The position numbers were made by a program, and so were the translations under genes. The notes beneath the pieces were generated by a model. That model saw only the letters and a list, made by a program, of their open reading frames with translations, did no database searches and was not told where the DNA came from. Shown piece after piece: positions 1 to 64,000 of a stretch of DNA of 64,000 nucleotides (positions are counted from its first letter, which is position 1; each line of letters begins with the position of its first letter). The stretch lies in IMG/VR virus record IMGVR_UViG_3300013947_000004; one strand, 5' to 3'. The stretch is from a virus.

Positions 1-624
1 TCCCGCCAATAAATCCCATCGGTTTGCCTCGCTATCGTAAAAATATTCCTCTGGGATATGTTTGTCGTGGAATAATTTTAATCTTTTTAATTCTGCCCAG
101 AAACCACTTTGGAATTTAATAACAGCTGCCCCTTCTTCCTTACGAACAGTTTTTTGTTTCCAATCTAAATTATCTAAGGTGTTTTCTAAATCTTCGTACC
201 CAGATGTTATTTCTGCGGCTTTGTTATTTCCATCCCCTAACCACATCCCTAAATCATAGGGGGAAATAATGTGCCCCTTCTGAGGGAATTGTAACGCTCC
301 TCCTAAAGGTATTCTAAAAGCTTTCTCCTGATACCCTCCCTGAGGATTCCCTAAATTCTGTTTGCCATACATTGTTAAGGTGTCTATTATATTCCAACGA
401 CGTTTACGTTTATCCCAAACATCCCAGAGATGCCCTGCATCACAAACAATTTTTTCTCCGTCGTCGAACTCTACTTCAAAGCATGGGTGGTTATTGAATA
501 TTTTAGAAGTGCTACCAACAAGAACAGGGTCTCCATTTTCATCATATACGTAATCCCCAGCGTTGAGCTTTCCCATTTGTTTATACCCATTGGGTGTCGG
601 AATTAAAGTATATATAGAAAGAGC
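1..624 (-). mobile_element. Intein (partial) inserted in the TerL P-loop. Class-3-like, with a LAGLIDADG homing endonuclease domain.
   Basis: Starts with Ala right after GK (codon 622-624). Block B reads CDAGHLW (His then Trp two residues later). LAGLIDADG motifs DLGMWLGDGNN and RWDLLAG. The N-terminus is alignable to the helicase intein. Confidence 0.7.
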
Positions 625-813
625 TTTTCCTGATTCCCGGAAGCCTTCTACTGCATAGTGATTTTTACCATGTAAAAGGATATTTCCCCATTCCTCTTGG
701 AATGTAGGGGTCTTTACTTCATCCTCAACGGGGAGAAAAACTCTTCTGAATAACATCAAATCATCTTTGGCTGATGCAAATAACTGCGCCATTTGTTTTT
801 GTTTGTCATTCAT
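1..813 (-). CDS. terL: Terminase large subunit, N-terminal part: 63-aa N-extein ending in the Walker-A GK, followed by an intein. The ORF runs off the window start.
   Basis: My own minus-strand translation from the ATG at 813 (RBS AAAGGGGGA): MNDKQKQMAQLF...AVEGFRESGK|ALSIYTLIPTPNGY... It is absent from the ORF track because there is no stop inside the window. Confidence 0.8.
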   Translation of the reverse strand, partial: MNDKQKQMAQLFASAKDDLMLFRRVFLPVEDEVKTPTFQEEWGNILLHGKNHYAVEGFRESGKALSIYTLIPTPNGYKQMGKLNAGDYVYDENGDPVLVGSTSKIFNNHPCFEVEFDDGEKIVCDAGHLWDVWDKRKRRWNIIDTLTMYGKQNLGNPQGGYQEKAFRIPLGGALQFPQKGHIISPYDLGMWLGDGNNKAAEITSGYEDLENTLDNLDWKQKTVRKEEGAAVIKFQSGFWAELKRLKLFHDKHIPEEYFYDSEANRWDLLAG

Positions 814-838
814 TATATATCCCCCTTTCCGCCGTGAT

Positions 839-857
839 TTGATTCCTTGGGAATCAA
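839..857. promoter_or_regulatory. Perfect palindrome TTGATTCC-TTG-GGAATCAA just upstream of the terL start; putative operator.
   Basis: 8-bp arms read directly from the sequence, 26 bp upstream of the terL ATG. Confidence 0.4.
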
Positions 858-879
858 GACTTTGCCTTGATTAGCCATG

Positions 880-900
880 TTAAACAGTAAAACTGTTTAA
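880..900. promoter_or_regulatory. Perfect palindrome TTAAACAGT-AAA-ACTGTTTAA; putative operator with ACAGT half-sites.
   Basis: 9-bp arms. The same ACAGT/ACTGT half-site recurs at 951-962, 1030-1037, 1052-1059 and 27159-27171. Confidence 0.45.
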
Positions 901-941
901 ATGTAGTTCACCTGTATTGAGAGTATTCTCCATTTTTAAAT

Positions 942-1062
942 ATTCCCGTATGACAAACTGTCTATTTTAACTTGTTTTTAAGGATTTATTCTACCATTTT
1001 GTATATTTCTATCATAGATTCCCGTGTTTAGACAGTAATTCCCGTATATTTAAACAGTTTTA
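942..1062. promoter_or_regulatory. Three ATTCCCGT(A/G)T boxes (942, 1018, 1038), each followed by a (G/A)ACAGT box, in the divergent terL / early-island control region.
   Basis: Direct repeats read in the sequence. The region is AT-rich and ORF-free. Confidence 0.4.
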
Positions 1063-1143
1063 CCAAGGAATTTTTAAAATATTTTTTGGAATCCCTTTTT
1101 TTTTATTTATAGTACCCCTTAAAAAGAAGCCCCACCCCTCTTT

Positions 1144-1258
1144 AAATGGCTCTAAATTGTTAAAAATGGCTCTCTCAAGCACGTTTTTTAGGTATAACTA
1201 CTGTCTTAGGTATAATTACCCTAAGAGAATATATAAGGCTAAAAATAGCCTTTGAGGG
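1144..1258 (+). promoter_or_regulatory. Promoter-plus-leader cassette, copy A (-10 TATAAT at 1211-1216).
   Basis: Shares the ordered blocks TTGTTAAAA, a T-run, GGTATAAC, N12, TAGGTATAAT, CCTAAGAG and TAAAAATAGC with the copies at 24021-24142(-), 32693-32812(+) and 41764-41874(+). Confidence 0.6.
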
Positions 1259-2105
1259 CGTTATTTTTAATTAAAATGGTAAAAAAATTAACATACGTGA
1301 GTGTACTAACTTCCCTAATTATCGCCGTGCCGTGCCAGTACCCGCAAATACGAAGCCCCACCCCCACAAAGGGGCGAATGATGGGGGGGGTAGGCAAGAA
1401 TGGCTTAACCATGCGGTTTATGGGCTGTTTATTTATGTATAGTGGCTACAAATGGCTTAGTTATGCGGTTGATGCAGTTTTTATGTGGTTTGATATACTG
1501 TAACCATCCCAAGCGGGACGGAAACGAAACGCAAAGGACGCCCACCGAGCTGGGTTGTAGGAATACAAGGTCGGCTCGACGCAATAGTAAAAAGAAAAAA
1601 AATAAAGCCCCAGCCGTGAGGCAAACGGGTTGTTCTTTGAGAACAGAATATGGTATCTTCCACCGGAAACGGTGGGAGTTGGCGACATAAAAAAGTTGCC
1701 GTGGTACCCGATGAAAACGGCTTAACCAAGCCGTTGGAGGGCTAAGCGTCAGATAGCCATGGTAGGCGGCGTGAGATTCGCGGTGTTGTTGCCTGAACTG
1801 GCTATTTAGTAGCCGGGAATGATAACGATTCTAATGGCATATTAAGTTGCATGCCTAGTGAGGGATTATCAATAATCAGAGGTACGTATGTATACTAGTC
1901 GTATCGAGGCTAAGGACCGGGAACGGTGCTTCTGGTTATGGTCGATGTGTCTAGGGTATGGGAGTAGCGGATAGATACTTCTTATACTCTATATACTGTA
2001 ACCAAAGGAACGGAATGTAAGTTTTTTCGCCCCGCTCGGAGTTGTGAAAAGACTTACATTTTAGACAAATAGATTGTCGTGCCGGGGGACGTTAAACACC
2101 GGCCC
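1224..2105 (+). ncRNA. Candidate large structured ncRNA (about 0.85 kb). Could be ROOL/GOLLD-class or unclassified.
   Basis: No credible ORF. G+C jumps from 13/60 at 1261-1320 to 35/60 at 1501-1560. Many stable hairpins, including a GAAA tetraloop at 1660-1675. Lies downstream of cassette A and upstream of the first RBS-bearing gene. Confidence 0.5.
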
Positions 2106-2270
2106 ATGCTCAATTAAGAGCAATTAAATGTATCCCGAGAAATCGGAGAATGGAGAGGGAAAAATGAAATATTACATTTTGGAAAGTTGGGACGGGGTTC
2201 TATTTTTTGGAGGTGGTATAGAGAAAGAGGAATGTTAATCACCGAAAACAAAGAAAGAGGGAATAAAAAC

Positions 2271-2387
2271 ATGACAACAACAAAAGAAATTAAAAACGAA
2301 GATTTGGTGCGGCTTTGGAATACATACTGTGATGTAGAGCACCGTCCCAAGGAACTTTTTGGTTTCAAAACCCGTTATGATTCTTGA
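2271..2387 (+). CDS. Small protein with the LWNxYC motif (paralogue family 1 of 3).
   Basis: Start refined to the ATG at 2271 (RBS AAAGAGGGA). MTTTKEIKNEDLVRLWNTYCDVE... resembles the N-termini of 3703..4062 and 7054..7338. Confidence 0.5.
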   Translation: MTTTKEIKNEDLVRLWNTYCDVEHRPKELFGFKTRYDS

Positions 2388-2395
2388 TTTCCCGG

Positions 2396-2431
2396 TAGAG
2401 AAATCCGCAATGGATTGTCTCTATTTTCTTT
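2396..2431 (+). terminator. Intrinsic terminator or attenuator.
   Basis: TAGAGAAATCC-GCAAT-GGATTGTCTCTA hairpin followed by TTTTCTTT. Confidence 0.5.
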
Positions 2432-2462
2432 GGAACGGGTACTGGGAAAGGAAGTGTTAATC

Positions 2463-2591
2463 ATGACAGAATTAAAAAATTTAACCCCCCACGAAATTAA
2501 TATTTTCGTGGACGGAGAACATTATATGGACATCCCTGTTTCTAGGATAATTGCAAGATGTTCCCAGGGTTTTTCTTGTAAGGGGGTGTAG
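2463..2591 (+). CDS. Small hypothetical protein (42 aa), below the ORF-track cutoff.
   Basis: ATG at 2463 with an upstream GGGAAAGGAAG. Encodes MTELKNLTPHEINIFVDGEHYMDIPVSRIIARCSQGFSCKGV. Fills the gap before 2595. Confidence 0.4.
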   Translation: MTELKNLTPHEINIFVDGEHYMDIPVSRIIARCSQGFSCKGV

Positions 2592-2594
2592 AAA

Positions 2595-3248
2595 ATGAAG
2601 TACGAAGAATATATTGTTGACGGCGTTACCTATTGCCGTATCAATAAAACAGAGGCAAGAAAGATATACAATCAAGGAAGAAATGTATATCTTTGCCCTG
2701 TTCATATGAGATTAGATAGCCCATGGTCGGGAATACCTTACATAAATAATAAAAAGGATATGAGAGCAACTTTTAATGACCGTATATGCCAATACGAGAT
2801 TTACAACTGCGACAGCGAACGCGGACAATACCTTAAGTACTTTAGGGAGGAAATAATTATGAGAAAAGAACAAGTTGTAAAAAAATTGAATGAATTGTGG
2901 CTTAAAGTCTGCAACAAGCCGGGGTGGCGTCGTGGCGTATGCAAATACGCCTACATCATTCTACGGCATGTAGATGACGATGTGGAATTACACCAGCTGG
3001 GGCTTTCAAAAGTCCTTTTAAATGGGGCGGAAAACTGGAAAGAATATTCTTACGGGGGTTGCGCCCTTATTTATGACGGTGATATAGCGGAAGCATTATG
3101 CACCCAAAAAATGCTAGAAAAAAATAAGCACGGAGAGAAAGCCCCTAACGGACGTGACAATTGGTTAGATGTCCAGTCCCGTGCCCTGTTCCACGCCTTT
3201 CAAAAGATATACGGAATTGTGGCTTCCGAAGCAGATGGGAAGTTATAA
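2595..3248 (+). CDS. Hypothetical two-domain protein. An in-frame internal SD plus ATG at 2859 could give a nested 129-aa product.
   Basis: ORF-track ORF. GGGAGG lies 8 nt upstream of the in-frame ATG at 2859-2861. Confidence 0.6.
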   Translation: MKYEEYIVDGVTYCRINKTEARKIYNQGRNVYLCPVHMRLDSPWSGIPYINNKKDMRATFNDRICQYEIYNCDSERGQYLKYFREEIIMRKEQVVKKLNELWLKVCNKPGWRRGVCKYAYIILRHVDDDVELHQLGLSKVLLNGAENWKEYSYGGCALIYDGDIAEALCTQKMLEKNKHGEKAPNGRDNWLDVQSRALFHAFQKIYGIVASEADGKL

Positions 3249-3343
3249 CCCCTACTTTAATATATTTACCAAAGTTCAGAACAAAACGTTCTGAGCTTGA
3301 ATAAGGGTATTAAACTCTTAAATAAAAAAATGGAGGGTTTATT

Positions 3344-3684
3344 ATGAAAAAATTTTACTACGCTCGGTACTCCAGATTTGGAGTTAAAACGATATGGGGT
3401 GACACGGGAAATCCTACAGGGGTTTCCTAGCGTTCACCTCCAAAGCTTCACGTGATAATTGGGGAGATGACCACGAATGGGATTACTACCCGAATTGGTC
3501 AGCTTGCACGGAAACTAGGGAGAATGTTGAACAAGCTCTAGGAAAATTTATCATCGTAAATGATAAAAGATGTGCAGATGGTGCATTGTCTGTATATAAA
3601 TATAAAGGGGACTACGGAAATTTAAAAAAAATCAAAAATTGTTTGTACTGCTCGGTAAAGAAAGCCCGAGCATGGATGATATAA
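3344..3684 (+). pseudogene. Frameshifted ORF (-1 shift at the GGGG run 3419-3422).
   Basis: ATG at 3344 with RBS GGAGGG. Frame 0 stops at 3428-3430. The -1 frame stays open from 3421 to the stop at 3682-3684 (GFLAFTSKASRDNWGDDHEWDYYPNW...). Confidence 0.45.
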
Positions 3685-3702
3685 AAAAGGGAGGAATTAA
3701 TT

Positions 3703-4062
3703 ATGACAATTAGAGAACAGCTCTCAGAAAGTTTAGAAAATTTGGATTTCCATAATCTCGTTACATTATGGAACCAATGCTGTATTGATTGTAACTACAC
3801 GGACGATTATATCCATGAGAATAATGAGTACGAGATAGAAAACAGCTTCTCTAGTCCGTGGGAAGCATTGAGAAGTTCTTATTCTTACTCTACGGACGAC
3901 GACTATTTTTCCTTTGATGGATACGGAAGATTAAATTCCTTTAGTGGAATGTGTTCTTATTGCCCAATTCAGATAGGCGATTTAGCAGACTGGTTAGAAA
4001 GTCATCCCGAATACTGGGATGAATTGGATGTAGAAGAAATGGAGGGAAACGATAATGAATAA
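3703..4062 (+). CDS. Acidic protein with the LWNQCC motif (paralogue family 2 of 3).
   Basis: ORF track. NLVTLWNQCCIDCNY motif and a D/E-rich C-terminus. Confidence 0.6.
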   Translation: MTIREQLSESLENLDFHNLVTLWNQCCIDCNYTDDYIHENNEYEIENSFSSPWEALRSSYSYSTDDDYFSFDGYGRLNSFSGMCSYCPIQIGDLADWLESHPEYWDELDVEEMEGNDNE

Positions 4063-4543
4063 AAAACAAATAGAAAAAATAGAAAACTTAGTACGGGAAA
4101 TTATTGCTACAAATTTTCCTTGGTGGTACGTCCCTAGGGACGTAGAATATAAAACTTGTAATGCAATTCATTATTCCGGGGCTACGAAATTATGGAGAGA
4201 CAACTATAGAGCAGTTATATCTTTGTCAGATAAATTTTCGCAAGAGGATGGGAATACACTAGTGCATGAATTAGTCCATGCATTCCTCCCTTTTAAGGAA
4301 ATGCATGGAGAAAAGTTTCAATCCGTATGTAGGTTTATAGAAGGGCATACGGGATATAAGCCCAATATTCCGGTGGAACCTGTTCCGCCCAAGTATATAA
4401 TCCGGTATTACAACAGAAATACCGGGGCTTACATAGGTTACAAAGCCCTTTACAGAAAAGTAAAAATAGTAAAATTTTTACTATCTGTGGATTGTTTATG
4501 GAGAGACTCCGAATATATCGTGAAGCTGGAGGTGAGAAAATGA
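4055..4543 (+). CDS. SprT-like zinc metallopeptidase domain protein.
   Basis: HExxH motif in the context NTLVHELVHAFLPF. Confidence 0.55.
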   Translation: MNKKQIEKIENLVREIIATNFPWWYVPRDVEYKTCNAIHYSGATKLWRDNYRAVISLSDKFSQEDGNTLVHELVHAFLPFKEMHGEKFQSVCRFIEGHTGYKPNIPVEPVPPKYIIRYYNRNTGAYIGYKALYRKVKIVKFLLSVDCLWRDSEYIVKLEVRK

Positions 4544-4716
4544 GTAAGTACCGCAAAGATAAAAACGGGAAGCACTGGCAATCATTTGCCAGTCTTACCC
4601 CTTGGAATAAGGGTGTTTACATTCTTGAAAGTGTTGTAGACACCCTTAAAATTGCTTTGTACTTTGTTGTAGGATGGTTCTTGTTTAGTTGTCTAATTTG
4701 CATATTAGGGGGGTAA
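4540..4716 (+). CDS. Small membrane protein.
   Basis: ATGA start/stop overlap with the upstream gene. C-terminal hydrophobic segment ALYFVVGWFLFSCLICILGG. Confidence 0.5.
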   Translation: MSKYRKDKNGKHWQSFASLTPWNKGVYILESVVDTLKIALYFVVGWFLFSCLICILGG

Positions 4717-4719
4717 AAT

Positions 4720-5931
4720 ATGAGAATACTGCATATTGAAAAGGACTACGCTATAGTCCAAGGGAAAAGTAAAAAAACAGGAGGCATTATTCCCGTCGCT
4801 ATCCCTACGTCGGAATTAGCCTACCCAGTTACTTACAAGGGAAATGAATATAAGAAAGAAGAAATTTCCTTTTGTTCCGATTGCGGAGATTTTATCCCAG
4901 CCGGGAATAAAGTTGTAATACAGGGCATGGTACTTTGCTCTGGCTGTTCTTGGAACTACATTCCTTGCACTAAATGCGGTGAAATCCACAACAAGAAGGT
5001 CGATATGGAATTTGTGGACGGAAGTTATATCTGCCACAAATGTATAGAGAAAGACGACTCTATACAGCTTTGCGATAGTTGCGGAGAATTTACCCATGTA
5101 GACAATCTTTCCAAAGTTGACGGTCGTTATATATGCCATGAATGCCTACATGTCATATACAGAGAATGTATAAAAGAGTATCACCTCTCCAGGAGTGTCC
5201 AATACTACTCCACACCTTATAAATCGGATACTCGGAGAAAAACAACCAAACTGTATTTAGGAATGGAGTTGGAAATGCCTTTCATCGGAGAGGATAATGG
5301 GGAACTGGCTTACAGTATCTTGAAAAATCCATACCTAAAAATAGAAAAGGATACCTCTATCAAGGATGGATTTGAGGTGATATCCGATGCCATGACCTTA
5401 GAAGTTTGGCAAAAAGAAGGGTTCAAAAGTATTGGTAACGCCGTATCCCTTGCCAAGAAAGAAGGGTTTAAAGAACACTTTAGTAGTGGAATTCATGTAC
5501 ATTTCCACAACGAGCCGTTTACACCAGAACAGCTAAAAAATATAGGGGCTTTCGTAATGCTCCATTATATCGACTGTATCAGATTTGGAAGGCGCGACCC
5601 ACTCCATTTAGATTTTTGTGAGTCTATAGATGATACAGGGAGTATAATGGAAGATTGTAGAGGGCATAGAATGGCGGTTAATTTCGAACATCCTCTACAT
5701 ACAGAACTACGATTCTTTGCCACGTCGACAGATTTAAATCATATACAGGCAATCTTGGAGTTTGTGTATTGCCTATGCATGACAGCTCTAAGAGTAAACA
5801 AACTATTCGAATGGGAAGACTTATACCAAACAGCGAAAAGTAGCGGAATATGCCCCCATTTTATAAAAGAATATGAAAACAACTTTAATTGCAAAGAAAT
5901 AGAGGGATACGATTATACACAAGTTATGTAG
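4720..5931 (+). CDS. Putative amidoligase (Amidoligase_2 / glutamine-synthetase-like) with an N-terminal array of CxxC zinc ribbons.
   Basis: Six CxxC pairs in the first ~150 aa. Then LGMELEM, KDTSIKDGFEVIS, GIHVHF and ELRFF, matching the family motifs as I remember them. Confidence 0.55.
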   Translation: MRILHIEKDYAIVQGKSKKTGGIIPVAIPTSELAYPVTYKGNEYKKEEISFCSDCGDFIPAGNKVVIQGMVLCSGCSWNYIPCTKCGEIHNKKVDMEFVDGSYICHKCIEKDDSIQLCDSCGEFTHVDNLSKVDGRYICHECLHVIYRECIKEYHLSRSVQYYSTPYKSDTRRKTTKLYLGMELEMPFIGEDNGELAYSILKNPYLKIEKDTSIKDGFEVISDAMTLEVWQKEGFKSIGNAVSLAKKEGFKEHFSSGIHVHFHNEPFTPEQLKNIGAFVMLHYIDCIRFGRRDPLHLDFCESIDDTGSIMEDCRGHRMAVNFEHPLHTELRFFATSTDLNHIQAILEFVYCLCMTALRVNKLFEWEDLYQTAKSSGICPHFIKEYENNFNCKEIEGYDYTQVM

Positions 5932-5943
5932 GGAGATGTTTAA

Positions 5944-6168
5944 ATGAAAATAAATGTAGAACAAACAGTTATATATTTGATTACAACGAGAGCATATGGG
6001 CATGGAGGGACACGTAAATCAATGCCCTGCCCTTCCCTACTCCCTTATCTGGAACACCCCGAACGGGTCGAGTGTGGTTCTAGATTTTGTGAGGAATGTA
6101 TTGAGAAATATTTACTTAAGGCGGAGAAAGAATTTATAGGTAAATACGGGGAGGAATTTAAGATATGA
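5944..6168 (+). CDS. Hypothetical small Cys-containing protein.
   Basis: ORF track; packed within the operon. Confidence 0.45.
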   Translation: MKINVEQTVIYLITTRAYGHGGTRKSMPCPSLLPYLEHPERVECGSRFCEECIEKYLLKAEKEFIGKYGEEFKI

Positions 6169-6584
6169 GAGACGGGAAACAACTAAATAAAATAGCAAAG
6201 GAAATGATAAAGAAATTAAAGAATCACGGAATTACAATTCAGTATTACCATTCCATAACCTCTAACAGTATCTATTTAAAACTAGACTACGGGATGGCTC
6301 ATTCTGTCCGCATTAGTGACCATCGAGGGAATACTAAACTAAGATACAGGTATAATGTATCTCTAAATTTCCAGTCTACAAAAGTCGAGAGAATACCTAA
6401 CAAGTTTGGGTTTAGATATTACGTATCTCCAACCAATGTGAACGAGCTAATAAAAATAATAGTTAAAGAAAGAGAGTCTAGAATACATTTTTTGACAAAG
6501 CAGAAATATGAAAAAGGAATGCAAATCAATTTTGCCCAAAATGAAGGGAGGGCTGGGTTTTGGAGTAAGTACAAATATGTTTGA
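6165..6584 (+). CDS. Hypothetical protein.
   Basis: ORF track; 4-nt overlap with the upstream gene. Confidence 0.55.
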   Translation: MRDGKQLNKIAKEMIKKLKNHGITIQYYHSITSNSIYLKLDYGMAHSVRISDHRGNTKLRYRYNVSLNFQSTKVERIPNKFGFRYYVSPTNVNELIKIIVKERESRIHFLTKQKYEKGMQINFAQNEGRAGFWSKYKYV

Positions 6585-6640
6585 CATATGTAGTTTGATG
6601 CAGTATTATTAAATCATCAAAAGATAAGGGAGGAATTTAT

Positions 6641-7036
6641 ATGGCATTTGTAAGCTTAGAAAAAGACTACTGGGATAAGATTGCACTATCCAATGGGATG
6701 TCTGACGACCATCTTACAGAAGAAATGAAGGATGAGTCGAAATCTCTCGCCGCAACTTGCGGTATTGCAGGACTTGTCGCCTTATACAGTGATGATAAGG
6801 ACGTACAGTACTGCGGGAAACAGTTAAAACAAACTGCCTCCGATTTGGTGGATAATATCATGTTTCCTGATATGATTAACCGCTATTGCGAGTTAGTCGA
6901 CCGTATCGGGGGAATTATTGATGACTTAGAACAGTTTGACGAAAAAGCTCTTGCAAACTATGTCAAAGAAGAATTGGAATCAGCAAAAACAATCTATGAT
7001 GATTGGAATTTATTTGGTAAATTTGCTACAATGTAA
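6641..7036 (+). CDS. Hypothetical acidic protein.
   Basis: ORF track; RBS AAGGGAGGA upstream. Confidence 0.55.
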   Translation: MAFVSLEKDYWDKIALSNGMSDDHLTEEMKDESKSLAATCGIAGLVALYSDDKDVQYCGKQLKQTASDLVDNIMFPDMINRYCELVDRIGGIIDDLEQFDEKALANYVKEELESAKTIYDDWNLFGKFATM

Positions 7037-7053
7037 TTTAGGAGGAATTAATT

Positions 7054-7338
7054 ATGGGAAAACAAGAATTAGAAAAAGTTGTCAGAAAAATTGTGCATTA
7101 TTGGGATACTGACACTACTATCAGATATTGGAATCAATATTGCGATGAAATGGGATATGAAGATTCTCGAATCGTACCCGTCGGAGATTCTTTAGACGAG
7201 TATTGTAAGGAAGCTTATCCTGACGTAACTGGATATGATGTGTATGATTTAGGTTGCGACGATGGAGAAATTATAGATTGGCTCGTTAATGAAATTTATT
7301 ACGGATATAAAAAATTGGAGGATTTGGATAGATTTTAA
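7054..7338 (+). CDS. Acidic protein with the YWNQYC motif (paralogue family 3 of 3).
   Basis: ORF track; TIRYWNQYCDEMGY; RBS TAGGAGGA. Confidence 0.6.
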   Translation: MGKQELEKVVRKIVHYWDTDTTIRYWNQYCDEMGYEDSRIVPVGDSLDEYCKEAYPDVTGYDVYDLGCDDGEIIDWLVNEIYYGYKKLEDLDRF

Positions 7339-7356
7339 AGAAGGAGGTACTTCCCA

Positions 7357-8625
7357 ATGGCTAGAGAATACAAGCCTTACATTTTACCAACTGAATTGCA
7401 GTTAAAAGATTACCAAAAAGATGGAGTTAAATTCTTACAATCCCATTGGGAAGCTATCTTAGCGGATGAGATGGGGCTGGGAAAGACAGTCACTATGTTA
7501 ATGTCTATTAAGGATTGGATAGACAAACAGAATATGGAGGAGCAGTGCAAACAAAAACGCTGTTTAATCATTACCCCAGCTTCCCTACAATGGACGTGGG
7601 TTAGAGAAATTCAAAGATGGTTTGGGGAGGAAAATTTCTATGACCTTTTCCCTCGTTGTGGTGATAGCTGTATCCAGCTTGATACTTATGAAAATTTAGA
7701 TAAATGGATTCTCCACGAAAAAGGGAGAAGGGCACTTGTCGATATTTGGAATATCGACATGGTGCTATTTGATGAAGCCCATTACCTAAAAAATCCTAGC
7801 TCTAAGCGTCATTTTTACGCTAAAGAAGTTTCTAAGAGGTGTACCTATATTTATCTACTTACCGGAACCCCCATGTCCTCTGGGCCTAAAGATTTAGCCG
7901 CATTATTAGATGTTATGTGGCAGTTAGATACTTTTGGGGGATACAAAACATTTTACCGGAAGTATTGTGACCCCTCTTGGAATGGTTTTGGATATGATTA
8001 TTCTGGCGCATCCAATCAAGAAGAACTACATGAAAAATTAAAGCCTTACCTGTTAAGAAGAACAAAACAGAGCGTTGGGCTTAAGTTGCCACCTAAGACA
8101 GTCAAGAATATTTGTGTTGGGAGTATGGAACAGGAATATGCCTCCACGTTCGAAGAAATGGAAGATTATAGCCGCATGGTGAATAAAGAGAAATTCCCGT
8201 TGGCTGTAAATTTTATAGATAATTTACTAACCAACGGGAAACGACCTGTTATATTCGTTCATCACAAATCATTATTGAAAAAGTTTGTTAACAAGTATAA
8301 GGATAAGTGTGTAGCTATCTACGGGGGGCAGAGTAAAGACGAAAGACAGAAATCAGTAGACAGATTCCAAGCGGGAGAAATCCCTATTATTATATGCTCC
8401 CTTATGGCATCAGCTGTAGGACTTACTCTTACAAGTAGTGATACTGCTGTATTCCTTGAATATCTTTGGTCGCCAGATATTTCAAAACAGGCAGAAGATA
8501 GAATACACCGACTTTCACAAACAAAGCCTTGTACTATTTATAACCTGTATATGAATTACTCAATCGAGCAACAAAAATTGCTAACAATTTATGCTAAACA
8601 ATTAAGAACGGAGGGAATTTTATGA
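7357..8625 (+). CDS. SNF2/RAD54-family helicase.
   Basis: Motifs LKDYQKDGV, ADEMGLGKT, FDEAHYLKN, LLTGTP, and a C-terminal helicase motif QAEDRIHRLSQ. Confidence 0.85.
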   Translation: MAREYKPYILPTELQLKDYQKDGVKFLQSHWEAILADEMGLGKTVTMLMSIKDWIDKQNMEEQCKQKRCLIITPASLQWTWVREIQRWFGEENFYDLFPRCGDSCIQLDTYENLDKWILHEKGRRALVDIWNIDMVLFDEAHYLKNPSSKRHFYAKEVSKRCTYIYLLTGTPMSSGPKDLAALLDVMWQLDTFGGYKTFYRKYCDPSWNGFGYDYSGASNQEELHEKLKPYLLRRTKQSVGLKLPPKTVKNICVGSMEQEYASTFEEMEDYSRMVNKEKFPLAVNFIDNLLTNGKRPVIFVHHKSLLKKFVNKYKDKCVAIYGGQSKDERQKSVDRFQAGEIPIIICSLMASAVGLTLTSSDTAVFLEYLWSPDISKQAEDRIHRLSQTKPCTIYNLYMNYSIEQQKLLTIYAKQLRTEGIL

Positions 8626-8840
8626 GTATGACCGCAGTATATATTATTTATTTTATTACAGCTCTTATCTACCTATTTCCTTTATGGTATGCTTTTAGAT
8701 TTGCTAAACGTAAATTCAAAGAAAAGAAATATGTAAAATCTGTATTATCTGTATTAGGTGGAATTATAGTTACAGCAATTTTAAAAGGTATCTTAAACGC
8801 AATAGTTAAAGCTTTTATTATGTCACAGGGAATCCATTAA
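8622..8840 (+). CDS. Small membrane protein.
   Basis: Two hydrophobic segments; 4-nt overlap with the SNF2 gene. Confidence 0.5.
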   Translation: MSMTAVYIIYFITALIYLFPLWYAFRFAKRKFKEKKYVKSVLSVLGGIIVTAILKGILNAIVKAFIMSQGIH

Positions 8841-8856
8841 GAAATAGGAGAGTCTC

Positions 8857-9135
8857 ATGAAGAAATTAATTATCTTAATATACTTATTATTCACCCCTGT
8901 TTTACTTGTCTCCGTTGCCAATCCAGTTACCATTTATGCAAGCCAAGAAAGCTACGACGCAGGTTATCAAAGAGGTTATTTTTGTGGTAAAAATAATAGA
9001 ATGATACCAGATAATTTATACGAAATGGATAGTGATTACCAACTAGGGTTCGATAAAGGATTAAGCGATGGGAAAGATGAATTAGCCTACGAGATAAATA
9101 ACCATCAGAGCAATTCTGTAGTGGTTTGGGGTTAA
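8857..9135 (+). CDS. Secreted or membrane-anchored small protein.
   Basis: N-terminal signal-like LIILIYLLFTPVLLVSVA; last gene of the plus-strand island. Confidence 0.5.
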   Translation: MKKLIILIYLLFTPVLLVSVANPVTIYASQESYDAGYQRGYFCGKNNRMIPDNLYEMDSDYQLGFDKGLSDGKDELAYEINNHQSNSVVVWG

Positions 9136-9176
9136 AAAAAAATAGCCGGGGATTATTCCCCGGCTTCTTTATTTGT
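9134..9176. terminator. Bidirectional intrinsic terminator between convergent operons.
   Basis: A-run, then AGCCGGGGA-TTAT-TCCCCGGCT, then a T-rich tail. Confidence 0.7.
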
Positions 9177-9611
9177 TTCCTCTTTTTCAAATCGGGATAA
9201 TGCATCACGACTGAACCGAGATTCGATAGACACATATTTTGCCGTCTGTGTTTGATTTTTGTTAATCGGATTTAATCCAGCCCTATCAAGCATATCTTTT
9301 GTAGCTTGGAATCGGACTGATTCTGATTCGGCGTTTCTTGCCAAGTCTAGCATGTTCTCTTTCATTTCCTGTGCTTCGTTCAAGAAGCTTTTCATCATTG
9401 CTTTCTGTCTATCTTCTATCGCCGTCTGGATTACTTTAAACTCCCCAACTTTACTCGACGGGGCGTATCCTGCCACTTCCAGAGCTTTGGATTTAGAGCC
9501 GTGTTTCATATATTCTGTAACAAATTTATTCTGTTGCTCGGTAAGATTGCGTTTCTTCTTTTTTCTTCCGGGCTTTTTAAAAAAATCATGCTGTACACCT
9601 TTATTACCCAA
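9153..9611 (-). CDS. terS: Terminase small subunit.
   Basis: LTEQQNKFVTEYMKHGSKSKALEVAGYA is the typical Terminase_2 HTH N-terminus. Preceded by a sigma-like activator gene. Confidence 0.7.
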   Translation of the reverse strand: MGNKGVQHDFFKKPGRKKKKRNLTEQQNKFVTEYMKHGSKSKALEVAGYAPSSKVGEFKVIQTAIEDRQKAMMKSFLNEAQEMKENMLDLARNAESESVRFQATKDMLDRAGLNPINKNQTQTAKYVSIESRFSRDALSRFEKEETNKEAGE

Positions 9612-9632
9612 AGTATCACCTCCTAGGAATTT

Positions 9633-9664
9633 AGCCCCCGTTTGGGGGCTATTTTTTTTTGTTT
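9633..9664 (+). terminator. Plus-strand intrinsic terminator lying inside the minus-strand operon.
   Basis: AGCCCCC-GTTT-GGGGGCT followed by A plus T9. The T-run is only on the plus strand. Confidence 0.55.
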
Positions 9665-9849
9665 AAATTAGACAAATACGTTGCTGGCATTACTCCAAAC
9701 CGATAGGGATGTAAAGGGCATCTTCGTATTGGGCAAATATCAACACATTTACTTGTCCCGTCACCACATTGGATACAAAATTTTCGAATTGCTTTTAGTG
9801 CTGATTGTGTTTTTGGCATATCGAAAGGAGTTGTTGGCTTCTTTTTCAT
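9649..9849 (-). CDS. Small Cys-rich (zinc-ribbon-like) protein.
   Basis: CIQCGDGTSKCVDICPIRRCPLHPYRFG. Confidence 0.5.
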   Translation of the reverse strand: MKKKPTTPFDMPKTQSALKAIRKFCIQCGDGTSKCVDICPIRRCPLHPYRFGVMPATYLSNLNKKK

Positions 9850-9851
9850 TT

Positions 9852-10301
9852 TTATCTCCTTTCTAAATACTCTTTCAGATTTCCGAACTGAGCGTAGTAC
9901 AAAGGGAGGGCTTGTCCAATTTTTTTATTAATTGTTTTCAGCTTCCCAAAGATAGAGCCTATACAAACGCCTCTTTCTTCTGCAATTTGCCTTTTAGGTT
10001 TCCCATAAATCACCGACTGACAAAATATATCCCAATCGTTTGCTCCTAGGATTAATTGCAACCAAGTGAGGAAATGGAATATTTTTTCTTTTTCCTCCCA
10101 GCTGATAATTATATCCTCTGGTGATTTACTCAATTTTACGTACCCATATTTACAGTCTGTAACTTTCTTTTTCTTTTTGTACTCGACTATATCTTTTGTT
10201 AATTCCTCTTTGCGGGTTATTCTTTCGATATTATCGCAAACGGATTCATCGTCAATCTCTCCATTTTCATATCTCCAGATTAATTCATCTAAGTAGTTCA
10301 T
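9852..10301 (-). CDS. Sigma-70 region-4-like / RinA-ArpU-type late transcription activator.
   Basis: Start refined to the ATGA overlap at 10301. C-terminal HTH KPKRQIAEERGVCIGSIFGKLKTINKKI. Sits immediately upstream of terS. Confidence 0.5.
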   Translation of the reverse strand: MNYLDELIWRYENGEIDDESVCDNIERITRKEELTKDIVEYKKKKKVTDCKYGYVKLSKSPEDIIISWEEKEKIFHFLTWLQLILGANDWDIFCQSVIYGKPKRQIAEERGVCIGSIFGKLKTINKKIGQALPLYYAQFGNLKEYLERR

Positions 10302-10558
10302 AACAGGTGGTGCCTCCTGTCTATCTCTAACCCACGGGGGCAAAAACGTCCATAGAATTTGTATTGGTACAACTCCCCGCAAGGGAGCTTTTTCGTCCCG
10401 TATCTACTTGGTTTCGCTTCTTCCGTTCCTTTGTAGCGTACCTCATTAGACAAACCTTCTAAATATTCCAACACTTTTTCTTTGCTATCGGATAAAATTC
10501 CAAACTTCCAAAAAGCTCCAAATTGTTTTACGTAAAAAACAAACATTTCCATAAACAT
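10298..10558 (-). CDS. Hypothetical protein.
   Basis: ORF track; operon packing. Confidence 0.45.
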   Translation of the reverse strand: MFMEMFVFYVKQFGAFWKFGILSDSKEKVLEYLEGLSNEVRYKGTEEAKPSRYGTKKLPCGELYQYKFYGRFCPRGLEIDRRHHLL

Positions 10559-10572
10559 ATACCTTCTTTCAT

Positions 10573-10884
10573 CTACTCAACCTCCATTTCTAAATACCTA
10601 ACTCCAAATTCTATTGCTGAGTTATAATCATTGAAAACAATGTCCACATGGTTATAGCTTCCATCTCCTATCCTATCTCCTACTACATACCTCTGCCCGT
10701 CTATATACACTACGGTTCCTAGAGGAAGGAAGTCACAAGCAACATAACCTTCTTGTACCCACATCCCGTTTGCCATTACCCCTCCACTCTCGTATGGAGT
10801 GTATGCCGTACACATTACGGTCATAGCGTTTGCAGGTAAGACAAAGGAGATTAGTAGGAGGAGGATTGCCAATAACTTCGGCAT
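10573..10884 (-). CDS. Secreted 3D-domain (MltA/RlpA-like) cell-wall protein.
   Basis: Signal peptide, then CTAYTPYESGG ... VVGDRIGDGSYNHVDIVF. Confidence 0.6.
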   Translation of the reverse strand: MPKLLAILLLLISFVLPANAMTVMCTAYTPYESGGVMANGMWVQEGYVACDFLPLGTVVYIDGQRYVVGDRIGDGSYNHVDIVFNDYNSAIEFGVRYLEMEVE

Positions 10885-10916
10885 CCAACCCCTCCAATCT
10901 ACTTCTTAAACAAAAT

Positions 10917-13134
10917 TTACGGTTTCTGATAAAATCTTAATCCAGCTTCTTTTTGACGGTCTTTCGAGTACGAACTGATTCGTTTTAAATATCCAATAAC
11001 CCGTGTTGCATAATCAACATTTTTAGACCCACACTTTGTACAATGGTCTTCCGTGTTGACATTAATGTACCCACAATCGTTACAAACAGTCATTAAGCAG
11101 TTAAATGTCCAATAATTACAACCCAATTTACCAGTGATACACATTAAACTGTAAGCCTGTTCCTTAGTAAGCAACTGAGCAATATTTAAATGACAAGCCG
11201 ACCCGCCATCTAAGTATTTAACCGTATTTTCACCATGCAATGCAACTTTATCAAGCAACGTCAAATCTTGATTTTCTACAGGATAGAAATATGAGTTGTA
11301 ACAGTCTCTTGGTACATCTAATCCATCATGTTTATCCCATTGTGCATTTTTAACTCCTAATCCCTCAGCCATTCTGTTACTTTTATGACCTATGAAACTT
11401 ACCCTACCAACTCTAACTCTTTATTTCTTCTCGCCTCAAGAGCTTCCTCTGCCGTTTTCGCATTTTCCTCAGCCTCACCACAAAAACAACATTTCTTCAT
11501 ATATTCCTCCCCCCGGAGGATAAGTTTCATAGGCGGCCACGGTTCTTCCTAAAGTGTCTTTACACTTGACCATGGCTCCAGAGTTTCATTTTGTTATATC
11601 TCTGGTTCAGACTATCGCATAACCTCACTAGGAGGCCCCCCTTTATTTAGTCGTTCACGCTACCATTACGCTTGCGCCTTGTTATCCACTTCTGGAACTT
11701 CAAGTCAATTAAAAGGAGTTTTTTATGATGGGTTATGTATTATCCCACCAAGTCCCCACTCATTTTAGGGACAAATTCTGTATTAAACATGCACCCATAC
11801 GTTTCTGATGCTTTTTTATTGCAACCATGGATTACTTTTAAACACTTCGCTACTTCTCCCTGATATTTTTTTATATCGTCCTGAGGGTTGTATCCTTTAT
11901 ATTCCATTGCTTCCAACATACCATTGATACCGATAGTGCAGAATTGATGGTCGAAATTTACAAACCCTGCTGTATATGCAGGAAGCATACCTTGGGAAAT
12001 ATACCATTTAATAACTTCCCTGTGGGCGTATAAATACTTCTGAACTCTCCGAACAAGCTCTTCGAAATCTTCCCCATGAGTTTCATAGTTTTGTACATAT
12101 CTGTTCATATTGATTGTAATAACTCGGCATGAGCCTGTACTTACTCCGCCTGCCCCTAATGTATAGGAAAATGTATTATCCGCTAATTCGTTACGTAATC
12201 GGCAACACGACGCAAGGCTATCTGCACTACTTGATTCATACAAGAAGAAAGACAAACCTTTAGCCATATCTTCTGCACGCTTGTAAGCAAAATCTTTATC
12301 GGCAGGAGTTTTATTCTCATCAAGAAGCATAGCCGCCGTTAACACTGGGTATGTAAGAAGTTCTTTTTCTCTTTCTTTTCGGAACCAGTCCATAAAGAAA
12401 TCTTGCAAATTACTCAAGGATTCCCAATCTGGTTCTGACCCGTCTGGGAAACGGAAACCTCTAAAAACGGAAGCGAAATAGTATTTATCGAATACAGAAA
12501 TATTCCAAAACACACTTTGATTTCCCCGTGCCGCCGCTGGTTGGTTCAAAGCGTACACAACACCTTGCAACTCTTGGGCAATTTTCTTTGAATGCCGTTT
12601 CAAATAATAATTACCGTATTGCTTACGGGCGAAATAGTCGAAATACATTAAGAACTCTACGGTGGCTGTCGCTCCTGCCCAGTTCGTAGCAAGCTGATAT
12701 ACCAAGTTAACAAACGAGCCACAAAAGCTCTGCAAGTTCTTTGGAGCTTTGGAAGTACCTCCCAAACATTTCGTTCCTTCGAGTAGAAAGGGATACATCG
12801 TCACACTCGCACAATATGGGAGAAACGCCGCCAAGGTTTCATCATGTACGTAAATAAGGTGTTCCTCAATATCTTTCAAATATCTATTAGCTAGTTTTTC
12901 GCCGAATAGTTCTTTAATCTCATCGTAGATAATCTTACGGCTAACTTGAATGTTTTCAAACTTCCACATTTCTTCTCTTAATGTTCCCATATTCTTTTCA
13001 GAAACATTAGAATTGGAGTCTACAAGGGAAGCCGTGGCGTTATTTTGTTCTCCTACATAATACTTAATGTAATCTACTTTCTTCCCAATTTGTTCTGGTG
13101 TAAGCCAGTTGAAGTACTCTTTTTTGTTACTCAT
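10917..13134 (-). CDS. nrdD: Anaerobic ribonucleoside-triphosphate reductase; join(11767..13134, 10917..11369) after intron removal.
   Basis: Exon 1 ends ...FNTEFVP and exon 2 starts AEGLGVKNAQWDK. C-terminal Zn ribbon CNDCG..CTKCG and glycyl-radical motif RVIGYL. Confidence 0.85.
11370..11766 (-). mobile_element. Group I intron in nrdD (397 nt, no homing-endonuclease ORF).
   Basis: P1: exon GTCCCU pairs with GGGGAC (11757-11752), with U.G at the splice site. Last nucleotide is G (11370). Core-like GAACGACUAAAU (11656-11645) and GCGAUAGUC (11618-11610). Exons join in frame. Confidence 0.8.
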
Positions 13135-13406
13135 AATGTCAATGTCACGCCCTTTTCTACAAATTTCTTTAAACTTTCGGGGGGGATAATACCCTCTATT
13201 CTATCAAGCTCTTCCCCATTTTTCTCGAATACAATTACTGTCGGATAAATGGTTAAGTTATATTCTTTTTCTTGTTCTGGATAATTTACCTTGAGATTAT
13301 TAAATCTTGCCTTCCCTTTGTATTCTTCTGCAATCTCTTTAAAGGTGTTTTCTATATGTTTACAATGGAAACAACCATCTATGTAGAACTTAGTTATAGT
13401 GTTCAT
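13131..13406 (-). CDS. Thioredoxin/glutaredoxin-like (NrdH-like) protein.
   Basis: CFHC redox motif near the N-terminus; 91 aa; lies between nrdD and nrdG. Confidence 0.6.
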   Translation of the reverse strand: MNTITKFYIDGCFHCKHIENTFKEIAEEYKGKARFNNLKVNYPEQEKEYNLTIYPTVIVFEKNGEELDRIEGIIPPESLKKFVEKGVTLTL

Positions 13407-13965
13407 TTTTCTTTCCTTTCTGGAAATACTTTTCCGTCATATCCCGAAACGTAAATCTTTCCACGCAAATAAGTTCCCCATCCCCAATTGAGAGATAATT
13501 CTTCTTTTCGTAAAACTTTTGGTTTGTGTTCGGGTCATCTAGTCCTCCTCTCCCATAAAGATATCTCCCCGTTTTTATCCATTTGAGCATACAATCACAC
13601 CCTTTATTGAAAATGGGATAGATATCCTCTAAAAAGGAGCCTGTGCCATCGTAAAGCCCGACGTCGTACCCCTTGTCATAAAATGTCTTAACCAAACGCC
13701 GTAATGCGATAATACTAACCCCACTATTTTGGAGTCCACCGAGGAACACTATTGCATTAGCCCCTTTTTCCATTTGTTCTTCTGCATAATCTATAATGTC
13801 GCTTTCTTTCATATTTGGCATAGTATAAGTTTCTTCGCTATCCCATAACTCTGTACTGTGGCATCCTATACATCCACATTGACAATTACCAAATTCAAAA
13901 AATACAGAAATACGATTTGGAATTTCTGTTAAAGTAACACCTTTATGAACTACCGGCAAAAACAT
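13390..13965 (-). CDS. nrdG: Anaerobic RNR activating radical-SAM protein.
   Basis: Cys cluster FGNCQCGCIGCHS; adjacent to nrdD. Confidence 0.7.
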   Translation of the reverse strand: MFLPVVHKGVTLTEIPNRISVFFEFGNCQCGCIGCHSTELWDSEETYTMPNMKESDIIDYAEEQMEKGANAIVFLGGLQNSGVSIIALRRLVKTFYDKGYDVGLYDGTGSFLEDIYPIFNKGCDCMLKWIKTGRYLYGRGGLDDPNTNQKFYEKKNYLSIGDGELICVERFTFRDMTEKYFQKGKKNEHYN

Positions 13966-14058
13966 ATCTTTTCACTCCTTATCACCAAGGGAAGCTTAGT
14001 AAAAGTCCAATCGCACTAAATAGAATTATAATTACACTTTCAGTGTACTCTTTCATAA

Positions 14059-14388
14059 TCATTCCTCCCGTGGGTCAATTACTCCTACTACTCTATATTC
14101 TTCCAACCAATCACGATAACGTTCCGCTTTATCTAAATCCTCTTTTGCGGAACCTTTCTTCCCCGCCCTCATACAATATTTAATAATATTTCCCATAAGG
14201 AAACCTTCGAACTGCTCTTTTGTAAACAATTTTTGCATTACTTCGATAGGCTCTACAATACACTGTGAGTAATGCTCGTCATACCATTCCCGCTTGGGAC
14301 AATCCTGACCTAAATCATCTCTATTTGTTACTTCCGTAGAAACCTCTACAAAACCTTTGTTTACCTTTCCAGAGTTACTCTTTGACAT
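14059..14388 (-). CDS. DUF3310-family protein.
   Basis: GNIIKYCMRAGKKGSAKEDLDKAERY matches the family signature as I remember it. Confidence 0.55.
   Translation of the reverse strand: MSKSNSGKVNKGFVEVSTEVTNRDDLGQDCPKREWYDEHYSQCIVEPIEVMQKLFTKEQFEGFLMGNIIKYCMRAGKKGSAKEDLDKAERYRDWLEEYRVVGVIDPREE
14155..14196. repeat. 42-bp direct repeat, copy 1 (inside the DUF3310 gene).
   Basis: TTTCTTCCC(C/A)GCCCTCATACAATATTTAATAATATTTCCCAT; one mismatch to the copy at 14408-14449. Confidence 0.85.
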
Positions 14389-14407
14389 GACTCTTGCCCT
14401 CCTCCTG

Positions 14408-14449
14408 TTTCTTCCCAGCCCTCATACAATATTTAATAATATTTCCCAT
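14408..14449. repeat. 42-bp direct repeat, copy 2 (gene-fragment relic upstream of the DUF3310 gene).
   Basis: Same sequence. In another frame it would encode MGNIIKYCMRAGKK. Confidence 0.85.
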
Positions 14450-14903
14450 CGAGAGATTTTCCTAGTACTTCGCATATATACGAACTGTCGTTATGATTAA
14501 TGTCTATATAATCTGCTAGTGTATACTCATAATATAAGTCGTAAACCTTATTTATTAAAGGATATACGTCTTTATGCACGGACACAATAGCTCCAATTAT
14601 AGCTCTTCTAATACGTCTTTTCAGTTTCTTGAGAGCGACCTTCACCCCTATATTCGCATTAAATGTGTCGTTCGGGTGGCATTTTGCAGTAGCCACAAAA
14701 AGAGTTTCGTTACGACGTAAGAAATAAGGATGGAGAATAAGATTTCTTAAAAAACGTTTAACTCCCAACTGGTCACAAATGCTATTAAAAATACGTTCGC
14801 TTGAGTAATCCGAGACTTTTAAAGTGACAGTTCTGTTTTCTTCGTTCACATACGCTCTAATTCCATTCGCATATAGTTTGTCATCGAGTTTCTTATCTAT
14901 CAT
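14433..14903 (-). CDS. Hypothetical protein.
   Basis: ORF track; operon packing. Confidence 0.55.
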   Translation of the reverse strand: MIDKKLDDKLYANGIRAYVNEENRTVTLKVSDYSSERIFNSICDQLGVKRFLRNLILHPYFLRRNETLFVATAKCHPNDTFNANIGVKVALKKLKRRIRRAIIGAIVSVHKDVYPLINKVYDLYYEYTLADYIDINHNDSSYICEVLGKSLDGKYY

Positions 14904-14905
14904 TT

Positions 14906-15595
14906 TTAGGCTCCTTCCTTATTTCCAAGTTCCCCCGTAATCCACCCACTATTTGGTAAATATTCTATCCAGTCACAAAATTCCTGCCAATCTGGTAATC
15001 GGTGGGTACGGCGTTGGTTGTAAATTGTTTTTAACTGCATATAGTTAGTAGTCATACGAGCTGATAACAACAGTCCAGTCGGCATACTATACACCATTTT
15101 TAACCAGTTATCTCTCGTCTTGTCATTCTGGTATTCTTTCATTTTTTGTCTAAACACCTTGATTGATTCTCTATCTGTGTATTCAATAAAACAAATATCA
15201 GAGTTGGTTTCTGCTAACTTTAAAGAAGACATAGAAGATACAAAGTTTAAAAATCCATATCTTTCAGCTTCTGTCCAGCATTTTAGTGATAAAGTCAAAT
15301 CAAAAGAAACTAGGACACCTTTCAAGAAGCAGTCATGCCCACTGCCTGCCGGGGCTTGAGATAACTTCCATGCCCGATTAATATCTTTTAATTTAACCTT
15401 AGCGTCTTTTAAGCTGTCATCCATAGGCGTGTACAATTTTAGCATTGGGTATCCAGACGCTATAACAGAATTGCTCATCTCATTTACCCAATCATTAGTG
15501 ACTACTCGGTATGTCATTTCTCTATATGTATCTCTAAGACCAGTGTTTTTAACTTCAATCCCATTCATTTTCATTTTCCTCCTCTTCCAATTCAT
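14906..15595 (-). CDS. Divergent ThyX-like (flavin-dependent thymidylate synthase-like) protein.
   Basis: GSGHDCFLKGVLVSFDLTLSLKCW..AERY and C-terminal YNQRRTHRLPDWQEF resemble the ThyX core, but no canonical RHR...S motif is present. Confidence 0.35.
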   Translation of the reverse strand: MNWKRRKMKMNGIEVKNTGLRDTYREMTYRVVTNDWVNEMSNSVIASGYPMLKLYTPMDDSLKDAKVKLKDINRAWKLSQAPAGSGHDCFLKGVLVSFDLTLSLKCWTEAERYGFLNFVSSMSSLKLAETNSDICFIEYTDRESIKVFRQKMKEYQNDKTRDNWLKMVYSMPTGLLLSARMTTNYMQLKTIYNQRRTHRLPDWQEFCDWIEYLPNSGWITGELGNKEGA

Positions 15596-15749
15596 TTACT
15601 AACCACGGAATAGGTACTCCTTCTTTATCTTCCCTCACATCACAATATTTCCTTATTGCACAAGATTGACAAGATTCTTGAGAATCTTGAGAATAGCAAT
15701 ATTGAGCGATTGTTTTTATTGCCTTCAAAGCTTCTTTGTCTGTAATCAT
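15555..15749 (-). CDS. Small Cys-rich protein (TDKEA..QYC family, 1 of 3).
   Basis: MITDKEALKAIKTIAQYCYSQDSQESCQSCAIRKYCD. Confidence 0.55.
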   Translation of the reverse strand: MITDKEALKAIKTIAQYCYSQDSQESCQSCAIRKYCDVREDKEGVPIPWLVNELEEEENENEWD

Positions 15750-15821
15750 TAGTCATTCTCCAATTCTTCATTCTAAATTTTTTTTAATTCGTGTATTTAC
15801 GGCATATAACATCTATTTGTT

Positions 15822-16028
15822 TTATCTATCATCGTTTTTCTCCTTAAAACCTTGAAAATCTTTTAAAAATCCTTGCCCAATGTCATAGTAAACCTTATCT
15901 ACTATCTGTCCACAAAAAGTCCCTAATGTGCATTCACTGCATCTCATATTGCTCCCTTTTATATTTCCTTCACGACAATATTGGATGATTGTATCTACGG
16001 CGTTCTTAGCTTCTTTATCTGTAATCAT
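15822..16028 (-). CDS. Small Cys-rich protein (TDKEA..QYC family, 2 of 3).
   Basis: Start refined to the ATG at 16028 (RBS GAAGGGG). MITDKEAKNAVDTIIQYC...CSECTLGTFC. Confidence 0.5.
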   Translation of the reverse strand: MITDKEAKNAVDTIIQYCREGNIKGSNMRCSECTLGTFCGQIVDKVYYDIGQGFLKDFQGFKEKNDDR

Positions 16029-16141
16029 ATTTAGCCCCTTCATTTTTGAACATCTACAAAACCTTTTTAGTTGCATTGTTCATCCTTTCTCAAAAACTCT
16101 GTTACCCTTCTAATTACAAAATCCGCACACGGTTATCATTT

Positions 16142-16690
16142 TTAATTCTCCTGTTCTTCAAGTTCTTTTAGTGAATCAGCTATCTGGAAAAATGGCACCT
16201 TGCTATCTTGGCATTTATCGCATATTTTTCTCATTTCACACGAACAGCAATTAACTTGACAACAATACTGTGAGATGGTTTTTAATGCTTTCAATAATTT
16301 CTTGTTATACATTTTTTTTTGATTGTCTATAATAACTTTACTGTGTCGAATAAATTCCACGTCATCTGAATCTACCCACCAGAAGTTATAATTCTTATTT
16401 TTGGAATACTGGGCATAGAAAAGTCCCGGTAAGTTATTCTTGTTACTCTCTATATCCCAGCCATAATTCTTTTCAATTCTAAGCAGAAGAGTAATTCCAT
16501 CACCATTAGCAAACATTAACACAATCTGCCCAAACATACCTTCAACCCTATCGGAATATATATCTCGCTTAATTTTTACTACGTCCCCAAGAGCAGGATT
16601 ATACTCTTTCTTTTTGAGTTTTGAATCTTCCATGTACATATTCCTCCCGAATTCATTAGTCATCTTCTGAGTAAGGATTCCAATCTTCAA
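16142..16690 (-). CDS. Hypothetical protein whose C-terminus carries the same Cys-rich domain (3 of 3).
   Basis: C-terminal LKALKTISQYCCQVNCCSCEMRKICDKC. Confidence 0.55.
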   Translation of the reverse strand: MKIGILTQKMTNEFGRNMYMEDSKLKKKEYNPALGDVVKIKRDIYSDRVEGMFGQIVLMFANGDGITLLLRIEKNYGWDIESNKNNLPGLFYAQYSKNKNYNFWWVDSDDVEFIRHSKVIIDNQKKMYNKKLLKALKTISQYCCQVNCCSCEMRKICDKCQDSKVPFFQIADSLKELEEQEN

Positions 16691-17177
16691 TAAGCTTCTT
16701 TAACTCCCCAAGATGATATCGCAAAACCACAATTTGGTTCTGTAAAGCTGTTCTCGTGCAATTTCTCGGACATTCCGAAAAGTTATAAACTAATCCATTC
16801 GCAATATTATTTGAAAGATTTTTGGCTTCCAATTCAACAAGTTCTCTTTGTTGTTCTATTTGTCTGGCTTCTACCATACTATTAGCACCTCTCTTGGCAT
16901 TTTTGTTTTCCTTTTCTAACATACATTCTGGCACCCATCTTACATACTCCCCACAATGAGTACATGCCACACTTTTAGGAACATAGAGATATGTGCCTTT
17001 GCGCAAAACCCAAGCTCTGTGGATACTCGCTGTACTATTTTTCCTTCCAAAGGAGCATAAATAAGGAAGCATATCGCTATCTTTGCTTACGAGAATAATC
17101 CGACCTACATGTTTTTTATATTTTTCATCTGTGAAGGTGACTGTATCTCCAACTTTGAATTTATATTTGGATTTCAT
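16656..17177 (-). CDS. Hypothetical protein.
   Basis: ORF track. N-terminal FKVGDTVTF...GRIILV resembles the N-terminus of 16142..16690. Confidence 0.5.
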   Translation of the reverse strand: MKSKYKFKVGDTVTFTDEKYKKHVGRIILVSKDSDMLPYLCSFGRKNSTASIHRAWVLRKGTYLYVPKSVACTHCGEYVRWVPECMLEKENKNAKRGANSMVEARQIEQQRELVELEAKNLSNNIANGLVYNFSECPRNCTRTALQNQIVVLRYHLGELKKLIEDWNPYSEDD

Positions 17178-17179
17178 AC

Positions 17180-17677
17180 CTATACCCCCGTACTTCCAAA
17201 ACCACCTTCACCACGCTCAGTTTCTGGAAGTTTATCGACCTCTGAAAATGTTACTTTAATTTTGGGAATTAAAAACCCTTGAGCGATTCTATCTCCCTCC
17301 GCAATCGTTCGGGAACCAATCGCATCAGGTTTGTTCTCATACATCGCCATAATCTCACCACGGTAATCACTGTCAATTAATCCGACGCTATTAGATAACC
17401 GTAATGGTGTTTTAGAACCAATAGAGCTCCTCGGGATAATTAACATCATATATTCAGGAGGAATAGCGACTTTTACACCTAATGGAATTTTAGCCACTCC
17501 CCGTGGGGGAACCGTCATAGAAACATTAGAATAAAAATCAAAGGCTCCACTACCATCCGTTGCGTAGGTGGGGATTTTAGAACTCGGAGTTGTTTTCACA
17601 TACTGAATTACGACCGCTGTATCTTTCTTTGTTTCTGTCGTTTTTTTAGTTGTAGCACTTGTACTTTTTCTTGGCAT
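17180..17677 (-). CDS. dut: dUTP diphosphatase.
   Basis: Motifs GSGAFDF, IPRSSIG, GLIDSDYRGEI, GDRIAQ, RGEGGFGSTG. Confidence 0.9.
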   Translation of the reverse strand: MPRKSTSATTKKTTETKKDTAVVIQYVKTTPSSKIPTYATDGSGAFDFYSNVSMTVPPRGVAKIPLGVKVAIPPEYMMLIIPRSSIGSKTPLRLSNSVGLIDSDYRGEIMAMYENKPDAIGSRTIAEGDRIAQGFLIPKIKVTFSEVDKLPETERGEGGFGSTGV

Positions 17678-17751
17678 CTTTTTCTATCTCCTTTTTGCAT
17701 AACATATAAAGAAATAAATCAACCAATGAGAATTTAGGCTTCTCGTTTGGG

Positions 17752-18201
17752 TCAATCTTGTTTTTCCTCACCAAGGTCTTCTTTAACTCCATTTCCATCT
17801 CCTACTATAAATACATACACATAATACGATTCAATTTGACTACGTTTGATTATCAGTACTGGGAATGTAAGGTCTTGGAAATGTTCACGAACTTTCTTGG
17901 CAACTTCTTTGTTTTTGACGGTAGTAACTACAAAAACGTCACCACCATCGGTTTGCTGAAAATCACCGTCTATCATCATTTCTGAAATTACGTTAATATG
18001 AGCTTCCGACACCTTGGAAATGGAATCTCTGTACAATTCCCTAGCTTCATCTTTTGTAATGTTGGTAAAATCAATATCCTTCTTCTTCAACTTCCGATAC
18101 ACAATGCTAATAAAGTAATTAATATAAGGAGCGATTAAATAACCAGTTACGCAACCGAGGAACATATCAATAAACACTAACACATAATTGCTATTGAGCA
18201 T
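17752..18201 (-). CDS. Membrane-anchored hypothetical protein.
   Basis: N-terminal hydrophobic segments. Confidence 0.5.
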   Translation of the reverse strand: MLNSNYVLVFIDMFLGCVTGYLIAPYINYFISIVYRKLKKKDIDFTNITKDEARELYRDSISKVSEAHINVISEMMIDGDFQQTDGGDVFVVTTVKNKEVAKKVREHFQDLTFPVLIIKRSQIESYYVYVFIVGDGNGVKEDLGEEKQD

Positions 18202-18202
18202 C

Positions 18203-18634
18203 CTAGCACCTCCCGACCATTTTATTGTCCCCCACCGGGGGGCGTTCTTTCTTGTAACACTGTTCTACAATTAACTTCGAATCAAAATAGACCCGGCTTA
18301 GGAACCTAGCATTAGCTTCTATATACTTTTGCTGAGTAACTCTTTCTGCCAGCTTTTTGTATGCTCCCGTAACATCAGGGTCACACATTGCTTTTCTAGC
18401 ACCTTCAGTTACCTTGGGAGATAGTTCCAAGCTTTTCTTCGCTTCCAATGCTTTCGCATCACGCTCGGTCAAAGCCGTTAACTTTAAGGCGTCCGCAGAC
18501 ATTTGCTCGTAAGAAGCTAAGAGAGAGGAGGAGTCTCTCATCAAAGAGAAAGCCTCCAACACATCACTATCATTCAGCTCTTCATACCGATACTTTATGT
18601 CGTCGAAGTTCTGTAGAATTTCTTCGTAGTTCAT
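18203..18634 (-). CDS. Hypothetical protein.
   Basis: ORF track; operon packing. Confidence 0.5.
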   Translation of the reverse strand: MNYEEILQNFDDIKYRYEELNDSDVLEAFSLMRDSSSLLASYEQMSADALKLTALTERDAKALEAKKSLELSPKVTEGARKAMCDPDVTGAYKKLAERVTQQKYIEANARFLSRVYFDSKLIVEQCYKKERPPVGDNKMVGRC

Positions 18635-18876
18635 TCTATATCCCCGCCATCGAGAACGTTGTTGTGAAATTTACGCCCCACACGGAAAAGAAACATCAGT
18701 GCTTCGTATTCTTCTTCGAATGTTTTTACTGTAATAGGACTCCGACGACCTTCTCCAGACGCTTTTACTTTATAGAGGGTCTTGCCGTCGATGTCATCTT
18801 GTTTTATATAGAGAGAACTTACTTTAATAATTACCTTCCCATTTTCACTTCTTGCGTACATTTTAAATCCCTCCAA
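18631..18876 (-). CDS. Hypothetical protein.
   Basis: ORF track; 4-nt overlaps on both sides. Confidence 0.5.
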   Translation of the reverse strand: MEGFKMYARSENGKVIIKVSSLYIKQDDIDGKTLYKVKASGEGRRSPITVKTFEEEYEALMFLFRVGRKFHNNVLDGGDIE

Positions 18877-19513
18877 ATAGTTTGTACGTATCCTCTTTTA
18901 AGAAAAACAATGGTTCGTGATACGGTCTTGTCACAACCACAATATCGCTGTCGTCTTGGTCGAAATATTTGTGCAATAACTTAAATTTATTATCTGGCAA
19001 CGATTCTGGTTCAACCTCTAGGAGCCCATTTAAGAGATATTCAAATACTTCTTTTCGGAGACCGTAACAAAATCCTTCTATATGTACAACTCCCGTATCT
19101 AAGAGTTTGTACCAAGAGTCGGAGTGGATATTTCGCTTGCATTCAACAATAAGCTCTTTATCCTTGTACTGGATTCTAATATCCCCAGACACATGGTCTT
19201 TTAGTTGGGGAATTAAATGCCCAGTTTTTAATGCTCCGGATAACGGAGTCCGAGAAGCATTTAACCCCATATCTTTCAACATAGTTTCAACTTCTCGTTC
19301 TGCCCGTCTTCCGTTGCGCCGATTAGATTTCCCACGTTTATGGGCATCACTAATCTTTTTGACTTTCCGTTCTTTTTTCTTTTTTTCTTTGTTTTCCAAC
19401 TGTCGTGGAGATTTGATTGATAAGTCTACCGGGCTATACTCTTCGTAATCCTTGCACCAGTCGCAATCGTATCTGTTAAGACAGTTGTAAAACACAACGC
19501 ATTTAGTTATCAT
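18863..19513 (-). CDS. PD-(D/E)XK nuclease, possibly a Holliday-junction resolvase.
   Basis: GDIRIQYKDKELIVECK (D...ExK); basic linker; N-terminal 4-Cys cluster. Confidence 0.45.
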   Translation of the reverse strand: MITKCVVFYNCLNRYDCDWCKDYEEYSPVDLSIKSPRQLENKEKKKKERKVKKISDAHKRGKSNRRNGRRAEREVETMLKDMGLNASRTPLSGALKTGHLIPQLKDHVSGDIRIQYKDKELIVECKRNIHSDSWYKLLDTGVVHIEGFCYGLRKEVFEYLLNGLLEVEPESLPDNKFKLLHKYFDQDDSDIVVVTRPYHEPLFFLKEDTYKLFGGI

Positions 19514-19925
19514 CTTTTACTTTTTCAGTGTATAAATCTAATAAAGTGTCTAACTTTTTGTATAAAGATGCAATATCAACTTCTTCATCTTTGTCTGTTT
19601 TCGGGAGTTTTACTTGAGATTCCTTCTCTTTTTCTTTTTCAAAAAACGTACTCGGACTTTTTGAAACTTCTTTAAGGAAATCCTCAAATTTAGCTTCGTC
19701 AAAATCCTCGTCAGGGGATTCTTTACCGATAAGTTCAGAAGTATACAATAAAGCCATGGCTAGTGTATCAGGGTCTACATCAATAACTTGGCTCAAACCC
19801 AACAGTAGGCACGTTACATTCATATCTTTATTAGATTCCGTCGAGGAAACCATAACAGCGACGTTATCTTCATCCTTAGTTAATTTAATAGTAATCTTCA
19901 TATCTTTTGTTTGTTTTTCTTCCAT
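19503..19925 (-). CDS. Acidic hypothetical protein.
   Basis: ORF track; D/E-rich. Confidence 0.5.
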   Translation of the reverse strand: MEEKQTKDMKITIKLTKDEDNVAVMVSSTESNKDMNVTCLLLGLSQVIDVDPDTLAMALLYTSELIGKESPDEDFDEAKFEDFLKEVSKSPSTFFEKEKEKESQVKLPKTDKDEEVDIASLYKKLDTLLDLYTEKVKDDN

Positions 19926-19927
19926 TG

Positions 19928-20818
19928 TTATTTTTCTCCTTTTGTATACGCATCACAATAAATATTAACTGGGCAAAAATCTTTGCACTTTCTTCCATGC
20001 CATGACTCTCTGCATTTGCACGGAGGTGGCATTTTACCAGTTTCTACAGCCTTTATCAAATCCATGGATTTCTTTTTCATATATAGCTCCATCCAATGGT
20101 CTGATATTTTACCAACAGGAACTAAATAAGCATTTTCTGTAACTCCTCTGCTCCCCGCCATATATGTATTTCCATCTCTCACGATGACTTCACATACCAT
20201 ATTGGCAACAGGTTTTCCAAGGACTTTTTTCAACTTCATCCTATAATCGTTCATCTGAACCGCCAAATCGAACATATGCTTGGCGTTACCACGGGTAATT
20301 GTTGTTTTGTATCTTGGTTTACCGTTTTTATACCAACCTACCTGTACCCTTTTTGTCCCCATCCCCATGGTTTTTGCCGCTACATAACTTCCATAGGTCT
20401 TGTAGTCGAATAATGTCCCACCGTTTTCGGGAGAATAGAAGTCGAAAGCTCCAGTGCTTATCCCATCATCCAGTCTTTGTTCTCCTAAGTCGTCTTCACT
20501 CATACCATCTTCTAAGTTCGCATGAGTCTGAGTCCCTAAGAGGGCAAACATCATTGACCTTGGGTCAACAGCATAATCTTTTGTAATTGTTAGAAAGGCT
20601 TCCCTAGTTCCTCTTAGACATTGGGTGGTACTTGGTTTGCCTGTCCACTCTCTTTGTTTGGAGAGTTTACGGAGTGTTGGAGTGGACAGGCAACGTCCGC
20701 ATGGAACGTAATAGTCCCCAGTTACCGGGTTTATCTTACCCACTAACCTGCATTTTTTTAAACATTCCTCGATAGGGATTTCTCCACCGTCAGGGCATTT
20801 CCATCTAGTATAAGGCAT
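19928..20818 (-). CDS. RecB/Cas4-type PD-(D/E)XK exonuclease with a Cys cluster.
   Basis: FDFY...LFDYKT...VQMNDY nuclease motifs; N-terminal Cys residues plus C-terminal CKC...C...C. Confidence 0.6.
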   Translation of the reverse strand: MPYTRWKCPDGGEIPIEECLKKCRLVGKINPVTGDYYVPCGRCLSTPTLRKLSKQREWTGKPSTTQCLRGTREAFLTITKDYAVDPRSMMFALLGTQTHANLEDGMSEDDLGEQRLDDGISTGAFDFYSPENGGTLFDYKTYGSYVAAKTMGMGTKRVQVGWYKNGKPRYKTTITRGNAKHMFDLAVQMNDYRMKLKKVLGKPVANMVCEVIVRDGNTYMAGSRGVTENAYLVPVGKISDHWMELYMKKKSMDLIKAVETGKMPPPCKCRESWHGRKCKDFCPVNIYCDAYTKGEK

Positions 20819-20871
20819 ATCTTGACTTTCCTTTCCTACATCAAACCTACATTAAACTAATATTTTAGTTT

Positions 20872-20955
20872 AAAAAAAAGTCTCAATATGGGAAGTCCGG
20901 CTCTTCCCATATCCCTTTCATGCTTTTATTATAGCACTTTTATGATGTTTGTCAA
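20872..20955 (-). promoter_or_regulatory. Near-consensus sigma-A-type promoter followed immediately by a hairpin plus T8: leader attenuator or ~50-nt sRNA.
   Basis: Minus strand: TTGACA (20955-20950), 16 nt, TATAAT (20933-20928). 10-bp stem ATATGGGAAG/CTTCCCATAT (20912-20886), then TGAGAC and T8. Three AAAGTGC boxes overlap the promoter. Confidence 0.55.
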
Positions 20956-20984
20956 GCACTTTAATGCACTTTTATTTAATTTTT

Positions 20985-23900
20985 CTACATATAATTTTCT
21001 TCTAACCTTGACGTATCTTTATTGTACGTAAATTCAGCAATATTAGGGCCATACATCCCATCACGTGCCTTATCTATCTTAATCCGGGTCACATTCTCTA
21101 ACTGTTGCTTTTCTTCTAAAGATAAGTTAGGGTCTTTCCCCGGACGCCAAAGCAACATGATAATATCAGCTGATGCTTCCAAATCTCCGGTTAGTTTGAG
21201 TTGGGTCATATTTGGTTCCCCATATGGGTTCCCCCCACGGTTTAACTGAGATAACATAACAAAAATAATATTATTTTCTTTTGCTATTGCTTTCATTTTA
21301 GTAGCTGATGCAGATGCACCTTCAAAATCAGAAGTCCCTTTTAAATAGCCAAAATAATCGACAAAAACCATGTCAACGGGGGCACCCATTAAGTTTTTAG
21401 CATTAACTAACCGAATCCGTTTTTCAATATCATTTATAGTATAATTGTTGTTGTCAAAAATAAGCAGGTGATTTTGTAACTTTGATATAATGTTTTGAAC
21501 TTGAGTATCACTGCTTCTAATATACCCTTCTACTTCTGCCATTGAACATCCGATAAGTTTCGCTACACATCGTTCTATAAGTTTTCCTTTTGGCATTTCT
21601 AGTGAGAAAAATACAACCCTCATTTTATCTTGACAAATAGCACGAAGCATAGCTTCGATAGCGAAATCCGTATTATGAGTTACGATGTAATTATTGCATA
21701 GATATGTATGTTTTGGACTGTCAACAGTAATACACTGCATTTCTTTCTTTTCTTTTAGTTTTTCTATAGAAACAATAGCCATTTTACTCCTATCTACCCT
21801 ACGGGAAATATTCCGACGTTTATTCCATCTTTCAATATGCTTTTTACTAGAGAACCAAACGTCTGAAATTTTTTGTATTACCAAAGTGTATTCGGGGATA
21901 CTCGATTTACCTTTCCTTACATGATAATGCATTTCACATCTTACACCTAAAGAATTTAAAAGCGTGTTCAGCCCATCTATTAATCTTTTTGATTTGCTAG
22001 AGAATTGGGTAAAACCCCTGTCGTTAACACATCCGTCCGTGTCGATAAGGCCACGAACTAATTCTATGCGATTTTCTATAGAGTCGAACAAATATTCATC
22101 AGGAATAAATTTTTCGCAACTCTTTGCCCCGTGAAATGTTTCTCTGAGGTAATTAACAAAAGGATTATTTTTCCCTCCGCAAAAACACATTTGATTGGGT
22201 TGTCCTTTATGAAGGTGCCAATGGCCGAAACTAGCCGTTAAATAGGAAAGCTTCTCTTGAATGTCCACCTCTGGGTTGGTAAATGTGATTTGCCTTTGAG
22301 ATAATCCACCATCTCCCAACATAAGCCCTATGACATAAGGGGAAATAATGTGTTCTCTCTTTTTGTAATTAACTTCTGAGCAAACGGGTATATACAAATT
22401 CCACCCCTGTTGCCCTGCCGTTCCTCTTTTTAATTTATACTCAGACATAATATCCTTCAAGGGTTTAACAAGCCAAGATTTACCTTTCATTATGCGATTT
22501 TGAGTACTGAATTTCCATAAATGGTCTTCGCAACAATCAACATAACTACCATCCTTAAATGTTACTCGGTACACATCTTTTTCCCCTTGGGGAAACACAT
22601 GAGTAACTTTCGTTTCTTTTCCATCTTCATCAAAGACTATATCCCCAACTTTTATGTCCCCCATTTTAACAAACCCAAAGGGCGTTGCAATCAAAGAGTC
22701 TAAAGTTAGAGCTTTACCTACACCACTATAAGCTCCGATAACAACAACCTGCTTCTTTTCAACTCTACGGATGCAATTATCTATTTGTTCAAAATGGGTT
22801 TTAAAACCCCCGGTAGTGTATATCTGACGCAAGTCATTCAAACATTCGCCAATGTCTGACGCTTCTTTTAAAATATCGTCGGAATCCTGCCCAATAGTGT
22901 TAAAGTATTTCTTCAAATCTTCTGTATCTTTGTGCCATCTTTCAGCCAAGAATTTAATAATATCAAGCCGAATCATTTCAGAACGGACGGTTGGAAGGTA
23001 ATTTTCTGCTTTTTGATATTCTTCTTCTATGGTAGAACACCCCGCTAAGAGCAATCTCATGACGTACTTGTCGATATGCTCCGTTGGGAGAGTCTTAGGA
23101 TTAACCCCGGCAAGGAGGAGGTCATTCATGTCTTTAAATTCTTCTGGGACAATCCCTACCCGAACTTGCCTTCCACTATCAATAGAACGGAAGTAATCAC
23201 GGACTCTAGGTAAACGTTTTTTGCCCGGTTCGTCATTATCCGGGAATATAACAATAGACGTTTCCCTCCGTAAGTATCTACTCAAAGCCTTTATTTGGTC
23301 ACGATGTATTTCATTTGAGCAATAAGCAACCGTTGGGAGTCCCATTTGATAACCACTGATAGCGTCCATGTACCCTTCAACCACGTACACACTATCTTTG
23401 ATTAAACGTCTCGCCTTATCAAGCCCATACAGGAAAGAGGATTTGTCAAAGAGAATGTTGTTCCGGCTGTTAATGTATTTCGGCTTTCCGTCAAATCTAC
23501 GTACAGCAATCCCAACAGTTCTTCCGTTTGGGTCAATAAGAGGAATTGTGACCTTCCCTTCATACCCTCCGAGTTCGAACGTTTTGATTGTTTCGGCTGT
23601 AAAACCACGTTTTTCTGTAAGATATGAACGGACATCTTCTACCCCAGCTACCCCTTTCTGCTTTTTACTGTCCATTTTCGCTTCTAAAGCTTTTTCATTC
23701 TGGTAGGTAGCATCATCTACCAAGCTAATGTTAAGCATGTTAGCAAGCTTCTCAATAGCCATATTGTACGTAATGTGGTCATAGTCTGCCACAAAATTAA
23801 TGACATCGCCACTGGAATTGCACGAAAAACAATAGTACATTCCTTTGTTATCAACGAGCATCGACGTAGGATTACTTGAACCATGGATGGGGCAAGCACA

Positions 23901-24014
23901 TCTCCACCCATTACCACTTCTTGTTAATTCGATGTTCGCATATTCTTGAATAAATTGGGGAAAATCTATCTTCTGTCTGATAATATCTTTAATGTCCATT
24001 TCTAATTCCTCCAA
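20985..24014 (-). CDS. Primase / DnaB-like helicase fusion, interrupted by an intein.
   Basis: CHC2 zinc finger CPIHG..CFSC; TOPRIM motifs VVEGYMDA and FPDNDEPG. Walker A GVGK|T is split. Walker B MVFVDYFGYL. Confidence 0.85.
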   Translation of the reverse strand: MEELEMDIKDIIRQKIDFPQFIQEYANIELTRSGNGWRCACPIHGSSNPTSMLVDNKGMYYCFSCNSSGDVINFVADYDHITYNMAIEKLANMLNISLVDDATYQNEKALEAKMDSKKQKGVAGVEDVRSYLTEKRGFTAETIKTFELGGYEGKVTIPLIDPNGRTVGIAVRRFDGKPKYINSRNNILFDKSSFLYGLDKARRLIKDSVYVVEGYMDAISGYQMGLPTVAYCSNEIHRDQIKALSRYLRRETSIVIFPDNDEPGKKRLPRVRDYFRSIDSGRQVRVGIVPEEFKDMNDLLLAGVNPKTLPTEHIDKYVMRLLLAGCSTIEEEYQKAENYLPTVRSEMIRLDIIKFLAERWHKDTEDLKKYFNTIGQDSDDILKEASDIGECLNDLRQIYTTGGFKTHFEQIDNCIRRVEKKQVVVIGAYSGVGKALTLDSLIATPFGFVKMGDIKVGDIVFDEDGKETKVTHVFPQGEKDVYRVTFKDGSYVDCCEDHLWKFSTQNRIMKGKSWLVKPLKDIMSEYKLKRGTAGQQGWNLYIPVCSEVNYKKREHIISPYVIGLMLGDGGLSQRQITFTNPEVDIQEKLSYLTASFGHWHLHKGQPNQMCFCGGKNNPFVNYLRETFHGAKSCEKFIPDEYLFDSIENRIELVRGLIDTDGCVNDRGFTQFSSKSKRLIDGLNTLLNSLGVRCEMHYHVRKGKSSIPEYTLVIQKISDVWFSSKKHIERWNKRRNISRRVDRSKMAIVSIEKLKEKKEMQCITVDSPKHTYLCNNYIVTHNTDFAIEAMLRAICQDKMRVVFFSLEMPKGKLIERCVAKLIGCSMAEVEGYIRSSDTQVQNIISKLQNHLLIFDNNNYTINDIEKRIRLVNAKNLMGAPVDMVFVDYFGYLKGTSDFEGASASATKMKAIAKENNIIFVMLSQLNRGGNPYGEPNMTQLKLTGDLEASADIIMLLWRPGKDPNLSLEEKQQLENVTRIKIDKARDGMYGPNIAEFTYNKDTSRLEENYM
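21672..22712 (-). mobile_element. Class-3 intein (347 aa) with a LAGLIDADG endonuclease in the helicase P-loop.
   Basis: Ala435 to Asn781. Ala1 follows GVGK. Trp in block B (CEDHLW), Cys in block F (EMQCITV), Thr-His-Asn end (IVTHN|T). LAGLIDADG motifs YVIGLMLGDGG and LVRGLIDTDG. Confidence 0.8.
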
Positions 24015-24020
24015 AAATTG

Positions 24021-24142
24021 CTCTCAGAGCCGTTTTAAGGCTCTTTAATCTCTCGCAGGTCAAATTATACCTAGAATTGATGTTACCCCCAAAAAACATG
24101 CTCTGGAGGGCTGATTTTAACAAAAAACAGCATTTTGTGATT
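24021..24142 (-). promoter_or_regulatory. Promoter-plus-leader cassette, copy D (-10 at 24069-24064), driving the primase-helicase gene.
   Basis: Same ordered blocks as copies A, B and C. The 28 nt at its 5' end are identical to copy B. The ATG lies 50 nt downstream of the -10. Confidence 0.65.
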
Positions 24143-24357
24143 TATCCGCTGGGCGGTTTCTTCACTTTTCGTGGGAAAGGAATTAATTTTCCTTTGAGGT
24201 TCATCATTTTAGTAATTTCATCAACCATCTTTTCTTCTATGCCATTTAAAATTTCCAATTCCCATTCATTCGCTCCAGCTCTCTTTTTGTCAAGGCGGGA
24301 CTTTGCGTTAATGTACAATCCTAAGAGTGCTTGGTGGACTTTATAATCTGTGTTCAT
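24142..24357 (-). CDS. Hypothetical protein.
   Basis: ORF track. Confidence 0.45.
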   Translation of the reverse strand: MNTDYKVHQALLGLYINAKSRLDKKRAGANEWELEILNGIEEKMVDEITKMMNLKGKLIPFPRKVKKPPSG

Positions 24358-24370
24358 AATCTCGACCTCC

Positions 24371-24664
24371 TTATAACTCTAATAGCATGTCAACCGAATA
24401 CGGGATTTTGTTGCTTAACGGTTTCCTGACTTTATTCTTGTAGGAATCAATGTTCCTCCATACTGAGTTCCTATGGAACAATTCACTAAGAGGAGAACCA
24501 TATGGGAGAGGATGCTCTTTCATGTAATTTAACAACTCCGCCTGTTCTTCTTGTGGATGTTCCCCTATTTGTCTGGAGACCCTATCATAGTTTTGTTGAG
24601 ACCAGTGTCTCTGTCCCATCGTTTGGTCAAGAAACAGCTTAACCAAGGAATCCTGTATGTTCAT
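24371..24664 (-). CDS. Hypothetical protein.
   Basis: ORF track. Confidence 0.5.
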   Translation of the reverse strand: MNIQDSLVKLFLDQTMGQRHWSQQNYDRVSRQIGEHPQEEQAELLNYMKEHPLPYGSPLSELFHRNSVWRNIDSYKNKVRKPLSNKIPYSVDMLLEL

Positions 24665-24680
24665 TTAAAACTTCCTTTCT

Positions 24681-25260
24681 TAATTAATTAATATCTACGC
24701 AGTACGTCATTCCTGCGTAGATACATCTTACTTAAATGCAAGCCGTGATAAATGCATTTGTTGGATTAAAACCTAACCAAGGAAAACATTAATTAAATAA
24801 TATCCATTGCCGAGGTAACTCGGCTTGGGATAACCCGAATGAACCGAAGGTGAATGAGGGTAGGGATTTTAAAAACTTAGCCAAGAAAAAAATTAAGTAA
24901 TTAATATCCCCCGCTCAAAGCTGGGGGATACTATTCTTTTAATTAATAAGGTACGTAGTACCTAATCCTAATTTCTTCCTTGGTTAATTAATTAAGTAAT
25001 ATCCCAAGCCAAGGTAACTTGGTAAGGGATATACCTTACGAATGAGCGAAGCGAATGAGTAAGGTTAGGATTAAATAAATAACTAAAAAAATAATTAATT
25101 AAATAATATCCATCACCGGGTTTAACCCGGTTTGGGATATACCGACCGAATGAACGAAGTGAATGAGGAAGGTTTTTCTTTACATTCTCTTTTCCCAATT
25201 CTCTTAAAAGATTCTTTTATAGGTTTCTTTTTTAAAGATTCTCTTTTAGTGCGTAATCCT
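24681..25260. repeat. Structured repeat array: putative replication origin or a tandem small-RNA array.
   Basis: Three ~80-nt units (24789-24865, 24985-25069, 25093-25172) with a covarying hairpin plus GAATGA sub-repeats. Three shorter hairpin units (24681-24730, 24892-24935, 24941-24965). Four ATTCT(C)TT iterons at 25183-25245. Confidence 0.6.
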
Positions 25261-25395
25261 TAATACCATTTGAAGCAGGTCGTTTTATACCAATTTTTAA
25301 AAATTAGTATATCTTTGCAAAAATTAATTCATATCAAAAGGTGGTTAAAGTTACGTTTTCTGTTATGTCTAGTGCGTAACTTTTTACACCACTTT

Positions 25396-25878
25396 TTAGT
25401 CAAGTACAGCGGCCGGAGAATCCGGTTCCTCTTGATAATAATCGTATCCCAGAGTGCAATATTTATTCGGAGGAAGAGTCCATTTTTTGTCTTGGTTTAT
25501 ATAGTACTGATAACTAACATTATTCCCGGTGTATATCTTCATCTTGCAAATAGCATTTGCGGCTATTAAATCGTCCAGAGCTTTCTTGATGGTCTTCTCC
25601 GCCATTCCTACCATCTTGGCTATATTCCCATTTCCATACAAACATACAGGCGTATCACCAAACCTATTTAGTGTTAAGAAATAAAAAACAACTTTTGCAG
25701 ACGTTGAAAGTCCAGAGTTGGTAACACGTCGCAACGAAGTTATACTTGGTTTGTATTTTACAAATGGGGCTTTCGTTGATATTAACCACTCGAATTTTTC
25801 CCCGTTATTGTATAACACCCATTTATCTAGCCATTTACTGTAATTGTATTTTTCGATTTTCATATGCATCTTCTCCAT
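25396..25878 (-). CDS. Putative replication initiator / replisome organiser (winged-helix).
   Basis: HTH-like NIAKMVGMAEKTIKKALDDLI. Located immediately upstream of the repeat array. Confidence 0.4.
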   Translation of the reverse strand: MEKMHMKIEKYNYSKWLDKWVLYNNGEKFEWLISTKAPFVKYKPSITSLRRVTNSGLSTSAKVVFYFLTLNRFGDTPVCLYGNGNIAKMVGMAEKTIKKALDDLIAANAICKMKIYTGNNVSYQYYINQDKKWTLPPNKYCTLGYDYYQEEPDSPAAVLD

Positions 25879-26120
25879 TTCTTATGCCCAACAAAAAACT
25901 TACTTTCTATAAGACTATTTTCCTCTAGTATTTTCAAAGCTCTAACAATAGTTCTTTCTGAGATAAAGTCAACTTCTTTGTGTATGTCATGTGCGGATAT
26001 TTGAATGAAGGGGTGACCTTCGAAAGACACCCCTCTATCTTCAATACCCTGTTTAATTGCAGCATAGACAATAGCACAATTAAGACCGACTCTTTTTGCT
26101 ATATTGATGTCTATCTCCAT
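25860..26120 (-). CDS. Small winged-helix DNA-binding protein.
   Basis: ISERTIVRALKILEENSLIE. Confidence 0.4.
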   Translation of the reverse strand: MEIDINIAKRVGLNCAIVYAAIKQGIEDRGVSFEGHPFIQISAHDIHKEVDFISERTIVRALKILEENSLIESKFFVGHKKWRRCI

Positions 26121-26129
26121 AATCTTCTC

Positions 26130-26870
26130 CTATGCTGGTTCGTCGTACATGTTCATTTGCTGGTCGGCAATCACTTTCGATGCGGCTTGTTTTATATCTT
26201 CCGAGAAATTAGAACGGTCAGCTACCCAGCTTAAATATCCCATATCCGTAACGGAACTTACTGGTTTCCCAGCATATTTACCTTTCGGGAAGATTACTTC
26301 TCCATTACTTGCCTGCGTAGCTGGTGTATCTTCTGAGCCATGATGTTGCTGTACTGGGGACTGAGATTCCTGTGTAACCCCTTCTGGCAATGCCCAAGAT
26401 GGAAGATTTGGTTTTTTGAAATTCCCCCACTGGTCAAGTTCGACCCAAATAGCTGGCAAGCTGTATAGATAACGACCAATTCCGAAAGCGGAACCTACAC
26501 GACGGAACGCTCCAGAGATACCTCCCTTGAACGGTTCAAAGTCTGTACAGTTTGCCCCGTCTGTTTTTTGTACTGTATACCCTTCGGGAAGATTAATTGT
26601 AAGAGTTGCCAAAAAACCTTTTACAGAAGTTACTTCTACTTCCCCTTTGTAGTTGGTACGCTTTTTATCACCAAAATCTACAGGGGTGTATTCTACAGAC
26701 CATTTATCTGCCCCCACAACTTCGTCTAATCGTTCCTGTACAGCACGGGCGGAGATGTATGCTAAAACTTCCCCCTTGCTTTTGTCTTTTGTTTTGCGCC
26801 CCACACGCCATTCCACATCTTCTGGCTTAAACGGAGCTTTCAATGCGTCGAACAATTCTTTGTTTGTCAT
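26130..26870 (-). CDS. Rad52/Sak-type single-strand annealing protein.
   Basis: AYISARAVQERLDEVVGADKW ... GGISGAFRRVGSAFGIGRYLY. Confidence 0.7.
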   Translation of the reverse strand: MTNKELFDALKAPFKPEDVEWRVGRKTKDKSKGEVLAYISARAVQERLDEVVGADKWSVEYTPVDFGDKKRTNYKGEVEVTSVKGFLATLTINLPEGYTVQKTDGANCTDFEPFKGGISGAFRRVGSAFGIGRYLYSLPAIWVELDQWGNFKKPNLPSWALPEGVTQESQSPVQQHHGSEDTPATQASNGEVIFPKGKYAGKPVSSVTDMGYLSWVADRSNFSEDIKQAASKVIADQQMNMYDEPA

Positions 26871-26882
26871 AAAATTTCCTCC

Positions 26883-27044
26883 TTATTCTTTGCTAACTTG
26901 TAGTAGCTTTTCCACATCTTCTATGCGGAATCGTAAAATTCTCGGAGAGATTCGATAACAAGTTAGACTACCGTTTTCTACCAGCCGTCTTACTTGCTGT
27001 GTACTTATTTTTAAGTACTTTGCTACATCCTTAGTGTCTAACAT
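26883..27044 (-). CDS. Excisionase/MerR-like HTH protein (53 aa), below the ORF-track cutoff.
   Basis: My own translation: MLDTKDVAKYLKISTQQVRRLVENGSLTCYRISPRILRFRIEDVEKLL. Divergent from the integrase gene. Confidence 0.6.
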   Translation of the reverse strand: MLDTKDVAKYLKISTQQVRRLVENGSLTCYRISPRILRFRIEDVEKLLQVSKE

Positions 27045-27158
27045 CGTCCATACTCCTCTCTGGTTTTTAAAGTACTCTATGTTGTTTGATGTACTTTATA
27101 TTAATATAATATTACTTATATGTGGTTTTGTCAAGCATCAAACTAAAAATATGTTCTC

Positions 27159-27171
27159 TGACAAACTGTCA
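27159..27171. promoter_or_regulatory. Palindromic operator TGACA-AAC-TGTCA in the int/xis divergent region.
   Basis: 12 of 13 nt identical to 951-962 in the terL / early control region. Confidence 0.5.
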
Positions 27172-27214
27172 TATACCAATTATGTAGTTTGTATGATATA
27201 ATTAGGTAAAGGAG

Positions 27215-28327
27215 TTGGAGGACATGGGAAAACGGGGAAATGGAGAGGGAACCTTATACCAAAGGAAGGATGGTAGTTGGTGTTCGCAGGCTACAATAAA
27301 CAGACGCAGGATTACCGCTTACGGGAAGACAAAAACCGAAGCTAGGGCTAAATTACGCAAGAAAATAGAAGGTTTCATGGTTGGTGGTTCAATAAATAAG
27401 GCAAAAATAACAATCTCTAAAGGGATTCAAATATTTACAAAGGAACACAAAGAAACAAATGAAAGAACCTCTACTTCATACAGAGAGCGTCTAGATATAG
27501 TAAACAAATATTTGGGAGAGGAATTGCTAAATAACTTAGATACAGACATGGCGGAAAAGTTGGTGTCCGATATGATAGAGTTTGGGTATTCTAGGAATAC
27601 AATTAAGTTGGTTCTAACCCAAGTCAAGAAATTGTTTTACTTTGCAAAGAAAACTGGATACATTGAGAAGAATAGATATCTTGGAAAGATACGGATAAAT
27701 AAAAAGACACCGAAATTCATTCTTCCAAAACTTGAAGATGTTGTCCAAGTTATCCAAGAAATAAAATCGGTGCCACTGAAATATTTGGCTATGTTCGGTA
27801 TTTATACTGGTCTTCGTAGAGGAGAATTATGTGGTTTGCAATGGAAAGACATTTCAGAAGATGGTGTTATAACCGTGATGAGAGAATATGTCGGGTATAA
27901 GAGAAGTAATTGTGAATTAGCACCGCCTAAAAATGGGATTGTTGGTCAAAAAGTTCAATCCCCAGAAGAAGGAATTGAACTATTAAAAGAATTACAAGAA
28001 TATTATAAAGAGAAAAGAATAGAAAGCGAATTTGTATTCTGCAAAAAAGATGGCAGACCTCTTTTACCAAAAACAGTGTCCACCGAACTTGGCAGGAGGA
28101 TAAAAAAAATAGCCCCTCACGGGGCTGTCCATATTTTAAGACATTTAAATGCTACTTTCTTAGCGTCACGGAATATTCCAATTAGAACAATTTCTATGCA
28201 GTTAAGACATAGCAATGTTTCTATTACAGACAAATATATAAATGAATTGATTGGTGAAAACAGGGATGATATAAAAAATCTTTCATTGGGTTGCAGTAAG
28301 GTTGCAGTAACTAAGAAAGAACCCTAG
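27215..28327 (+). CDS. int: Tyrosine integrase.
   Basis: GLRRGELCGLQW and HILRHLNATFL...LRHSNVSITDKY (R..HxxR..Y). Extended -10 TGATATAAT at 27194-27202. An alternative ATG lies at 27224. Confidence 0.85.
   Translation: MEDMGKRGNGEGTLYQRKDGSWCSQATINRRRITAYGKTKTEARAKLRKKIEGFMVGGSINKAKITISKGIQIFTKEHKETNERTSTSYRERLDIVNKYLGEELLNNLDTDMAEKLVSDMIEFGYSRNTIKLVLTQVKKLFYFAKKTGYIEKNRYLGKIRINKKTPKFILPKLEDVVQVIQEIKSVPLKYLAMFGIYTGLRRGELCGLQWKDISEDGVITVMREYVGYKRSNCELAPPKNGIVGQKVQSPEEGIELLKELQEYYKEKRIESEFVFCKKDGRPLLPKTVSTELGRRIKKIAPHGAVHILRHLNATFLASRNIPIRTISMQLRHSNVSITDKYINELIGENRDDIKNLSLGCSKVAVTKKEP
28289..28310 (+). repeat. Tandem GGTTGCAGTAA x2 at the 3' end of int.
   Basis: Exact 11-bp tandem repeat. 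Confidence 0.8.
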
Positions 28328-28485
28328 CATTCATCAGCTATTACGGGCATAATGACATATCAAGACTGATAGGGATACATTCCCTCACAAGAATCTAGGA
28401 ATTAAGCCGTTTACCGGGTTTACACCGAATTTTCTTTAGCTTATTATACAACATAAACAACATGAAATACTAAGAATGATAGCTC

Positions 28486-28508
28486 GGTTGCAGTAGTTAT
28501 TGCAGTAG
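28486..28508 (+). repeat. Second pair of TTGCAGTAG boxes just upstream of the XRE promoter.
   Basis: GGTTGCAGTAG followed by TTATTGCAGTAG, in the same orientation as 28289-28310. Confidence 0.75.
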
Positions 28509-28511
28509 AGT

Positions 28512-28540
28512 TTGATTTATAAGAAATGCTATGATATTAT
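28512..28540 (+). promoter_or_regulatory. Sigma-A-type promoter of the XRE gene.
   Basis: TTGATT, 17 nt, TATTAT. Confidence 0.55.
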
Positions 28541-28561
28541 GTGTATAAGAGGTGATTCAAA

Positions 28562-28897
28562 ATGATTGACTCGGTGGGAAGGAGAATAGCGGAGTTAAGG
28601 GTTAAAAAAGGGATGACACAAAGGGATTTAGCAAACGCCACTGGGATTGGGCAGGCTCTTATTTCTAGATATGAAGCTGGGCATTACAAATCTTTGAGGC
28701 TAAGTACGGCTGTAAAATTAGCAAAGGCATTAGGAACAACCCCAGATTATTTACGCAGTCCTGACAGCAATCTGCCATATCCTTCCGAAGTATTAAATTG
28801 GTTAGCAGACGAAAAGAATTACTCAAAGGTTATGGAAATATACTATGAGGATATGACAAGAAGAATGAAAGAAAGAAATAAAAAAGAAGCCCCCTAA
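28562..28897 (+). CDS. XRE-family HTH regulator (candidate repressor).
   Basis: RIAELRVKKGMTQRDLANATGIGQALISRYEAG. Confidence 0.8.
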   Translation: MIDSVGRRIAELRVKKGMTQRDLANATGIGQALISRYEAGHYKSLRLSTAVKLAKALGTTPDYLRSPDSNLPYPSEVLNWLADEKNYSKVMEIYYEDMTRRMKERNKKEAP

Positions 28898-28912
28898 TCG
28901 GGGGCTTTTGTT
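28887..28912. terminator. Bidirectional terminator between the XRE and dnaE genes.
   Basis: AAGCCCCC-TAATC-GGGGGCTT flanked by A- and T-runs. Confidence 0.65.
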
Positions 28913-31900
28913 ATGCTTGCTTTGCTTCCATAAACTCAAATATTCTGTTGTTTTTTACTTTCATAATATAAACTTTGTGTTTTTCAAATTGTTTGTATTT
29001 GTCGTTGAAAATGACCAAGTCTTTTACATAATCGTTATCTCTAACTTTCACAAAAGCCATTGGTTTGCCAGTTTTGGTCTTTCTTGCTTTTACGTCTAGA
29101 ACTTCGTACCCAAAAATAGTTACATTATTCACTAAAGACATGTTGTAATTTTGAAAAATATTCCCAAAACTGACACCTAAAACCTTCGACTCTTCCTCTT
29201 GCTCGTTATACGAACCTTGTGTATATTTAAACAAACCTTTAGATTTTCTTTTATCTTTCGCCCATTCAATGAATTGTAACATTTCTTCACGATTTCCTTT
29301 AAAAACTCCAGCTTTTACTAAGTTTGACAAACAAGTTTTATTTACAGATATAAACCGTTCTATAAATTGCTTAAATTCAGTTGGGGCATCTTTAGGGAAC
29401 TCATTTTTCCCCACGCCTGCGATACAATTTAAACCAAGGGTGATTGTTGGGCCATCTTCGTCATAGTCCGAGAAACAATTCTTATGCTTGAGCGTCGGGG
29501 GGAGAATTTTAATTCCATCCTTCTTGGCTTCCATTACATATCCTGCTAGCTTCCCCTTGTCCTTACAGTTGGAGTCTATAACAGACGCCCAAAATGCGGC
29601 AGGGTAATGACATTTGAGGTACGCTGTAACCCAAGCTGTCATCCCATATGCGGCAGAGTGGGAATTACTAACAATAATCCCGTTATTCACAAGGACTGTA
29701 TGGTATGGATGTTCCATTTCTATATCATAAACGCTTTCCATTCCTATAAGTTTTATAGATACAATTTTATCTTCTTCTAGTTCGTATCCATTCCCGCCTT
29801 GTCTTGTTCTTCCCATTTTATAATGCTCCTTTTTATGACAGGAAGTACATAACCATTCTAAATTTTCTGGAGAATTATCTTTTCTATCCCCGTTTTTGTG
29901 GTGCATTTCAAATCTAGTTTCTCCATCGTAGGATTTACCGCATACAGCACAAGGGTACTGATTGTAAATTGCAACCTTTTTAGCTTCTTCGAATAAGTAC
30001 CAATTACTGTCCATTTTTTCTTGGAATCCCTTTTGTCCTTTTTTGGGAATATTATCTGAGATACATTCTCTGTTTGTGAGTCGGTAATCATGGCTAACCT
30101 TCACTCTATCCCCTTTTATATAGACGAGTTCTCCTACCTTTAAATCCTTTAACATTTTCTTACCTTTTCTTGTTGGGAATTTATGATTGGCCGTGCATTT
30201 TACATATTTCCCAGACTCTGTTCTTACTTCGTACACGTAGTTCTTCCCAGAATAAAAAATGTCAACAATTTTATTTCGTTTGATTTTCCCATCTATAATA
30301 GATAACCCATATCCGTAACCATATCTATTGTACTTTTCCCACAAACTGAGGTGCTTATTTTCTTTTGCCCACTTTTTATCTGTTTTTGTTTTATACATTT
30401 CTTCGAGAGTTAAGGGTTTCCTTTCATTTATATTCCTATACAGGGTTGTTTCTCCAGACAAGCAATGGTTAAATCCATAGGAGGCAAATGTGACTATGTT
30501 ATCCGTGAGGTCTTTCATTTGTTTTTCTGTATACCCTCTCTGGACACCTCTTTTAATCATATCTGCTATGACTGGTTGCATTTCATCTTTAACCTTTCTC
30601 CCTATGATACGTCGTAGATTGTCAGCTTCTCCGAGTGAGTATCCGCATATCTTTTGTGCAATCTGCATGATTTGTTCTTGGTACACGATAACCCCTTCTG
30701 TATCTTTTAAGATTGGTTCAAGGTCTGGAATATCGTATATAGTCGGCTCTTGATGATTTCTGCGACGGAGGAACGTTTCTGCCATTCCACTATCGAGAGG
30801 CCCCGGTCTGCCCAAGGCTACCACTGAGGACAAGTCCTCTACGTTCTTTATCCCCATCCTCAGAACTATTCCTGTCATAACATTTGATTCAATCTGGAAG
30901 CAACCTGCAGTGTTCCCCCGACGCAACATTTCTGCTGTATCTTTGTCATCAATGGGAATATTGGCTATATTTAAAGAATCAATTCCAGCTCTATGTTTTG
31001 TTTTTTCTATAATGTCAAGAGTTTCTAGCCCAAGTATATCAAGTTTTAATAAACCTTGAGCTTCTAGCTGATGAAAGTCATGGCACACAACCATATTATC
31101 TTTCTGTTTTTCAATAGCTGTCCAATTAGTAACATCTTCTGGGCATACAAGAACAGCCGATGCGTGGCAACCATAGGAGATTATGTGGCCTTTAAATTTG
31201 AGGGCAAGCTCTTTCCATTCTTTTTCCTCTTTGGTTTTGGCACCCATATCCTCTACATTAACTATGTTTTTGGATTTGGCTATACGGATTTTGGGTTCAA
31301 TTCCCAAAGCCTCTCCAGCTCTCTGTATTGCTGATTTATCTTGGATATAGTTAATAGTACGGGCTTGGTATACTTCCCCATATTTGCTCTTGATATATTC
31401 TATTAATTCTTGTCTTCTTGGTGTAGATACATCGGAATCGATGTCAGCTGGAGTTACACGTTCTGGATTAGCAAAACGTTCAAATACGAGATTGTATTTG
31501 ATTGGGTCGAGTTGCGTAATCCCCATTAGATAGGCTGTTAAACTCCCAACAACAGACCCCCTACCTAACCCCATAGGAATGCCGGATTCTCGGCAATGTT
31601 TTAACATGTCGTCAATAATGCAAAAATAGTTGAGGTAGTTTAGTTTATTTAATACGTCAAATTCATGCCGTACTTGCTTTATGTATTGGTTACTATTGGG
31701 AAGTTTAGAAATTCCCAGTCTCTTAAATCCCTCGTTACACCTCTTCTTTACGTAAGTTGCAGGGTCATCACAAAATACGGGGTAGTGTTGTCCCCCGAAC
31801 TCAATTTCCACATTACATTTATCAACAATTTCTTGCACATTTTCAAGAGCTTTAGTAATGTCCATGCTATTGCTTTTAAACCATTTCACAATATCTTCTT

Positions 31901-32558
31901 CACTTTGGAGATAATAGTCATCAGATACATAGTACTGAGAATCATCACCTAAACCTAGCCACATCTTATGTACTGGAATATCTTCCTTGTTCACATAGTG
32001 ACTGTCAAGAGTAACAATCGTCTTCCCTAAATTTTCCCATTTTTTATTGTACTCTAATTGCTCTGGAAAATTATGGGGCTGAATTTCTACATATAAATCA
32101 TCACCAAAAATAGATAATAGGCGGGAATACATTTCATCTGCGTTTTCTGCACTAAGTGGCCCAGCTACACACGCTGTTGTACATACCAAACCTTCGTGGT
32201 ACTGTTCCAGAGCTTCAAAACTAATTCTCGGCTTACGGTAGAAATGTTCATGGGCGTATGTGTCCAACTTCATCATATTTCTGTAGCCTTTAATATCTTT
32301 GGCTAAGATTACGAGATGGTACGTGTCACACCCATTTACCGTGATTTCAGAAGCTAAATAAAATTCACACCCCAAGATAGGTTTTACTCCTTGTTTTTTG
32401 CACTCTTGGTAAAAATCTATTATCCCTGTGCATGTCCCATGGTCGGTTATTGCTAAAGCCGGGTATCCAAGGTCTTTAGCTCTACCAACTAGGTCGGGAA
32501 TTGTACAAAATGCATCATGGAGGCTATAGTCCGTATGCTGATGTAAGTTAGAAAACAT
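28911..32558 (-). CDS. dnaE: DNA polymerase III alpha subunit (PHP plus polymerase core), interrupted by an intein.
   Basis: N-terminal PHP motif HQHTDYSLHDA. The YGFNH|SHSAAY motif is split by the insert. Confidence 0.85.
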   Translation of the reverse strand: MFSNLHQHTDYSLHDAFCTIPDLVGRAKDLGYPALAITDHGTCTGIIDFYQECKKQGVKPILGCEFYLASEITVNGCDTYHLVILAKDIKGYRNMMKLDTYAHEHFYRKPRISFEALEQYHEGLVCTTACVAGPLSAENADEMYSRLLSIFGDDLYVEIQPHNFPEQLEYNKKWENLGKTIVTLDSHYVNKEDIPVHKMWLGLGDDSQYYVSDDYYLQSEEDIVKWFKSNSMDITKALENVQEIVDKCNVEIEFGGQHYPVFCDDPATYVKKRCNEGFKRLGISKLPNSNQYIKQVRHEFDVLNKLNYLNYFCIIDDMLKHCRESGIPMGLGRGSVVGSLTAYLMGITQLDPIKYNLVFERFANPERVTPADIDSDVSTPRRQELIEYIKSKYGEVYQARTINYIQDKSAIQRAGEALGIEPKIRIAKSKNIVNVEDMGAKTKEEKEWKELALKFKGHIISYGCHASAVLVCPEDVTNWTAIEKQKDNMVVCHDFHQLEAQGLLKLDILGLETLDIIEKTKHRAGIDSLNIANIPIDDKDTAEMLRRGNTAGCFQIESNVMTGIVLRMGIKNVEDLSSVVALGRPGPLDSGMAETFLRRRNHQEPTIYDIPDLEPILKDTEGVIVYQEQIMQIAQKICGYSLGEADNLRRIIGRKVKDEMQPVIADMIKRGVQRGYTEKQMKDLTDNIVTFASYGFNHCLSGETTLYRNINERKPLTLEEMYKTKTDKKWAKENKHLSLWEKYNRYGYGYGLSIIDGKIKRNKIVDIFYSGKNYVYEVRTESGKYVKCTANHKFPTRKGKKMLKDLKVGELVYIKGDRVKVSHDYRLTNRECISDNIPKKGQKGFQEKMDSNWYLFEEAKKVAIYNQYPCAVCGKSYDGETRFEMHHKNGDRKDNSPENLEWLCTSCHKKEHYKMGRTRQGGNGYELEEDKIVSIKLIGMESVYDIEMEHPYHTVLVNNGIIVSNSHSAAYGMTAWVTAYLKCHYPAAFWASVIDSNCKDKGKLAGYVMEAKKDGIKILPPTLKHKNCFSDYDEDGPTITLGLNCIAGVGKNEFPKDAPTEFKQFIERFISVNKTCLSNLVKAGVFKGNREEMLQFIEWAKDKRKSKGLFKYTQGSYNEQEEESKVLGVSFGNIFQNYNMSLVNNVTIFGYEVLDVKARKTKTGKPMAFVKVRDNDYVKDLVIFNDKYKQFEKHKVYIMKVKNNRIFEFMEAKQA
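29664..30464 (-). mobile_element. Class-1 intein (267 aa) with an HNH endonuclease in DnaE.
   Basis: Cys699 (CLSGETT) to Asn965 (IIVSN|S). Block B CTANH. HNH motif HHKNGDRKDNSPENLEWLCTSCHKKEH. No penultimate His. Confidence 0.8.
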
Positions 32559-32601
32559 AAAATCATTCCTTTCCTTTCTTTTTAAAAGTATATCTAACTA
32601 C

Positions 32602-32630
32602 ATTATACATACTTAAAACCACATAGTCAA
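32602..32630 (-). promoter_or_regulatory. Consensus sigma-A-type promoter of dnaE.
   Basis: Minus strand: TTGACT (32630-32625), 17 nt, TATAAT (32607-32602). Confidence 0.65.
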
Positions 32631-32661
32631 TTGGGGACATTGGGGATTTGAGTATGTAAAC

Positions 32662-32689
32662 AAAAAAAAAGCCACCCGTAATGGGTGGC
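32662..32689 (-). terminator. Terminator of the late operon.
   Basis: Minus strand: GCCACCC-ATTAC-GGGTGGC followed by T9. Confidence 0.75.
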
Positions 32690-32692
32690 TGT

Positions 32693-32812
32693 AATCACAA
32701 AATGCTGTTTTTTGTTAAAAATGGCTATTGGGAGGGCTGTTTTTGGGTATAACTATACTTCCACGTATAATTTAACCTAGAGGATACGATAGGGGTAAAA
32801 AATGGGCTTGAG
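32693..32812 (+). promoter_or_regulatory. Promoter-plus-leader cassette, copy B (-10 at 32766-32771), pointing antisense into the 3' end of the late operon.
   Basis: Block-for-block alignment with copies A, C and D. There is no plus-strand gene downstream. Confidence 0.5.
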
Positions 32813-32818
32813 AACATG

Positions 32819-33247
32819 TTATTTCGACATTGCAATAGCAGTTACGACTCCTGTTACTATCCAAGCCAATTTATTTTGTCTTTCTTTAATTGCTATCTTG
32901 TGAGTTAGGGAGTTTATTTGCTCTGTCAATGTCTGCAAATTCTCTTTCGATGTTTCCAATGAGTTGTTTGCATTCTGTAATGAGCTGTCCGCTCTCTCGA
33001 TTTGATTCCTCAAGATTTCCAATTGTTTCTTGTCCGTCTGAGAGTTCTCCTCTAGCATTTCCAATTTCGTCTTGAGCAGATTGAACTGATTTCTCAGTTG
33101 ATTGTACTGTTCGTATGACATCTCTACTTTCTGACTTGGCTGTTCTGTTACTGTCGTAGAGGATGCTTGCGAAAAGAATCCCGGAGATAGCAAAAAGAAC
33201 GAGAACAATATAAAGAAAAACCTTTTTTGAAATATAATTGTCCACAT
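32819..33247 (-). CDS. Membrane coiled-coil protein, last gene of the lysis cassette. A second fully nested ORF lies at 32886..33245.
   Basis: ATG with RBS GGAGGGG. N-terminal hydrophobic segment, heptad-rich middle, C-terminal TM LAWIVTGVVTAIAM. Confidence 0.5.
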   Translation of the reverse strand: MWTIIFQKRFFFILFSFFLLSPGFFSQASSTTVTEQPSQKVEMSYEQYNQLRNQFNLLKTKLEMLEENSQTDKKQLEILRNQIERADSSLQNANNSLETSKENLQTLTEQINSLTHKIAIKERQNKLAWIVTGVVTAIAMSK

Positions 33248-33257
33248 GGAACCCCTC

Positions 33258-33887
33258 CTATAATTTAGCTAATGCTTCGTGGCATTCACTATCAAAACGG
33301 TTATTTAAACTTTCTCTGAGTGACGAGCTATTCCACTCTGGAGTTTTGCATACATTATAGATAGCTACAATAAAATCATAGTCATACTGAGGGTCATCAA
33401 TATAAGACATATTTGGGTAGCCGCTATAATCATTATTGGCTTTGTTGTACATCGTATGACAAGCTTCTGTAAACATATTGAGGATTTCTCCCGGCCCATA
33501 CTGAACGGAACGGCTCCACACAACATCCTTCATAACCTCTGCGTGGTTTTCGATATGAAAATAGTTATCTGCTAATATTCTAATGGCGGGGTCATAGTAT
33601 GCGTGTTTAATATATTCGTATTGTGCTTCCCTAAATTCTTCTGTGTGGAACTCTGCAATATCTTTCCACTTCTGGTCAAATTCATCAGAGCATAATTCAC
33701 AACCTGCAAGTTCGTCAGCAAACCAATACCCTTGGGACTGGCACCATTGTACAAAAGCCTGTAAACTGCCAGCGTTTGAAGATAATTGGTATTCCCCATA
33801 CGATTTACCACCGGGGTCGCCCCAACCAGACGAGATACAGCCTACATCCCCATTAGATTCGTACTTAGATGATAATTCTCCTAACAT
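33258..33887 (-). CDS. Putative endolysin (lysozyme/transglycosylase-like).
   Basis: LSSKYESNGDVGCISSGWGDPGGKSYGEYQL, a Glu-Ser-x-Gly type motif. Immediately downstream of a holin-like gene. Confidence 0.45.
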   Translation of the reverse strand: MLGELSSKYESNGDVGCISSGWGDPGGKSYGEYQLSSNAGSLQAFVQWCQSQGYWFADELAGCELCSDEFDQKWKDIAEFHTEEFREAQYEYIKHAYYDPAIRILADNYFHIENHAEVMKDVVWSRSVQYGPGEILNMFTEACHTMYNKANNDYSGYPNMSYIDDPQYDYDFIVAIYNVCKTPEWNSSSLRESLNNRFDSECHEALAKL

Positions 33888-34204
33888 TTATCTTCCTCCT
33901 TTTTCTTCTGTTGCGGACAATATGTAACTACTGGTGGTGGAGTTGGAAATTGCCCTCTAGGGCTGTTTTTCGTGGAATCAACCAACCACTTCATTAAGCC
34001 TACCAACCCCATCCCGCAAGCACTAATCCCTTGCCAACAGGAGTCTATCTGGAAGTGGGTTCCATAGAGTCCATTACTCCAATAACCAAAAGTCCAAGAA
34101 AATAATACAACCATAGCCGCAACGATACCAAATGTCATACAGATGTGACCAATGTTCTTTTTTACTGTTCTAAAAAACTTCTGTGTCCTAGTTATTTCTA
34201 TCAA
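33881..34204 (-). CDS. Holin-like protein.
   Basis: Two TM segments (ICMTFGIVAAMVVLFSWTFGYW and GISACGMGLVGLMKWLV) and a charged C-terminus. Confidence 0.5.
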   Translation of the reverse strand: MIEITRTQKFFRTVKKNIGHICMTFGIVAAMVVLFSWTFGYWSNGLYGTHFQIDSCWQGISACGMGLVGLMKWLVDSTKNSPRGQFPTPPPVVTYCPQQKKKEEDKC

Positions 34205-34553
34205 CTCTTTCCTGTAAAGAATCTATGCGGGTCTCAATAGAATCAAATCTTGCGTCAAAACGAGCTTCGTCAATTTTCATCTGCTGTTGCCCCGCTCTTA
34301 AATCTTCCACCAATTTTGATAATGCTGTGATGCTATTGACTAGTTGGTCATATTTAGAGGAGAGAATCTTCGTCCTTTCGTTCTGATGTTCTTCTCTCTC
34401 TTTTTCTTTTTCTTCTTTTACCTTTTCCAGTTTTTCCTTCCATTCACGCTCCTGGTCACGGTGGTCGAAATAAGGTTTTAAAATGTACTGCCTAAAACCC
34501 CCTAGGGCTGTGCAGAGAAGGATTAGTCCTTCTACAACCAAAGTAAATTCCAT
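34188..34553 (-). CDS. Membrane-anchored coiled-coil protein.
   Basis: N-terminal TM, then a K/E-rich helix. Confidence 0.5.
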   Translation of the reverse strand: MEFTLVVEGLILLCTALGGFRQYILKPYFDHRDQEREWKEKLEKVKEEKEKEREEHQNERTKILSSKYDQLVNSITALSKLVEDLRAGQQQMKIDEARFDARFDSIETRIDSLQERVDRNN

Positions 34554-34560
34554 AATTCCC

Positions 34561-34592
34561 CCCTTGAAAGGAAAGCCCCCATAAGGGGGCTT
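34561..34592 (-). terminator. Weak terminator or attenuator after the giant gene.
   Basis: Minus strand: AAGCCCCC-TTAT-GGGGGCTT followed by TCCTTTC. Confidence 0.4.
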
Positions 34593-34595
34593 ATA

Positions 34596-37500
34596 CTACT
34601 CACTAAATGCTTTAGCTGATTTAGCCAAACTCTGAAGTTCTTTATTGTTCTTCGGGATAGATTTCATCTTCATGTCTATGGAAGTCGTATCTTTTGTTTT
34701 TAGAACTTTCACAATTTGGGAATCTGTCATACCATAAATTTTAAGAGCATCGTAATTTTCCCCATTCGGGTTTTTTATATACTCTTGTTTAGCTTTAGCG
34801 ACTTCTGCTGTATACTTTTTCTTCATAACCCCTAAAACTTTATTGGCGTCAGCGGCGTTATTTTCGCTAACAGGTTTAAATCCTAAGAGCTTCATGAATC
34901 TGTCCGTTGCCGAATAATGGGAAACTGTATCCCCGTAGCTATTTTTGTAGTCCCCAGAAATGGCACTTTGGATTTGCCCTGCACGAGGAGCTATCTGTTT
35001 GAGGACTCCAGTGAATGCGGCAGGAACACTTTCCGCTCCCATAATAGCTTGACCAACACCTTTTGCTGTACTGTACGTCGGGCCTAAACTTGGAGTAAGG
35101 GCATCACCCATCCCGATACGAGAGGATAAGTTAACTCCCGCTAATGTGGGAGCTCCATACAGAGCTACGTTTACGAGTGCTTTCTTAGAAGCACTTCCCC
35201 CTGCCCAGTCAATCATAGCTTTTCGCATCATAAGCCCCGGGCTTGTCCCAGTAACAGAGTCGATGACATCATCAAATAAATCAGCCGCTGGTGCCCCTGT
35301 CGCCCCTGTAAGAATCAACATTGGAACGAGGAATTTCACATTCTCTTTCAATGTATTATTTCTCATAAAGTTGATTGTAAACAGAGGATATTTCTGGAAC
35401 TGTAAGAGTAGTTTACCAGTCTGCCCCGCCATAGCAAACGCCTGAGGGGAATTAACAGGGCTATAGTCAAAGTTCGTTTCTGTTACAGTTTTCTTCGCAT
35501 AATCCATTGCGTACTTTTCTTTTACATCTTCCATACTAATCTTTCCGTTAGATTTCTTTACAATGGATTTATAGAGAGCATCTTTTTTATCTTTTGGTAA
35601 CGCATCGAAGTTATCTTTGCCTTTTATATATGCTCCAATAGCCGTGGCTTTACGAGCAAAAATATCACCTTTGTTGAAGAAATACATGGACTTTTCTGCA
35701 ACATCTTCGAGGGAATGCCCACCGAGTACTTTCCGTTTCTTTTCAAATGCTCCCGGTGTATGTCCAATATCTTCAGCCTCTATTGCAATGCTTCTATCAT
35801 TAATCCCGACGTGCTTAAATAACTTGTCATACGTATCTTTCTTTCCTTGGAGCTTAATCCCTTGAAGCAGGTACTTTTCGCCAATTTTAGCGTTGGCATT
35901 CAAGAGCTGTGCCGCCTGCACAATCATAGCAGATGGGTTTGCCATACCTAGTTTTGTGTAGTTCTGTGTACGAATAACTTTTCTTGTAAGGTCAAAATAC
36001 GGGGTGTCTGTGTGATGGCGTCTAGCAAATCTCCCAATAGCCCCCGTCCTATTTTCTATCTTTCCAATAAAGTCTGTCATGACACTGTTAACAAGATTAT
36101 CAAAAGCAGAGACGGAACGAGGAGCTTCTATCGTCTTAATATATGTTTTCAAGAATTTCTGTTCGTTTGTAGCAGGAGGGTCGTTTACATCTCTTCCGTA
36201 CATTTCTTTGTAAGCCGCTGTTGCTTCCGCCTTAAACTTAGCTTTAGCTACATAGTTAGCCATTGTGCCAAGGTATCTCCATGTAGAGTCTTCGACATTT
36301 TTACTAAACCCATTCATCGTTTCGGGGTTATCTAACCGACCTTGGAAGTAGGGGTTAAACTTTGCTTTCATATTGGCATTGTTAATTAACATAGATAATT
36401 CATCTTTACTAATTGTTTCAGAGGTTCTTCTGCGTAGTTTATCTATAAGCTTGGTATTTTTCATTTGAGCTTTTACCATCTCTACAACTCGGTTATGAAT
36501 CGCATTCTTGGTATTTGAGTTCCATTTCTTCATAATCGTATTTGCTCTATCCATAACATCTTTGACGGGGATAACATCTTTATCTTTGAAGATTTTAGAC
36601 AACATAGCTCGCTTTAACTGATTGTTATATTCTCCTTCTGCAACATCATCGCTGTCTTTTAAATAACCTTCTTCTCTCAATTCTTCTATTTGCTTTGGGG
36701 TGAGCCGCTCTGAGCTATTAAGTTTTGTAGATAATGCGACTGTGTCCATGGGAGTCATTTTGAAAGATTTAGCTTTTATTTCTCCATCCTCTGCCCCCTT
36801 ATTAATATTCTGAACGTATTCTTCTGCGTCCAAAGCGTTGTAGAAAGAATTTGTTCTTACCCAGCTACCGTCGGAATCTTTTTCCATAACGACGTAGGGC
36901 AAGTGGACGTGTGGGAAATATCCATTACGTTTCTTAGGTAGTTTCGTAGCCGCACCTGCGTCTATTGCCGCACGGACAGAATCGTTATAAATATCGTCAA
37001 AGAATTTTTCATTCTTCGCAAATGCATTAATTACACTCTTGATATTTTCTGGTTTGTACGAGGAATCCCCGTATCTCCCGTCAATCTGGTTTAACATTCC
37101 AGTAACAGCCCGTGCATAATTTCGTTTAGCGAAACTGTTAGCGGACTCTTCGCTCCTGAATGCGGAACTCCCTTTGGAGAGGGCATATACAGTAAAGCCA
37201 CGGTTTCTTTCGGAGCCAGCATCTTCCAAAGAATCTCGGAGGGAGCCGACCATTTTATATTCCCCAGATTTTTTAAGCTCTGCTACTTTTTTAGCGGCTT
37301 CCACACTTGACTTGTAATGTTCTATGTACCCGTTATGGTCTAAGGCTAAGTATACATTGCCAATCTTCTGTACCTGCATAGGAGAACGACCCATTTTATC
37401 TGCGTGCAGAATAAGTCTATCTAATGCCGCTATCTGGGATTTGTTCAATCCTTTACGGATGTCAAGGTATTTCTGCGTATATTCTAATGTCTTGTCCCGA

Positions 37501-40500
37501 CTCTTCCTATACGCTTCATCAGCTAATTCATAGATGTGTCTTGCCTTCTTCGGTAGGTATTTTTCAAAAATTTCTTGCGGATTTTTTAAGAATCTGCCGA
37601 TAGTCCCCAACTTGTTATCAGACTTAATTTTACTGCCAATAATGGAATCTAAAGCTCCACGGATAATGGCACTTTTTGTGGCGTCATTAGCATCTTTCAC
37701 TCCGTGTTTCCGTACTTGTTTTCCGACGATTTCTTGTTTTTCCTTCTTTAACTGAGCTTTACCAACCTGTTGCATTGGGGAGCTTTCTCTTTCATATACT
37801 TCTCCAGATTTGATTTTACTAAATACTTCCTGCACCGATGGTGTGCGTTCGGAAATAATGCCAAGTTTGGATGCCATATCTTTAATCTTATTCCAAATGC
37901 TCTTGAATATGCCAGATTTCGGAATTTCAGATTTGCCTAACGCCCAATCACGGTATGCGTCAGCTTGCACTTCTTCATTAGTCCCAAAAGCTTTTTCGAG
38001 AGCTTTTATTTCGGAATCTTTCAACCCCATCATTTTGGCCACATGGAACGCTTCGTGGAAAGCCGTTCCTTTCCCTGTACCATTAGCCAACTGAACATAG
38101 ATATTATCCCCCTTGTTTTGAGTGTATCCGAGGACTGTTACATTCTCCGACCCTTTAATTCCATGTTCTTCTTTTGCTCTTTGTAACTGCTCCCCAGTAA
38201 GGAATACCTTGTTAACAATATCAAAGGTTATCTTTCTACCGTTAGGCATTGTAAATTCTACAGAAGTGTTTGTCACGTTGGTTATTTTGGCGTTGGGGAT
38301 TATATCTCGGATTTCTTTTTTTGTATTTTCCATGTGAGATTGTGGCACATCCCCAAGTTGGGATTTGCCAAAAATTCCATCAAGGACTTCTTTTTCTTCT
38401 TTGGAGATTTTCTTCCCTCTTTGTCTTATATTCTTTCTTGCTTCTAATGCCTTTTCATCATCCGCTTTTTTTATTTCTTCTGATTTTTCAGACTCTTTTC
38501 TTTGTATGTCGTAAGCAAGTTTTTCTTTCCCTGTCAGGGATTCTCTAAATCCGTCAGGCTCCTTCCCCCCAGTAGCGAGGGCGTTTTTGATAGTGACGGT
38601 TTTCCCATCTTTGCCAATTTCTATAGAAGTCTTCGAGCTGGATGTAATCTTATGTTCCTTTTCGAGGTAGTCCAACACATCATCTTTTTCCGCTTTGCTT
38701 AAAGGGACGTCTTTCCCGTGCCAATCTTTTACTTTCCCAGAGGGGATGGTTACTTTTGCGTCGAAACTGCCTTCCCCGTCTTTGAATTTAGAATTGGAAA
38801 TAGTAACAGGATTCGATTTCTTCGATTCCAATCCCTCTACTTTAATTCCCATGCTTTCTAACTTAGCTAATTCTTCTTTGGAGTATGTCTCCAACTGTCT
38901 CTTTTGTAAGGCAATCTTCCCAGATTTTTTAGCCTTTTTAATTTCGTTTTCTGCGTCATAGTATTCTTTTACACTGTTAGGGATAACGTCAGGATTATTC
39001 AGTCCTTTATCATTTACTTTTTGTCCTTTGAATTTATCGTAAAGAGGTTGGAACTCTTTCTTAATTTTAGCAACTTCATCCGGATATAAGAGAGAGTCTA
39101 TAACAGCGTTACGGTTTCTGTTAGTGGGAACTTTGTCTCCATGGATAGCTTCATGCACTCTCTGAATAAACCCTTTCACCTTTTTAGTCCCGCTCATAGC
39201 CATACGTGCATTTTTTCTATCTTTAACCGATGTCTTGGGGGTAGGTGTAATCTGTTCACTAACTTTCGGTGTATTCTGAGGTAGTTGTTCTACTTTCTGA
39301 GCTTTGGGAGTTTTTTGAACTTTCCCACCATCTTTAACAGTATTGATTGCATCAATAACCCGTTTACGGTCTTTAAGAGAAAGTTTCTTTAATTCTGCGC
39401 TAACTGAAGCTCTATTTTCAGGAGTGCTAGGGTAACTACTGGAATCCTTTCCATTTTCTTTCAGGTCTTTAATCATAGCATTAGCTGATTTTTTAGACTC
39501 TTTCATTACCTTAGCTCTTGCATTTTTTAACTGCTGTTTTTGGTTAACGGAAATGGGTAAGGAAACAATTTCTTTGTTATTTTCGTCCATGTATTGAGAC
39601 TGGACACCGTTCTTCTCTAAATCTTCTTTAATGGATGCTACCTTGTTGAATACCTGTTTCCGTTGCATTTTTTTGCTTTGTTTTGTAGCTCTATTTGTTT
39701 CAGCCGTGATAACGTTCTGAATTTTTTCATGAGAAGCATCTACCCCAAGTTCGGATAATTTCTGTTGTGCCGTTTCGGATAATTTACCGTCTGGGGCGTA
39801 GTAAATAGAATTAGTGCCATTTTCCCGCAAATCTTTTTTGATTTCGTTTTTAACGTCCTTTACTTTAGCTTCTTGGTTAGTTCTTGCTTCTCTAGCCCTT
39901 TTTTCTTTTTCTCTTACTTGTTCCCCATATTGGTTAATAAGAGCTACATCAGGGGACGGAGATGTTGCATTGGAAACGTATATTTCGGGGGGAGTATTCC
40001 CCAAAGCTTTATCACGAGCAATTAAATCGTTTGCACTGGCTCGGTTAGCTTCGTCTACTGCCCGTTTATTGATAATATCAATAACTCCTTTTGCATCTGC
40101 TGGAGTTTGGATTTCTGGGAAGTCTGGGGATTTAATTAAACCTTCAATAGCCTGTTTACGTTCTTGTCCTTTTAATTCGTGTGGGGATTCAGACACTGGG
40201 TTTACAGAAAGGCTACGGAAATTTCCGTCAGCATCGGTTGTACCTGCTAACTGCAAAGCCATATTAGCCAAAGTTTGATTCTTTTCGAACGTGGGGTCAA
40301 CATTTCCATTTTCGTCTGTAAAGAGAGTTCTTTCGTAAGTGTCACGAGGAGATACTGTGCTTAATGTATTTGTTAATTCGTTTACCCTTGCGTCAGTAGG
40401 CAAATCAGCTTCACTTGTAATTTCATCATTTACAGTTATTGGACTATTTGTGACAAGGTTGTTGTAGAGAGTAGTCGCATCTTCGTTGCTTAAACCCGCT

Positions 40501-41717
40501 AAAGAATCCCCTTCTGCATTTTCTCGGAGTTCTTCTCTTGCTATATTTATTTCTGGGTTTTGGATTTCCCCGATACTGCTTTGTTCTTTGCTATCCTCAA
40601 TAGATTCGCTAATACGCCCACGTCGATGACCAACCGAACCAAGAAATGCAAGAGGCCCGAACCCAATAGCGGCTTGTGCCATTTGGTCTTTAGAAGAATC
40701 CTGCATATCGAATGGATTGTATTCTATCGGCGTATCGTTGATAGAATAGTTTTCCAACTCATTCTGCAATCCTTCCGTGTAAGATTCGGCGGCAATACCC
40801 GGAATACCACGGGTAGCAAACCGTTTAAGTAATCCCGTATCTGACCAGTCGGCAACCTTTTCACCTGCATTAGCAATGGCATTTACAAGTCCCGAACCTT
40901 CTTTTTCTGCAATCCGTTCACCAGAAGACAATAATCTGCCGGGGGCTTTCATAACCCCTTTAACCATACCCATTTCGATACCGTTTTGGATTGTACCTAA
41001 GAGCATGTTTACGCCGAAGTCGGTCATTGCGCTATCCATTGCAGAATCTCTATCCATCCCTTGAGAGATAGCATCTTGGTATGTCTGTCCAGTTTCCCTA
41101 GTAGCATCAATAAAGCCGCCGATGGCGTTCTTGGCGGCAAATTCTCCAACAACCTTACCGCCATCAGCTAAAGCTCCAAGAAGTTTACTTCCACCCGATA
41201 CAGCTCTGCCTACTTCGCTAGCTTTTTCTGCGAGAGAAGCCGCACGCCCTGCCATGCCTACTGCACGGACGGCACCTCTAGCACTAAGACTTGCAACAGA
41301 ACTCATCCCGCCAGTAATAGCTAATGCGGCTAAATCAGGAGCTACATTACCAACAGTCATACCTATTGTGCTTGTTAAACCTTGCGGGTCGGTAACATAT
41401 TCCCAAGGATTGCTCTTTATATCTTCCCAAGAATATTCTTTTGTGGGTGCTCTGCCATATTCTAAACTCCGCCCAAGGTTAGAGAGTCCCTCCCCGATAC
41501 CAATATCGGGAGTGCCTAATTTATCGCCAAGGACATCTAAGCCAGCACCAAAAGTGTCTAAAGTTCCGCCGAGTCCGTATATTGCTGAATTTAAATAACT
41601 GTCAAGGAATCCCCCATCCCCGTAATGGGGGGTAGGGGCTAAGTCTGGATTAAGGGCGTCATTTCCGAACGCTGAACTTACAGCATAACTATATGGGTAT
41701 GCACCTAAAAGTGCCAA
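34596..41717 (-). CDS. Giant (2373 aa) virion-associated multidomain protein with a zincin HExxH motif; polyvalent or ejection-protein-like.
   Basis: TTG start. G/A-rich N-terminus and long K/E-rich linkers. TAFHEAFHVAK (HEAFH encoded at 38043-38057). Hydrophobic G/A-rich C-terminal segments. Follows the hydrolase-carrying internal proteins. Confidence 0.5.
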   Translation of the reverse strand: MALLGAYPYSYAVSSAFGNDALNPDLAPTPHYGDGGFLDSYLNSAIYGLGGTLDTFGAGLDVLGDKLGTPDIGIGEGLSNLGRSLEYGRAPTKEYSWEDIKSNPWEYVTDPQGLTSTIGMTVGNVAPDLAALAITGGMSSVASLSARGAVRAVGMAGRAASLAEKASEVGRAVSGGSKLLGALADGGKVVGEFAAKNAIGGFIDATRETGQTYQDAISQGMDRDSAMDSAMTDFGVNMLLGTIQNGIEMGMVKGVMKAPGRLLSSGERIAEKEGSGLVNAIANAGEKVADWSDTGLLKRFATRGIPGIAAESYTEGLQNELENYSINDTPIEYNPFDMQDSSKDQMAQAAIGFGPLAFLGSVGHRRGRISESIEDSKEQSSIGEIQNPEINIAREELRENAEGDSLAGLSNEDATTLYNNLVTNSPITVNDEITSEADLPTDARVNELTNTLSTVSPRDTYERTLFTDENGNVDPTFEKNQTLANMALQLAGTTDADGNFRSLSVNPVSESPHELKGQERKQAIEGLIKSPDFPEIQTPADAKGVIDIINKRAVDEANRASANDLIARDKALGNTPPEIYVSNATSPSPDVALINQYGEQVREKEKRAREARTNQEAKVKDVKNEIKKDLRENGTNSIYYAPDGKLSETAQQKLSELGVDASHEKIQNVITAETNRATKQSKKMQRKQVFNKVASIKEDLEKNGVQSQYMDENNKEIVSLPISVNQKQQLKNARAKVMKESKKSANAMIKDLKENGKDSSSYPSTPENRASVSAELKKLSLKDRKRVIDAINTVKDGGKVQKTPKAQKVEQLPQNTPKVSEQITPTPKTSVKDRKNARMAMSGTKKVKGFIQRVHEAIHGDKVPTNRNRNAVIDSLLYPDEVAKIKKEFQPLYDKFKGQKVNDKGLNNPDVIPNSVKEYYDAENEIKKAKKSGKIALQKRQLETYSKEELAKLESMGIKVEGLESKKSNPVTISNSKFKDGEGSFDAKVTIPSGKVKDWHGKDVPLSKAEKDDVLDYLEKEHKITSSSKTSIEIGKDGKTVTIKNALATGGKEPDGFRESLTGKEKLAYDIQRKESEKSEEIKKADDEKALEARKNIRQRGKKISKEEKEVLDGIFGKSQLGDVPQSHMENTKKEIRDIIPNAKITNVTNTSVEFTMPNGRKITFDIVNKVFLTGEQLQRAKEEHGIKGSENVTVLGYTQNKGDNIYVQLANGTGKGTAFHEAFHVAKMMGLKDSEIKALEKAFGTNEEVQADAYRDWALGKSEIPKSGIFKSIWNKIKDMASKLGIISERTPSVQEVFSKIKSGEVYERESSPMQQVGKAQLKKEKQEIVGKQVRKHGVKDANDATKSAIIRGALDSIIGSKIKSDNKLGTIGRFLKNPQEIFEKYLPKKARHIYELADEAYRKSRDKTLEYTQKYLDIRKGLNKSQIAALDRLILHADKMGRSPMQVQKIGNVYLALDHNGYIEHYKSSVEAAKKVAELKKSGEYKMVGSLRDSLEDAGSERNRGFTVYALSKGSSAFRSEESANSFAKRNYARAVTGMLNQIDGRYGDSSYKPENIKSVINAFAKNEKFFDDIYNDSVRAAIDAGAATKLPKKRNGYFPHVHLPYVVMEKDSDGSWVRTNSFYNALDAEEYVQNINKGAEDGEIKAKSFKMTPMDTVALSTKLNSSERLTPKQIEELREEGYLKDSDDVAEGEYNNQLKRAMLSKIFKDKDVIPVKDVMDRANTIMKKWNSNTKNAIHNRVVEMVKAQMKNTKLIDKLRRRTSETISKDELSMLINNANMKAKFNPYFQGRLDNPETMNGFSKNVEDSTWRYLGTMANYVAKAKFKAEATAAYKEMYGRDVNDPPATNEQKFLKTYIKTIEAPRSVSAFDNLVNSVMTDFIGKIENRTGAIGRFARRHHTDTPYFDLTRKVIRTQNYTKLGMANPSAMIVQAAQLLNANAKIGEKYLLQGIKLQGKKDTYDKLFKHVGINDRSIAIEAEDIGHTPGAFEKKRKVLGGHSLEDVAEKSMYFFNKGDIFARKATAIGAYIKGKDNFDALPKDKKDALYKSIVKKSNGKISMEDVKEKYAMDYAKKTVTETNFDYSPVNSPQAFAMAGQTGKLLLQFQKYPLFTINFMRNNTLKENVKFLVPMLILTGATGAPAADLFDDVIDSVTGTSPGLMMRKAMIDWAGGSASKKALVNVALYGAPTLAGVNLSSRIGMGDALTPSLGPTYSTAKGVGQAIMGAESVPAAFTGVLKQIAPRAGQIQSAISGDYKNSYGDTVSHYSATDRFMKLLGFKPVSENNAADANKVLGVMKKKYTAEVAKAKQEYIKNPNGENYDALKIYGMTDSQIVKVLKTKDTTSIDMKMKSIPKNNKELQSLAKSAKAFSE

Positions 41718-41763
41718 ATTAAACCACCGCCTTGTCTAAATAAAAACATTAGAATGTCACGTC

Positions 41764-41874
41764 ATAGAATGCTTAAAATTGTCAAAATCACCCTTCTGGA
41801 GGGCATTTTTTAGGGGTAACTATCTCTCTAGGTATAATTGCCCTAAAGAAAAAGTTACTCTTTAAAAATAGCTT
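41764..41874 (+). promoter_or_regulatory. Promoter-plus-leader cassette, copy C (-10 at 41833-41838), antisense inside the late operon.
   Basis: Block-for-block alignment with copies A, B and D. Lies in the 157-bp gap between two minus-strand genes. Confidence 0.5.
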
Positions 41875-43245
41875 CTACAGCCCGTAATCGCTCCAATTAA
41901 TACCGTTGTTTACGTCGTCGTAGTTGTCACCATAAGCCGCTTGCATAAGAGCCTGTAATGCCTCTTTATTCTTAGCGGTTGGGTCACCGTTAGCTATAGC
42001 TGTAGCATTTTTTTGGAGGAGAGAGGTTGCATCACTCATATCTGCATAGTAATCATCTGGGTCATAGGACTGTCCAAAGGTAGAGTTGAGTATCTGTACA
42101 GCTTTCCCGTAAGCCGCTGATGTGACTGGGTTATCTTCTCCCGGATGGTTCTTTTCCCAATTATCGTGAAGCTCAATAATAGTTTTCGCATTACTAAACG
42201 TTGCTCCTTTGGCACCACCAGAGCTCCCAGAGCCTCCGGAACTCCCACCACCTCTTGATAATGCGGCGGCAAGTTTTTGTTGTGATAACTGGAACTGTTT
42301 ATCAGCCAAATCCTTCTTGAGGTCAAATTCTTTTTGTTTCCATTCATCCGCTTTCTTCTGTTTTTCGACTTCGAAGTTGTAATTCCGTTCTGCATTATTA
42401 AGGGCAATTTGTTTCCCAAGCAAGTCAGAGGAACTGATAAACTGGTCGGAGTCATCTGGAACCCCAATCCCAAACATCTTGCCGAGAGCGGAATAGGCAC
42501 GGCGATTATCTACGCTCCCAGATTGGTTGATAAGATTAGCCAACTGGATAGCTTGGTTCAATCTCTGCTGTTTAGTTTCTGCATCTACACGAGCTTTGAG
42601 GTCTGCGTCACGTAGAGCCATTAATTTGTCGGAGTGTGGTTTAAGATATTGGTATACGTCTACGCCATGGGACAAAGCGTCTAGGCTGTAATCTTCATGA
42701 GTAAGGAAGTCATTCAAACGTTGGTTTTCATAACTTGGAGTACTCTGACCGAGGATACTTTGGATGGATTGCTGGTCGAATCGTTCATTAGGATTGCTTA
42801 CTCTAAGGTATGCTTTTAAGTTTAAAAACGGATTACCCTGAGAATCCTTCGCTTGGAAGTTAAATCCTCCGTTCTGTCCTCCACCTGTCTTGATAATTGC
42901 CGTAGGTTGTAAATTTCCCATTGATTCTGCGTCACTCCCTCTCACGATTTGGTTTTGGGAACTCGAATTTCCCCAATAACCGCCTGACCCATCTGCTAAT
43001 GTAGCGTGGTCATTGTTTCCATATATATATACGTCGTTAGGACTAGCCGCACCTTTAGCATACGGGATAATAGGTATTCCCGCATTACGGGCGTCTGAAA
43101 CTAATCCTTCAACTGAAAATTGTCCGTTATTATATTCATTAGCCAAGAAGGGGGAGTTACCAGCCCCCATCAAACCAACAGCTTCAACGCAACCGTTAGT
43201 TCCATTTCTCATTGTCTGTCCTAAAAATTGGTCTGCGTAACTCAT
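41875..43245 (-). CDS. Virion protein with an N-terminal CHAP/NlpC-P60-like cysteine peptidase domain.
   Basis: NGCVEAVG (Cys) ... NNDHATL (His). C-terminal ~300 aa are paralogous to 43242..44213. Confidence 0.5.
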   Translation of the reverse strand: MSYADQFLGQTMRNGTNGCVEAVGLMGAGNSPFLANEYNNGQFSVEGLVSDARNAGIPIIPYAKGAASPNDVYIYGNNDHATLADGSGGYWGNSSSQNQIVRGSDAESMGNLQPTAIIKTGGGQNGGFNFQAKDSQGNPFLNLKAYLRVSNPNERFDQQSIQSILGQSTPSYENQRLNDFLTHEDYSLDALSHGVDVYQYLKPHSDKLMALRDADLKARVDAETKQQRLNQAIQLANLINQSGSVDNRRAYSALGKMFGIGVPDDSDQFISSSDLLGKQIALNNAERNYNFEVEKQKKADEWKQKEFDLKKDLADKQFQLSQQKLAAALSRGGGSSGGSGSSGGAKGATFSNAKTIIELHDNWEKNHPGEDNPVTSAAYGKAVQILNSTFGQSYDPDDYYADMSDATSLLQKNATAIANGDPTAKNKEALQALMQAAYGDNYDDVNNGINWSDYGL

Positions 43246-44213
43246 TTCCCACCTCCATACATTGATAAGAATTTATTAGTCTGGTCTATCTTCTGTTGTA
43301 ATAAACCAAGGTTTTGATTTTCCTGCTGTTCGGCACTATTTAATTTCTGCTGTGCTAAATTCCATTTTCTTTCATTTTGCCAATCCTTCATTTTGGCGTC
43401 AAACAACTGATTACCAGTTACGTATTGGTCAGTATTACTCGGTACATTAATACCTATCTGCTTCATAATAGACGCATATGCATTTTTATTATATATATTG
43501 TTACTGTTATTAATAAGGTTGACTGCCGCCATTCCCTTTTGTAAATTATTTTGCAGTATATTGCTTGCATTGTCACGGGCTATATTTTCCATTCTATACT
43601 GCATTAATTTTTCTGCGTGTGGTCGAACATATTGAGCCACATCATATGGGAGAGAACCCAATGATTTCGTATAGTCTTCATTGGTAAGCCTGTCATTTTC
43701 AATAGCTTGTCTGAGGTTTGGGTCTTGCTTGGATAAAATATCGGCAATACCTTGATAATCAAATTTCTCGTTTGGGTTATTTATCCTAAGATTGGCAATT
43801 AAATTAACAAAAGGGATGTTATTAACGTCTTTAGCTTGGAAGTTAAAAGAAGTCTGTCCTCCCTGCCCCATTTTATCCATAACCTGCTGTACATAACTGG
43901 ATACTGTGGGATAATTCCCTTCATCAGAGTTAACCGTATAATCGGGGCTACCAGAGTACCACATAGACGCTACAGCCCGTGGGTCATGATACTTTTCCCA
44001 ATATTCATTAATAAGGCCCAGAGCCATAGCGTCTTGGTTCTCTGGGCTTTTATCGTTCGGGTCTAAACCATAGCGGGAAGCTGTATCTTCCCATGTACTT
44101 GGCATGAACCCATATGCACCAAAAGCTCCGGAATCGGAGTTTAGGGCGTTATAATTGCCACTAGATTCCTGATTCCGGATAGCATTTGCCAAGAGTTGAA
44201 CTTGGTTATCCAT
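43242..44213 (-). CDS. Virion protein with an N-terminal SLT lytic transglycosylase domain.
   Basis: AIRNQESSGNYNALN ... GAYGFMPSTW. C-terminus paralogous to 41875..43245. Confidence 0.65.
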   Translation of the reverse strand: MDNQVQLLANAIRNQESSGNYNALNSDSGAFGAYGFMPSTWEDTASRYGLDPNDKSPENQDAMALGLINEYWEKYHDPRAVASMWYSGSPDYTVNSDEGNYPTVSSYVQQVMDKMGQGGQTSFNFQAKDVNNIPFVNLIANLRINNPNEKFDYQGIADILSKQDPNLRQAIENDRLTNEDYTKSLGSLPYDVAQYVRPHAEKLMQYRMENIARDNASNILQNNLQKGMAAVNLINNSNNIYNKNAYASIMKQIGINVPSNTDQYVTGNQLFDAKMKDWQNERKWNLAQQKLNSAEQQENQNLGLLQQKIDQTNKFLSMYGGGK

Positions 44214-44217
44214 TCAA

Positions 44218-44973
44218 TCACCCCTTTACGTAAGGCTGTAAATCATTGGGGTTATAGTAATTTGTATTTAGGGGGGATGCCTGCGGGAGGGTAAATGTAG
44301 GCAGTGTCGGAGTTTGCATTTGAGAAAACATATTTGGATTTAACGCTCCTGCCTGCTGAGTGGTATTCGGGGCGTTTTTAATGTAATCTGTCCATTCGGT
44401 ATACTTATTGTCCCCCTTGCCATTGAAAGTCTTCCCTTTATTGGAATTTTCAAAGTTTCGGTAATAGCCTGCCGTATCTAATCCCATTTTATATGTATCT
44501 GTCCCCCAATTGCTAGATTGGAAATCCACATTTGGGTTAATAGTCTGGGCAGAAGCCATAGCCGCATTCCTAGTAGGTTGTAAATAAGAGGCTTCGCCGC
44601 TATGGATTCTATTTAAGGTATTTGTAACACCCATAGAATCAGAAGAGTCAAATTTATCATCGTATTTTTTAGCGGCGGCAATCATAGCATCCCAATTCCC
44701 TTGAGATTGCTCTTTATTATACTTATCAGCCAATCCTTTAAGGTCGTTGTATGCGTCATTTTTTGTTTTGTCGTAAAGGTTATAAGAAGACTGGAATCCT
44801 TGATTTGTCTTATCCTGCATAGAAGCCTTCTCACGAGAGTCTTGGTATTGACCCTGTTTTTTAGCCTCTCTCATATTCAAATTTTTGTACTGTTTCCCCA
44901 ATCCCCAACCTAGCATTTTACCCAAGTTATACCAAGGGTCTGTGGATGTATTGTTTGTGTTTACATAAAACAT
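44218..44973 (-). CDS. N/Q/Y-rich virion protein.
   Basis: ORF track; low-complexity composition. Confidence 0.5.
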   Translation of the reverse strand: MFYVNTNNTSTDPWYNLGKMLGWGLGKQYKNLNMREAKKQGQYQDSREKASMQDKTNQGFQSSYNLYDKTKNDAYNDLKGLADKYNKEQSQGNWDAMIAAAKKYDDKFDSSDSMGVTNTLNRIHSGEASYLQPTRNAAMASAQTINPNVDFQSSNWGTDTYKMGLDTAGYYRNFENSNKGKTFNGKGDNKYTEWTDYIKNAPNTTQQAGALNPNMFSQMQTPTLPTFTLPQASPLNTNYYNPNDLQPYVKG

Positions 44974-44983
44974 GCTTTACCCC

Positions 44984-45679
44984 CTACTTCCTGTTTGCAA
45001 AATAACCTGCGGCTCCACTAGTTACACCACCGAGCAAGTTCCCAAGGAAACTACCTCCAGAAGAAGTTACGTAACCTCTATTATTGTTGTTGTTGCCAAT
45101 AGCTGTGAGGGCATCAGTATTTGATTTTTGCGTACCAGTAGCCGCATTGAAATAGTCTGTAGCCTGTTGTCTACTTTGGCTCGCCGCCTGCCCAAGAACA
45201 GAGAACCCTCGGTTGAGCCAGCTTTCACGTGTGTTCAAGAGATTATTATATGTATTAACGTCATTGGTATAATCTTTGCTCATTTGGCTACTTAAATTCT
45301 TTTGCCAATCGTTAGTAGCGGTATTCATTCGGGAGCTACTAATTACACCATTCTTCGCTAAGCTTTGCAGTCCAGACCCCATCGTGTTTTCATACAGCCG
45401 GTTGTAGTAATTCTGTTTAGCATCCTGCCACTGTTGTGGCAAATTTCCGTCCAATAATGTGGTCTGTCTATCAAGAATGTCTTGAATATTGTCTTTGTAC
45501 GTTCCGTATTCTTTATTCCAGTCGGGGTCGAAAGTTTTATTAAGATTGGACATTCCTTTATTAATAAGAGCATCAATCCCCGGCTGAATAGACTGCATAT
45601 ACTGAACTTGCTGAGCGTATAGCTGTTTTTCTTCTGGGGAAAGCTCCCTTTCGTGATACTCTGTTTTACTTTTTCCCAT
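44984..45679 (-). CDS. N/Q-rich virion protein with a G-rich C-terminus.
   Basis: ORF track. Confidence 0.5.
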   Translation of the reverse strand: MGKSKTEYHERELSPEEKQLYAQQVQYMQSIQPGIDALINKGMSNLNKTFDPDWNKEYGTYKDNIQDILDRQTTLLDGNLPQQWQDAKQNYYNRLYENTMGSGLQSLAKNGVISSSRMNTATNDWQKNLSSQMSKDYTNDVNTYNNLLNTRESWLNRGFSVLGQAASQSRQQATDYFNAATGTQKSNTDALTAIGNNNNNRGYVTSSGGSFLGNLLGGVTSGAAGYFANRK

Positions 45680-46036
45680 CTATACCTCCATTCTAAAAAC
45701 ATATTCCGTGGGAGAGTCGTTGTACACATTTGTTTTTATTAACGTAGCCCCACTTAATCTAGCATAAGCTTTTGGATTCCTCGTGGTTGTTGTTAGCAAG
45801 TAATGCAACCCTACCTTTTTAGCTATCATCTTTATAGCTTTAATAAGCTTTTTAAAATTTCCCGTTGTGGGGCCTATTACAATCGTGTCGTATAACATTC
45901 CATAAGTTGCTATAGAACCATCAGAGAGAAGTATAGCCCATGGATATACATATATATCCCAATCATCGAAAAACTTACTTCCAAGTTTCTTTTCGTATTT
46001 GTCGATGTGGTCTATCACATCTTTTGTATTAGCCAT
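45680..46036 (-). CDS. Hypothetical protein (possibly GNAT-like).
   Basis: ORF track. GPTTGNFKKLIKAIKMIAKKVG is only weakly motif-A-like. Confidence 0.4.
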   Translation of the reverse strand: MANTKDVIDHIDKYEKKLGSKFFDDWDIYVYPWAILLSDGSIATYGMLYDTIVIGPTTGNFKKLIKAIKMIAKKVGLHYLLTTTTRNPKAYARLSGATLIKTNVYNDSPTEYVFRMEV

Positions 46037-47474
46037 ATGGACTTCCTCCCGAATCGGTATTTGTATAGTCGAATGTTCCCTGTCCCCATTTACTACTGCT
46101 CCATCCTTTGCCGCTACTAGACCCAGAGGATGTCGTGCTTGTCATTGTTACATATTGAAGGACAACAACCGCAAGCCAAAAGTGCCATGTAATAATATCA
46201 TCTGTTTCAAATGTGAACGTCATATTATCAGCACGGATTTGAGTTTTAAATTCTTCTTTTTGTTTGTCCATTGTCCAATCCCAAGTCCACGTAACATCAT
46301 TTACTCTAAGGTGGGCGGTGCCGGGCTGTTTACTTTCAATCATTAAATGGGAACGGTACAAGGTCATTAAGTTTTGATTCCAAAGAATAGCAGATATAAT
46401 CTTTTGGTGGATTTTATTTTCTTTTCCGTTTACAACGTCAGTATGGTTTTCTTCTGACAAAGAAAACAATTCCTTACCACATCCAACGAGAGTTTTCTCT
46501 ATCCCCTCTGCTATTGTCTGAATTGGGCTTGGAAAAATCCATTTAGTAAATGCTTTTAGTTGGTAGTGATAAACATACAGGTTGTTTCCGTTGTTCGGGT
46601 TGATGAATAACTGATGTGTTCTTTGGCTTTTAAATAACCACGGGTCGCTCGTATCAGATTTCATTTCTGGGTTCATAGCTTCCCCGATTTCATCATTAGT
46701 AAAGTTCCCATATGTTTCCGTTGTAGCAAGAGAACGTAACCCTTGACGAGAAAAGTACACTACATCATTCCCAAGGTTTGTAATGGCGTCACGAGAAATA
46801 AAATCACTATCCGTACCAATTAAGCTAACATTCCAGTCCTCTGGTTCATTGGCCACTTTATAGATGCGTCCGTTAGATTTGAAGATAATCAATTCGGAAG
46901 CCAAAGGATAAATCCCAGTAACAGAAGCTACATCCCCAACATCCAAGTCCTTCATAGCGGATGCATCATTGCTGTTTTCTGTCCAGTTGAACGGGTCAGC
47001 AATGCCAGAGTATTTAATATTATTCGTACTGGCGTCAGTTACAAGCATTCTGGAGAACCGTTCCATTACCGTATCACATACTGGGTATTTATCATCTGTG
47101 TTAATACTTGTTCCTGAATAGTCGTAGGATTGTAAGGTTCCCCCAGAAGCGATTAAAAGCTTAGTTCCGTTTGCATTTGTATATCTTGCTAAATACGGTC
47201 TATGGGTTGTATCACCGTTTATCGTCCCTATAAATACTGGGGTTTTACCGTACTCGTAAGTGTACACATTTTTATTTTTGAGAAAAACTATATAGTTATT
47301 AAGCCCATAGTCGTACCATATATAAAGAATATCAGCTGGGAATGTATATAATGGCTTACCAAGCCCCCGTCTTGTTTTGAGCCTATTCCCTTCTGCGTCA
47401 AATTCCATATTCTCGATGGACTGAGCCATGTTCTTCTTCTCGTATAGGCTCCAAGGGTCTATAGCCACATTCAT
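46029..47474 (-). CDS. Tail or nozzle structural protein.
   Basis: ORF track. The frame stays open 66 nt upstream of the ATG as far as a GGGGGTGA RBS. Confidence 0.5.
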   Translation of the reverse strand: MNVAIDPWSLYEKKNMAQSIENMEFDAEGNRLKTRRGLGKPLYTFPADILYIWYDYGLNNYIVFLKNKNVYTYEYGKTPVFIGTINGDTTHRPYLARYTNANGTKLLIASGGTLQSYDYSGTSINTDDKYPVCDTVMERFSRMLVTDASTNNIKYSGIADPFNWTENSNDASAMKDLDVGDVASVTGIYPLASELIIFKSNGRIYKVANEPEDWNVSLIGTDSDFISRDAITNLGNDVVYFSRQGLRSLATTETYGNFTNDEIGEAMNPEMKSDTSDPWLFKSQRTHQLFINPNNGNNLYVYHYQLKAFTKWIFPSPIQTIAEGIEKTLVGCGKELFSLSEENHTDVVNGKENKIHQKIISAILWNQNLMTLYRSHLMIESKQPGTAHLRVNDVTWTWDWTMDKQKEEFKTQIRADNMTFTFETDDIITWHFWLAVVVLQYVTMTSTTSSGSSSGKGWSSSKWGQGTFDYTNTDSGGSPYG

Positions 47475-47549
47475 GCCGCCTACAAGGGATGTTATATCGA
47501 AATTCCCTATTCGTTTTGATTTACCTACCTGTTTGGCTATTTATCTCAC

Positions 47550-47592
47550 CCCCTCTTTATAAAAGAGCCCCTGCCGTTTGGCAGGGGTATCA
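47550..47592 (-). terminator. Intra-operon terminator.
   Basis: Minus strand: CCCCTGCC-AAAC-GGCAGGGG followed by CTCTTTTAT. Confidence 0.55.
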
Positions 47593-47653
47593 TTTTTCCA
47601 TTAATATGCAGGAAATTAAGAAAATTTGGCAATAAACAAAGCCAATATGTCTG

Positions 47654-48673
47654 TTAGGTAGAAGAAGTCCCTATTTCTTTTATAAAGGCATATGGGTCTT
47701 CGTATTTGGAGCCTTCAAGAGCTATAAAATTAGTAACAAAATTTGGCCAACCCTCACCTCCCTTATACGCAGATAAGAGAGATGAGGGGACGTACAAGTT
47801 TTTTATTTCAACCGATTCGTAAAAGTTTATTGATTCATCAGTAAGAGGGACTATAGATTCCGTGTTTCTAAGAATAAGAGTTTCCAAATTAACTCCTCTT
47901 AGATGAAATTCTTTGAACCCTTTTATAAACCCAAAGTCTGCGTATTTTAACTTTCGAAAGGCCACAGCCCTATAATAGCCAAAAGCAAAATTATTTACCT
48001 CGAAATTCGGGAGAGATATATACTCAAGGAATTCATTCCCTGCATTATCACTGGGTGGAGTTATCCCCCCATAAATATTTGTACTTACGGGGTCAAAATA
48101 CACTTGAATATTCGGTGAGAAATATATACGCGAAGGGGGGGAAGTCTGTGTTGATTTAGACCCAGCAATAAAGATTTTCCCGGAGGCAGACATTAGGTCG
48201 GTTTTCTCCCCACTATACGTCTTTAGAGGATAGAGGTATGCACTGTAGGTTGAAATCTCAGCGTACATCCTCGCAAACCCATTGTCATCAATTACACTGG
48301 TCGGAGATGCCGCTGTACCTGTTACAATATATAAATTAGTATCTTTATTAAAACTACGTAAAATAACACCTGGGTCGTAGCCAGTATTTGGCGTATACGT
48401 AGAATTATCAGTAAGACCAACGCTGATAGTACCGTCCGAGTTGTTTATAGCCTTCCCTTGTAAGGAAGAAGTAATTTCTCCATTAGTTGGGTCAATTACT
48501 TTTAAGGTATATTTATCTCCCGTTGTAACTACTATCTTATCTCCTTCTATATCTTTAATAGCCTGTGCCATTTCGGATGGACTGTATTGCGTGGTTGTTT
48601 TATTCTTTTCCCTAATCGCATCCCCTATAGCCGTAAGAGATGCCTTAGAAACTAATCCTTTATTAGCGGACAT
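47654..48673 (-). CDS. BspA-type leucine-rich-repeat protein (candidate receptor-binding protein).
   Basis: C-terminal LYVPSSLLSAYKGGEGWPNFVTNFIALEG and preceding LRR-like repeats. Confidence 0.45.
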   Translation of the reverse strand: MSANKGLVSKASLTAIGDAIREKNKTTTQYSPSEMAQAIKDIEGDKIVVTTGDKYTLKVIDPTNGEITSSLQGKAINNSDGTISVGLTDNSTYTPNTGYDPGVILRSFNKDTNLYIVTGTAASPTSVIDDNGFARMYAEISTYSAYLYPLKTYSGEKTDLMSASGKIFIAGSKSTQTSPPSRIYFSPNIQVYFDPVSTNIYGGITPPSDNAGNEFLEYISLPNFEVNNFAFGYYRAVAFRKLKYADFGFIKGFKEFHLRGVNLETLILRNTESIVPLTDESINFYESVEIKNLYVPSSLLSAYKGGEGWPNFVTNFIALEGSKYEDPYAFIKEIGTSST

Positions 48674-48684
48674 GTAAACCCTCC

Positions 48685-51231
48685 TTAAAATTTAGTACTG
48701 TCGTAATCAGCAATGGCGGCAATGGCATTTGCCACGTACTCTTTTGTCGCATACGAGGTTAAATCAGGAACTGTATCCGTAAACTTAGCATTAGCAGGAA
48801 CGGTAGCATTAAGTTCATATGTCGTACCTACTGGTTTGCCGTCAGCGAAGTATATGGGGTGTGTTGCAGAGCCAGCATTTACTGTTAATTTTCCTGCCGC
48901 TACGGCGTTCTGCGTTTTGCCAAGGTACAGATTAGCCGCATTTTTAGATGTAAGGTAACCAGACAAGTCTTGATGGGAAGTTATTGGGGTAATAGTATTT
49001 TCCCCAATGGTAATTGTACCATCTTCTATTTTGGCGTCAGTAATACCATAACCCTTTAAAGTTGTTGCAGAGTTAGCTTTCCCATCTAGAGCTGTTTTAA
49101 TTCCCCCAGAGGTGACTGGATTGTTACTATCAGCAGTAGGAGCCGTGTCAAAGGTTAGTTTATCCTGTTTTGCGTTTATCTGATTTTGGAAAGATTGGTG
49201 TATAGTAGAAGCGTCTGATTTCTTGTAATACGTCTCTGTGATAACATTACCATCACCATCTTGGTCAGCCTGTGTAGCGTGGGAAGTGTCACCAATCGTA
49301 GCCGTAGATTTAGTACCGTCTTTATGAATAAAGGTGATTGTACCTCCAGAGTACGTCGTATCAACTACTGCTTTTGCTACATCTGCATTTGTTGGGTAGT
49401 TAGACAAGTCTACAAATCCAGACAGATTATCCCAATCTGTACCGTTCCAGATAACATTGTCCCCAGCTTTAATTTGGTGTTCTGTGTCCGCATTTACGAT
49501 ATTCCATACGTCGCCTACATTCCGCCCAGAGTCTGGGAGTTCGGAATAATTATCTACAGAACCAGCATACTTAGCAAAGCCCGTCACTTTTGTTAAAGCA
49601 GATTCTACCTCTTTCTGGATTTTTTGTGCTTCAGCTAATGCCTGTTTAGCATTTGTTTCACTAGTTGCCGCATGTTCTTCGGAAGTAGCGGCATTGGTGG
49701 CAGACGTACTTGCAGAAGTAGCAGAGGTAGCCGCAGAGTTCATACTAGCTTTTGCATTAATTTCTGATTTAGATGCGTTACTTGCAGAAGTTTCAGAAGC
49801 CGTCTTGCTTTCAAGAGCGGAATCTTTATACTGCAAAGCATTGGCTTCAGAGTTGCCCGCATTGGTTTCTGAAGTCTTTGCCTTAGTGGCAGATTCGGAA
49901 GCTTCACTTGCGGAAGTCGCCGCCGACGTGGCAGATGCACTTGCATTTGTTTCAGATTCTTTTGCCTTGTTGGCAGACGCTGTTGCCGCTACGTTAGAAC
50001 TATTAGCTTCTGTTGCCTTCTGCTTAGCGATATTTGCCTGTTCTGTAGCCGTTGTAGCAGATGAGCTTGCGGAAGTAGCACTCTGAGCAGACTCTCCCGC
50101 TTTTGTTTTAGCTAATAATGCCCATGTACGGGAAGACTGAGTCTTACCCGTAGAACTTTCTGTATCCTCCGCGCCATCGGGTGATACAATGGACACTGCC
50201 CAATTCTTAGAAGATACAGCGTTAGCAGATGCTTCACTTGCCTTTGTGAGTACCGTTGTTTCGCTAGCTTTTGCATTAGTTTCGGATGTTTTAGCTTTGG
50301 TGGCACTCTCAGCGGAATTAGTTTCGCTTACTTTAGAGGCATCTTCGCTAGCCTTGGCATTTGTTTCAGACGTTTTAGCCGCCTTAGCGGATGCCCCTGC
50401 ATTGTCTTGATACCCTTTAGCTGTAGTAGATGCTGTGGTAGCTGTTTCCGAACTCTGTAATGCGCTGGAAGCACTGTTAGACGCATTTGTTTCAGATAAT
50501 TTAGCGGCGGTGGCAGATTCTTCCGCTTTGGTCGCACTTGCCGCAGAATTGGTCTCAGATGTTTTCGCCGCTGTAGCTGATTTTTCTGCGTTAGTCGCAC
50601 TGGTTGTAAAACTTTCTTCCAAAGCTTTTGTATTAGCTTCACTCGTAGCCGCTTTGGTCGCCGATTCTGCCGCCGCTGTAGCGGAACTGTCAGCATTAGT
50701 TTCAGATGTTTTAGCGTTCGTGGCGGACGTTTCACTTGCTTTCGCATTTTCCGCAGATGCTGTTTCACTTGCTTTTGCGTTAGTTTCGGAGAGCTTAGAT
50801 GCATCTTCTGACTTCTTCGCATTAGTAGCGTAGGTAGAAGCATTAGATTCTGATGTACTTGCCTTCTTGGCAGATTCGGCACTGGCTGTAGCACTGGTAG
50901 CAGAATTAGCTTCGGAAGTTGCCGCTTTATCAGCAGAAATTTTCGCATCATCGGCAGATTTGGATGATTTCGTTGCCGACTCCGCACTTTCAGTGGCGGA
51001 TGTTTTACTTGCGTCAGCTGATTTCTGTGAAGCGTCAGCGGATTCTTTGGCAGTCAGGGCGTACTTAGAAGCGTCAACGAACGCTGTAAGACCAGTATCC
51101 TTTACTGTACCATCTTCGTACGTGACAATTAAATGGCCATCTTCACGCAATACAGTATCTACAATACCCGCACCTCGTAAACCTTTATCTCCTTTTAACC
51201 CTAAATTTACTTCAATTAGTTCTATTGCCAT
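48685..51231 (-). CDS. Tail fibre with a long Ser/Ala/Thr/Glu/Lys heptad-repeat shaft.
   Basis: GLKGDKGLRGAG, then ~450 aa of AKTSETN/AKASETS-type repeats, then a globular C-terminus. Confidence 0.65.
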   Translation of the reverse strand: MAIELIEVNLGLKGDKGLRGAGIVDTVLREDGHLIVTYEDGTVKDTGLTAFVDASKYALTAKESADASQKSADASKTSATESAESATKSSKSADDAKISADKAATSEANSATSATASAESAKKASTSESNASTYATNAKKSEDASKLSETNAKASETASAENAKASETSATNAKTSETNADSSATAAAESATKAATSEANTKALEESFTTSATNAEKSATAAKTSETNSAASATKAEESATAAKLSETNASNSASSALQSSETATTASTTAKGYQDNAGASAKAAKTSETNAKASEDASKVSETNSAESATKAKTSETNAKASETTVLTKASEASANAVSSKNWAVSIVSPDGAEDTESSTGKTQSSRTWALLAKTKAGESAQSATSASSSATTATEQANIAKQKATEANSSNVAATASANKAKESETNASASATSAATSASEASESATKAKTSETNAGNSEANALQYKDSALESKTASETSASNASKSEINAKASMNSAATSATSASTSATNAATSEEHAATSETNAKQALAEAQKIQKEVESALTKVTGFAKYAGSVDNYSELPDSGRNVGDVWNIVNADTEHQIKAGDNVIWNGTDWDNLSGFVDLSNYPTNADVAKAVVDTTYSGGTITFIHKDGTKSTATIGDTSHATQADQDGDGNVITETYYKKSDASTIHQSFQNQINAKQDKLTFDTAPTADSNNPVTSGGIKTALDGKANSATTLKGYGITDAKIEDGTITIGENTITPITSHQDLSGYLTSKNAANLYLGKTQNAVAAGKLTVNAGSATHPIYFADGKPVGTTYELNATVPANAKFTDTVPDLTSYATKEYVANAIAAIADYDSTKF

Positions 51232-51240
51232 TTACTCACC

Positions 51241-51633
51241 TCAATCAAAAGAAACTCCGGGGCTTACATAACAAGTGCCATTCATGATACGGATGGTATC
51301 TCCTTCTGGCTCTGTTGCGTATACGTCCCAAACAAATTTAGACGTCGCATCATACGTCTGACCGTCTGTTTCTATTTTCCCAGTAATAGAGTCGTCGAAA
51401 AATACTTCCATCAAACCATTTTCTGCGTCTACGATATGCGCATCAGCTTCTGCTAATGTTTCATCGCTATCCGCAGTTTCTCTAATCTTACATTTAAATA
51501 CATAGCCAGTTATATCAATAGGTGTGTGATTTTCTTTAGTCCCAGTGCATAGACGTAACTGTAGCCGATAATCAGCACCTTGGTTAACTAAGATATCCTT
51601 AGTCGCCGCGGTTTGTTTTATTTTAGTCGCCAT
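51241..51633 (-). CDS. Virion structural protein.
   Basis: Start refined to the ATG at 51633 (RBS GGAGG). Confidence 0.5.
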   Translation of the reverse strand: MATKIKQTAATKDILVNQGADYRLQLRLCTGTKENHTPIDITGYVFKCKIRETADSDETLAEADAHIVDAENGLMEVFFDDSITGKIETDGQTYDATSKFVWDVYATEPEGDTIRIMNGTCYVSPGVSFD

Positions 51634-51646
51634 ACTACCTCCTAAC

Positions 51647-52333
51647 TTAAAGTCCATCTAAATTTACAACAAGTACATATATTTCTCGATTACAACTAGA
51701 CGGAGGAGAGGTTACTAAGCTTTTGTCCTGGATTCTATAGAAACCAAAAGAGTTCGACGTTGGGAACCCTATAGAAAATATACTATCAGTTTCCGTCACC
51801 CAAGCGTTTTCATTCCCTGCATTAAAGACTGTGCTAACTGGAATTATTCCTATTTTGTGGCTGTACGCTCTTATCCCATAGTTTATAGATGATGCATGGC
51901 CTTTTATAACATCTATAATCCTTAGATATTTAAGGTTACTATTAAATATTTGTGTTCCATCCGCACCTGTGACTTCTAATCCCCCTGTTTCAGAGGTCTT
52001 CTGGAAGTTAAAAAGATAAAAATAAGTGTCTGAACTACCTCTGGGAGTGTTTTGTGCGTAATAATCCCACCCGCTTGGTCCAGACATATAGGAATTTTTA
52101 TAAAAAAGAAAACTTGTTGAGTTCCCTGCCAAACACACAATGTCTCCATTAATCACTGGAGGGTGGCAGAAATAACATAATTCCCCGTGGTCGGTTTCAT
52201 AAACATATGACTGTATACATTGGTTAGTTTGTATAACATTACGTAAACTAACATTTTTAAAACTATCATTAACCAAAATAGACCTACTGTTTTTTATTTC
52301 TATATAATTACTCATTTTATCACCATGTACCAT
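51647..52333 (-). CDS. Hypothetical structural protein.
   Basis: ORF track. Confidence 0.5.
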   Translation of the reverse strand: MVHGDKMSNYIEIKNSRSILVNDSFKNVSLRNVIQTNQCIQSYVYETDHGELCYFCHPPVINGDIVCLAGNSTSFLFYKNSYMSGPSGWDYYAQNTPRGSSDTYFYLFNFQKTSETGGLEVTGADGTQIFNSNLKYLRIIDVIKGHASSINYGIRAYSHKIGIIPVSTVFNAGNENAWVTETDSIFSIGFPTSNSFGFYRIQDKSLVTSPPSSCNREIYVLVVNLDGL

Positions 52334-52739
52334 AATAAACTGTGCCTGTTACTTTATCCCAACTCCCGATGTCCTGAGAAGCTGTGGAATAAGACATTAG
52401 CCAATTAATGGTTCTCCCTGAAATTTCAATACTGCAAGACGGACAAACGTAATACTGGATAATACTCCAGCTATACCAAATAGGGTCCACAATAACAATC
52501 GCAAATAGCTCTCCTGTATCATCTTGAGGAATAGCTACTGTCTGTGACCCTGACTTTCCATTTATTCGAAAGCTCCCATATAGTCTACACAAACTGTCTG
52601 TGTAATCTAGTTGCAAATTCCCGTTTTTATCCCAAATTTGAACTCCGCTAGGCATTTTAGATTTTTCACCCTTCTTTTTCTCTCTATAGTATAAAAAAAA
52701 AGCAATTAACATGATAGAAATTAAGATTAGACCCCACAT
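52320..52739 (-). CDS. Membrane-anchored hypothetical protein.
   Basis: N-terminal TM LILISIMLIAFFLYY. Confidence 0.45.
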   Translation of the reverse strand: MWGLILISIMLIAFFLYYREKKKGEKSKMPSGVQIWDKNGNLQLDYTDSLCRLYGSFRINGKSGSQTVAIPQDDTGELFAIVIVDPIWYSWSIIQYYVCPSCSIEISGRTINWLMSYSTASQDIGSWDKVTGTVYYGTW

Positions 52740-54734
52740 TTACCATACCCCCATCCTTACACGCAAAGTATTGTTCCAATCATACACGACAATTAAATTG
52801 TCGTGTATTTCTACCCTAGCCCCAGAAGTTTTAGTTCTAAGAGTTCCTATTGTAGAAGATACAGCATCCAAAGAATTTACATTAATCTTTTCGGAGGTTA
52901 TAGCCCCGTTTTTAATAGAACTAGCTTCAATAGATTCTGCTTTTATTTTTTCGGAGGTTATAGCCTCAGATTTTATTTCGTCAGCCCCAACTGCATTTGC
53001 CGCTATCTTTCCAGCCGTTACTGCTCCACCAGTAATTTTATCGGCGGTAACAGCTCCTGTAGCCAAACTAGCAGAAGTAACAGCCCCAGCTTTAATTTTC
53101 TCTGCAGTGACGGCATTGGCATCCAATTTGTCTGTTGTAACTGCGTTAGTTGCTATCTTACCCGCTGTTACAGCATTAGCGGCTAACTTGTCGGTTTCTA
53201 TTGCCCCATCTGCTATTTTGGTTCCTACAACCTGCTTATCTCCTATATAACTAGAGACAATAACTCCTTTGTCGAAAACTGTATCCCCAGTAATATGAAC
53301 TTTATTCCCGTCAATTCGGACACCTTCTTTGGATATATTAATCTGATTAATAATATCGTCAGATTTAACTCGGAGGGCTATATCCTTTTGGTTTTGTAGA
53401 ATGGCAGAGTAGTTGGACTCCACTTTTTTGTTCGTATTGTCCACGCTAGTTACTACTGAAGTTATACTGTCACTATTTTGTTTTATTTGAGAAATGAAGG
53501 TTTGATTTTGTTTATCTTGAGAGGCTTTGTTTGACGCTACAGTAGAAGTGATATTTTCATCTGTCTTCTTTAATTCGGAAATACTTCCATTAATCGTATT
53601 AATTTTCCCAACGCTATCTTGAGCATCCTTTACAGCAGATTTAATTATAGTATCCACTTTTTCTAGAGTAATAGACTCATTTTTTAACCAAGTAGGGTCA
53701 ATCTCGGTATATACCTCAATAGAGGTTTCTTGTGTGTAAGTGCCTTCTCCAAAAATATCATAATAACAAGCTTTGACAACAAAATTTCCCATTGAGCAGT
53801 AATACGTCCAAGAGTCATCTTGTGTGTAATGTTTTTCCCCATTGATTGAGATAACAATACCGATACAATCTTCTGGGATTTTACTGTAAGTGAAAAGAAT
53901 CCCCCTAAATGTTTTTTCTGCCTTAAAGGTTTGGGGAGACGCAGGTACTGGCTTAGACCATTGTGTGTCTATTGGTATAGAATATTTACTTCCATACCCT
54001 TTATTGTAAAGATAAGCAGTACCTTCACGGGTAGGAGGGAGAACAGTTGACCGAGTATCTTGAGTTACTTCAAGTAAACCTACTTTATTACCAACATCTT
54101 GATTTGTACGAAGTTCTGAATAAGAATAATCTAAGTTGTCTGGCTGTTTCCATTTCCACAAAGCCCCGTCTCGGTTAAAGTATACTTCAAATTCAAGGGG
54201 CGGGTCAGGAACATTGTTTAACGAACTTACCACATAAGTAAGGACTGGGGCATTGTCTTTCTTAGAAAGGCTTCCCATATTGTTCTTTCCCACAAAGGTT
54301 ATTTGATATACATACCCAGCATTAATCCCATCTACCGTATACGTGTTTGTCTTAGTAGTTCGGATAGTACGAGAAACATCTACAGAAGACCAATTAATGG
54401 CAGTAGATATATCCCCCTTATGTTCTTTAATATATATCTCTGCCGACTCGTAATTTTTTATATCAGAAGAATCCCAAGTGAGAACAAGGGAGATAGCTGT
54501 CCCCACACGGACTTCCTTGATTTTGCAATTCTTTAACTGCTCATCTATGGTTTCTGGCGTATCCGTTACATAGTTTGAGAGTTTACTAATCTCTTCAAAT
54601 TTGCTATTGAGTTCTGTGGTTAAATCACCCAGCAATTCCTTCAATAAGAAGATAAAGTTCTGCCCGTTCCCATTCATGGCATTAGGGAGCTTTTTCCAAG
54701 CTGTTTCTAATTTTTCTGATATAGAGTTTGCCAT
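52740..54734 (-). CDS. Tail fibre / host-specificity protein.
   Basis: Run of ~11-residue repeats (ANAVTAGKIAT, NAVTTDKLDA, ...). C-terminus TLRTKTSGARVEIHDN...LRVRMGVW. Confidence 0.6.
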   Translation of the reverse strand: MANSISEKLETAWKKLPNAMNGNGQNFIFLLKELLGDLTTELNSKFEEISKLSNYVTDTPETIDEQLKNCKIKEVRVGTAISLVLTWDSSDIKNYESAEIYIKEHKGDISTAINWSSVDVSRTIRTTKTNTYTVDGINAGYVYQITFVGKNNMGSLSKKDNAPVLTYVVSSLNNVPDPPLEFEVYFNRDGALWKWKQPDNLDYSYSELRTNQDVGNKVGLLEVTQDTRSTVLPPTREGTAYLYNKGYGSKYSIPIDTQWSKPVPASPQTFKAEKTFRGILFTYSKIPEDCIGIVISINGEKHYTQDDSWTYYCSMGNFVVKACYYDIFGEGTYTQETSIEVYTEIDPTWLKNESITLEKVDTIIKSAVKDAQDSVGKINTINGSISELKKTDENITSTVASNKASQDKQNQTFISQIKQNSDSITSVVTSVDNTNKKVESNYSAILQNQKDIALRVKSDDIINQINISKEGVRIDGNKVHITGDTVFDKGVIVSSYIGDKQVVGTKIADGAIETDKLAANAVTAGKIATNAVTTDKLDANAVTAEKIKAGAVTSASLATGAVTADKITGGAVTAGKIAANAVGADEIKSEAITSEKIKAESIEASSIKNGAITSEKINVNSLDAVSSTIGTLRTKTSGARVEIHDNLIVVYDWNNTLRVRMGVW

Positions 54735-54735
54735 T

Positions 54736-55209
54736 CTACCCTCCTATCATACCAGCAATAGACTGGGCAAAGTCTGATTCTGTCTGCATGTCAAAACCAT
54801 GGTTACTCATTGCAAGAACAATCATAATCTGTACCGCCAAATCAAGAAGACCCCAGTTCTGCAAAGGAATTTCGCTTCCCTCATTTTCTATAAGTGGAGG
54901 TTTTTTATAATAACGTACTGTCTGTGGTAGAGTACCATAGCATTCAATTTTGCCTTCTCTAGGGATAATGGGAGCCATATTAGACACTTTATACCAATCG
55001 TCGGGCATAGCAGTGCTCTTTTCTGTCAAAGTTAAATCTCCAATTACCTCGAAGTACTTTTTATTGATAAGAACGTGCCAGATGAAGTTTACAGCGTCAT
55101 TCAAATAAGCAATTAACTCGTTAGTATTGTACCCTGTTTCTAAACTATCACTAAGCCTGTCCTGTACTGCCCCTTGATTTAGAAGTTCCTTGACCTTCAT
55201 TATCTGCAC
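54736..55209 (-). CDS. Head-tail adaptor-like protein (paralogue 3).
   Basis: Shares NELIAYLNDAV...MPDDW with its two upstream neighbours. Confidence 0.45.
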   Translation of the reverse strand: MQIMKVKELLNQGAVQDRLSDSLETGYNTNELIAYLNDAVNFIWHVLINKKYFEVIGDLTLTEKSTAMPDDWYKVSNMAPIIPREGKIECYGTLPQTVRYYKKPPLIENEGSEIPLQNWGLLDLAVQIMIVLAMSNHGFDMQTESDFAQSIAGMIGG

Positions 55210-55630
55210 CCCCTTTTACCTGTTGTACGCAGAGTTTCATTAATCTCTGTTGCTGGTTTAATGTTCTAAAAGGAATTATCTGAGTAAGGGTAGTAAAATG
55301 GGGTTTTGATGCAAAGTACTTGAGAGTAGGAGTATCACCATCCCAGCTTGGCCCCATCATTGTTACGTTCGTTTGGTTGTCGGCATCTGTTACATAATTC
55401 AAAGGGTACTGCCCCTGCCAAGAAATGAAATCGTCTGGCAATTTAAAGGTGCCGTCTTCGTTTACTTTTAATTCTTTTAAAATCTCTGGCGATAATTGGT
55501 CAGCCAACTCTATACATAGCTCATCCATTGCATTATTAAGACAATACAAAAGCTCAGCGTCGCTAAATGTGAGCTTGTTCATATCATTAAGCCGCTGTCG
55601 TACAAGGACGAGAATATCGTTCACGGTCAT
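55151..55630 (-). CDS. Head-tail adaptor-like protein (paralogue 2).
   Basis: SDAELLYCLNNAM...KLPDDF. Confidence 0.45.
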   Translation of the reverse strand: MTVNDILVLVRQRLNDMNKLTFSDAELLYCLNNAMDELCIELADQLSPEILKELKVNEDGTFKLPDDFISWQGQYPLNYVTDADNQTNVTMMGPSWDGDTPTLKYFASKPHFTTLTQIIPFRTLNQQQRLMKLCVQQVKGGADNEGQGTSKSRGSTGQA

Positions 55631-55642
55631 TTATTTTCCCTC

Positions 55643-56176
55643 CTACACATAAAATTGCATGGGACGTTCAATAACAGGATAATTGGCTGAATTGCTAAGG
55701 GAATTTACCTCATCTGAGATGAGAGAAGAAAGACTGCTTTTCCCAAATGTTCCGTCCAATAAACCTGTTGCAAAGTTAATAAATAATTCAAGGAAGATAC
55801 TAGGCAAATCTATTTCATCTTCCATCGTTTCTACTTCTGGGACTACATAGAAATAATCCATGGTTCCCGATTCGTCTATATAAATAGTATCTTTTACAAT
55901 CCGATACTCACCGTCATAGCTCTGTAGTTCGCCATCTTTGGTTACAAAAATGCTTTTCATCTTGGCAAAATCTTCTGGTAAAGTCGCCTTGCCATTCCGA
56001 GTTTTTATTTTCTGTTCCTTGACAATCCAGTTGCTATCACGGTTAATTAAAATCATATTAAGTACCCGTAATACCGTATTAATAGCTTCTATAAGTTCTG
56101 GGTCGCTATGTTTGCGGGCATACATTTCTTCTAAGTTGAATAGTATAGCTCTTGCTACGTCGCTGACTTCTATCAT
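55643..56176 (-). CDS. Head-tail adaptor-like protein (paralogue 1).
   Basis: SDPELIEAINTVL...TLPEDF. Confidence 0.45.
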   Translation of the reverse strand: MIEVSDVARAILFNLEEMYARKHSDPELIEAINTVLRVLNMILINRDSNWIVKEQKIKTRNGKATLPEDFAKMKSIFVTKDGELQSYDGEYRIVKDTIYIDESGTMDYFYVVPEVETMEDEIDLPSIFLELFINFATGLLDGTFGKSSLSSLISDEVNSLSNSANYPVIERPMQFYV

Positions 56177-56496
56177 TAGTTCACCCCGCTACGGGAACCC
56201 GGATTGCATGTCCGGTACTCTGGGTGTTTCCAAAGCCATCTATCTAATACATTTTTAGCTTCTATATCATCCACGCCACGCAACTGCATATAGCGTTTAA
56301 GTTCAATGTCAGTATAGAATAAAGGTTTGGGGATAGAAGCAATTCGTTTACCTTTCTTCCCATCAATCCAACCTTCTTTACCAGACATTCTTGATTCGTA
56401 ACATTCACGAAGAACAGCCCCCTCATCCCAACTATGTTTTATTCTGAAGGCGTGGGTCTTTTTATCAATTTCCACGTCACTGTGAATCAATGCCAT
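56176..56496 (-). CDS. Hypothetical protein.
   Basis: ORF track. Confidence 0.5.
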   Translation of the reverse strand: MALIHSDVEIDKKTHAFRIKHSWDEGAVLRECYESRMSGKEGWIDGKKGKRIASIPKPLFYTDIELKRYMQLRGVDDIEAKNVLDRWLWKHPEYRTCNPGSRSGVN

Positions 56497-56533
56497 TTAA
56501 TCACCCCTTACGCAAAACCTACAGTTTGTTTTT

Positions 56534-56565
56534 ATACAAAAATAAGGGGCTTCCGAAGAAGCCCC
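56534..56565 (-). terminator. Terminator or attenuator after the capsid gene.
   Basis: Minus strand: GGGGCTTC-TTCG-GAAGCCCC followed by TTATTTTTG. Confidence 0.75.
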
Positions 56566-56571
56566 ACTAAA

Positions 56572-58543
56572 CTATTTAGAAATGCCTTTGATACGTGCAG
56601 AAGCAATCGGGGCTGTACATTCCAATGTAACAGAACCAGTAATTACTTTCTGACGATAAGTACCAGTACGAGGCGGATTTTCCGTGTGGAACGGAATAAG
56701 GTAGCCTAATTTCCAATACTGGAACTCAATCAAATCGACAACATCGTCAGTATACATACGATGTGCGTTTACGTCAACTCTGCCAAAATCGGTTTCTATC
56801 CATTACCTTTGGCTATACCCCATATTACTATGGGAACTGACTATCCCTTAACCTAGGCAACATTCGGAGCTTTTAACATTTCCTCTAAGGGCATAGCTCT
56901 TTTATGTTTTCTTACGGACGCTATTTCCACAATCAACTCTTTGGGGTACTTATTCCTAACAATTCTCCCCTTACTATCTCTTGTAAATAAGTTTTCTTCT
57001 CTTTCTTTTATAAAGTTGAGAACAACTTCTGCATTATGCTGTTTTACAGAATTGAGATAAGGGTAAACCATAGGAATAACACCTTTTACTCTCGCAAATC
57101 TATCTATTCTGATATTACATCTTTTTAGATGCTCTGGGTGGTTTTTATCTATTACCCAACTTGCTTTATATCCAACCCCAATATCATCAAGGACTTGCAT
57201 TACTTTGTTTATTACTCCTTCGTCTGTATTTGTAATACTAACAAAAGGAACAATTACAAGGTTTCCTGTCTTACGAGTTGTTACTTGGAAGGATATGCTC
57301 CCTTCCCCATCCATAATTCCACCTAACCAAGCCAAATCTATCGGGTCTGGTTTGTGGAAGTCTAGGTTGTCTGCATTATAATATTTATAATCTATTGATA
57401 CGTTTTTTGCTTTCAAATATTATACAACTCCTTCGTTATTTAGAAATATCCAAACATAGAAGTAATGTTAGTCGATAGCGAGCTGTTGGCTCACGCCACA
57501 TACCCGACGGGATTACCCTTAGCATTACCTGTAGGGCTTCCCCGTTTGAGCAGACTTAATTTATCCGTCTATCACTAGGCGGCGACGCAATAGAACCAGT
57601 TTACGTCAATGACTTCGACAAGGTCTTTACTTTCCATCGGACGAGTTTTCTGTACACCCTGCGTCCATCCGGAGATTTTACGTTTGTTCTTCCCGGAGCA
57701 AACAACGGTATCAATACTGCCACCACGTTTCCAAACTGTCTGCATTGCATCATTCAGAAGGTCAAATGTGAGTTCACCTTTTGTAGATGCTGTTGCGGCA
57801 TCAATCAAGTTCTGGTTAGTCAAAACCATTTTAGAAGCGGCAACTGCGGCAGACGGTTTAATAGCAGTTTCAGAAGTATTAGACATCATAGTCTCCTGCG
57901 GTGTGCTATGTACGGTAAAAGAGTTTGCGTCAATTACATGAACATAATATGTGGTATTTGCTTTATAATTGGAATCCAATACACCACCAGATGCCGCCGC
58001 AAAGATAACAGGGTCACCGTCAAATAATTCATGACCAGTTACGGTTACTTTACCATCTGTGTCAATGCTAACTACTGGTTTTGTAGCTTCCAAGAAGTAC
58101 GCAATACCGCCAAAACGTGCAGGCTGTGTATCTTCAGCCTTAGCTACTTTGTTGTTTACGATAGCGTATTCCAAGTCACGGGCAGTTTCTTTGCCGCACT
58201 TAACAAACTGGTAGGACAGTTCATCTCGTACACCATATTTCTTAACTGCCTGTGTGGTATCGGTCGTACTATAACCGTTGAGGAACTGTTGACAGTAGTT
58301 AGCAGAGCGTGTACGGGGACGTGCTTTCTGTACATCGAAATCAACAGCTTCAAGTGTAGCGTTGTCACGTGCAGGACGAAGGTTATCGTTCAACCATTCG
58401 TGTTTAGTGGATGTTACGGAAGTATTTCCGAATCGTTTAGAGTAGAACGTTTCGTCCGGGTCAAGAGCAGTGATGAAGTCACTAACATCTTCGATTTTCC
58501 CTACAATAGTCCCGGATTTCACGGTTTTATCAATAATTGCCAA
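56572..58543 (-). CDS. Major capsid protein (SU10/DUF5309-like); join(57603..58543, 56572..56800) gives 389 aa.
   Basis: N-terminal FITALDPDETF...TKHEWLNDNL. The spliced junction reads ...LVEVIDV|IETDFGRVDVNAHRMY. The unspliced frame ends in the odd tail NWFYCVAA. Confidence 0.75.
56801..57602 (-). mobile_element. Group I intron (802 nt) in the capsid gene.
   Basis: P1: exon GACGU pairs with GCGUC (57588-57584), with U.G. P10: UUCUAU (57595-57590) pairs with exon-2 AUAGAA. Last nucleotide is G (56801). Core-like UCGACUAACA (57475-57466) and GGGAUAGUC (56847-56839). Confidence 0.75.
56853..57416 (-). CDS. LAGLIDADG homing endonuclease (single clear motif) encoded within the intron.
   Basis: DLAWLGGIMDGEGSISF. 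TTG start with an AAGGAG RBS. Confidence 0.7.
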   Translation of the reverse strand: MKAKNVSIDYKYYNADNLDFHKPDPIDLAWLGGIMDGEGSISFQVTTRKTGNLVIVPFVSITNTDEGVINKVMQVLDDIGVGYKASWVIDKNHPEHLKRCNIRIDRFARVKGVIPMVYPYLNSVKQHNAEVVLNFIKEREENLFTRDSKGRIVRNKYPKELIVEIASVRKHKRAMPLEEMLKAPNVA

Positions 58544-58558
58544 ATATATTCCTCCTCA

Positions 58559-59626
58559 TTAACCAAGCCCTAATTTTGTAGCAACTTGTGCCTGTTGGGC
58601 AAGGGTCATTTTACCTAATTTTGTATAATCTAAATTTTTCTGTGTTGGTTTTTGTGGTTCTTTCGTTGCTCCTGTATTTTCAACAAAAGGCGGTTTTACA
58701 TTCGGTACTGGTTTTGCAGGACTTGCCATCGGCTGATTCTGTTGAACTGCACGTTCACTAGCCGGGATATATCCTCTATTCCGATAATATTCATCACGTA
58801 CCGCCGCCATGTATGCATCAATTACACGAGCATCGTTTTCACGGAGGGCTTTCTGAATCTTAACCGCCGCTCCATAAGGAAGCTGATTTAACCGCTGTGC
58901 GGCGTAAGTATCAATTTCCTTGATATTTGGGTCTTGGGCATATTTGCTATATACCTGCTGAAGTTCCTGCTGTTTTGCGTTCCGTTCATACATCTGGGCT
59001 TTGATAGTGGAAATTTCATCCGCTAAAGCCGCCTGATGAACTGGGTTGTATTCGTCGAAATCTTCTCCCAAATTGCGTTGTACCTGATTAATTGCATAAT
59101 CAGATAAGGTCTTGTAGTATGCTTTCGGGTCTACTTGAGGCTGTACTGGTTTCTGTTGCTGTGCAGGTTGTCCCTGTTGGGGATTCTGTTGTTGATTATA
59201 CTTCTGTTCCAAAGCTCTGCGTTCATTAGCGAGAGCTTGAGTTTTTTTCGTATAATCAGCTTGCATCATATAACCACGCTGAAGTTCTTCAAGTGTGACC
59301 TGTCTGTCCACACCATCAACCTTGACAGTAAATGTCTGAGGTTTCGGAGGTTCCGGAGGTTGTTCCGCTGGCTGTTCTGGCTCATCAGAATCCTGTTCCC
59401 CGCCATCTGCATCGTCAAACATTTTTGGGTCGAATTTTACATCTCCCGTGTCTGGGTCGATTGACCAATCGTAATTACCGTCGTTCTGCTGATTAGAGCT
59501 ATCGGCGGTATCCACTGAGGGGTTCTGAGTACCAGATTGTCCCTGTGTGTCTATATTTCCATCAGAAGGCTGTTCACCGTCTGCGAAAAGCTGAATATTC
59601 ATTTTTAATTCTTTTGTTTCTTCCAT
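58559..59626 (-). CDS. Scaffolding protein.
   Basis: Located between portal and capsid. N-terminal MNIQLFA motif; acidic and Q-rich helical sequence. Confidence 0.55.
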   Translation of the reverse strand: MEETKELKMNIQLFADGEQPSDGNIDTQGQSGTQNPSVDTADSSNQQNDGNYDWSIDPDTGDVKFDPKMFDDADGGEQDSDEPEQPAEQPPEPPKPQTFTVKVDGVDRQVTLEELQRGYMMQADYTKKTQALANERRALEQKYNQQQNPQQGQPAQQQKPVQPQVDPKAYYKTLSDYAINQVQRNLGEDFDEYNPVHQAALADEISTIKAQMYERNAKQQELQQVYSKYAQDPNIKEIDTYAAQRLNQLPYGAAVKIQKALRENDARVIDAYMAAVRDEYYRNRGYIPASERAVQQNQPMASPAKPVPNVKPPFVENTGATKEPQKPTQKNLDYTKLGKMTLAQQAQVATKLGLG

Positions 59627-59685
59627 TTGTTTCTCCTTTCACTCCCGTTAATCGGGTTGGTGAGTAAATTATAGGATTTCTTTAT

Positions 59686-60606
59686 TTAGTCCCCCCATAA
59701 CCAAGCAAAGAGTTTTGGAGGCGTACCATCCCCTACAGGACTCGGATATGTTCCTGTACGGTAGTAATAATCTTTGGAGTACTGGTCATCCAAAGCCGCT
59801 GATTCTTCTGGGGTAGCCTCCCGAATAGTTGGGGTGTCGTCACTATAATCAGAAGAATAACTGTCTCCCGATGAGTAATCGCCGTAATCACTATAGCCAG
59901 AATCGTAATATCCACTATCCCCGTCGGAGTAATCACCACCGGAATAATAGCTATTGTCATAACCACCGCCGGAGCTAGCCTGCTGTGCCGCAAGTGCCGC
60001 CTGTCGACGGGCTTCTGCTTCCATACGTGCTTTTTCTGCCAAATATGCAGTCCAATCACGGGATGCTTGGTTCGGTTGGATAGCCCCAGCATTAACTAAA
60101 GCATTATATGCCTGGTAATTAAACCGCCGTTTCATATACTGGTTAATCATGTCATCCGACCAGTCTGGATGTAACTGTTTCAGTTTATCCACATTCCATT
60201 CCTGTGCCTGTACAACGTCAGAGGGGTTCATCAAAGTGGAACCATCCCCTAAATTAGCTGTCTGAGCTTGGAAGGCAGGGGAGTCCATTTTAGTATTGTT
60301 GGGAACATACTGCGGCAAACTTGGCTGTAAACTATTCAATTTATCAAGCAATTCTTGCCGACGTACGTTAAATCCATTAAATCCAGCCGCTTTATCCATC
60401 GCCTGTGCTTGGGCTAATTTCTGATTAACGGCGGCACCTACTGGACTATTCAAAATATTCTGTTTCTGTCCCTGCCCCGTAGCTATCTGCTGTGGAGTAG
60501 TAGACATCGGTGGAGCATTAACAGCCGCTAGATACTGTGAGTAATTAGCTTGTGGCTGATTAATCTGTTGGTCTTCTTTGTAAGAAATTCTGTTCTGTTT
60601 TGCCAT
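59686..60606 (-). CDS. Low-complexity Q/N-rich head protein with a Y/S/D/G-rich tail.
   Basis: SSGGGYDNSYYSGGDYSDGDSGYYDSGYSDYGDYSSGDSYSSDYSDD. Confidence 0.5.
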   Translation of the reverse strand: MAKQNRISYKEDQQINQPQANYSQYLAAVNAPPMSTTPQQIATGQGQKQNILNSPVGAAVNQKLAQAQAMDKAAGFNGFNVRRQELLDKLNSLQPSLPQYVPNNTKMDSPAFQAQTANLGDGSTLMNPSDVVQAQEWNVDKLKQLHPDWSDDMINQYMKRRFNYQAYNALVNAGAIQPNQASRDWTAYLAEKARMEAEARRQAALAAQQASSGGGYDNSYYSGGDYSDGDSGYYDSGYSDYGDYSSGDSYSSDYSDDTPTIREATPEESAALDDQYSKDYYYRTGTYPSPVGDGTPPKLFAWLWGD

Positions 60607-60625
60607 TAAATTTTATGATTCCCCC

Positions 60626-60922
60626 TTATAAAGTATAACTATTAGCTGGTTCTTTATTATCGGAAAGAGCTTCAAATTCATTTTTTGCAATTTCAGCATT
60701 TGTTACTTTGGCTTCAAGCCAGCTTTTAAAATCCTCCAATGCCACCAGCTTGTTGCGAAGGCCCATTACCTCGCGGTCTTGGCACGTTTTGAGGTGTTCG
60801 ATTGTCAGTTCTTGATAATCCTCCAACCATTTGGCTGTTAGGGTCTTGACTAGCTCCGCTTTGTCCCCCAATTCCATTGCCGAGCATAGAGCCTGTCTGT
60901 ACTCCAATTCCGTTTTGTCCAT
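60626..60922 (-). CDS. Coiled-coil protein whose gene starts inside the portal ORF.
   Basis: Strong RBS GGGGAGGAGG 8 nt before the ATG at 60922. Confidence 0.5.
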   Translation of the reverse strand: MDKTELEYRQALCSAMELGDKAELVKTLTAKWLEDYQELTIEHLKTCQDREVMGLRNKLVALEDFKSWLEAKVTNAEIAKNEFEALSDNKEPANSYTL

Positions 60923-62882
60923 TATTTGAACCTCCTCCCCACATAGTTCTTGTTGCTGTAGAGCTATTGAACAGAGCTTGTAACTCAGGCGGCAACTGCA
61001 TCATAATTTCTGGAGGGAGAACCCCAGTTTGCATGTATAACTGTGCCGCTTGCGGCGGTAACGAAGCCAAAACCTGCATTTTTAGTTGTTCTTCCATAAC
61101 CATCCTCTGCTGAACAAGAGCAGGGTCTGTAATATAATCCGCATAATTCTTAAAGCCAGCGGCTTCAATCCATTTCTTAAAGAGATTGTATACATTGTCA
61201 GGCGTTACAATTGGGATACCTGCCGCCCGCACTTGCATCAAAGCTGTAAGCATGGACTGTAGCATCATCTGAGTGGACTCTTTGGAGGCGATACTGATTC
61301 CAGCATTGACAACCAAATCGAAATTCCCCTGTAAATCATCTGGGCTGATGGCTAATTCTTGGTTGGTCAAGCGGATAACCGTTTCTTGGTCTATGAATTT
61401 TTGGTTTAACCCAATCATAAAACGGAACAGTTCATACACGCCAGTTTCAGCAAACATTCTCGCAATCAACTCAAGTCTTTGGGTAGACGCACCCATTATC
61501 TGAGAAATACCTGTAGCCGTTTTATTGAGCGTGTTCGCATCTAGACCTTGGTTATACCGAGTAATACCGGTCCGGTTTTCTTTTTGTGCTTCTATGTATT
61601 CAAGGAATTGATATGTATATGGGCTTAACTGGTTTACAGGCATTGACATAGCAACGTCCTGCATAGCGTGGTTGGCTTTTTTCCGAATAACAGCTCTGCC
61701 TTTGACATAATCGTCGATATTGATAGCATCTTCTGCCAAAATCATCTTTGGGTCATTGGTAAGGGCGATATTCTGTACAATCTGCCGAGTTAATGCAACT
61801 TTTAAATCCTGTAATTCCCCAATTAACTCTGCATAAGAGCGTTTTACCCAAATTCTATGCGGGTCTTTTGTAGGGCTGATAGAGAAAAACGGATGTCTGC
61901 CCATATAATTGGGTTCCACCCGTAAAATAGTGTCATCAACAATGGTTACTATCATATCTTCAAGCACACCATCGTTATCCCAGTCTATTTTTGTATAACA
62001 TTCGTATAAGGTAACTTCCGCCCGCGCATCATCGGCTTCTTGACTCATTCCTTGGTAGTTATCACCAATAACCTGTTCGACGATATCATCATCTAAGATG
62101 CCAGTCATCGGCTTTGGCGTGATTTGGTCTACGTTTGCGTAAATGCCTTGCTGTTCCTTCTCCCGCAAATATGACATTGTCACCTTTTTCTTATGGGCTA
62201 CAAAGTTTGCTTCATCAAGAGTCTTCGCATCGGAAGAATAAAGCAATTCCGATACTAGAATATTCTCAATAACGGGAGCGTTCTTCACGTAATATGGGCT
62301 TAAATACTGTACCCTCATAATACCAAACTCATCAGGACCTTCGACGCTCTGGATTTTAACATTCTGTTGCTGTAATTCTTGGAAAGCTCTCATGTTCATA
62401 GACTGTTCCAAGAGCTGGCAATCTTCTTTTCTGTCCCAGTAGCATTTAATAATGCCCATCCCAGTTATCAGGGCATCTTTCATCCAGTTATATAAGATAG
62501 GGAAGAAACGATTCTGCCGTTGTAACTGATAAACGAGCAATTCCTGCATGATTTCGGCATTTTTATCGTCTTCTTCTGATGCCCCCTGTACGGTAACAAC
62601 TTCGTCACCGCCAGTAAAGACTTTAATCAGAGAAGGTAACGCCCATTCAATCGTATCTGTAACGTCTGTAGATACCAAAGACGAAACCTTGGACAGGCGA
62701 GGAAATTTGCGGGCGTAGTAATCCTTGTCGGCGTAGTAAATTTCGTAACGTTCTTTTACTGTTGGAAGGATTACAGAATCTTGGTAATTTTCAGCATCAG
62801 AAATATCTCTCTGAATAGCAGTTACTAAGCTTTTGTCAATATCATCTATTGACGGATTTTCTTTATTCTGAAGAAAACTCAC
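60726..62882 (-). CDS. Portal protein.
   Basis: 718 aa. Assigned from its position between terL and the scaffold/capsid genes. G/N/Q-rich C-terminal tail. Confidence 0.6.
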   Translation of the reverse strand: MSFLQNKENPSIDDIDKSLVTAIQRDISDAENYQDSVILPTVKERYEIYYADKDYYARKFPRLSKVSSLVSTDVTDTIEWALPSLIKVFTGGDEVVTVQGASEEDDKNAEIMQELLVYQLQRQNRFFPILYNWMKDALITGMGIIKCYWDRKEDCQLLEQSMNMRAFQELQQQNVKIQSVEGPDEFGIMRVQYLSPYYVKNAPVIENILVSELLYSSDAKTLDEANFVAHKKKVTMSYLREKEQQGIYANVDQITPKPMTGILDDDIVEQVIGDNYQGMSQEADDARAEVTLYECYTKIDWDNDGVLEDMIVTIVDDTILRVEPNYMGRHPFFSISPTKDPHRIWVKRSYAELIGELQDLKVALTRQIVQNIALTNDPKMILAEDAINIDDYVKGRAVIRKKANHAMQDVAMSMPVNQLSPYTYQFLEYIEAQKENRTGITRYNQGLDANTLNKTATGISQIMGASTQRLELIARMFAETGVYELFRFMIGLNQKFIDQETVIRLTNQELAISPDDLQGNFDLVVNAGISIASKESTQMMLQSMLTALMQVRAAGIPIVTPDNVYNLFKKWIEAAGFKNYADYITDPALVQQRMVMEEQLKMQVLASLPPQAAQLYMQTGVLPPEIMMQLPPELQALFNSSTATRTMWGGGSNNGQNGIGVQTGSMLGNGIGGQSGASQDPNSQMVGGLSRTDNRTPQNVPRPRGNGPSQQAGGIGGF

Positions 62883-62893
62883 TAAATCCCCCC

Positions 62894-63172
62894 TTACACC
62901 TGTCTATTTACAATCGTCGGTGGCTTAAACGCAGAACCAAATATCTCCCCATTATCTAAAAGCACCAAAGAGCGTTTCCCCCGACCACGTGTAGCGTCAT
63001 GGTATTTGCCCTCATCTCTAGCTTTTAAATATAAAGTATGGGTGTATTTACCAATATATGGAAGGATGGAAGTTACACGGTTTACATTAACCATAAAACC
63101 AAAACCTATACCTAAAAAGGGGCCGTTTTCATTATTTAAGCCTATCCTTGTTTCTAAAGCTCCTTTTGACAT
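62894..63172 (-). CDS. RemA/DUF370-family DNA-binding protein homologue.
   Basis: Start refined to the ATG at 63172 (RBS AGAGGAGGAG). IGFGFMVNVNRVTSI...ARDEGKYHDATRGRGKRSLVLLDNGEIFGSAFKPPTIVNR aligns with B. subtilis RemA as I remember it. Confidence 0.6.
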   Translation of the reverse strand: MSKGALETRIGLNNENGPFLGIGFGFMVNVNRVTSILPYIGKYTHTLYLKARDEGKYHDATRGRGKRSLVLLDNGEIFGSAFKPPTIVNRQV

Positions 63173-63435
63173 AACTCCTCCTCTATTACAAATAAATACC
63201 TCCCCGCCACGAGGAGGCCCCCTTTTGCAAATGAAAACAAGGAAAACCTTATTTAGCATAGGAAAAGCAGGGTATATTTTAAGAAGTCCCCGTAGAGATA
63301 CTTCCTTGGCTGTTAAAATTTCAGGCTTATGCAGTCACGTCTGACCAAACCAACCTTAAAAAGTATGCCCGTCCGTTTAGGATAGAGCTACTTTCGAGGG
63401 TCTACCCTCCCAGCATAATTTAATGGTTTCTTTCT

Positions 63436-63509
63436 TGGCGAGGACTGATAGATTCGAACTACCATTAAGGGTTTTGGAGACCCCTGTTCTTCCATTAAAC
63501 TAAATCCCC
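63436..63509 (-). tRNA. trnW: tRNA-Trp (anticodon CCA), with the CCA end encoded.
   Basis: Hand-folded cloverleaf. Acceptor GGGGATT/AGTCCTC. D stem GTTT/GAAC. Anticodon stem GGGGT/ACCCT with loop CTCCAAA. T arm GGTAG-TTCGAAT-CTATC. Confidence 0.8.
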
Positions 63510-63644
63510 AAGATATTCTCTTACCAAACTCTCCTGCCGTAGGATACAAAGTTCAGAGAAAAGCTTTAATCACCTCCTTTCAACTACGGCAAAGTAATAT
63601 TTGCTTTAGTTGTCAAAAGGTATCACCTCTTTCAAAGTGTTTAT

Positions 63645-64000
63645 TTACATACTCCCGGCGAATGGGATATCTTCCCCACCGACTTTTTCATAACTGCTAA
63701 CGGGAGCAAAGTATACTTGGTCTTGGTATGCCAAAGCATCAATTAAATCATCGTGTAAAGATTTAGGGAAAGCAAGAAGTTCTCCTTCTAATTCTCCGAG
63801 AAAGGAAGCTCCCATGGGGAACCATACCGTACCTGCTTTAAATCTTGGCTGGATGGCTTTAATACGTTCTTCCTTCTTTTCTTTTGCTTCCAAATCTTTT
63901 ACCGTGAACCAGACATTCCTCTTAGGCATTTCCTTTTCTACAAAGTGGGATAACGCCGCTTGGTACGCAACCTTTTCCATTCCTACATATACTGGCTTAT
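63645..64000 (-). CDS. terL: Terminase large subunit, C-terminal (nuclease) part. The ORF is open to the window end.
   Basis: ...HDDLIDALAYQDQ. The frame continues upstream of the listed Met (KPVYVG-MEKV). Confidence 0.7.
   Translation of the reverse strand, partial: KPVYVGMEKVAYQAALSHFVEKEMPKRNVWFTVKDLEAKEKKEERIKAIQPRFKAGTVWFPMGASFLGELEGELLAFPKSLHDDLIDALAYQDQVYFAPVSSYEKVGGEDIPFAGSM

Follow-up and report, generated by a model that had tools for sequence, protein, structure and literature searches.

The window analysed here, a 64,000-nucleotide stretch of IMG/VR record IMGVR_UViG_3300013947_000004, comes from a phage of approximately 65 kb with an SU10-type portal, and an integrase (27215-28327) and an XRE repressor (28563-28900) indicate that this phage is temperate. 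Between the divergent terL and the first early genes with ribosome binding sites (RBS) lies a 0.9-kb gene-free element at approximately 1221-2129 on the plus strand, and the evidence supports that this head of a gut-phage early operon specifies a large, intricately folded RNA outside the catalogued families. The first small ORFs with an RBS (2164-2238 and 2271-2387, plus strand) mark the start of the early operon outside the element and are followed by tightly packed RBS-bearing genes. A promoter scan found no sigma70-like site on the plus strand between 1113 and 2700, and because of this and the packed genes that come next the element is read as the leader of the early operon. The only tRNA gene of the window (63436-63509) is on the far side of terL, about 3 kb from the element across the window ends. 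Repeats and one inverted repeat occupy 830-1220, cumulative GC skew is lowest at about 1100-1300, and the RNA itself is rich in G (skew +0.2 to +0.3). A preliminary description made from the letters alone had proposed a structured stretch without genes at 1224-2105 and a sharp shift in composition, from 13 G+C in 1261-1320 to 35 in 1501-1560; re-counting returned the same values and the gene-free structured stretch stands, except that it does not end at 2105 and runs to about 2129.

A sigma70-like promoter from the promoter scan (TTGGAA-16-TATAGT, 1086..1113, plus strand), its function inferred, is followed by ACCCC..GAAGCCCCACCCC (1126-1138), and tandem -10-like boxes TTAGGTATAACTAC and TTAGGTATAATTAC form direct repeat D5 at 1188..1219. 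The proximal transcription start is unmapped and likely lies at about 1221-1224. Several sister lineages retain TATAGTACCC plus GAAGCCCCAC ahead of the leader, and the sequence TAGGTrTAATTACCCTAAGAGAATATATAAGG is nearly invariant among the 12 sequences of the window's own (W-type) lineage. The 5' platform that follows (approximately 1270-1650) is almost invariant in sequence and common to at least five leader types of the phage family, as assessed in alignment A1 (13 sequences, five leader types). Its first part (1270..1364), conserved in 13 sequences and the sole part that BLAST detects in distant relatives, consists of the AACUUCCCUAAUU box (1308-1320), a GC-rich segment, and GAAGCCCCACCCC (1352-1364). 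At 1355..1390, where a possible pseudoknot had been suggested, the C-run and G-run are present as letters, and the consensus fold predicts a GCCCC...GGGGC hairpin (1355-1359/1371-1375) followed by a run of eight G (1383-1390); these columns are invariant and offer no covariation evidence.

Two repeats had been noted within the element, and both exist. The first is a 20-nt motif with an exact copy, AAUGGC-UUAACCAU-GCGGUU, at 1399..1418 (containing AATGGCTTAACCATGCGGTT) and a second copy with three mismatches, AAUGGCUUAGUUAUGCGGUU, at 1451..1470, where relatives read AATGGCTTAACCATGCCGTT, a perfect 7-bp hairpin; a third, hairpin-type copy of AATGGCTTAACCATGCGGTT is found at 1716 (none expected by chance). 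The identical 20-mer is widely dispersed, with 35 IMG/VR contigs and 71 bacterial genome stretches containing it. The idea that it is the attP core of the phage was rejected: integrase, repressor, and the GTTGCAGTA arm-type repeats of the integrase are all situated at 27.2-28.9 kb. A role as the loop of a constant enclosing stem was unsupported across 98 instances. The second repeat, ATATACTGTAACCA, is exact at 1493 and 1991; its first copy (14-mer AUAUACUGUAACCA, repeat D4) is joined at 1493..1520 by a UCCC-AAGC-GGGA hairpin at a conserved position, where the stems of other leader types differ (GUCC/GGAC, CUGUCCUC/GAGGGCAG). A boxA-like element, GUUCUUUGAGAAC, lies at 1632..1644 and includes the single occurrence of GTTCTTTGA in the 64-kb window; related CYUUGAnAAC sequences hold the equivalent relative position in most leader types. 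Its identification as boxA was judged against what we take to be the rrn boxA consensus, and the consensus fold pairs half of it with 1534-1539. Literature string searches for the 20-mer and boxA variants returned nothing usable. On the minus strand, a terminator-like hairpin with a T-run is present at 1622-1607.

The 3' domain (1655-2122, about 470 nt, plus strand) has at least 11 helices including multi-stem junctions and is specific to the W-type lineage. P1, a hairpin with a GAAA loop (1655..1678), shows double changes in 5 of 8 pairs, and compensatory changes are found in each stem of the multi-stem domain P2-P4 (1681..1793): five pairs in P2 (1681-1687/1787-1793), three in P3 (1696-1705/1756-1765), two in P3b (1716-1723/1728-1735), and one each in P3a (1707-1709/1739-1741) and P4 (1766-1774/1778-1786). 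P5 (1798..1816) is a GGCU...AGCC hairpin that three homologues replace, in a compensatory manner, with AAGUUGGUAACAACUU. P6 (1821..1870) is a long hairpin with invariant internal loops (GAUAAC and GUGAGGGAUUAUC) and five covarying pairs in its tip (1835-1842/1849-1856), P7 (1872..1939) has eight covarying pairs plus three in its inner hairpin (1896-1900/1908-1912), and the long hairpin P8 (1940..2003), with the invariant loop GUAGCGGAUAGAUAC, has 13; the second 14-mer copy (1991-2004) falls within the 3' strand of P8. P9 (2015..2059) is an AUGUA...UACAU hairpin with a conserved base helix, in which U-A to U-G changes occur, and a variable inner stem that differs among lineages and remains self-complementary. 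P10 (2081..2103) has a conserved loop, GACGUUAAAC, and three covarying pairs, and P11 with its AAUUAAA tail (2107..2129) meets the 3' limit of homology (2127-2133). No U-tract and no canonical terminator follow P11, and for that reason a discrete ncRNA is not demonstrated. The helix sequences listed in the preliminary description (1660-1675, 1681-1700, 1716-1735, 1753-1805, 1836-1855, 2014-2060, and 2081-2103) all occur at those places, but the local pairings GGCGAC/GTTGCC and ATAGCCA...TGGCTAT did not survive; in place of these two, covariation pairs 1681-1687 with 1787-1793 and 1696-1705 with 1756-1765 and leaves 1798-1816 as its own hairpin.

Homologues were obtained from members of the 90%-identity TerL cluster. 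Eleven were found at 72-78% identity, all from phages with TerL at least 90% identical, and they align with the window from 908 to 2127-2133 and diverge immediately beyond, which sets the boundaries of the element because homology ends there; the early genes directly downstream differ between homologues, and the RNA is kept up to this sharp limit at about 2130. Other routes were less productive: blastn of 1100-2300 against INPHARED phages gave no match, IMG/VR yielded a single near-identical 5.9-kb contig, a structure-loop pattern scan of IMG/VR returned nothing (partly since this contig has a SNP within the pattern), and the RNA was not reached through homologues of the neighbouring 217-aa early protein (2595-3248). 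The loci of TerL relatives at 58-88% identity have only the 5' platform in common with the window, and the first impression they gave, that the 3' part is unique or non-functional, was overturned by the homologues from the 90% TerL cluster.

The longest start-to-stop ORF in the element is 83 aa, and a stop-free frame of 133 codons lies on the minus strand; neither this frame nor four other open frames had a Pfam match, in agreement with the earlier view that no credible ORF is present. No reading frame is conserved in the 11 homologues, as a protein-coding gene or pseudogene would require: the longest ORF changes strand and frame among them, and only 1-3 of the 9-14 indels per homologue are multiples of three. 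Tblastx of the element against relatives found nothing, and alternative genetic codes opened no long frame. ORF 1277-1503 (MVKKLTYVSVLTSLIIAVPC...) was rejected as a conserved small protein, its start codon not being conserved and its substitutions falling mostly at codon positions 1 and 2. Related phages carry no intact gene at this place, whereas the presence of one would have refuted the RNA proposal, and comparative sequence evidence shows the element to be non-coding.

Alignment A3 (12 sequences, 72-78% identity to the window, whole element) gave a consensus fold of 218 pairs with 95.9% of cells paired. Double-change pairs numbered 53 of 218, vs 32.1±3.1 in shuffles (0/500) and 5-15 in slid controls, and compensatory cells numbered 160 vs 54 and 8-20, respectively. 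Folded by itself, the 3' domain (1655-2122) has 118 pairs, 51 of them compensatory, in at least 11 helices. Only 2 of the 53 double-change pairs lie in the 5' platform, and since covariation is almost absent there, it could be conserved as DNA (operators or origin). The Alifold energy is -193.5 on the plus strand vs -147.0 on the minus strand, the plus-strand fold contains several invariant G-U pairs, and some compensatory changes are G-C to G-U, valid on the plus strand only. Fold-energy z-scores from dinucleotide shuffles were +0.5 for 1224-1500, -4.4 for 1500-1800 on the plus strand (the minus strand was also negative), and -3.7 vs -1.1 on plus and minus strands, respectively, for 1800-2110; coding controls gave -0.8 to -2.5 on the plus strand, and one reached -2.95 on the minus strand. 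The excess folding is confirmed as real yet uneven along the element. Conserved RNA secondary structure on the plus strand is established by these alignments, though only at the level of sequence comparison. The follow-up that had been proposed, collecting homologues and examining covariation, thus gave homologues at 72-78% identity and strong compensatory covariation.

No Rfam 15 family matched 1000-2400 up to E<=10, including ROOL, GOLLD, HEARO, OLE, and raiA, and none matched the divergent homologue L170 at E<=5. The gathering score of ROOL (RF03087), 99.1 bits, was not reached in the window; genuine ROOL RNAs in three sister phages (L004, L060, and L061), used as positive controls, scored 206-218 bits and lie at a different locus, between terL and the tRNA array, alongside a long leader of their own. 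Regarding the setting expected of ROOL, a phage or prophage with adjoining tRNA genes, the phage part is met and tRNA adjacency is not. Absence of both an Rfam match and covariation would have spoken against the proposal, and only the Rfam match is absent. The approximately 470-nt 3' domain meets a descriptive definition of a large ornate ncRNA (at least about 400 nt, no ORF, many covariation-backed helices and junctions). The preliminary description had left open a ROOL or GOLLD member or a new class; the known-class branch fails for want of an Rfam match, and homologues, covariation, and the lack of a conserved ORF bear out the other. The data support a putative uncatalogued large structured RNA without an Rfam family, in two parts and with no break from the early-operon leader, and a discrete 0.85-kb transcript has not been shown.

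We regard it as probable, though well short of settled, that the element is an untranslated, antiterminated leader whose payload, placed before the early genes, is an ornate RNA; transcription, antitermination, and action in trans are all inferred. Host RNA polymerase would initiate at the sigma70-type promoters in 1086-1216, and the plus-strand transcript from about 1221 (possibly about 1120) to about 2129 would form a long untranslated structured 5' leader of the rightward early operon. By analogy with rRNA operons and lambda nut sites, the boxA-like element may recruit antitermination factors of the Nus type, although there are no data on Nus dependence. Polymerase could then reach the early genes through approximately 0.5 kb of RNA that is dense in hairpins and free of ribosomes, escaping both Rho-dependent and hairpin-induced termination. 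The ornate domain would be the payload, a stable folded RNA first made after infection or induction. A host or phage factor would be its probable target in trans; this is pure inference, along the lines proposed for RNAs of the ROOL/GOLLD type.

The same leader might instead be a purely cis-acting giant attenuator or sensor that gates the early genes, e.g. in lysis-lysogeny, with no trans function. We think this unlikely without dismissing it. In its favour, the leader runs on into the early operon without an intervening promoter, no canonical terminator follows P11, and the phage is temperate. Against it, co-evolution with the controlled gene is the norm for a cis-regulator, whereas here the downstream genes differ among homologues and the RNA is conserved to about 2130; with some 470 nt and 11 or more covarying helices the domain is also far beyond known attenuators, and sister lineages swap unrelated domains onto the same platform. 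A lineage-specific cis-regulatory role of the 3' domain is not excluded, because that domain is known from the W-type lineage only, which is narrow. Quite improbable, in our judgment, is a replication-origin transcript, either a G-rich primer or R-loop RNA of the ColE1 RNA II type or an origin activator, made in the divergent intergenic region where the phage origin would lie as well: the skew minimum and G-rich RNA, the repeats and inverted repeat in 830-1220, and the AT-rich iteron array that follows the 5' platform in lineage D (L007) fit it, but the skew switch is also the gene-orientation switch and so is not independent evidence, the 3' domain has no iterons or AT-rich unwinding element, and covariation keeps helices along the whole domain and not a hybrid-forming tract.

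Two further explanations receive hardly any credence from us. Were there no functional RNA here, merely a gene that has decayed or been recoded, or a transcript of the minus strand, the 133-codon stop-free minus-strand frame, the terminator-like hairpin at 1622-1607, and the negative minus-strand z-scores for 1500-1800 would be accounted for; against this stand the missing Pfam matches, unconserved ORFs and non-coding indel pattern, the failure of alternative genetic codes to open a long frame, the G-C to G-U changes valid only on the plus strand, and the much weaker minus-strand consensus energy. A highly diverged ROOL, GOLLD, or other catalogued large RNA (HEARO, OLE, raiA) would suit the similar size, the phage context, the Clostridia-type host range, and the presence of ROOL in sister phages, but it is hard to reconcile with the lack of any Rfam match at E<=10 (window region) or E<=5 (homologue) and with the 206-218 bits that true ROOL reaches in sister phages at another locus.

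To our knowledge, very few bacterial or phage RNAs above 400 nt have complex conserved folds, namely rRNA, group II introns, RNase P, GOLLD, ROOL, OLE, and HEARO. ROOL RNAs average 581 nt and are often found near tRNAs and in prophages (PMC5737381), and ROOL, GOLLD, and OLE are RNA-only homo-oligomers (PMC12286853). Like the element, ROOL and GOLLD (RF01998) are several hundred nt long with many helices, multi-stem junctions, and no known function, and come from phages or prophages of Firmicutes, ROOL also from sister phages of the element's own family; unlike them, the element matches neither model in sequence or structure, lies at the early-operon head and not beside tRNA genes, has a conserved leader platform with a boxA-like element upstream, and is lineage-restricted. 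The raiA motif is a large structured RNA of Firmicutes that often occupies apparent 5' UTRs, several hundred bp ahead of the genes (PMC5737381). The element shares this apparent leader position, but it is phage-borne, far larger, and without an Rfam match. RaiA RNAs are chromosomal, about 200 nt, and widely conserved.

In rrn operons, promoter(s) are followed by a hairpin leader with boxA and then a long untranslated structured RNA. By analogy, the element follows the order of rrn leaders and lambda nut, with the boxA-like GUUCUUUGAGAAC in the place of boxA, and its C-rich patches (GAAGCCCCACCCC, three copies, upstream) presumably resemble the rut-type sequence near lambda nutR/tR1; it differs in having no identified boxB/N or Q protein and in being a phage early leader of about 0.9 kb whose payload is not rRNA. 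Early leaders of lytic phages, such as T7 with its RNase III sites, likewise separate strong early promoters from the first early gene by a non-coding stretch, but they are shorter, and neither 11 or more covarying helices nor exchangeable structured domains are known from them. New large-RNA classes have each opened questions of RNA-only biochemistry, the latest being the ROOL/GOLLD nanocages, and the element adds a covariation-supported, uncatalogued example to the few giant ornate RNAs of unknown function. Its position is defined and experimentally approachable, as the inferred first transcript of a temperate gut-phage early operon with an rrn-like antitermination signal.

The modular build of the element, with ornate domains exchanged on a conserved platform, supplies natural swap variants for functional work and hints that phages diversify large RNAs as they do early proteins. 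Tentatively, and with more doubt than conviction, we suggest that a conserved "socket" (promoters, AACUUCCCUAAUU platform, 20-nt hairpin motif, and boxA) has repeatedly taken in unrelated ornate RNA domains of about 0.5 kb. If so, it would be a hypervariable structured-RNA cassette expressed first in infection, an RNA counterpart of fast-evolving early anti-defence or host-takeover genes or a source of alternative RNA nano-assemblies. A covariance model of P1-P5 (R1) and loop-motif searches found no W-type 3' domain in other leader types. Sister lineages have unrelated structured domains of similar size on the same platform, and on this reading at least four non-homologous versions occupy the socket, two of them backed by covariation here. 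Besides the W-type domain, the type C leader (L024, L033, and L077) is by the same comparative evidence a covarying structured RNA, with 15 double-change pairs vs 6.3±1.8 in shuffles and 0-2 in slid controls.

The window holds almost the whole phage genome. A 5.9-kb public contig links window 62513-64000 to window 1-3121 via ~1.27 kb, which closes the genome into a circular map of ~65.3 kb. The terL gene is split across the window ends (1-813 and 63645-64000, - strand; start 813, end 63645; 2298-4739 in locus L001) and its 813-aa product carries an inserted LAGLIDADG/Hint intein; TerL of close relatives is intein-less (471-478 aa). An SU10-type portal is encoded at 60726-62882. That the phage is temperate is shown by its tyrosine integrase (27215-28327) and its XRE repressor (28563-28900). 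The intergenic region in which the element sits (813-2163) separates terL from the divergently oriented early genes. These follow on the + strand as a tightly packed block (2164-9140), have strong ribosome-binding sites of the GGAGG type, and include an SNF2 helicase gene. It is bipartite, with a 5' platform (~1270-1650) and an ornate 3' domain (1655-2122), and is inferred to form the head of this temperate phage's early transcript.

Sequences, repeats and G+C counts quoted in a preliminary description of this region were all found where it placed them. Its reading that no credible ORF is present also stands: the longest ORF has 83 aa, and Pfam matched none of five open frames, one of which runs stop-free for 133 codons on the - strand. 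Alternative genetic codes opened no long frame in the region, no ORF is conserved among the homologous (W-type) leaders, and indels among these are mostly not multiples of 3. Folding z-scores against dinucleotide shuffles (+ and - strand, respectively) were +0.5 and -0.83 for 1224-1500, -4.4 and -3.75 for 1500-1800, -3.7 and -1.1 for 1800-2110, and -0.8 to -2.5 and -0.75 to -2.95 for coding controls; excess folding is thus concentrated in part of the region, which taken whole gives about -4 on either strand.

The decisive evidence came from a second round of homologue collection, among members of the 90%-identity TerL cluster. Eight loci belong to the same species, with 99.2% identity or more over the region (100% in one), and twelve loci from intein-less relatives form a second group, whose intergenic region aligns to window 908-2127/2133 at 72-78% identity; homology ends abruptly at 2127/2133, and the early genes beyond differ. 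The RNAalifold consensus of a 12-sequence alignment (A3) has 218 pairs and an energy of -193.5 on the + strand vs -147.0 on the - strand. Paired cells reach 95.9% (shuffled 89.6%, slid controls 38-44%), 53 pairs show double changes (shuffled 32.1±3.1, 0/500; slid controls 5-15), and 160 cells are compensatory (shuffled 54, slid controls 8-20). Although the structure was derived from the alignment in which changes were counted, a caveat of the counting tool, the margin in pair-level counts over both controls is large. All but two of the covarying pairs (51/53) fall within 1655-2103, and the 3' domain folded alone (alignment A4) has 118 pairs, 51 of them compensatory, with several invariant G-U pairs valid on the + strand only. 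The alignments demonstrate that the sequence immediately preceding the early genes is non-coding and has a conserved RNA structure on the + strand, and we are highly confident that it represents a genuine structured RNA on that strand. The preliminary description had proposed a large structured ncRNA, to be checked by homologue collection and covariation; with relatives at 72-78% identity, 53 double-change pairs and no conserved ORF, that central idea holds.

Some W-type homologues (L161, L162, L164, L165, L167 and L168) have an extra GC-rich hairpin module of ~100 nt directly after the boxA-like element (A3 columns 523-625).

The 3' domain comprises P1 (1655-1678, GAAA loop), a P2-P4 multi-stem domain (1681-1793) that includes the 1716-1735 hairpin, P5 (1798-1816), P6 (1821-1870, invariant internal loops GAUAAC / GUGAGGGAUUAUC), P7 (1872-1939), P8 (1940-2003, invariant loop GUAGCGGAUAGAUAC), P9 (2015-2059), P10 (2081-2103, loop GACGUUAAAC) and P11 (2107-2122). 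The 3' strand of P8 is the second ATATACTGTAACCA copy. Two previously suggested helices gave way to pairings with stronger support: the partner of GGCGACA is the distal UGUUGCC (1787-1793), and an ATAGCCA...TGGCTAT pairing is contradicted because only one side changes in some lineages.

Membership of a known class such as ROOL or GOLLD had been offered as one option. Sister phages do encode genuine ROOL RNAs (206-218 bits; L004 7693-8272, L060 4922-5499, L061 3193-3770), located at a different locus, with terL on one side and an array of 8-12 tRNA genes on the other, and these phages also possess their own long leader; the equivalent place in the window phage has only a tRNA-Trp (63436-63509). 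Rfam 15 matched only a tRNA across the window, nothing relevant at 1000-2400 (E<=10), and nothing in one divergent homologue (E<=5). On these negatives and the separate ROOL locus, the element is not ROOL, GOLLD, HEARO, OLE or raiA; it is a real, large structured RNA that is apparently uncatalogued.

In the first round, TerL relatives (58-88% identity) led to loci that each have a stretch without genes upstream of terL; BLAST aligned only window ~1273-1365 and short islands there. Read by eye, their leaders form an ordered series of conserved islands: a TATAGTACCC..GAAGCCCCACCCC promoter region; ..GAGAG..UAACUUCCCUAWUU, a GC-rich segment, then GCGAAG and a hairpin; the 20-mer AAUGGCUUAACCAUGCGGUU; a hairpin with a lineage-dependent stem (UCCC/GGGA, GUCC/GGAC or CUGUCCUC/GAGGGCAG); and a boxA-like CYUUGAnAAC. 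Pattern scans recovered further members. The leaders sharing only this platform were grouped as types A (L003/L048/L066/L078), B (L004/L006/L060), C (L024/L033/L077) and D (L007/L046), plus L057 and L073; 3' of boxA no similarity between lineages was detectable. With a covariance model of P1-P5 (R1, 166 positions), every W-type locus is recovered, scoring 149-204 bits, and types A-D and about 40 other loci give no hit (E<=1). The W-type invariant loop motifs were likewise missing from the remaining leader types, so the structured domains that different lineages have after this shared platform are similar in size but not homologous. The type C sister leader is a structured RNA: its three sequences, which share ~87-90% identity, fold into a consensus of 224 pairs spanning ~735 nt. 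In it 97.8% of cells are paired, both sides have changed in 15 pairs (shuffled 6.3±1.8, 0/500; slid controls 0-2), and the energy is -229 on the + strand vs -169 on the - strand. In type D, at L007 5470-4900 (- strand), the platform is followed by an AT-rich GATTATT-type iteron array without a GC-rich structured domain and then several sigma70-like promoters, and in L046 a gene begins directly after ~220 nt.

In early-operon intergenic regions of L003, L048, L066, L024 and L033, CCCUAUA(G/C) recurs at hairpin ends shortly before early genes (e.g. GTCCCTATAGGGGA), as does a GGAACG..AUUUUCCCCG motif; both may be processing sites or promoters.

The boxA-like GUUCUUUGAGAAC (1632-1644) occurs once in the window, right where the platform gives way to the long structured, untranslated domain, and we take it to resemble rrn boxA, which is UGCUCUUUAACAA in E. 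coli and GUUCUUUGAAAAC in Firmicutes. No promoter-like site was found between 1113 and 2700. The region is inferred to be the untranslated leader of the early operon, for which Nus-type processive antitermination, as in rRNA operons and lambda nut, is the most economical reading: a transcript dense in hairpins and free of ribosomes would thereby be protected, and polymerase would be carried on into the early genes. We regard this antiterminated-leader logic as an even call. Because the module has a sharp boundary and has been exchanged among lineages, the domain is more likely to have its own function in trans than to control a particular downstream gene, but such a trans-acting payload, the ornate domain's role being inferred, is only a tentative suggestion.

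The 20-nt motif occurs at 1399-1418, 1451-1470 and 1716-1735. The 20-mer AATGGCTTAACnATGCGGTT was found exactly in 35 IMG/VR contigs and 71 bacterial-genome DNA stretches from several phyla (L011-L044 and L080-L150), mostly Clostridia and Negativicutes, with others from a sponge symbiont, Deltaproteobacteria, Bacteroidia and a CPR bacterium; some MAGs have multiple copies, an Arenicellales MAG at least 7. No Rfam family overlaps the motif in 16 IMG/VR loci scanned, and comparing 98 distinct contexts leaves only A.AAATGG...GGTTT as conserved. In some contexts it supplies one arm of a terminator-like hairpin near tRNA genes and att sites, often adjoining tyrosine integrases (19 loci) or recombinase trios; in others it sits in the middle of genome-specific iteron palindromes. 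In a possible fold of the 20-mer, AAUGGC pairs with GCGGUU, leaving a G·G mismatch and a loop of 8 nt that contains the sole position left free by the search pattern; perfect versions of this fold are copy 2 in relatives and the P3b hairpin. A role as the attP core of the window phage was ruled out.

The lysogeny island (27215-28900, + strand), made up of the integrase, a set of repeats and the XRE-type repressor, sits inside - strand late genes, and its repeats GTTGCAGTA (28290, 28301, 28487) and TTGCAGTA (28500) probably mark attP arms. An NrdD-like ORF (11740-13134, - strand) of only 464 aa spans positions 7-414 of a 562-position Pfam model and may be truncated or interrupted, and a 2373-aa ORF (34596-41717, - strand) has no significant Pfam domain. 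The AT-rich region at 830-1220, which separates terL from the leader, has three ATTCCCGTRT repeats (942, 1018, 1038) as well as AAACWGT repeats, and an inverted repeat of 19 nt (887-905/1045-1063). Its - strand is the better-folding one (z = -3.9), relatives conserve it at ~77%, and operators or an origin may lie here. At 1121-1137, 1347-1363 and 1599-1615 (spacing 226 and 252 nt) an A-rich run precedes AAGCCCCA(C/G)CC, and two such copies read on the - strand (1378-1357, 1622-1607) as terminator-like hairpins with T-runs.

Follow-up and report, generated by a model that had tools for sequence, protein, structure and literature searches.

The window, the whole 64,000-nt stretch analyzed here (one strand of IMG/VR virus record IMGVR_UViG_3300013947_000004), has the features of a temperate phage, with genes for an integrase, DnaE, and a primase-helicase. 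At 24021-24142, on the minus strand, an element of ~125 bp precedes the primase-helicase gene, and it recurs at three other places in the window. The four copies, designated cassettes A to D by position, and the features around them are as follows.

1137-1263, plus strand: cassette A (nhmmer, pattern match, alignment)
1146-1160, plus strand: 5' block of A, ATGGCTCTAAATTGT
1184-1189, plus strand: T-run of A
1188-1193, plus strand: -35 of A, TTAGGT; GGTATAAC at 1191-1198
1211-1216, plus strand: -10 of A, TATAAT; predicted start at ~1223
1235-1252, plus strand: leader hairpin of A, AAGGCT/AGCCTT; TGAGGGC at 1253-1259
20985-23999, minus strand: primase-helicase gene with a LAGLIDADG intein, the first gene downstream of B; ATG at 23999
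24012-24008, minus strand: ribosome-binding site (RBS) GGAGG after B
24016-24144, minus strand: cassette B, the copy under which the earlier note was entered
24142-24115, minus strand: 28-nt 5' arm of B
24092-24087, minus strand: -35 of B, TTGGGG
24069-24064, minus strand: -10 of B, TATAAT; predicted start at ~24057
24044-24026, minus strand: leader hairpin of B, AGAGCC/GGCTCT; GAGAGC at 24025-24020, then a T-run
32690-32670, minus strand: hairpin followed by T9, the intrinsic terminator of the late operon, adjoining C
32691-32816, plus strand: cassette C (nhmmer, pattern match)
32693-32720, plus strand: 28-nt 5' arm of C, identical to that of B
32743-32748, plus strand: -35 of C, TTGGGT
32766-32771, plus strand: -10 of C, TATAAT; predicted start at ~32778
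32819-33247, minus strand: 142-aa gene, the last of the late/lysis operon, with a signal/TM segment, a coiled coil, and a C-terminal TM segment
34596-41717, minus strand: 2373-aa gene, starting ~40 nt beyond the 5' end of D
41756-41881, plus strand: cassette D (nhmmer, pattern match)
41769-41782, plus strand: 5' block of D, ATGCTTAAAATTGT
41791-41803, plus strand: stem-loop of D, CCCTTCTGGAGGG, then a T-run
41810-41815, plus strand: -35 of D, TTAGGG
41833-41838, plus strand: -10 of D, TATAAT; predicted start at ~41845
41875-43245, minus strand: 456-aa late gene, the first target of putative antisense transcription from D

The repeat is real. The four loci align block for block over ~125 bp where the earlier note had placed them, and every block that it listed was found. 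Leave-one-out nhmmer profiles recovered the omitted copy in each case (E = 1e-16, 3e-19, 2e-18, and 5e-15), and the best score in the rest of the window, reverse-strand self hits aside, was E of about 0.2. The pattern TTTTTNGGNNTAACN11GTATAATT occurs at exactly four sites in the window, the four copies, even when two mismatches are allowed, versus 0.01 matches expected in shuffled sequence. No cassette motifs were found elsewhere in the window. A fifth, weaker copy that had been suspected before the scaffold gene (59640-59690) shares only the generic TATAAT and gave no nhmmer match even at E < 100. The copies are 55 to 70% identical to one another; with only four of them at this level of identity, a recent burst is not indicated. 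Two copies had been described as sharing an identical 28-nt 5' arm. The identity holds, but the arm joins the copies at 24021-24142 and 32693-32812 rather than B and D as they had been labeled.

Each cassette consists, in order, of an upstream block, a variable stem-loop, a T-run, a weak -35 box, 17 nt, TATAAT, a purine-rich start region, and a leader of ~50 nt whose 3' end is CTTGAGAGC. The upstream block (CAnAnAATGCT-N5-TTGT, about -82 to -61) is strongly conserved; it is the best-conserved part of the cassette besides the -10 and had been overlooked. The stem-loop and T-run look like an intrinsic terminator or insulator, and the same stretch could serve as an A/T-rich UP region. As the earlier note reported, the -35 position is off consensus (TTAGGT, TTGGGG, TTGGGT, and TTAGGG in A to D) and stands 17 nt before an invariant TATAAT. 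Only two to three of its six positions match TTGACA, which is why a consensus promoter scan with a 4-of-6 rule lists none of the four copies. TATAAT is exact in all four window copies and in 13 of 16 diverged paralogues or orthologues from related phages, the exceptions being TATGAT (L092c), TGCAAT (L003t, the terS copy of L003), and TGTAAT (L115D/L116D), and it stays intact among homologues in which the spacers around it are scrambled. Many copies carry a -10-like GAGAAT or GAGGAT 8 nt after TATAAT. Two other candidate features were rejected: a micro-ORF (MLFFV... or MLKIV..., 5 to 16 aa) that opens at the ATG conserved in the 5' block lacks a ribosome-binding site and varies in length, and the TTGT(T/C)AAAA block, with TTGACA in D, might hold a promoter on the reverse strand but offers no usable -10.

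Two of the cassettes face the genes that they precede, and two point against the late operon. A heads a plus-strand unit composed of an ORF-poor 1-kb region followed by genes at 2271-9135. B ends 22 nt before the primase-helicase ATG, which lies 65 nt past the TATAAT of B. It is this copy (24021-24142, minus strand), and not the one at 41764, that stands upstream of the primase-helicase gene, a position the earlier note had assigned to its copy D. The placement was held to fix the orientation of the element, and it does so for the 24021-24142 copy only; the copies at 32693 and 41764 are antisense to both flanking genes, an arrangement that was overlooked because the copy labels had been mixed up. 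C points into the 142-aa gene, whose stop codon is at 32819-32821, with lysis genes beyond it, including a lysozyme-like gene (33258-33887) that precedes the 142-aa gene in the late/lysis operon. The 142-aa gene would be the first target of putative antisense transcription from C. D points into the 456-aa late gene, whose stop codon (41875-41877) is inside the 3' end of D. Plus-strand terminator candidates for the predicted antisense RNAs are found at ~34.85 to 34.96 kb (weak) and at 47567-47588 (strong), and none marks the end of these RNAs. Next to C is the dnaE promoter (TTGACT-N17-TATAAT, 32630-32602, minus strand), so that the two form a divergent pair with the late terminator in between. 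This promoter and the one at 20.9 kb (TTGACA-N16-TATAAT, 20955-20928) both have consensus sequences, as had been noted.

All of the related phages examined have a cassette at the C site, where it lies antisense, with the last late/lysis gene on one side and the dnaE promoter on the other (L004, L006-L008, L091-L094, L108, and L112-L117, all in the same orientation; 11 distinct sequences). Orthology of the flanks was verified in the relatives, in which the primase-helicase is only 54 to 75% identical. TATAAT and the upstream block are preserved at this orthologous site while the sequence between them drifts, and the retention of promoter parts across such deep divergence points to selection on them. 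Levels of identity also speak for constraint: C is 73 to 77% identical versus 42 to 50% for the adjacent spacer with the terminator and dnaE promoter, and the core of B is 92 to 95% identical to that of L116 versus 72 to 80% for the flanking coding DNA.

The other copies (A, B, D, and one before terS) vary in presence by lineage. B has an orthologous sense copy in L115-L117 and is absent from L002, L003, L004, and L006; D is present in L115-L117 and absent from L009 and L112. The terS copy is found only in L003/L111, and no cassette precedes terS in the window or in L118-L121. Between conserved flanks, A takes the slot that an unrelated ~130-bp promoter region fills in L111. Orientation does not vary among the relatives at B, C, or D. 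Two alleles of the 5' arm have been swapped between orthologous copies, such that B of the window has the allele of C and B of L115 has that of D. The D orthologues of L115 and L116 read TGTAAT, with the key A of the -10 lost, so the promoter of that copy may be decaying. From this distribution, we infer that the C site is ancestral and that the other copies would have arisen by copying and by recombination between cassettes.

Wider searches yielded little of use. GenBank phages yielded no nucleotide match, and their DnaE proteins are at most 35% identical. Scans of genome collections with the primase-helicase, as a single sequence and then as an alignment, returned only host DnaG primases at 25 to 30% identity and no relatives, and viral scans with the N terminus of the giant protein and with terL gave nothing new. 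Strict cassette patterns matched only the same phage or one relative, and 13 of 14 metagenome pattern matches were due to chance. A homologue search with a 217-aa protein found only a widespread 120-aa domain and failed to lead to the A region in close relatives.

These sequences are best read as a promoter and a conserved leader transcribed from it, as the earlier note had suggested, given the retention of TATAAT in most homologues and the fact that three independent copies (A, B, and L003t) are co-oriented directly before transcription units, with an RBS and start codon within 25 nt after the cassette in B and L003t. The further suggestion of a distinct promoter class was not borne out: the -10 matches the host consensus, and TT(A/G)GG(G/T)/GGnnTAAC is confined to the clade of the window. 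C-site orthologues have -35 boxes of TTTACA-N18 or TTAACA-N18, both near consensus, or TTCAAC-N17, and because relatives carry an ordinary -35 at the orthologous site, the odd -35 reflects shared ancestry and not a new promoter class. We nevertheless weighed the possibility that TTRGGK/GGnnTAAC is read by a sigma-like factor encoded at 9852-10382, or by a factor-modified polymerase, and regard it as rather unlikely. All four copies have GG(T/G)(A/G)TAAC without variation, 12 nt ahead of the -10, and it also occurs in L108c, L003t, and L112C, and L003t keeps GGGTATAAC despite its poor -10 (TGCAAT). The location of L003t, close behind the sigma-like gene and ahead of terS, is typical of a late promoter. 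The sigma-like gene itself lies upstream of terS, where the late activators of many temperate phages are located. However, GGnnTAAC is missing from the orthologous C-site cassettes L091c, L006c, and L004c; L094c and L092c have ordinary boxes (TTTACA or TTAACA) next to it; and it was not found before terL or other late genes in the window. Nor does a cassette precede terS in the window or in L118-L121. Searches of Pfam, PHROG, and PDB gave no sigma match for the 9852-10382 protein. Its NCBIfam sigma70-ECF match, covering residues 28 to 131 of the 149-aa protein, is sub-threshold (E = 0.009; 15.6 bits versus a cutoff of 42.9), and its structure model (AlphaFold, single sequence) has a pLDDT of 43.5, too low to search with.

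The upstream stem-loop and T-run are clear in L094c, L092c, L108c, L003t, D of the window (where a scan flagged the stem-loop as terminator-like), L115B, and L091c; in L115D/L116D the stem-loop is clear by hand pairing of the alignment, with one pair changed from C-G to T-A relative to D. A, B, and C have a degenerate stem-loop. Covariation of the stem-loop is weak, with 68% of cells paired versus 64% in shuffled alignments, and sliding by one column does equally well. Single-sequence folds differ among copies and have modest z-scores. The leader hairpin, often with an A-rich loop, pairs in spite of sequence differences (AAGGCT/AGCCTT, AGAGCC/GGCTCT, AGGTCG/CGGCCT, and GTGGCCCA/TGGGCCAC).

These hairpins raise the alternative of a very small transcription unit or an attenuator, in which the leader RNA of ~50 to 60 nt would mostly end at the leader hairpin and T-run. 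The products at C and D would then be cis-antisense small RNAs, and A and B would be read-through checkpoints opened by a phage antiterminator, like lambda PR'-tR' or nut/put. In the lambdoid late units (PR'-qut-tR') and at nut/put, a promoter-proximal terminator is coupled to antitermination, and these units and the cassette alike have a hairpin and T-rich tract within ~50 nt of the promoter, several copies heading long operons. A, B, and L108c have a hairpin, TGAGRGC, and a T-run after the start (the variant TCAGGGC in L094c and L092c), and the 20.9-kb promoter has the same layout (10-bp hairpin, TGAGAC, T8), kept in L118 with one G-C to C-G flip. The GAGAAT/GAGGAT downstream of TATAAT resembles sigma-dependent pause sites, in which a -10-like element lies downstream of the promoter. 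We nonetheless consider this account unlikely. The T-run is offset from the stem, starting 6 to 9 nt past it, a greater distance than a canonical intrinsic terminator allows; C of the window, L115C, and L112C lack the hairpin, and it is weakened in L115B; and the T-rich stretch of the C copies is the antisense of the last codons of the neighboring gene. Neither a boxA or Q-binding element nor an N-like or Q-like protein was found, and Rfam 15 had no match to the cassette at gathering thresholds or at E <= 1.

It is quite improbable, in our estimation, that the cassette is a repeated structural or mobile DNA element with incidental promoter boxes, such as a MITE- or Correia-like element, a recombination hotspot, or a replication or packaging site. 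Correia and ERIC elements are small palindromic repeats that carry promoters, and the cassette shares with them a quasi-palindromic, intergenic nature, a size in the range of ~100 to 150 bp, and the capacity to supply -10 boxes and terminator-like hairpins. The quasi-palindrome accounts for reverse-strand nhmmer self hits (E of 1e-6 to 4e-5), and in D, arms of 28 nt are 79% complementary and centered on the -10. Copy number and positions vary among close relatives, always intergenic; 5' arms have been exchanged; two copies are antisense, and the -10 of D is mutated in L115/L116; and B and C flank the replication/recombination module. Against this, there are no consistent or defined terminal inverted repeats, only a loose dyad similarity, and no target duplications at the boundaries of D or A (compared with L009, L112, and L111), and on these grounds the MITE/Correia reading was rejected. 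The very low copy number, the divergence of the copies, the long orthology of the C site with its promoter parts kept, and the abutment of the sense copies to an RBS and start codon also argue against a mobile element. An inverton flipped by a site-specific recombinase, with antisense C and D as "off" states, was rejected as highly improbable: the segment is promoter bearing and partially dyad symmetric, a flipped D would lie ~50 nt before the 2373-aa gene, and a tyrosine integrase is encoded at 27215-28327, but B and C have no flanking inverted repeats and A only 15 nt at 80%, orientation is not polymorphic at B, C, or D in any relative, and a flipped C would run into the late terminator.

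We therefore return to a portable ~125-bp regulatory cassette (terminator-promoter-leader) of an uncultivated temperate phage family, a reading of the sequence to which we give about an even chance. It is best read as analogous to the promoter-early stem-loop (PeSL) cassettes of T4-like phages (Arbiol et al. 2010, PMC2839356; Comeau et al. 2014, PMC4122927). Both are small composite intergenic motifs repeated within one phage genome. Each joins a sigma70-type promoter, predicted in the cassette, to A/T-rich DNA ahead of the -35 and to a neighboring stem-loop, which can terminate upstream transcription in PeSLs and is a putative terminator in the cassette, and in both, presence varies among close relatives and copies recombine with each other. 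The likeness is one of analogy and not of membership in the PeSL family; by our reading, the two have no sequence relationship. PeSLs number dozens of copies with a consensus -35, whereas the window, a temperate phage, has four with a weak -35. Unlike PeSLs, the cassette includes an additional upstream block that is strongly conserved, its leader is conserved too, its stem-loop is degenerate in three of four copies, and its C site is stably orthologous and antisense. The link to ORFan shuffling and minicircles belongs to PeSLs. The cassette is thus a modest addition to a type of phage regulatory repeat that is already known, and not a new promoter class.

The cassette is probably read by host RNA polymerase and is probably phage regulated. 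Host polymerase with the primary sigma factor would start ~7 nt past TATAAT. A poor -35 combined with an upstream block as conserved as the -10 suggests that a phage regulator, activator or repressor, probably binds upstream, which would make the copies one coregulated set. B would restart transcription of the primase-helicase, nucleotide-metabolism, and terS unit; A would drive the accessory block on the opposite strand; and C and D would fire antisense RNAs into lysis and tail genes, which would damp expression of the late and lysis genes for as long as the set is active. In Pseudomonas phage PAK_P3, RNA-seq has detected early transcripts antisense to structural genes (Chevallereau et al. 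2016, PMC4933390). There, and by prediction in the window, promoters located within the late region or at its end oppose the late genes, with a proposed early hold on late expression. The PAK_P3 antisense RNAs were observed, whereas those of the window are predicted from promoter orientation, and the antisense promoters of the window, unlike those of PAK_P3, are paralogues of sense promoters that would drive replication genes. Antisense RNAs of the lambda oop/PaQ type are a similar precedent. We advance only tentatively, as a doubtful extension, a small regulon controlled through the upstream block by a phage regulator or the sigma-like protein, in which replication and nucleotide genes would be turned on together with antisense RNAs into tail and lysis genes. 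This would amount to an antisense delay of lysis, family-wide at the end of the late operon and spread by copying of the cassette.

For annotation, these results indicate that a promoter-like repeat may point against its neighboring genes and that an odd -35 common to paralogues need not mean a new sigma specificity. If the reading is correct, the cassette would be a regulatory plug that, when copied to a new intergenic site, insulates it and restarts transcription under the same control. Most phage antisense RNAs to date have been found solely through RNA-seq; the conserved antisense copy where the lysis operon ends would offer a simple, testable case of antisense timing of lysis in a temperate phage.

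The four loci align over ~125 bp with a mean column identity of 66%, and an nhmmer profile of the cassette, the search proposed in the earlier note, recovered these four in the 64-kb window and scored no fifth locus:

1137-1263, plus strand, cassette A, nhmmer profile match
24144-24016, minus strand, cassette B, nhmmer profile match
32691-32816, plus strand, cassette C, nhmmer profile match
41756-41881, plus strand, cassette D, nhmmer profile match

When single copies were left out of the profile, the omitted copy was regained each time (E = 1e-16, 3e-19, 2e-18, and 5e-15). A 19-base pattern (T-run, GGnnTAAC, and GTATAATT) matched the four cassettes only, with two mismatches permitted and 0.01 matches expected from shuffles. 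These three results bear out the claim of a four-copy cassette. The weaker copy suspected before the scaffold gene is a generic TATAAT without a profile match. Pairwise identity between copies is 55 to 70% in all segments except a 28-nt 5' arm common to B and C (27 to 28 of 28 positions matching), which marks them as old copies kept together by selection, not a recent duplication. The arm had been noticed before but was assigned to B and D; it pairs the second and third loci of the original list. Likewise, one copy does lie upstream of the primase-helicase gene, but it is the minus-strand copy at 24021-24142 and not the copy at 41764.

The window is from a temperate phage that encodes a tyrosine integrase (27215-28327), an XRE repressor (28562-28897), a DnaE with an HNH intein, a primase-helicase with a LAGLIDADG intein, Erf, NrdD/G, dUTPase, TerS (9153-9611), and a lysozyme-like protein, with nearly all genes on the minus strand. 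Cassette B starts directly 3' of the stop codon of a 71-aa gene and ends 22 nt short of the primase-helicase ATG, with GGAGG in the gap, which is the position of a promoter co-oriented with its gene. Cassette A heads the sole long plus-strand unit, an ORF-poor 1-kb stretch followed by genes at 2271-9135, which is divergent from terL and closed by a bidirectional terminator (9144-9165). Cassette C is bordered on one side by the stop codon of a 142-aa gene (32819-33247, the last late/lysis gene) and on the other by the late terminator (32690-32670) and then the consensus dnaE promoter (32630-32602), and it points away from dnaE, back toward the late operon. Cassette D faces backwards between two minus-strand genes, one of 456 aa and one of 2,373 aa. 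C and D, half of the copies, are thus antisense to all surrounding genes.

Several other features of the window were recorded. Between terL and cassette A (840-1080) are repeated TTCCCGT(A/G)T motifs and a palindrome, TAAACAGTAAAACTGTTTA, that could be late-promoter or terminase-recognition sites. The ORF-poor stretch behind A (1290-2270, plus strand) has 45% GC versus ~38%; its first ~60 nt (TAACTTCCCTAATT...GCGAAGCCCCACCC) are kept in two relatives, L111 and L121, and the remainder aligns poorly. It matched no Rfam family, even in a sensitive search, and may be a large noncoding RNA or a packaging-related site. The accessory block that follows (2271-9165, plus strand; a SNF2-type helicase, an amidoligase-like protein, and unknowns) lies between terS (9153-9611) and the terL start (813), both on the minus strand, and recurs in the same arrangement with different gene content in L111, L118, and L121. 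The truncated terL (1-813, minus strand) has an intein-bearing look, judged by eye only. Inteins are carried by DnaE (28911-32558, HNH type) and the primase-helicase (20985-23999, LAGLIDADG type), both on the minus strand; DnaE of the relatives L112 and L113 is 948 aa without an intein, and that of L115 was predicted as two ORFs 430 bp apart. The minus-strand nrdD (anaerobic ribonucleotide reductase) is split into two ORFs ~370 bp apart (11740-13134 and 10917-11372). The gap (11372-11740) has a subthreshold match to group I introns (RF00028, 23.6 bits, E = 6e-4), and NrdD of L118 is an intact 605-aa protein, so a self-splicing intron is likely. The phage also encodes a tRNA-Trp (CCA anticodon; 63436-63509, minus strand).

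No close relative was found among GenBank phages, and the relatives used here are IMG/VR, JGI, ENA, and Logan contigs with 54 to 94% protein identity. The C site is universal among the related phages examined. A cassette occupies it in L004, L006 to L008, L091 to L094, L108, and L112 to L117, giving 11 distinct sequences with the window's own copy included. Each has the 142-aa gene orthologue on one side and the late terminator plus dnaE promoter on the other, and every one is antisense; the orthology of the flanks was checked. The other sites are lineage specific. Only the closest group, L115 to L117 (~80% DNA identity), has B and D at matching sites and in matching orientations; B is missing from L002, L003, L004, and L006, where the primase-helicase gene directly adjoins its upstream neighbor, and D from L009 and L112, where the two genes are only 16 to 25 nt apart. 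The A-site flanks TTATAGTACCCC and TAACTTCCCTAATT are common to the window and L111, which has an unrelated ~130-bp segment in place of the cassette. L003/L111 carries an additional sense cassette immediately upstream of terS, absent from the window and L118 to L121. The two 5' arm alleles, ATGCTGTTTTTTGT and ATGCTTAAAATTGT, are crossed among orthologues: B in the window has the allele of C, and its orthologue in L115 has that of D, which indicates gene conversion between cassette copies. One relative, L112, is an integrated prophage flanked by host genes, confirming the temperate lifestyle. At 13530-20061 in this 209-kb bacterial scaffold, the XRE gene is directly followed by host genes, among them those for a secretin, a sodium-solute symporter, and a class A PBP, a hint that the host has an outer membrane.

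Sixteen sequences anchored at the −10 aligned almost free of gaps. The best-kept blocks are the −10 itself, AnGTATAATT, and CAnAnAATGCT-N5-TTGT, 61 to 82 nt upstream of the predicted start. The −35, a weak one, varies between copies. Those of the window have TTGGGT, TTAGGT, and the like; the C-site copies of L094 and L092 have TTTACA or TTAACA, spaced by 18 nt, and that of L004 has TTCAAC. Only the window's clade has GGnnTAAC, the source of the unusual look of the window −35. The upstream block and the −35 are separated by a stem-loop, usually with a T-run 3' of it, that varies in sequence with pairing kept (GGCCCT/AGGGCC, GCCCT/AGGGC, TTTACCG/CGGTAAA, and GTGCT/AGCAT; one C-G to T-A change between D of the window and of L116). 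It is degenerate in A, B, and C of the window, and its formal pair count is only marginal. The leader shares AAAAA ... CTTGAGAGC, and a hairpin with an A-rich loop is present in A and B of the window, the terS copy of L003, and the C copies of L108, L094, and L092, but not in C copies of the window's clade. The core of B is 92 to 95% identical to that of L116, versus 72 to 80% for adjoining coding DNA; for C, the values are 73 to 77% versus 42 to 50% for the adjoining terminator and dnaE-promoter spacer. In L115 and L116, the D copy has a TGTAAT −10 plus GGGGGAAC, and it may be losing promoter function. Rfam has no family for the cassette. After the primase-helicase gene (20860-20955, minus strand), a consensus promoter, TTGACA-N16-TGC-TATAAT, precedes a 10-bp hairpin, TGAGAC, and T8. 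The cassette leaders have the same hairpin-TGAGxC-T-run layout, and L118 keeps this element with a single compensatory change, G-C to C-G.

The sequence shows a genuine repeat, a diverged and portable intergenic cassette maintained by selection, and it is most likely a promoter cassette. Its invariant core is a host-type −10 correctly spaced from a TTG-type −35, with a T-rich tract ahead of it and, in many copies, a terminator-like hairpin, and three independent copies are located exactly where a promoter is needed. The host primary-sigma holoenzyme would initiate ~7 nt past TATAAT. Control by a DNA-binding regulator is suggested by two features, the poor −35 and an upstream block, centered near −71, that equals the −10 in conservation; the copies would then act as a single set. 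B would drive the unit from primase-helicase to terS and A the accessory block. Antisense RNA from C and D would enter the genes for lysis and tail and restrain them for as long as the set is on. The role of the upstream hairpin and T-run would be to shield each copy against transcription arriving from outside. It is quite probable that A, B, and C, at least, are real promoters; the complete account, with antisense C and D and an insulating hairpin, we consider evenly balanced.

The earlier note had proposed a distinct promoter class, and one specific to a phage sigma would fit the GGTATAAC motif and the poor −10 of the L003 terS copy. This is unlikely, and the evidence does not support a new class: the −10 is host consensus, the motif is missing from orthologous cassettes and from the fronts of late genes, and the sigma signal of the 9852-10382 protein is subthreshold. 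That protein (minus strand) has a C-terminal helix-turn-helix and a subthreshold ECF-sigma match; a 66-aa Cys-rich protein is encoded beside it (9649-9849, minus strand), and orthologues occur in L111, L118, and L121. The two genes lie just upstream of terS, where temperate phages usually encode their late-gene activators. We regard a short leader-RNA or attenuator unit as doubtful: the hairpin-TGAGRGC-T-run layout also follows the consensus 20.9-kb promoter and is kept in L118, but the T-run is displaced from the stem and not all copies have the hairpin. The quasi-palindromic cassette and its patchy distribution could also reflect a structural or mobile repeat with incidental promoter boxes, which we regard as improbable, as terminal repeats and target duplications are lacking and conservation follows the promoter parts. 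An inverton is most improbable, with neither flanking inverted repeats nor orientation polymorphism found.

The cassette has its closest analogue in the promoter-early stem-loops (PeSLs) of T4-like phages, small repeated cassettes of a sigma70-like promoter, an A/T-rich upstream stretch, and a terminator stem-loop, which recombine and mark indels between relatives (PMC2839356; PMC4122927), and it would work alike. It lies outside the PeSL family, set apart by lineage, and by eye it shows no resemblance to the published motif. In contrast to PeSLs, its copies are few, its −35 is weak, it has an extra upstream block and leader, and one of its sites, antisense, was fixed anciently. Early antisense RNAs measured in Pseudomonas phage PAK_P3 cover structural genes (PMC4933390), a precedent for the role proposed for C and D, whose antisense RNAs are predicted. 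Two things make this element worth following up: the antisense copy that closes the lysis operon throughout the phage family, and the spread of the cassette by copy and paste.

Follow-up and report, generated by a model that had tools for sequence, protein, structure and literature searches.

The 'per' origins of lactococcal phages are repeat-rich, non-coding origins of temperate phages that adjoin the gene of a winged-helix replisome organiser. In T4, oriF depends on an unwinding element, where the non-template strand is single-stranded (PMC3016281). Mini-hairpins of the GCGNAGC/GCGNNAGC type, which are far more stable as DNA than as RNA, are found at the G4 complementary-strand origin, at ssiA of RSF1010 (CCGAAGG) and in the hairpin promoters of N4 (PMC13037366). 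The PeSLs of T4-like phages are units made of a stem-loop, a promoter and a Shine-Dalgarno sequence, present also as degraded tandem copies (PMC4122927).

We have analyzed a stretch of 64,000 nucleotides of viral DNA (the window from here on) belonging to a temperate phage, with an integrase gene and prophage copies among its relatives; no relatives at the DNA level were found among GenBank phages. About 500 non-coding bases (24681-25181) are occupied by a degenerate array of tandem units that recur every 95-109 nt, each of them joining an AT-rich box of 14 nt, AATTAANTAATATC, to a hairpin (Table 1). The box is found with 0-1 mismatch at 24682, 24791, 24895, 24990, 25097 and 25322, and a single other copy equally good exists in the 64 kb beyond 24.68-25.34 kb, at 22951. 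A single tandem repeat, of about 105 nt, has given the units as its copies; it includes a 5'-terminal piece of orf97, the next gene (TCCTTGGTTAAG). Read on the minus strand, ATATTAnTTAATTAA appears after every array hairpin, and its last copy is followed by the ribosome-binding site and the ATG of orf97, while the other copies have suffered a 25-nt deletion of exactly the ribosome-binding site and continue into orf97 codons. Only after unit A is there a Shine-Dalgarno sequence with a start codon (GAAAGGAAG-N6-ATG).

Table 1. Features of the array and its surroundings, in window coordinates.
Feature	Coordinates	Strand	Description
Primase-helicase	20985-24014		DnaG-type primase fused to DnaB-like helicase; 650 nt from the array
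orf97	24371..24664	-	gene downstream of the array; first codons part of the repeat unit
Unit A	24682..24723	+	box 24682-24695, overlapped by an 11-bp hairpin, 24692-24702 / 24713-24723
Unit 1	24789..24832	+	box 24791-24804 and hairpin 1 (24801-24832), TATCC / GCCGAG-GTAA-CTCGGC / GGATA
Unit 1 GA-zipper	24833..24861	+	ACCC-GAATGA-ACCGAAGGT-GAATGA-GGGT; cap CCGAAGG, 24844-24850; 38.3 bits
Unit B	24892..24940	+	box 24895-24908, GC-rich hairpin 24905-24930 (TATCCCCCGCT...GGGGGATA), T-rich tail
Unit C	24939..24963	+	short lead, then AGGTAC-GTA-GTACCT, a 6-bp hairpin with a plus-strand GNA triloop
Unit 2	24984..25032	+	box 24990-25003 and hairpin 1 (24999-25032), ATATCCC / GCCAAG-GTAA-CTTGGT / GGGATAT
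Unit 2 GA-zipper	25033..25065	+	ACCTTAC-GAATGA-GCGAAGC-GAATGA-GTAAGGT; cap GCGAAGC, 25046-25052; 48.9 bits
Unit 3	25092..25140	+	box 25097-25110 and hairpin 1 (25106-25140), ATATCC / ACCGGGT-TTA-ACCCGGT / GGATAT
Unit 3 GA-zipper	25141..25181	+	ACCGACC-GAATGA-ACGAAGT-GAATGA-GGAAGGT, then T-run TTTTTCTTT; cap ACGAAGT, 25154-25160; 45.2 bits
ATTCTYTT repeats, four	25184..25245	+	copies at 25184, 25198, 25211 and 25238; TRF period 14
16-bp inverted repeat	25340..25390	-	followed by TTTTGAT; contains one TAGTGCGTAA copy; read from the sequence
orf160	25396..25878	-	winged-helix DNA-binding protein, always found with the array

All the features listed in the original prediction, which had seen here either an origin or tandem small RNAs, are present where it placed them. 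Specifically, we have recovered the outer stems TATCC(C)/GGGATA, the inner stems that differ among units (GCCGAG/CTCGGC, (G)CCAAG/CTTGG(T) and ACCGGGT/ACCCGGT), the two GTAA loops and the short hairpins at 24692-24723, 24905-24930 and 24949-24963. The conserved motif that follows the long units had been taken for a tail. The motif is real (2 matches against 0.05 expected), but it is a second hairpin, the flanks of which pair (ACCC/GGGT, ACCTTAC/GTAAGGT and ACC..CC/GG..GGT). The four iterons and the duplicated TAGTGCGTAA (exact copies at 25247 and 25370) also exist as described; they are however kept in the closest relative only, so they are probably not core parts. The inverted repeat that contains the second of these copies is terminator-like and may be the end of the orf86-orf160 transcription unit.

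The second hairpins follow the layout variable stem, GAATGA, R-CGAAG-Y, GAATGA, stem, and by their sequence both GAATGA strands are able to join each other in tandem sheared G.A pairs, forming a zipper capped by a GCGNAGC "DNA mini-hairpin". All three caps obey the heptamer rule (GCGNAGC / GCGNNAGC, Hirao), i.e. a closing pair, a C-G pair and a G-N-A loop with a sheared G.A pair. That of unit 2 is the canonical mini-hairpin, and that of unit 1 is the very heptamer given for RSF1010 ssiA (PMC13037366). The three copies are on the plus strand and no further one was detected in the 64 kb window. They belong to a very widespread and apparently undescribed class of "purine-zipper" (GA-zipper) hairpins, to which we return below.

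The three long units folded better than dinucleotide shuffles both as DNA (z of -3.6, -5.3 and -1.5) and as RNA (-4.6, -6.7 and -2.9), these values coming from nearest-neighbour folding that has no special term for mini-hairpin loops. Every unit folded better on the plus strand than on the minus strand. Besides, the GA zippers, the GNA/GNNA loops and the G.T wobbles are exclusive to the plus strand, which supports a strand-specific single-stranded form, and the GA hairpins of a minus-strand RNA would lack the zipper. The plus strand is the template for all the flanking genes, i.e. the structured strand is antisense to them. It carries T-runs after two of the hairpins, that of unit B, which scored as terminator-like on this strand, and the last GA hairpin (unit 3).

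The array was found after an orf160 homologue in 4 related (pro)phages, on the strand opposite to the genes in every case. Across these homologous arrays 94% of 322 cells were paired, and 9 stem pairs had compensatory two-sided changes versus 3.3 in shuffles, none of the 500 shuffles reaching 9; slid controls gave 0-1. These numbers support selection on structure, as originally suggested, and the outcome that was to speak against the original prediction, relatives devoid of conserved structure at this locus, did not occur. The hairpin of unit A has one compensatory change from G-C to A-T, in L302 and L299 hairpin 1 of unit 2 has kept its GTAA loop and shows three compensatory pairs, the outermost pair of the unit 2 GA-zipper goes from A-T to C-G in L302, and the closing pair of the unit 3 GA-zipper from C-G to T-A in L302 and L298. 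In the case of hairpin 1 of unit 1, a different hairpin sequence occupies the same place in the relatives, and the loop of unit C is inverted (TAC) in L302. The GA-zipper of unit 1 (in L302, L298 and L299) and hairpin 1 of unit 3 (in L302 and L298) are kept, the hairpin of unit B is invariant with a stronger T-run, and the T-run after the unit 3 GA-zipper is conserved in 4 of the 5 phages. The six boxes are conserved in the relatives, and the copy number of the units varies by deletions between boxes.

The array and orf160 form a cassette located between the recombinase gene and the primase-helicase gene that is inherited as one. L166, a more distant relative (DnaE 63% identical), has neither of them, and its orf86 and orf97 homologues are adjacent. 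The product of orf160 is a candidate to bind the AT-rich boxes. To call this gene "initiator-like" was overstated. It encodes a generic winged helix (PHROG E-values from 4e-5 to 1e-3, best Foldseek E-value 6e-3), and its fold matches include MarR/ArsR repressors and TubR/AspA centromere binders together with RepA-type initiator domains. A scan of IMG/VR with orf160 peptides gave no relatives. The phage is also rich in mobile elements, including two inteins.

Our preferred reading, to which we give a probability of roughly 0.4, is that the array would act in cis as a DNA element of the replication module, working single-stranded and being of the origin or single-strand-initiation type. The context favours a DNA-level origin or priming element over RNA because, in the replication module, the array goes together with the winged-helix gene, hairpins of this class appear also in plasmid oriT and oriV regions, the cap obeys the DNA mini-hairpin rule and the structured strand is antisense to all the flanking genes. 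Such an element might work as follows. The product of orf160, perhaps together with that of orf86, would bind the repeated boxes, and the AT-rich boxes would melt. The purine-rich plus strand would then snap into hairpins with GCGNAGC-type caps, zipped by the tandem sheared G.A pairs. Structures of this kind have been reported to have unusual stability in DNA form and to bind SSB poorly. Since the pyrimidine complement would be unable to fold, the region would be open asymmetrically, offering a naked minus strand and structured plus-strand landmarks to the phage primase-helicase. Plus-strand primers would be extended leftwards, co-directionally with the transcription of almost all the genes in the window.

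Several observations stand against an origin. The cumulative GC skew has no inflection at 24-25 kb, although the skew here tracks the coding strand and is thus uninformative. The fold of orf160 is matched by repressors and centromere binders as well as by initiator domains, the boxes are spaced by about 105 nt, unlike classical iterons, and L166 replicates without the cassette. The conserved T-runs resemble intrinsic terminators of plus-strand RNAs, and the GA-zipper class is also present where no origin is expected (tRNA 3' ends, REP-like repeats), its bacterial copies having for the most part the same orientation as the gene upstream. We also looked for DnaA boxes in the TATCC/GGATA stems, and they match at best 6-7 of 9 positions, with the CACA half not conserved.

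When compared with the known systems, the ssi signals (the G4 complementary-strand origin and RSF1010 ssiA/ssiB, recognized by the RepB' primase) resemble the array in being strand-specific ssDNA hairpins with a C-GNA-G mini-hairpin cap that adjoin replication genes. However, the array stem is a tandem G.A zipper (GAATGA/GAATGA) and not Watson-Crick, its three copies are all on one strand while RSF1010 has one signal per strand, and the phage primase is of the DnaG type fused to a DnaB-like helicase rather than RepB'. As the repeat-rich origins of temperate phages, the array is AT-rich and non-coding, has direct and inverted repeats and is located in the replication module beside a winged-helix gene. 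It differs from them and from T4 oriF by the wide box spacing, the strand-asymmetric hairpins and the lack of an identified promoter. The MOBQ oriT regions (RSF1010, Ti-type) share GA-zipper variants near the nick motif, but the window has neither a relaxase gene nor a nick motif. As to the promoters of the N4 virion RNA polymerase, they are also template-strand DNA hairpins upstream of genes, with a three-base purine loop (GAA/GGA) and matching orientation, although they have 5-7 Watson-Crick pairs and conserved flanks and the array is internal to the replication module. We found no sequence evidence of an N4-type RNA polymerase, and a 2373-aa ORF of the virion module had no Pfam, PHROG or PDB sequence match and no detected RNA-polymerase domain.

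The conserved T-runs on the structured strand make plus-strand RNAs possible. In that case the array would encode tandem structured small RNAs antisense to the flanking operons, either regulatory or decoy RNAs or the primer or R-loop RNA of an origin, one ending at the unit B hairpin and its U-run and another at the last GA hairpin and its U-run. The RNA folding scores given above, with a minimum-free-energy structure that dominates the ensemble, the compensatory changes, which suit RNA as well as DNA, and the conserved GTAA loops, of GNRA type, all fit this possibility. So does the fact that elsewhere the motif immediately follows the 3' end of tRNA genes and has for the most part the orientation of the upstream gene. 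We nevertheless consider it unlikely. There is no sigma-70-like promoter in the array, and the box overlaps the foot of the hairpin, so that a -10 at TAATAT would begin the RNA inside the stem. The caps are GNA triloops, neither GNRA nor UNCG, and their RNA versions are much less stable (PMC13037366). Phage contigs mostly carry the GA strand on the side opposite to the genes that flank it (47 vs 18), and as a rule it is antisense to the neighbour on either side. Rfam gave no match either. Over the whole window only a tRNA reached the gathering threshold, between 24600 and 25450 nothing was better than E = 0.06, all far below threshold, and at the motif in 41 other loci there were none. A tRNA search at the array found nothing. 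Ribozymes, k-turns and sarcin-ricin mimics were discarded as well, the array element being a simple hairpin with a core that differs from their consensus sequences, and a CRISPR-like or type III antitoxin array would have exact repeats with unique spacers and a nuclease gene, which are missing here.

The array could also be read on the minus strand as PeSL-like composite cassettes in which the hairpin terminates and the next AT-rich box promotes transcription, empty or degraded copies having been stacked by recombinational slippage in a plastic region to control orf97, orf71 and the primase-helicase. With the PeSLs it shares the repeated stem-loop, the AT-rich box, the ribosome-binding site and the ATG, as well as the location in a region variable between relatives (the cassette is missing in L166) with a copy number that shifts by recombination between units. 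The arrangement of ATATTAnTTAATTAA and of the 25-nt deletions described above fits this reading, and in phage RB16 GA hairpins are found directly upstream of two 11/12 sigma-70 promoters. In the array, however, there is no -35/-10 match, the box is restricted to a single locus instead of being spread across many intergenic regions, the minus-strand U-tracts are interrupted, and it is not the strand of the genes that has the GA zippers, the GNA loops and the wobbles, the zipper being lost in a minus-strand RNA. This makes the cassette interpretation decidedly unlikely.

It is very unlikely that the boxes are just operators or centromere-like sites for orf160, as a regulator or DNA-organising protein, with hairpins that would be incidental or cruciform sites and no role in replication initiation. 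The constant association of orf160 and the array, the six conserved boxes and a fold that fits MarR/ArsR and TubR/AspA as well as Rep initiator domains would agree with this. Yet duplex operators need neither strand asymmetry nor covarying stems, a spacing of 105 nt is unusual for operators, and a phage that integrates, as this one does, has no evident need of a centromere. Finally, the array might be a selfish or neutral REP/MITE-like palindromic repeat that colonised a permissive intergenic site and grew by slippage without function for the phage. In favour of this, the GA-zipper core caps GTAG elements of the REP-like kind as well as small insertions at the 3' ends of tRNA genes, it forms the 50-nt terminal inverted repeats of L026, no neighbouring protein was shared among loci, and this phage is rich in mobile elements. 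We regard it nevertheless as highly improbable, given that the array has stayed at one locus and in one orientation in 5 phages despite the divergence of orf160 to 57% identity, that compensatory changes maintain its stems and that the 64 kb contain no further copy. The GTAG foot of REP/RAYT-type repeats, 5' of the palindrome, is missing as well.

If the array were an origin or priming site, a clade of gut-type temperate phages, one with no cultured relative in GenBank, would gain a cis element open to testing and, in orf160, a candidate protein to bind it. The array has also brought to light a compact class of hairpins that obeys a simple structural rule. Its members occur hundreds of times, in phages, in the oriT and oriV regions of plasmids, in REP-like repeats and in tRNA-linked inserts from both prokaryotic domains, and neither Rfam nor the searchable literature contains the class (exact-sequence searches retrieved only primer coincidences, and no paper matching the class was found). 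Were it given a name, a model and a function, origins and mobile-element ends could be annotated better, and 40 years of "mini-hairpin DNA" chemistry would be carried into a broad biological role.

The exact GA-zipper core was found at 55 viral and 108 bacterial or archaeal loci, with about 4 genome matches expected by chance (an estimate). The flanking stems covary, with 65, 49, 39, 45 and 51 Watson-Crick pairs at positions 2-6 versus 27-31 when shuffled, and the R-Y pair flanking CGAAG was G-C in 27 cases, A-U in 24 and G-U in 1; the G.T and A.C mismatches in ungapped flanks (51 vs 57) were uninformative. A scan designed in advance from the structural rule bore it out: the predicted alternative core GAGCGA was present at 120 viral loci at least, and the rule-breaking control GATAGA at none. 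Again following the GCGNAGC/GCGNNAGC rule, the non-ascertained copies had GAA, GTA or GGA triloops or a GAAA loop. The composite pattern GGGATA...GA-zipper gave no match in IMG/VR and a single unrelated one in metagenomes. No neighbouring protein was shared across 160 GA-zipper loci, with only ubiquitous families (ABC ATPase, SDR) appearing, by chance, and sigma-70-like promoters beside the motif had a weak excess (12 vs 4-6) pointing away from its 5' side.

We would tentatively consider, as a possibility, that the GA-zipper is a DNA module independent of proteins and asymmetric between strands (Y-GA-RY-GA-R on both strands with a C-GNA-G cap), an unnamed origin building block found across Bacteria, Archaea, plasmids and phages wherever DNA is opened or handled single-stranded, the phage array being a triple dose of it. 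The purine strand would fold on itself into an SSB-resistant hairpin and leave the pyrimidine complement naked, at replication origins and transfer origins as well as in REP-like elements and tRNA 3'-end inserts. Among plasmids, the GA-zipper of pAgK84 and of those from Pseudochrobactrum has traA on one side and the mobilisation genes on the other, at 10 nt from a nick motif like that of RSF1010, and in Selenomonas pSRC6 it adjoins the MobA/MobL gene. In the MOBQ oriT regions (pAgK84, pPB17_4, pSRC6) the variants are within 10-90 nt of the nick motif and the relaxase inverted repeat, and the relaxase-binding repeats have GAA or GCA triloops. The RSF1010 oriT sequence is found at 99% identity or more in 113 of 158 matching plasmids. 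Rep_3 plasmids of Staphylococcus carry the motif 300-525 nt upstream of the iterons and repB, and in L026 inverted copies surround three iterons and form its terminal repeats. In RB16 it is located in the uvsY upstream region, the equivalent of which in T4 is oriF (PMC3016281), and inverted pairs occur. The REP/RAYT architecture was seen in Zixibacteria-type loci only, and GA-zipper arrays elsewhere are plain tandem repeats. The zipper of pAgK84 has a T.T instead of the A-T pair (GATTGA).

The window comes from a tailed phage with genes for an SU10-type capsid protein, a portal protein and tail fibres, and a DNA search found no close relative among GenBank phages. The phage has an integrase and a cI-like HTH gene, the latter read from its translation and from an HTH_3 homologue in contig L302. 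All the genes around the hairpin array lie on the minus strand, the integrase excepted. Two of them, orf86 and orf160, overlap by 19 nt, each having a helix-turn-helix or winged-helix element, and match PHROG 'replication initiation / DnaD-like' profiles weakly (E-values 4e-6 to 1e-3). Elsewhere in the window, NrdD (anaerobic ribonucleotide reductase) is found as two ORFs 368 nt apart, which may be split by an intron or other insertion. A 2373-aa ORF of the virion module, adjoining a transglycosylase-domain protein gene, had no sequence match in Pfam, PHROG or PDB and may code for an ejection protein or other giant internal protein.

Positions of the features in the window and in the other DNA records compared with it
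Feature	Record	Position	Strand	Remark
DnaE-type polymerase	Window	28911-32558	minus	HNH intein
Integrase	Window	27215-28327	plus	
Erf/Rad52 annealing protein	Window	26130-26870	minus	
orf86	Window	25860-26120	minus	weak PHROG match
orf160	Window	25396-25878	minus	weak PHROG match
orf86/orf160 overlap	Window	25860-25878		
Gap holding the array	Window			730 nt, between orf160 and orf97
orf97	Window	24371-24664	minus	
orf71	Window	24142-24357	minus	
DnaG-type primase fused to DnaB-like helicase	Window	20985-24014	minus	LAGLIDADG intein
NrdD ORFs	Window	10917-11372, 11740-13134		
2373-aa ORF	Window	34596-41717		
Prophages beside host genes	L298; L299	1-3632; 1-3626		
GA-zipper variants beside nick motif	L294 (pAgK84); L295; L296	3001-3060; 3001-3060; 2500-2640		MOBQ oriT regions
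Hydrophobic ORF locus	L164 (NZ_CP068065)	1616-1930		S. equorum plasmid
Inverted-repeat element	L026	3919-4223		also L038, L045
Palindromic region	L291 (RB16, NC_014467)	1460-1700		
REP-like element	L056, L057, L124, L129, L137, L144, L149, L157			Zixibacteria, Ignavibacteria
tRNA inserts	L062, L064, L074, L075, L116, L130, L132, L147, L148, L152, L156	e.g. L064 265-460		
Tandem arrays by tRNA genes	L072; L125; L068; L141	1640-2030; 2190-2520;; 4807-5085		

The units, stems, loops and repeats named in the original prediction are all present at the positions given there, among them the four copies of ATTCTYTT and the two identical copies of TAGTGCGTAA. The 14-mer AATTAANTAATATC has six copies with at most one mismatch (24682-25335), and its sole copy of equal quality outside the array in the 64 kb is at 22951. 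The repeat unit includes a piece of the 5' end of orf97. The three long units fold far more stably than shuffles, and whether modelled as DNA or RNA, the plus strand folds better than the minus. The GAATGA motif that follows each of them had been read as a tail, but it is a second hairpin, with complementary flanks: ACCC/GGGT in unit 1, ACCTTAC/GTAAGGT in unit 2 and, in unit 3, a stem that is interrupted. The facing GAATGA hexamers are predicted to pair as G.A, A.G, A-T, T-A, G.A, A.G. The apex is R-C-GAA-G-Y, i.e. the 'mini-hairpin DNA' of Hirao; unit 2 has the exact cap GCGAAGC, and unit 1 has CCGAAGG. We call this combination of flank stem, GAATGA zipper and mini-hairpin cap the GA-zipper hairpin. 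It is strand-specific because the complementary strand (TCATTC...) cannot zip. In the window, a covariance model of the class found the three array copies and no others.

In the IMG/VR relatives reached by way of Erf, the genes for DnaE, Erf and primase-helicase are tightly packed and there is no array. In the closest, L166 (DnaE 63% identical), the homologues of orf86 and orf97 are adjacent, indicating that orf160 and the array are an insertion relative to this contig. L166 lacks orf160 and has a longer orf86 homologue, of 124 aa. Searching with the orf160 protein gave six relatives (57-83% identity), in contigs L298, L299/L300, L301 and L302, with the common order integrase, Erf, orf86, orf160, a gap of 612-730 nt, orf97, orf71 and primase-helicase. 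According to the class model, all of these gaps contain GA hairpins, and the hairpins never share the strand of the genes. L302 has three, L298 and L299 have two apiece, and the incomplete L301 has at least one. The alignment of the arrays shows conserved boxes, GA cores and hairpin positions and a conserved GTAA loop, and 94% of 322 cells in it are paired; the number of units varies by deletions between boxes, and conservation is absent to the right of unit 3. Selection on structure had been proposed before, and the covariation analysis on homologous arrays bears it out: there were nine two-sided pair changes versus 3.3 in shuffles, none of 500 shuffles reached nine and slid controls gave 0-1. 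Among the compensatory changes, a G-C pair became A-T in unit A, unit 2 shows CC/GG replaced by TA/TA and A-T by G-C, and in unit 3 the closing pair went from C-G to T-A. Taken together, the hairpins of the array are conserved, strand-specific and under selection for structure; the array is linked to a winged-helix gene within the replication module and contains three members of the GA-zipper class.

Two of the contigs with orf160 relatives are prophages beside host glucose-6-phosphate isomerase and epimerase genes, which are directly next to the integrase. This junction predicts the window phage's attachment site in the 28328-28910 region, with the integrase on one side and the cI-like HTH gene or DnaE on the other. 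The primase-helicases of L166-L169 and L298-L302 are intein-free (about 657-661 aa), versus the intein-bearing one in the window.

The neighbour gene had also been described as initiator-like. A DNA-binding role of orf160 is supported by its AlphaFold model, of moderate quality (pLDDT 62), in which residues 45-140 form a winged helix, but an initiator is not established. Its Foldseek matches are weak and generic (best E = 6e-3), to N-terminal domains of RepA-type initiators (5kbj, 4pt7) and equally to MarR/ArsR repressors and TubR/AspA centromere binders.

The GA-zipper class is a more interesting result than the window array itself. A scan for exact matches to the 20-nt core gave 55 viral contigs, among which one T4-like clade is over-represented, and 108 bacterial and archaeal genome stretches, where we estimate ~4 by chance. 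The hosts include Patescibacteria, Bacteroidota, Alphaproteobacteria, Zixibacteria, Staphylococcus plasmids, Halobacteria, Thermoplasmata and DPANN archaea. The flanks vary in sequence by locus and keep their pairing: at flank positions 2-6, 65, 49, 39, 45 and 51 of 112 unique instances were Watson-Crick, against 27-31 with shuffled partners. The R-Y pair flanking CGAAG was G-C in 27 cases, A-U in 24 and G-U in one, and the two central zipper pairs covary (AT/AT, GC/GC, AC/GT and GT/AC, including phage phCDa). We reason that tandem sheared G.A pairs require a 5' pyrimidine and a 3' purine on both strands, so that GAAUGA or GAGCGA are the sole options for two G.A blocks two pairs apart. The class follows this predictive rule: a pattern scan found the GAGCGA version at 120 viral loci at least, while the matching scan with GATAGA, a control of equal base composition that breaks the rule, gave no viral loci. 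In copies not chosen by the search pattern, the caps are GAA, GTA or GGA triloops, or GAAA, and they obey the GCGNAGC/GCGNNAGC rule. No Rfam family was found at the motif in the window or at 41 other loci, no description in the literature by exact-sequence and keyword searches, and no protein family common to the neighbourhoods. The class appears to be undescribed.

In plasmids, the class is found at transfer and vegetative origins. The traA relaxase and mobilisation genes of pAgK84 and Pseudochrobactrum plasmids are divergent, and a variant of the hairpin is located between them. At a distance of 10 nt is an RSF1010-like nick motif, and the relaxase inverted repeat of this motif carries a GCA triloop. 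In Selenomonas pSRC6 the MobA/MobL gene is 25 nt away from the variant, and an inverted repeat plus TAAGTGCAC is about 90 nt away. The zipper strand is opposite to the nick motif in pAgK84 and the same in pSRC6. The oriT repeat of RSF1010 has the cap C-GAA-G. In Staphylococcus Rep_3 plasmids the GA-zipper is 300-525 nt upstream of four 22-bp iterons and repB, a vegetative origin. An S. equorum plasmid codes for a 40-aa hydrophobic ORF with its own terminator; the GA-zipper region and a long terminator-like hairpin follow directly downstream. The ORF may belong to a type I toxin-antitoxin system, or to a small-RNA locus, beside the replication origin.

Among phages, the T4-like myophage L026 carries an element between its tail-tube and major-capsid genes in which two inverted copies, as terminal repeats of 50 nt, enclose three iterons (GCATAATAGATACCAATAGATTAATCCTA). 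Each repeat consists of a GA hairpin and a GTAA-loop hairpin, a layout that is origin-like or MITE-like. In RB16, inverted pairs of GA-type hairpins flank a 100-nt AT-rich centre in a palindromic region between uvsY and gene 24, just upstream of uvsY, all lying between two outward-facing 11/12 sigma-70 promoters. Its position matches that of T4 oriF, which consists of a promoter and an unwinding element and where the non-template strand stays single-stranded (PMC3016281). An N4-like phage has a GA-zipper in the divergent region ahead of exonuclease and primase genes.

We tentatively favour, with a probability of roughly 0.4, that the array acts as DNA, as an origin or priming-signal element whose purine strand would fold and hold the region open for the primase-helicase; we rate it as a variant of the repeat-rich phage origin region using mini-hairpin DNA. 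Arguing for single-stranded DNA are the cap rule, which is that of DNA mini-hairpins, the presence of the class in oriT and oriV contexts, and the antisense position of the array to all its neighbours in five phages. DNA mini-hairpins are reported to be far more stable than the RNA versions, poorly bound by SSB, and present at the G4 priming site, RSF1010 ssiA and the N4 hairpin promoters (PMC13037366). Plus-strand small RNAs are unlikely, although plus-strand T-runs are conserved after unit B and after the last GA hairpin, the GTAA loops are GNRA-type, and at other loci the motif often shares the strand of the upstream gene or lies immediately 3' of tRNAs. A promoter search of the array found none, which speaks against them and for the single-stranded DNA reading. 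Both could be combined, as the R-loop of an origin transcript would displace exactly the folding strand. We give somewhat less credit still to terminator-promoter cassettes similar to the PeSL composites (stem-loop, promoter and Shine-Dalgarno) of T4-like phages. An operator or centromere-like array, in line with the repressor and centromere-binder folds matched by orf160, is improbable, and we put a functionless selfish repeat equally low.

Orientation of the class was counted on naively called ORFs. For GAGCGA in phage contigs, the GA strand was opposite the upstream gene in 47 and the same in 18, with both neighbours opposite in 23 and both on the same strand in 9. In bacterial loci the GAATGA version mostly shares its strand with the upstream gene (44 vs 19; 35 vs 20 in a second count).

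In cellular genomes the GA-zipper caps REP-like GTAG palindromes. The multi-copy element of Zixibacteria and Ignavibacteria MAGs, GTAG-GTCGGGTT-CC-[GA zipper]-G-AAACCCGAC-A, matches the architecture of E. coli REP (GTAG plus palindrome) but differs in its GA-zipper apex. At Patescibacteria tRNA genes, the GA-zipper heads 170-190-nt inserts at the 3' end. In Patescibacteria/Saccharibacteria the insert starts right after the discriminator base. The GA-zipper is followed by a second hairpin, then by sequence complementary to the T-arm and acceptor 3' strand of the tRNA, a segment rich in CGAG, and finally a direct repeat of the 3' end of the tRNA. Its predicted fold is Y-shaped, Rfam gave no match, and it looks like a miniature integrative element or a tRNA-linked RNA. 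Plain tandem arrays of two-hairpin units, with one GA-zipper hairpin each, also adjoin tRNA genes (5 x 71 nt in Sediminibacterium, a 66-nt unit in an uncultured archaeon and 3 x 129 nt in another MAG).
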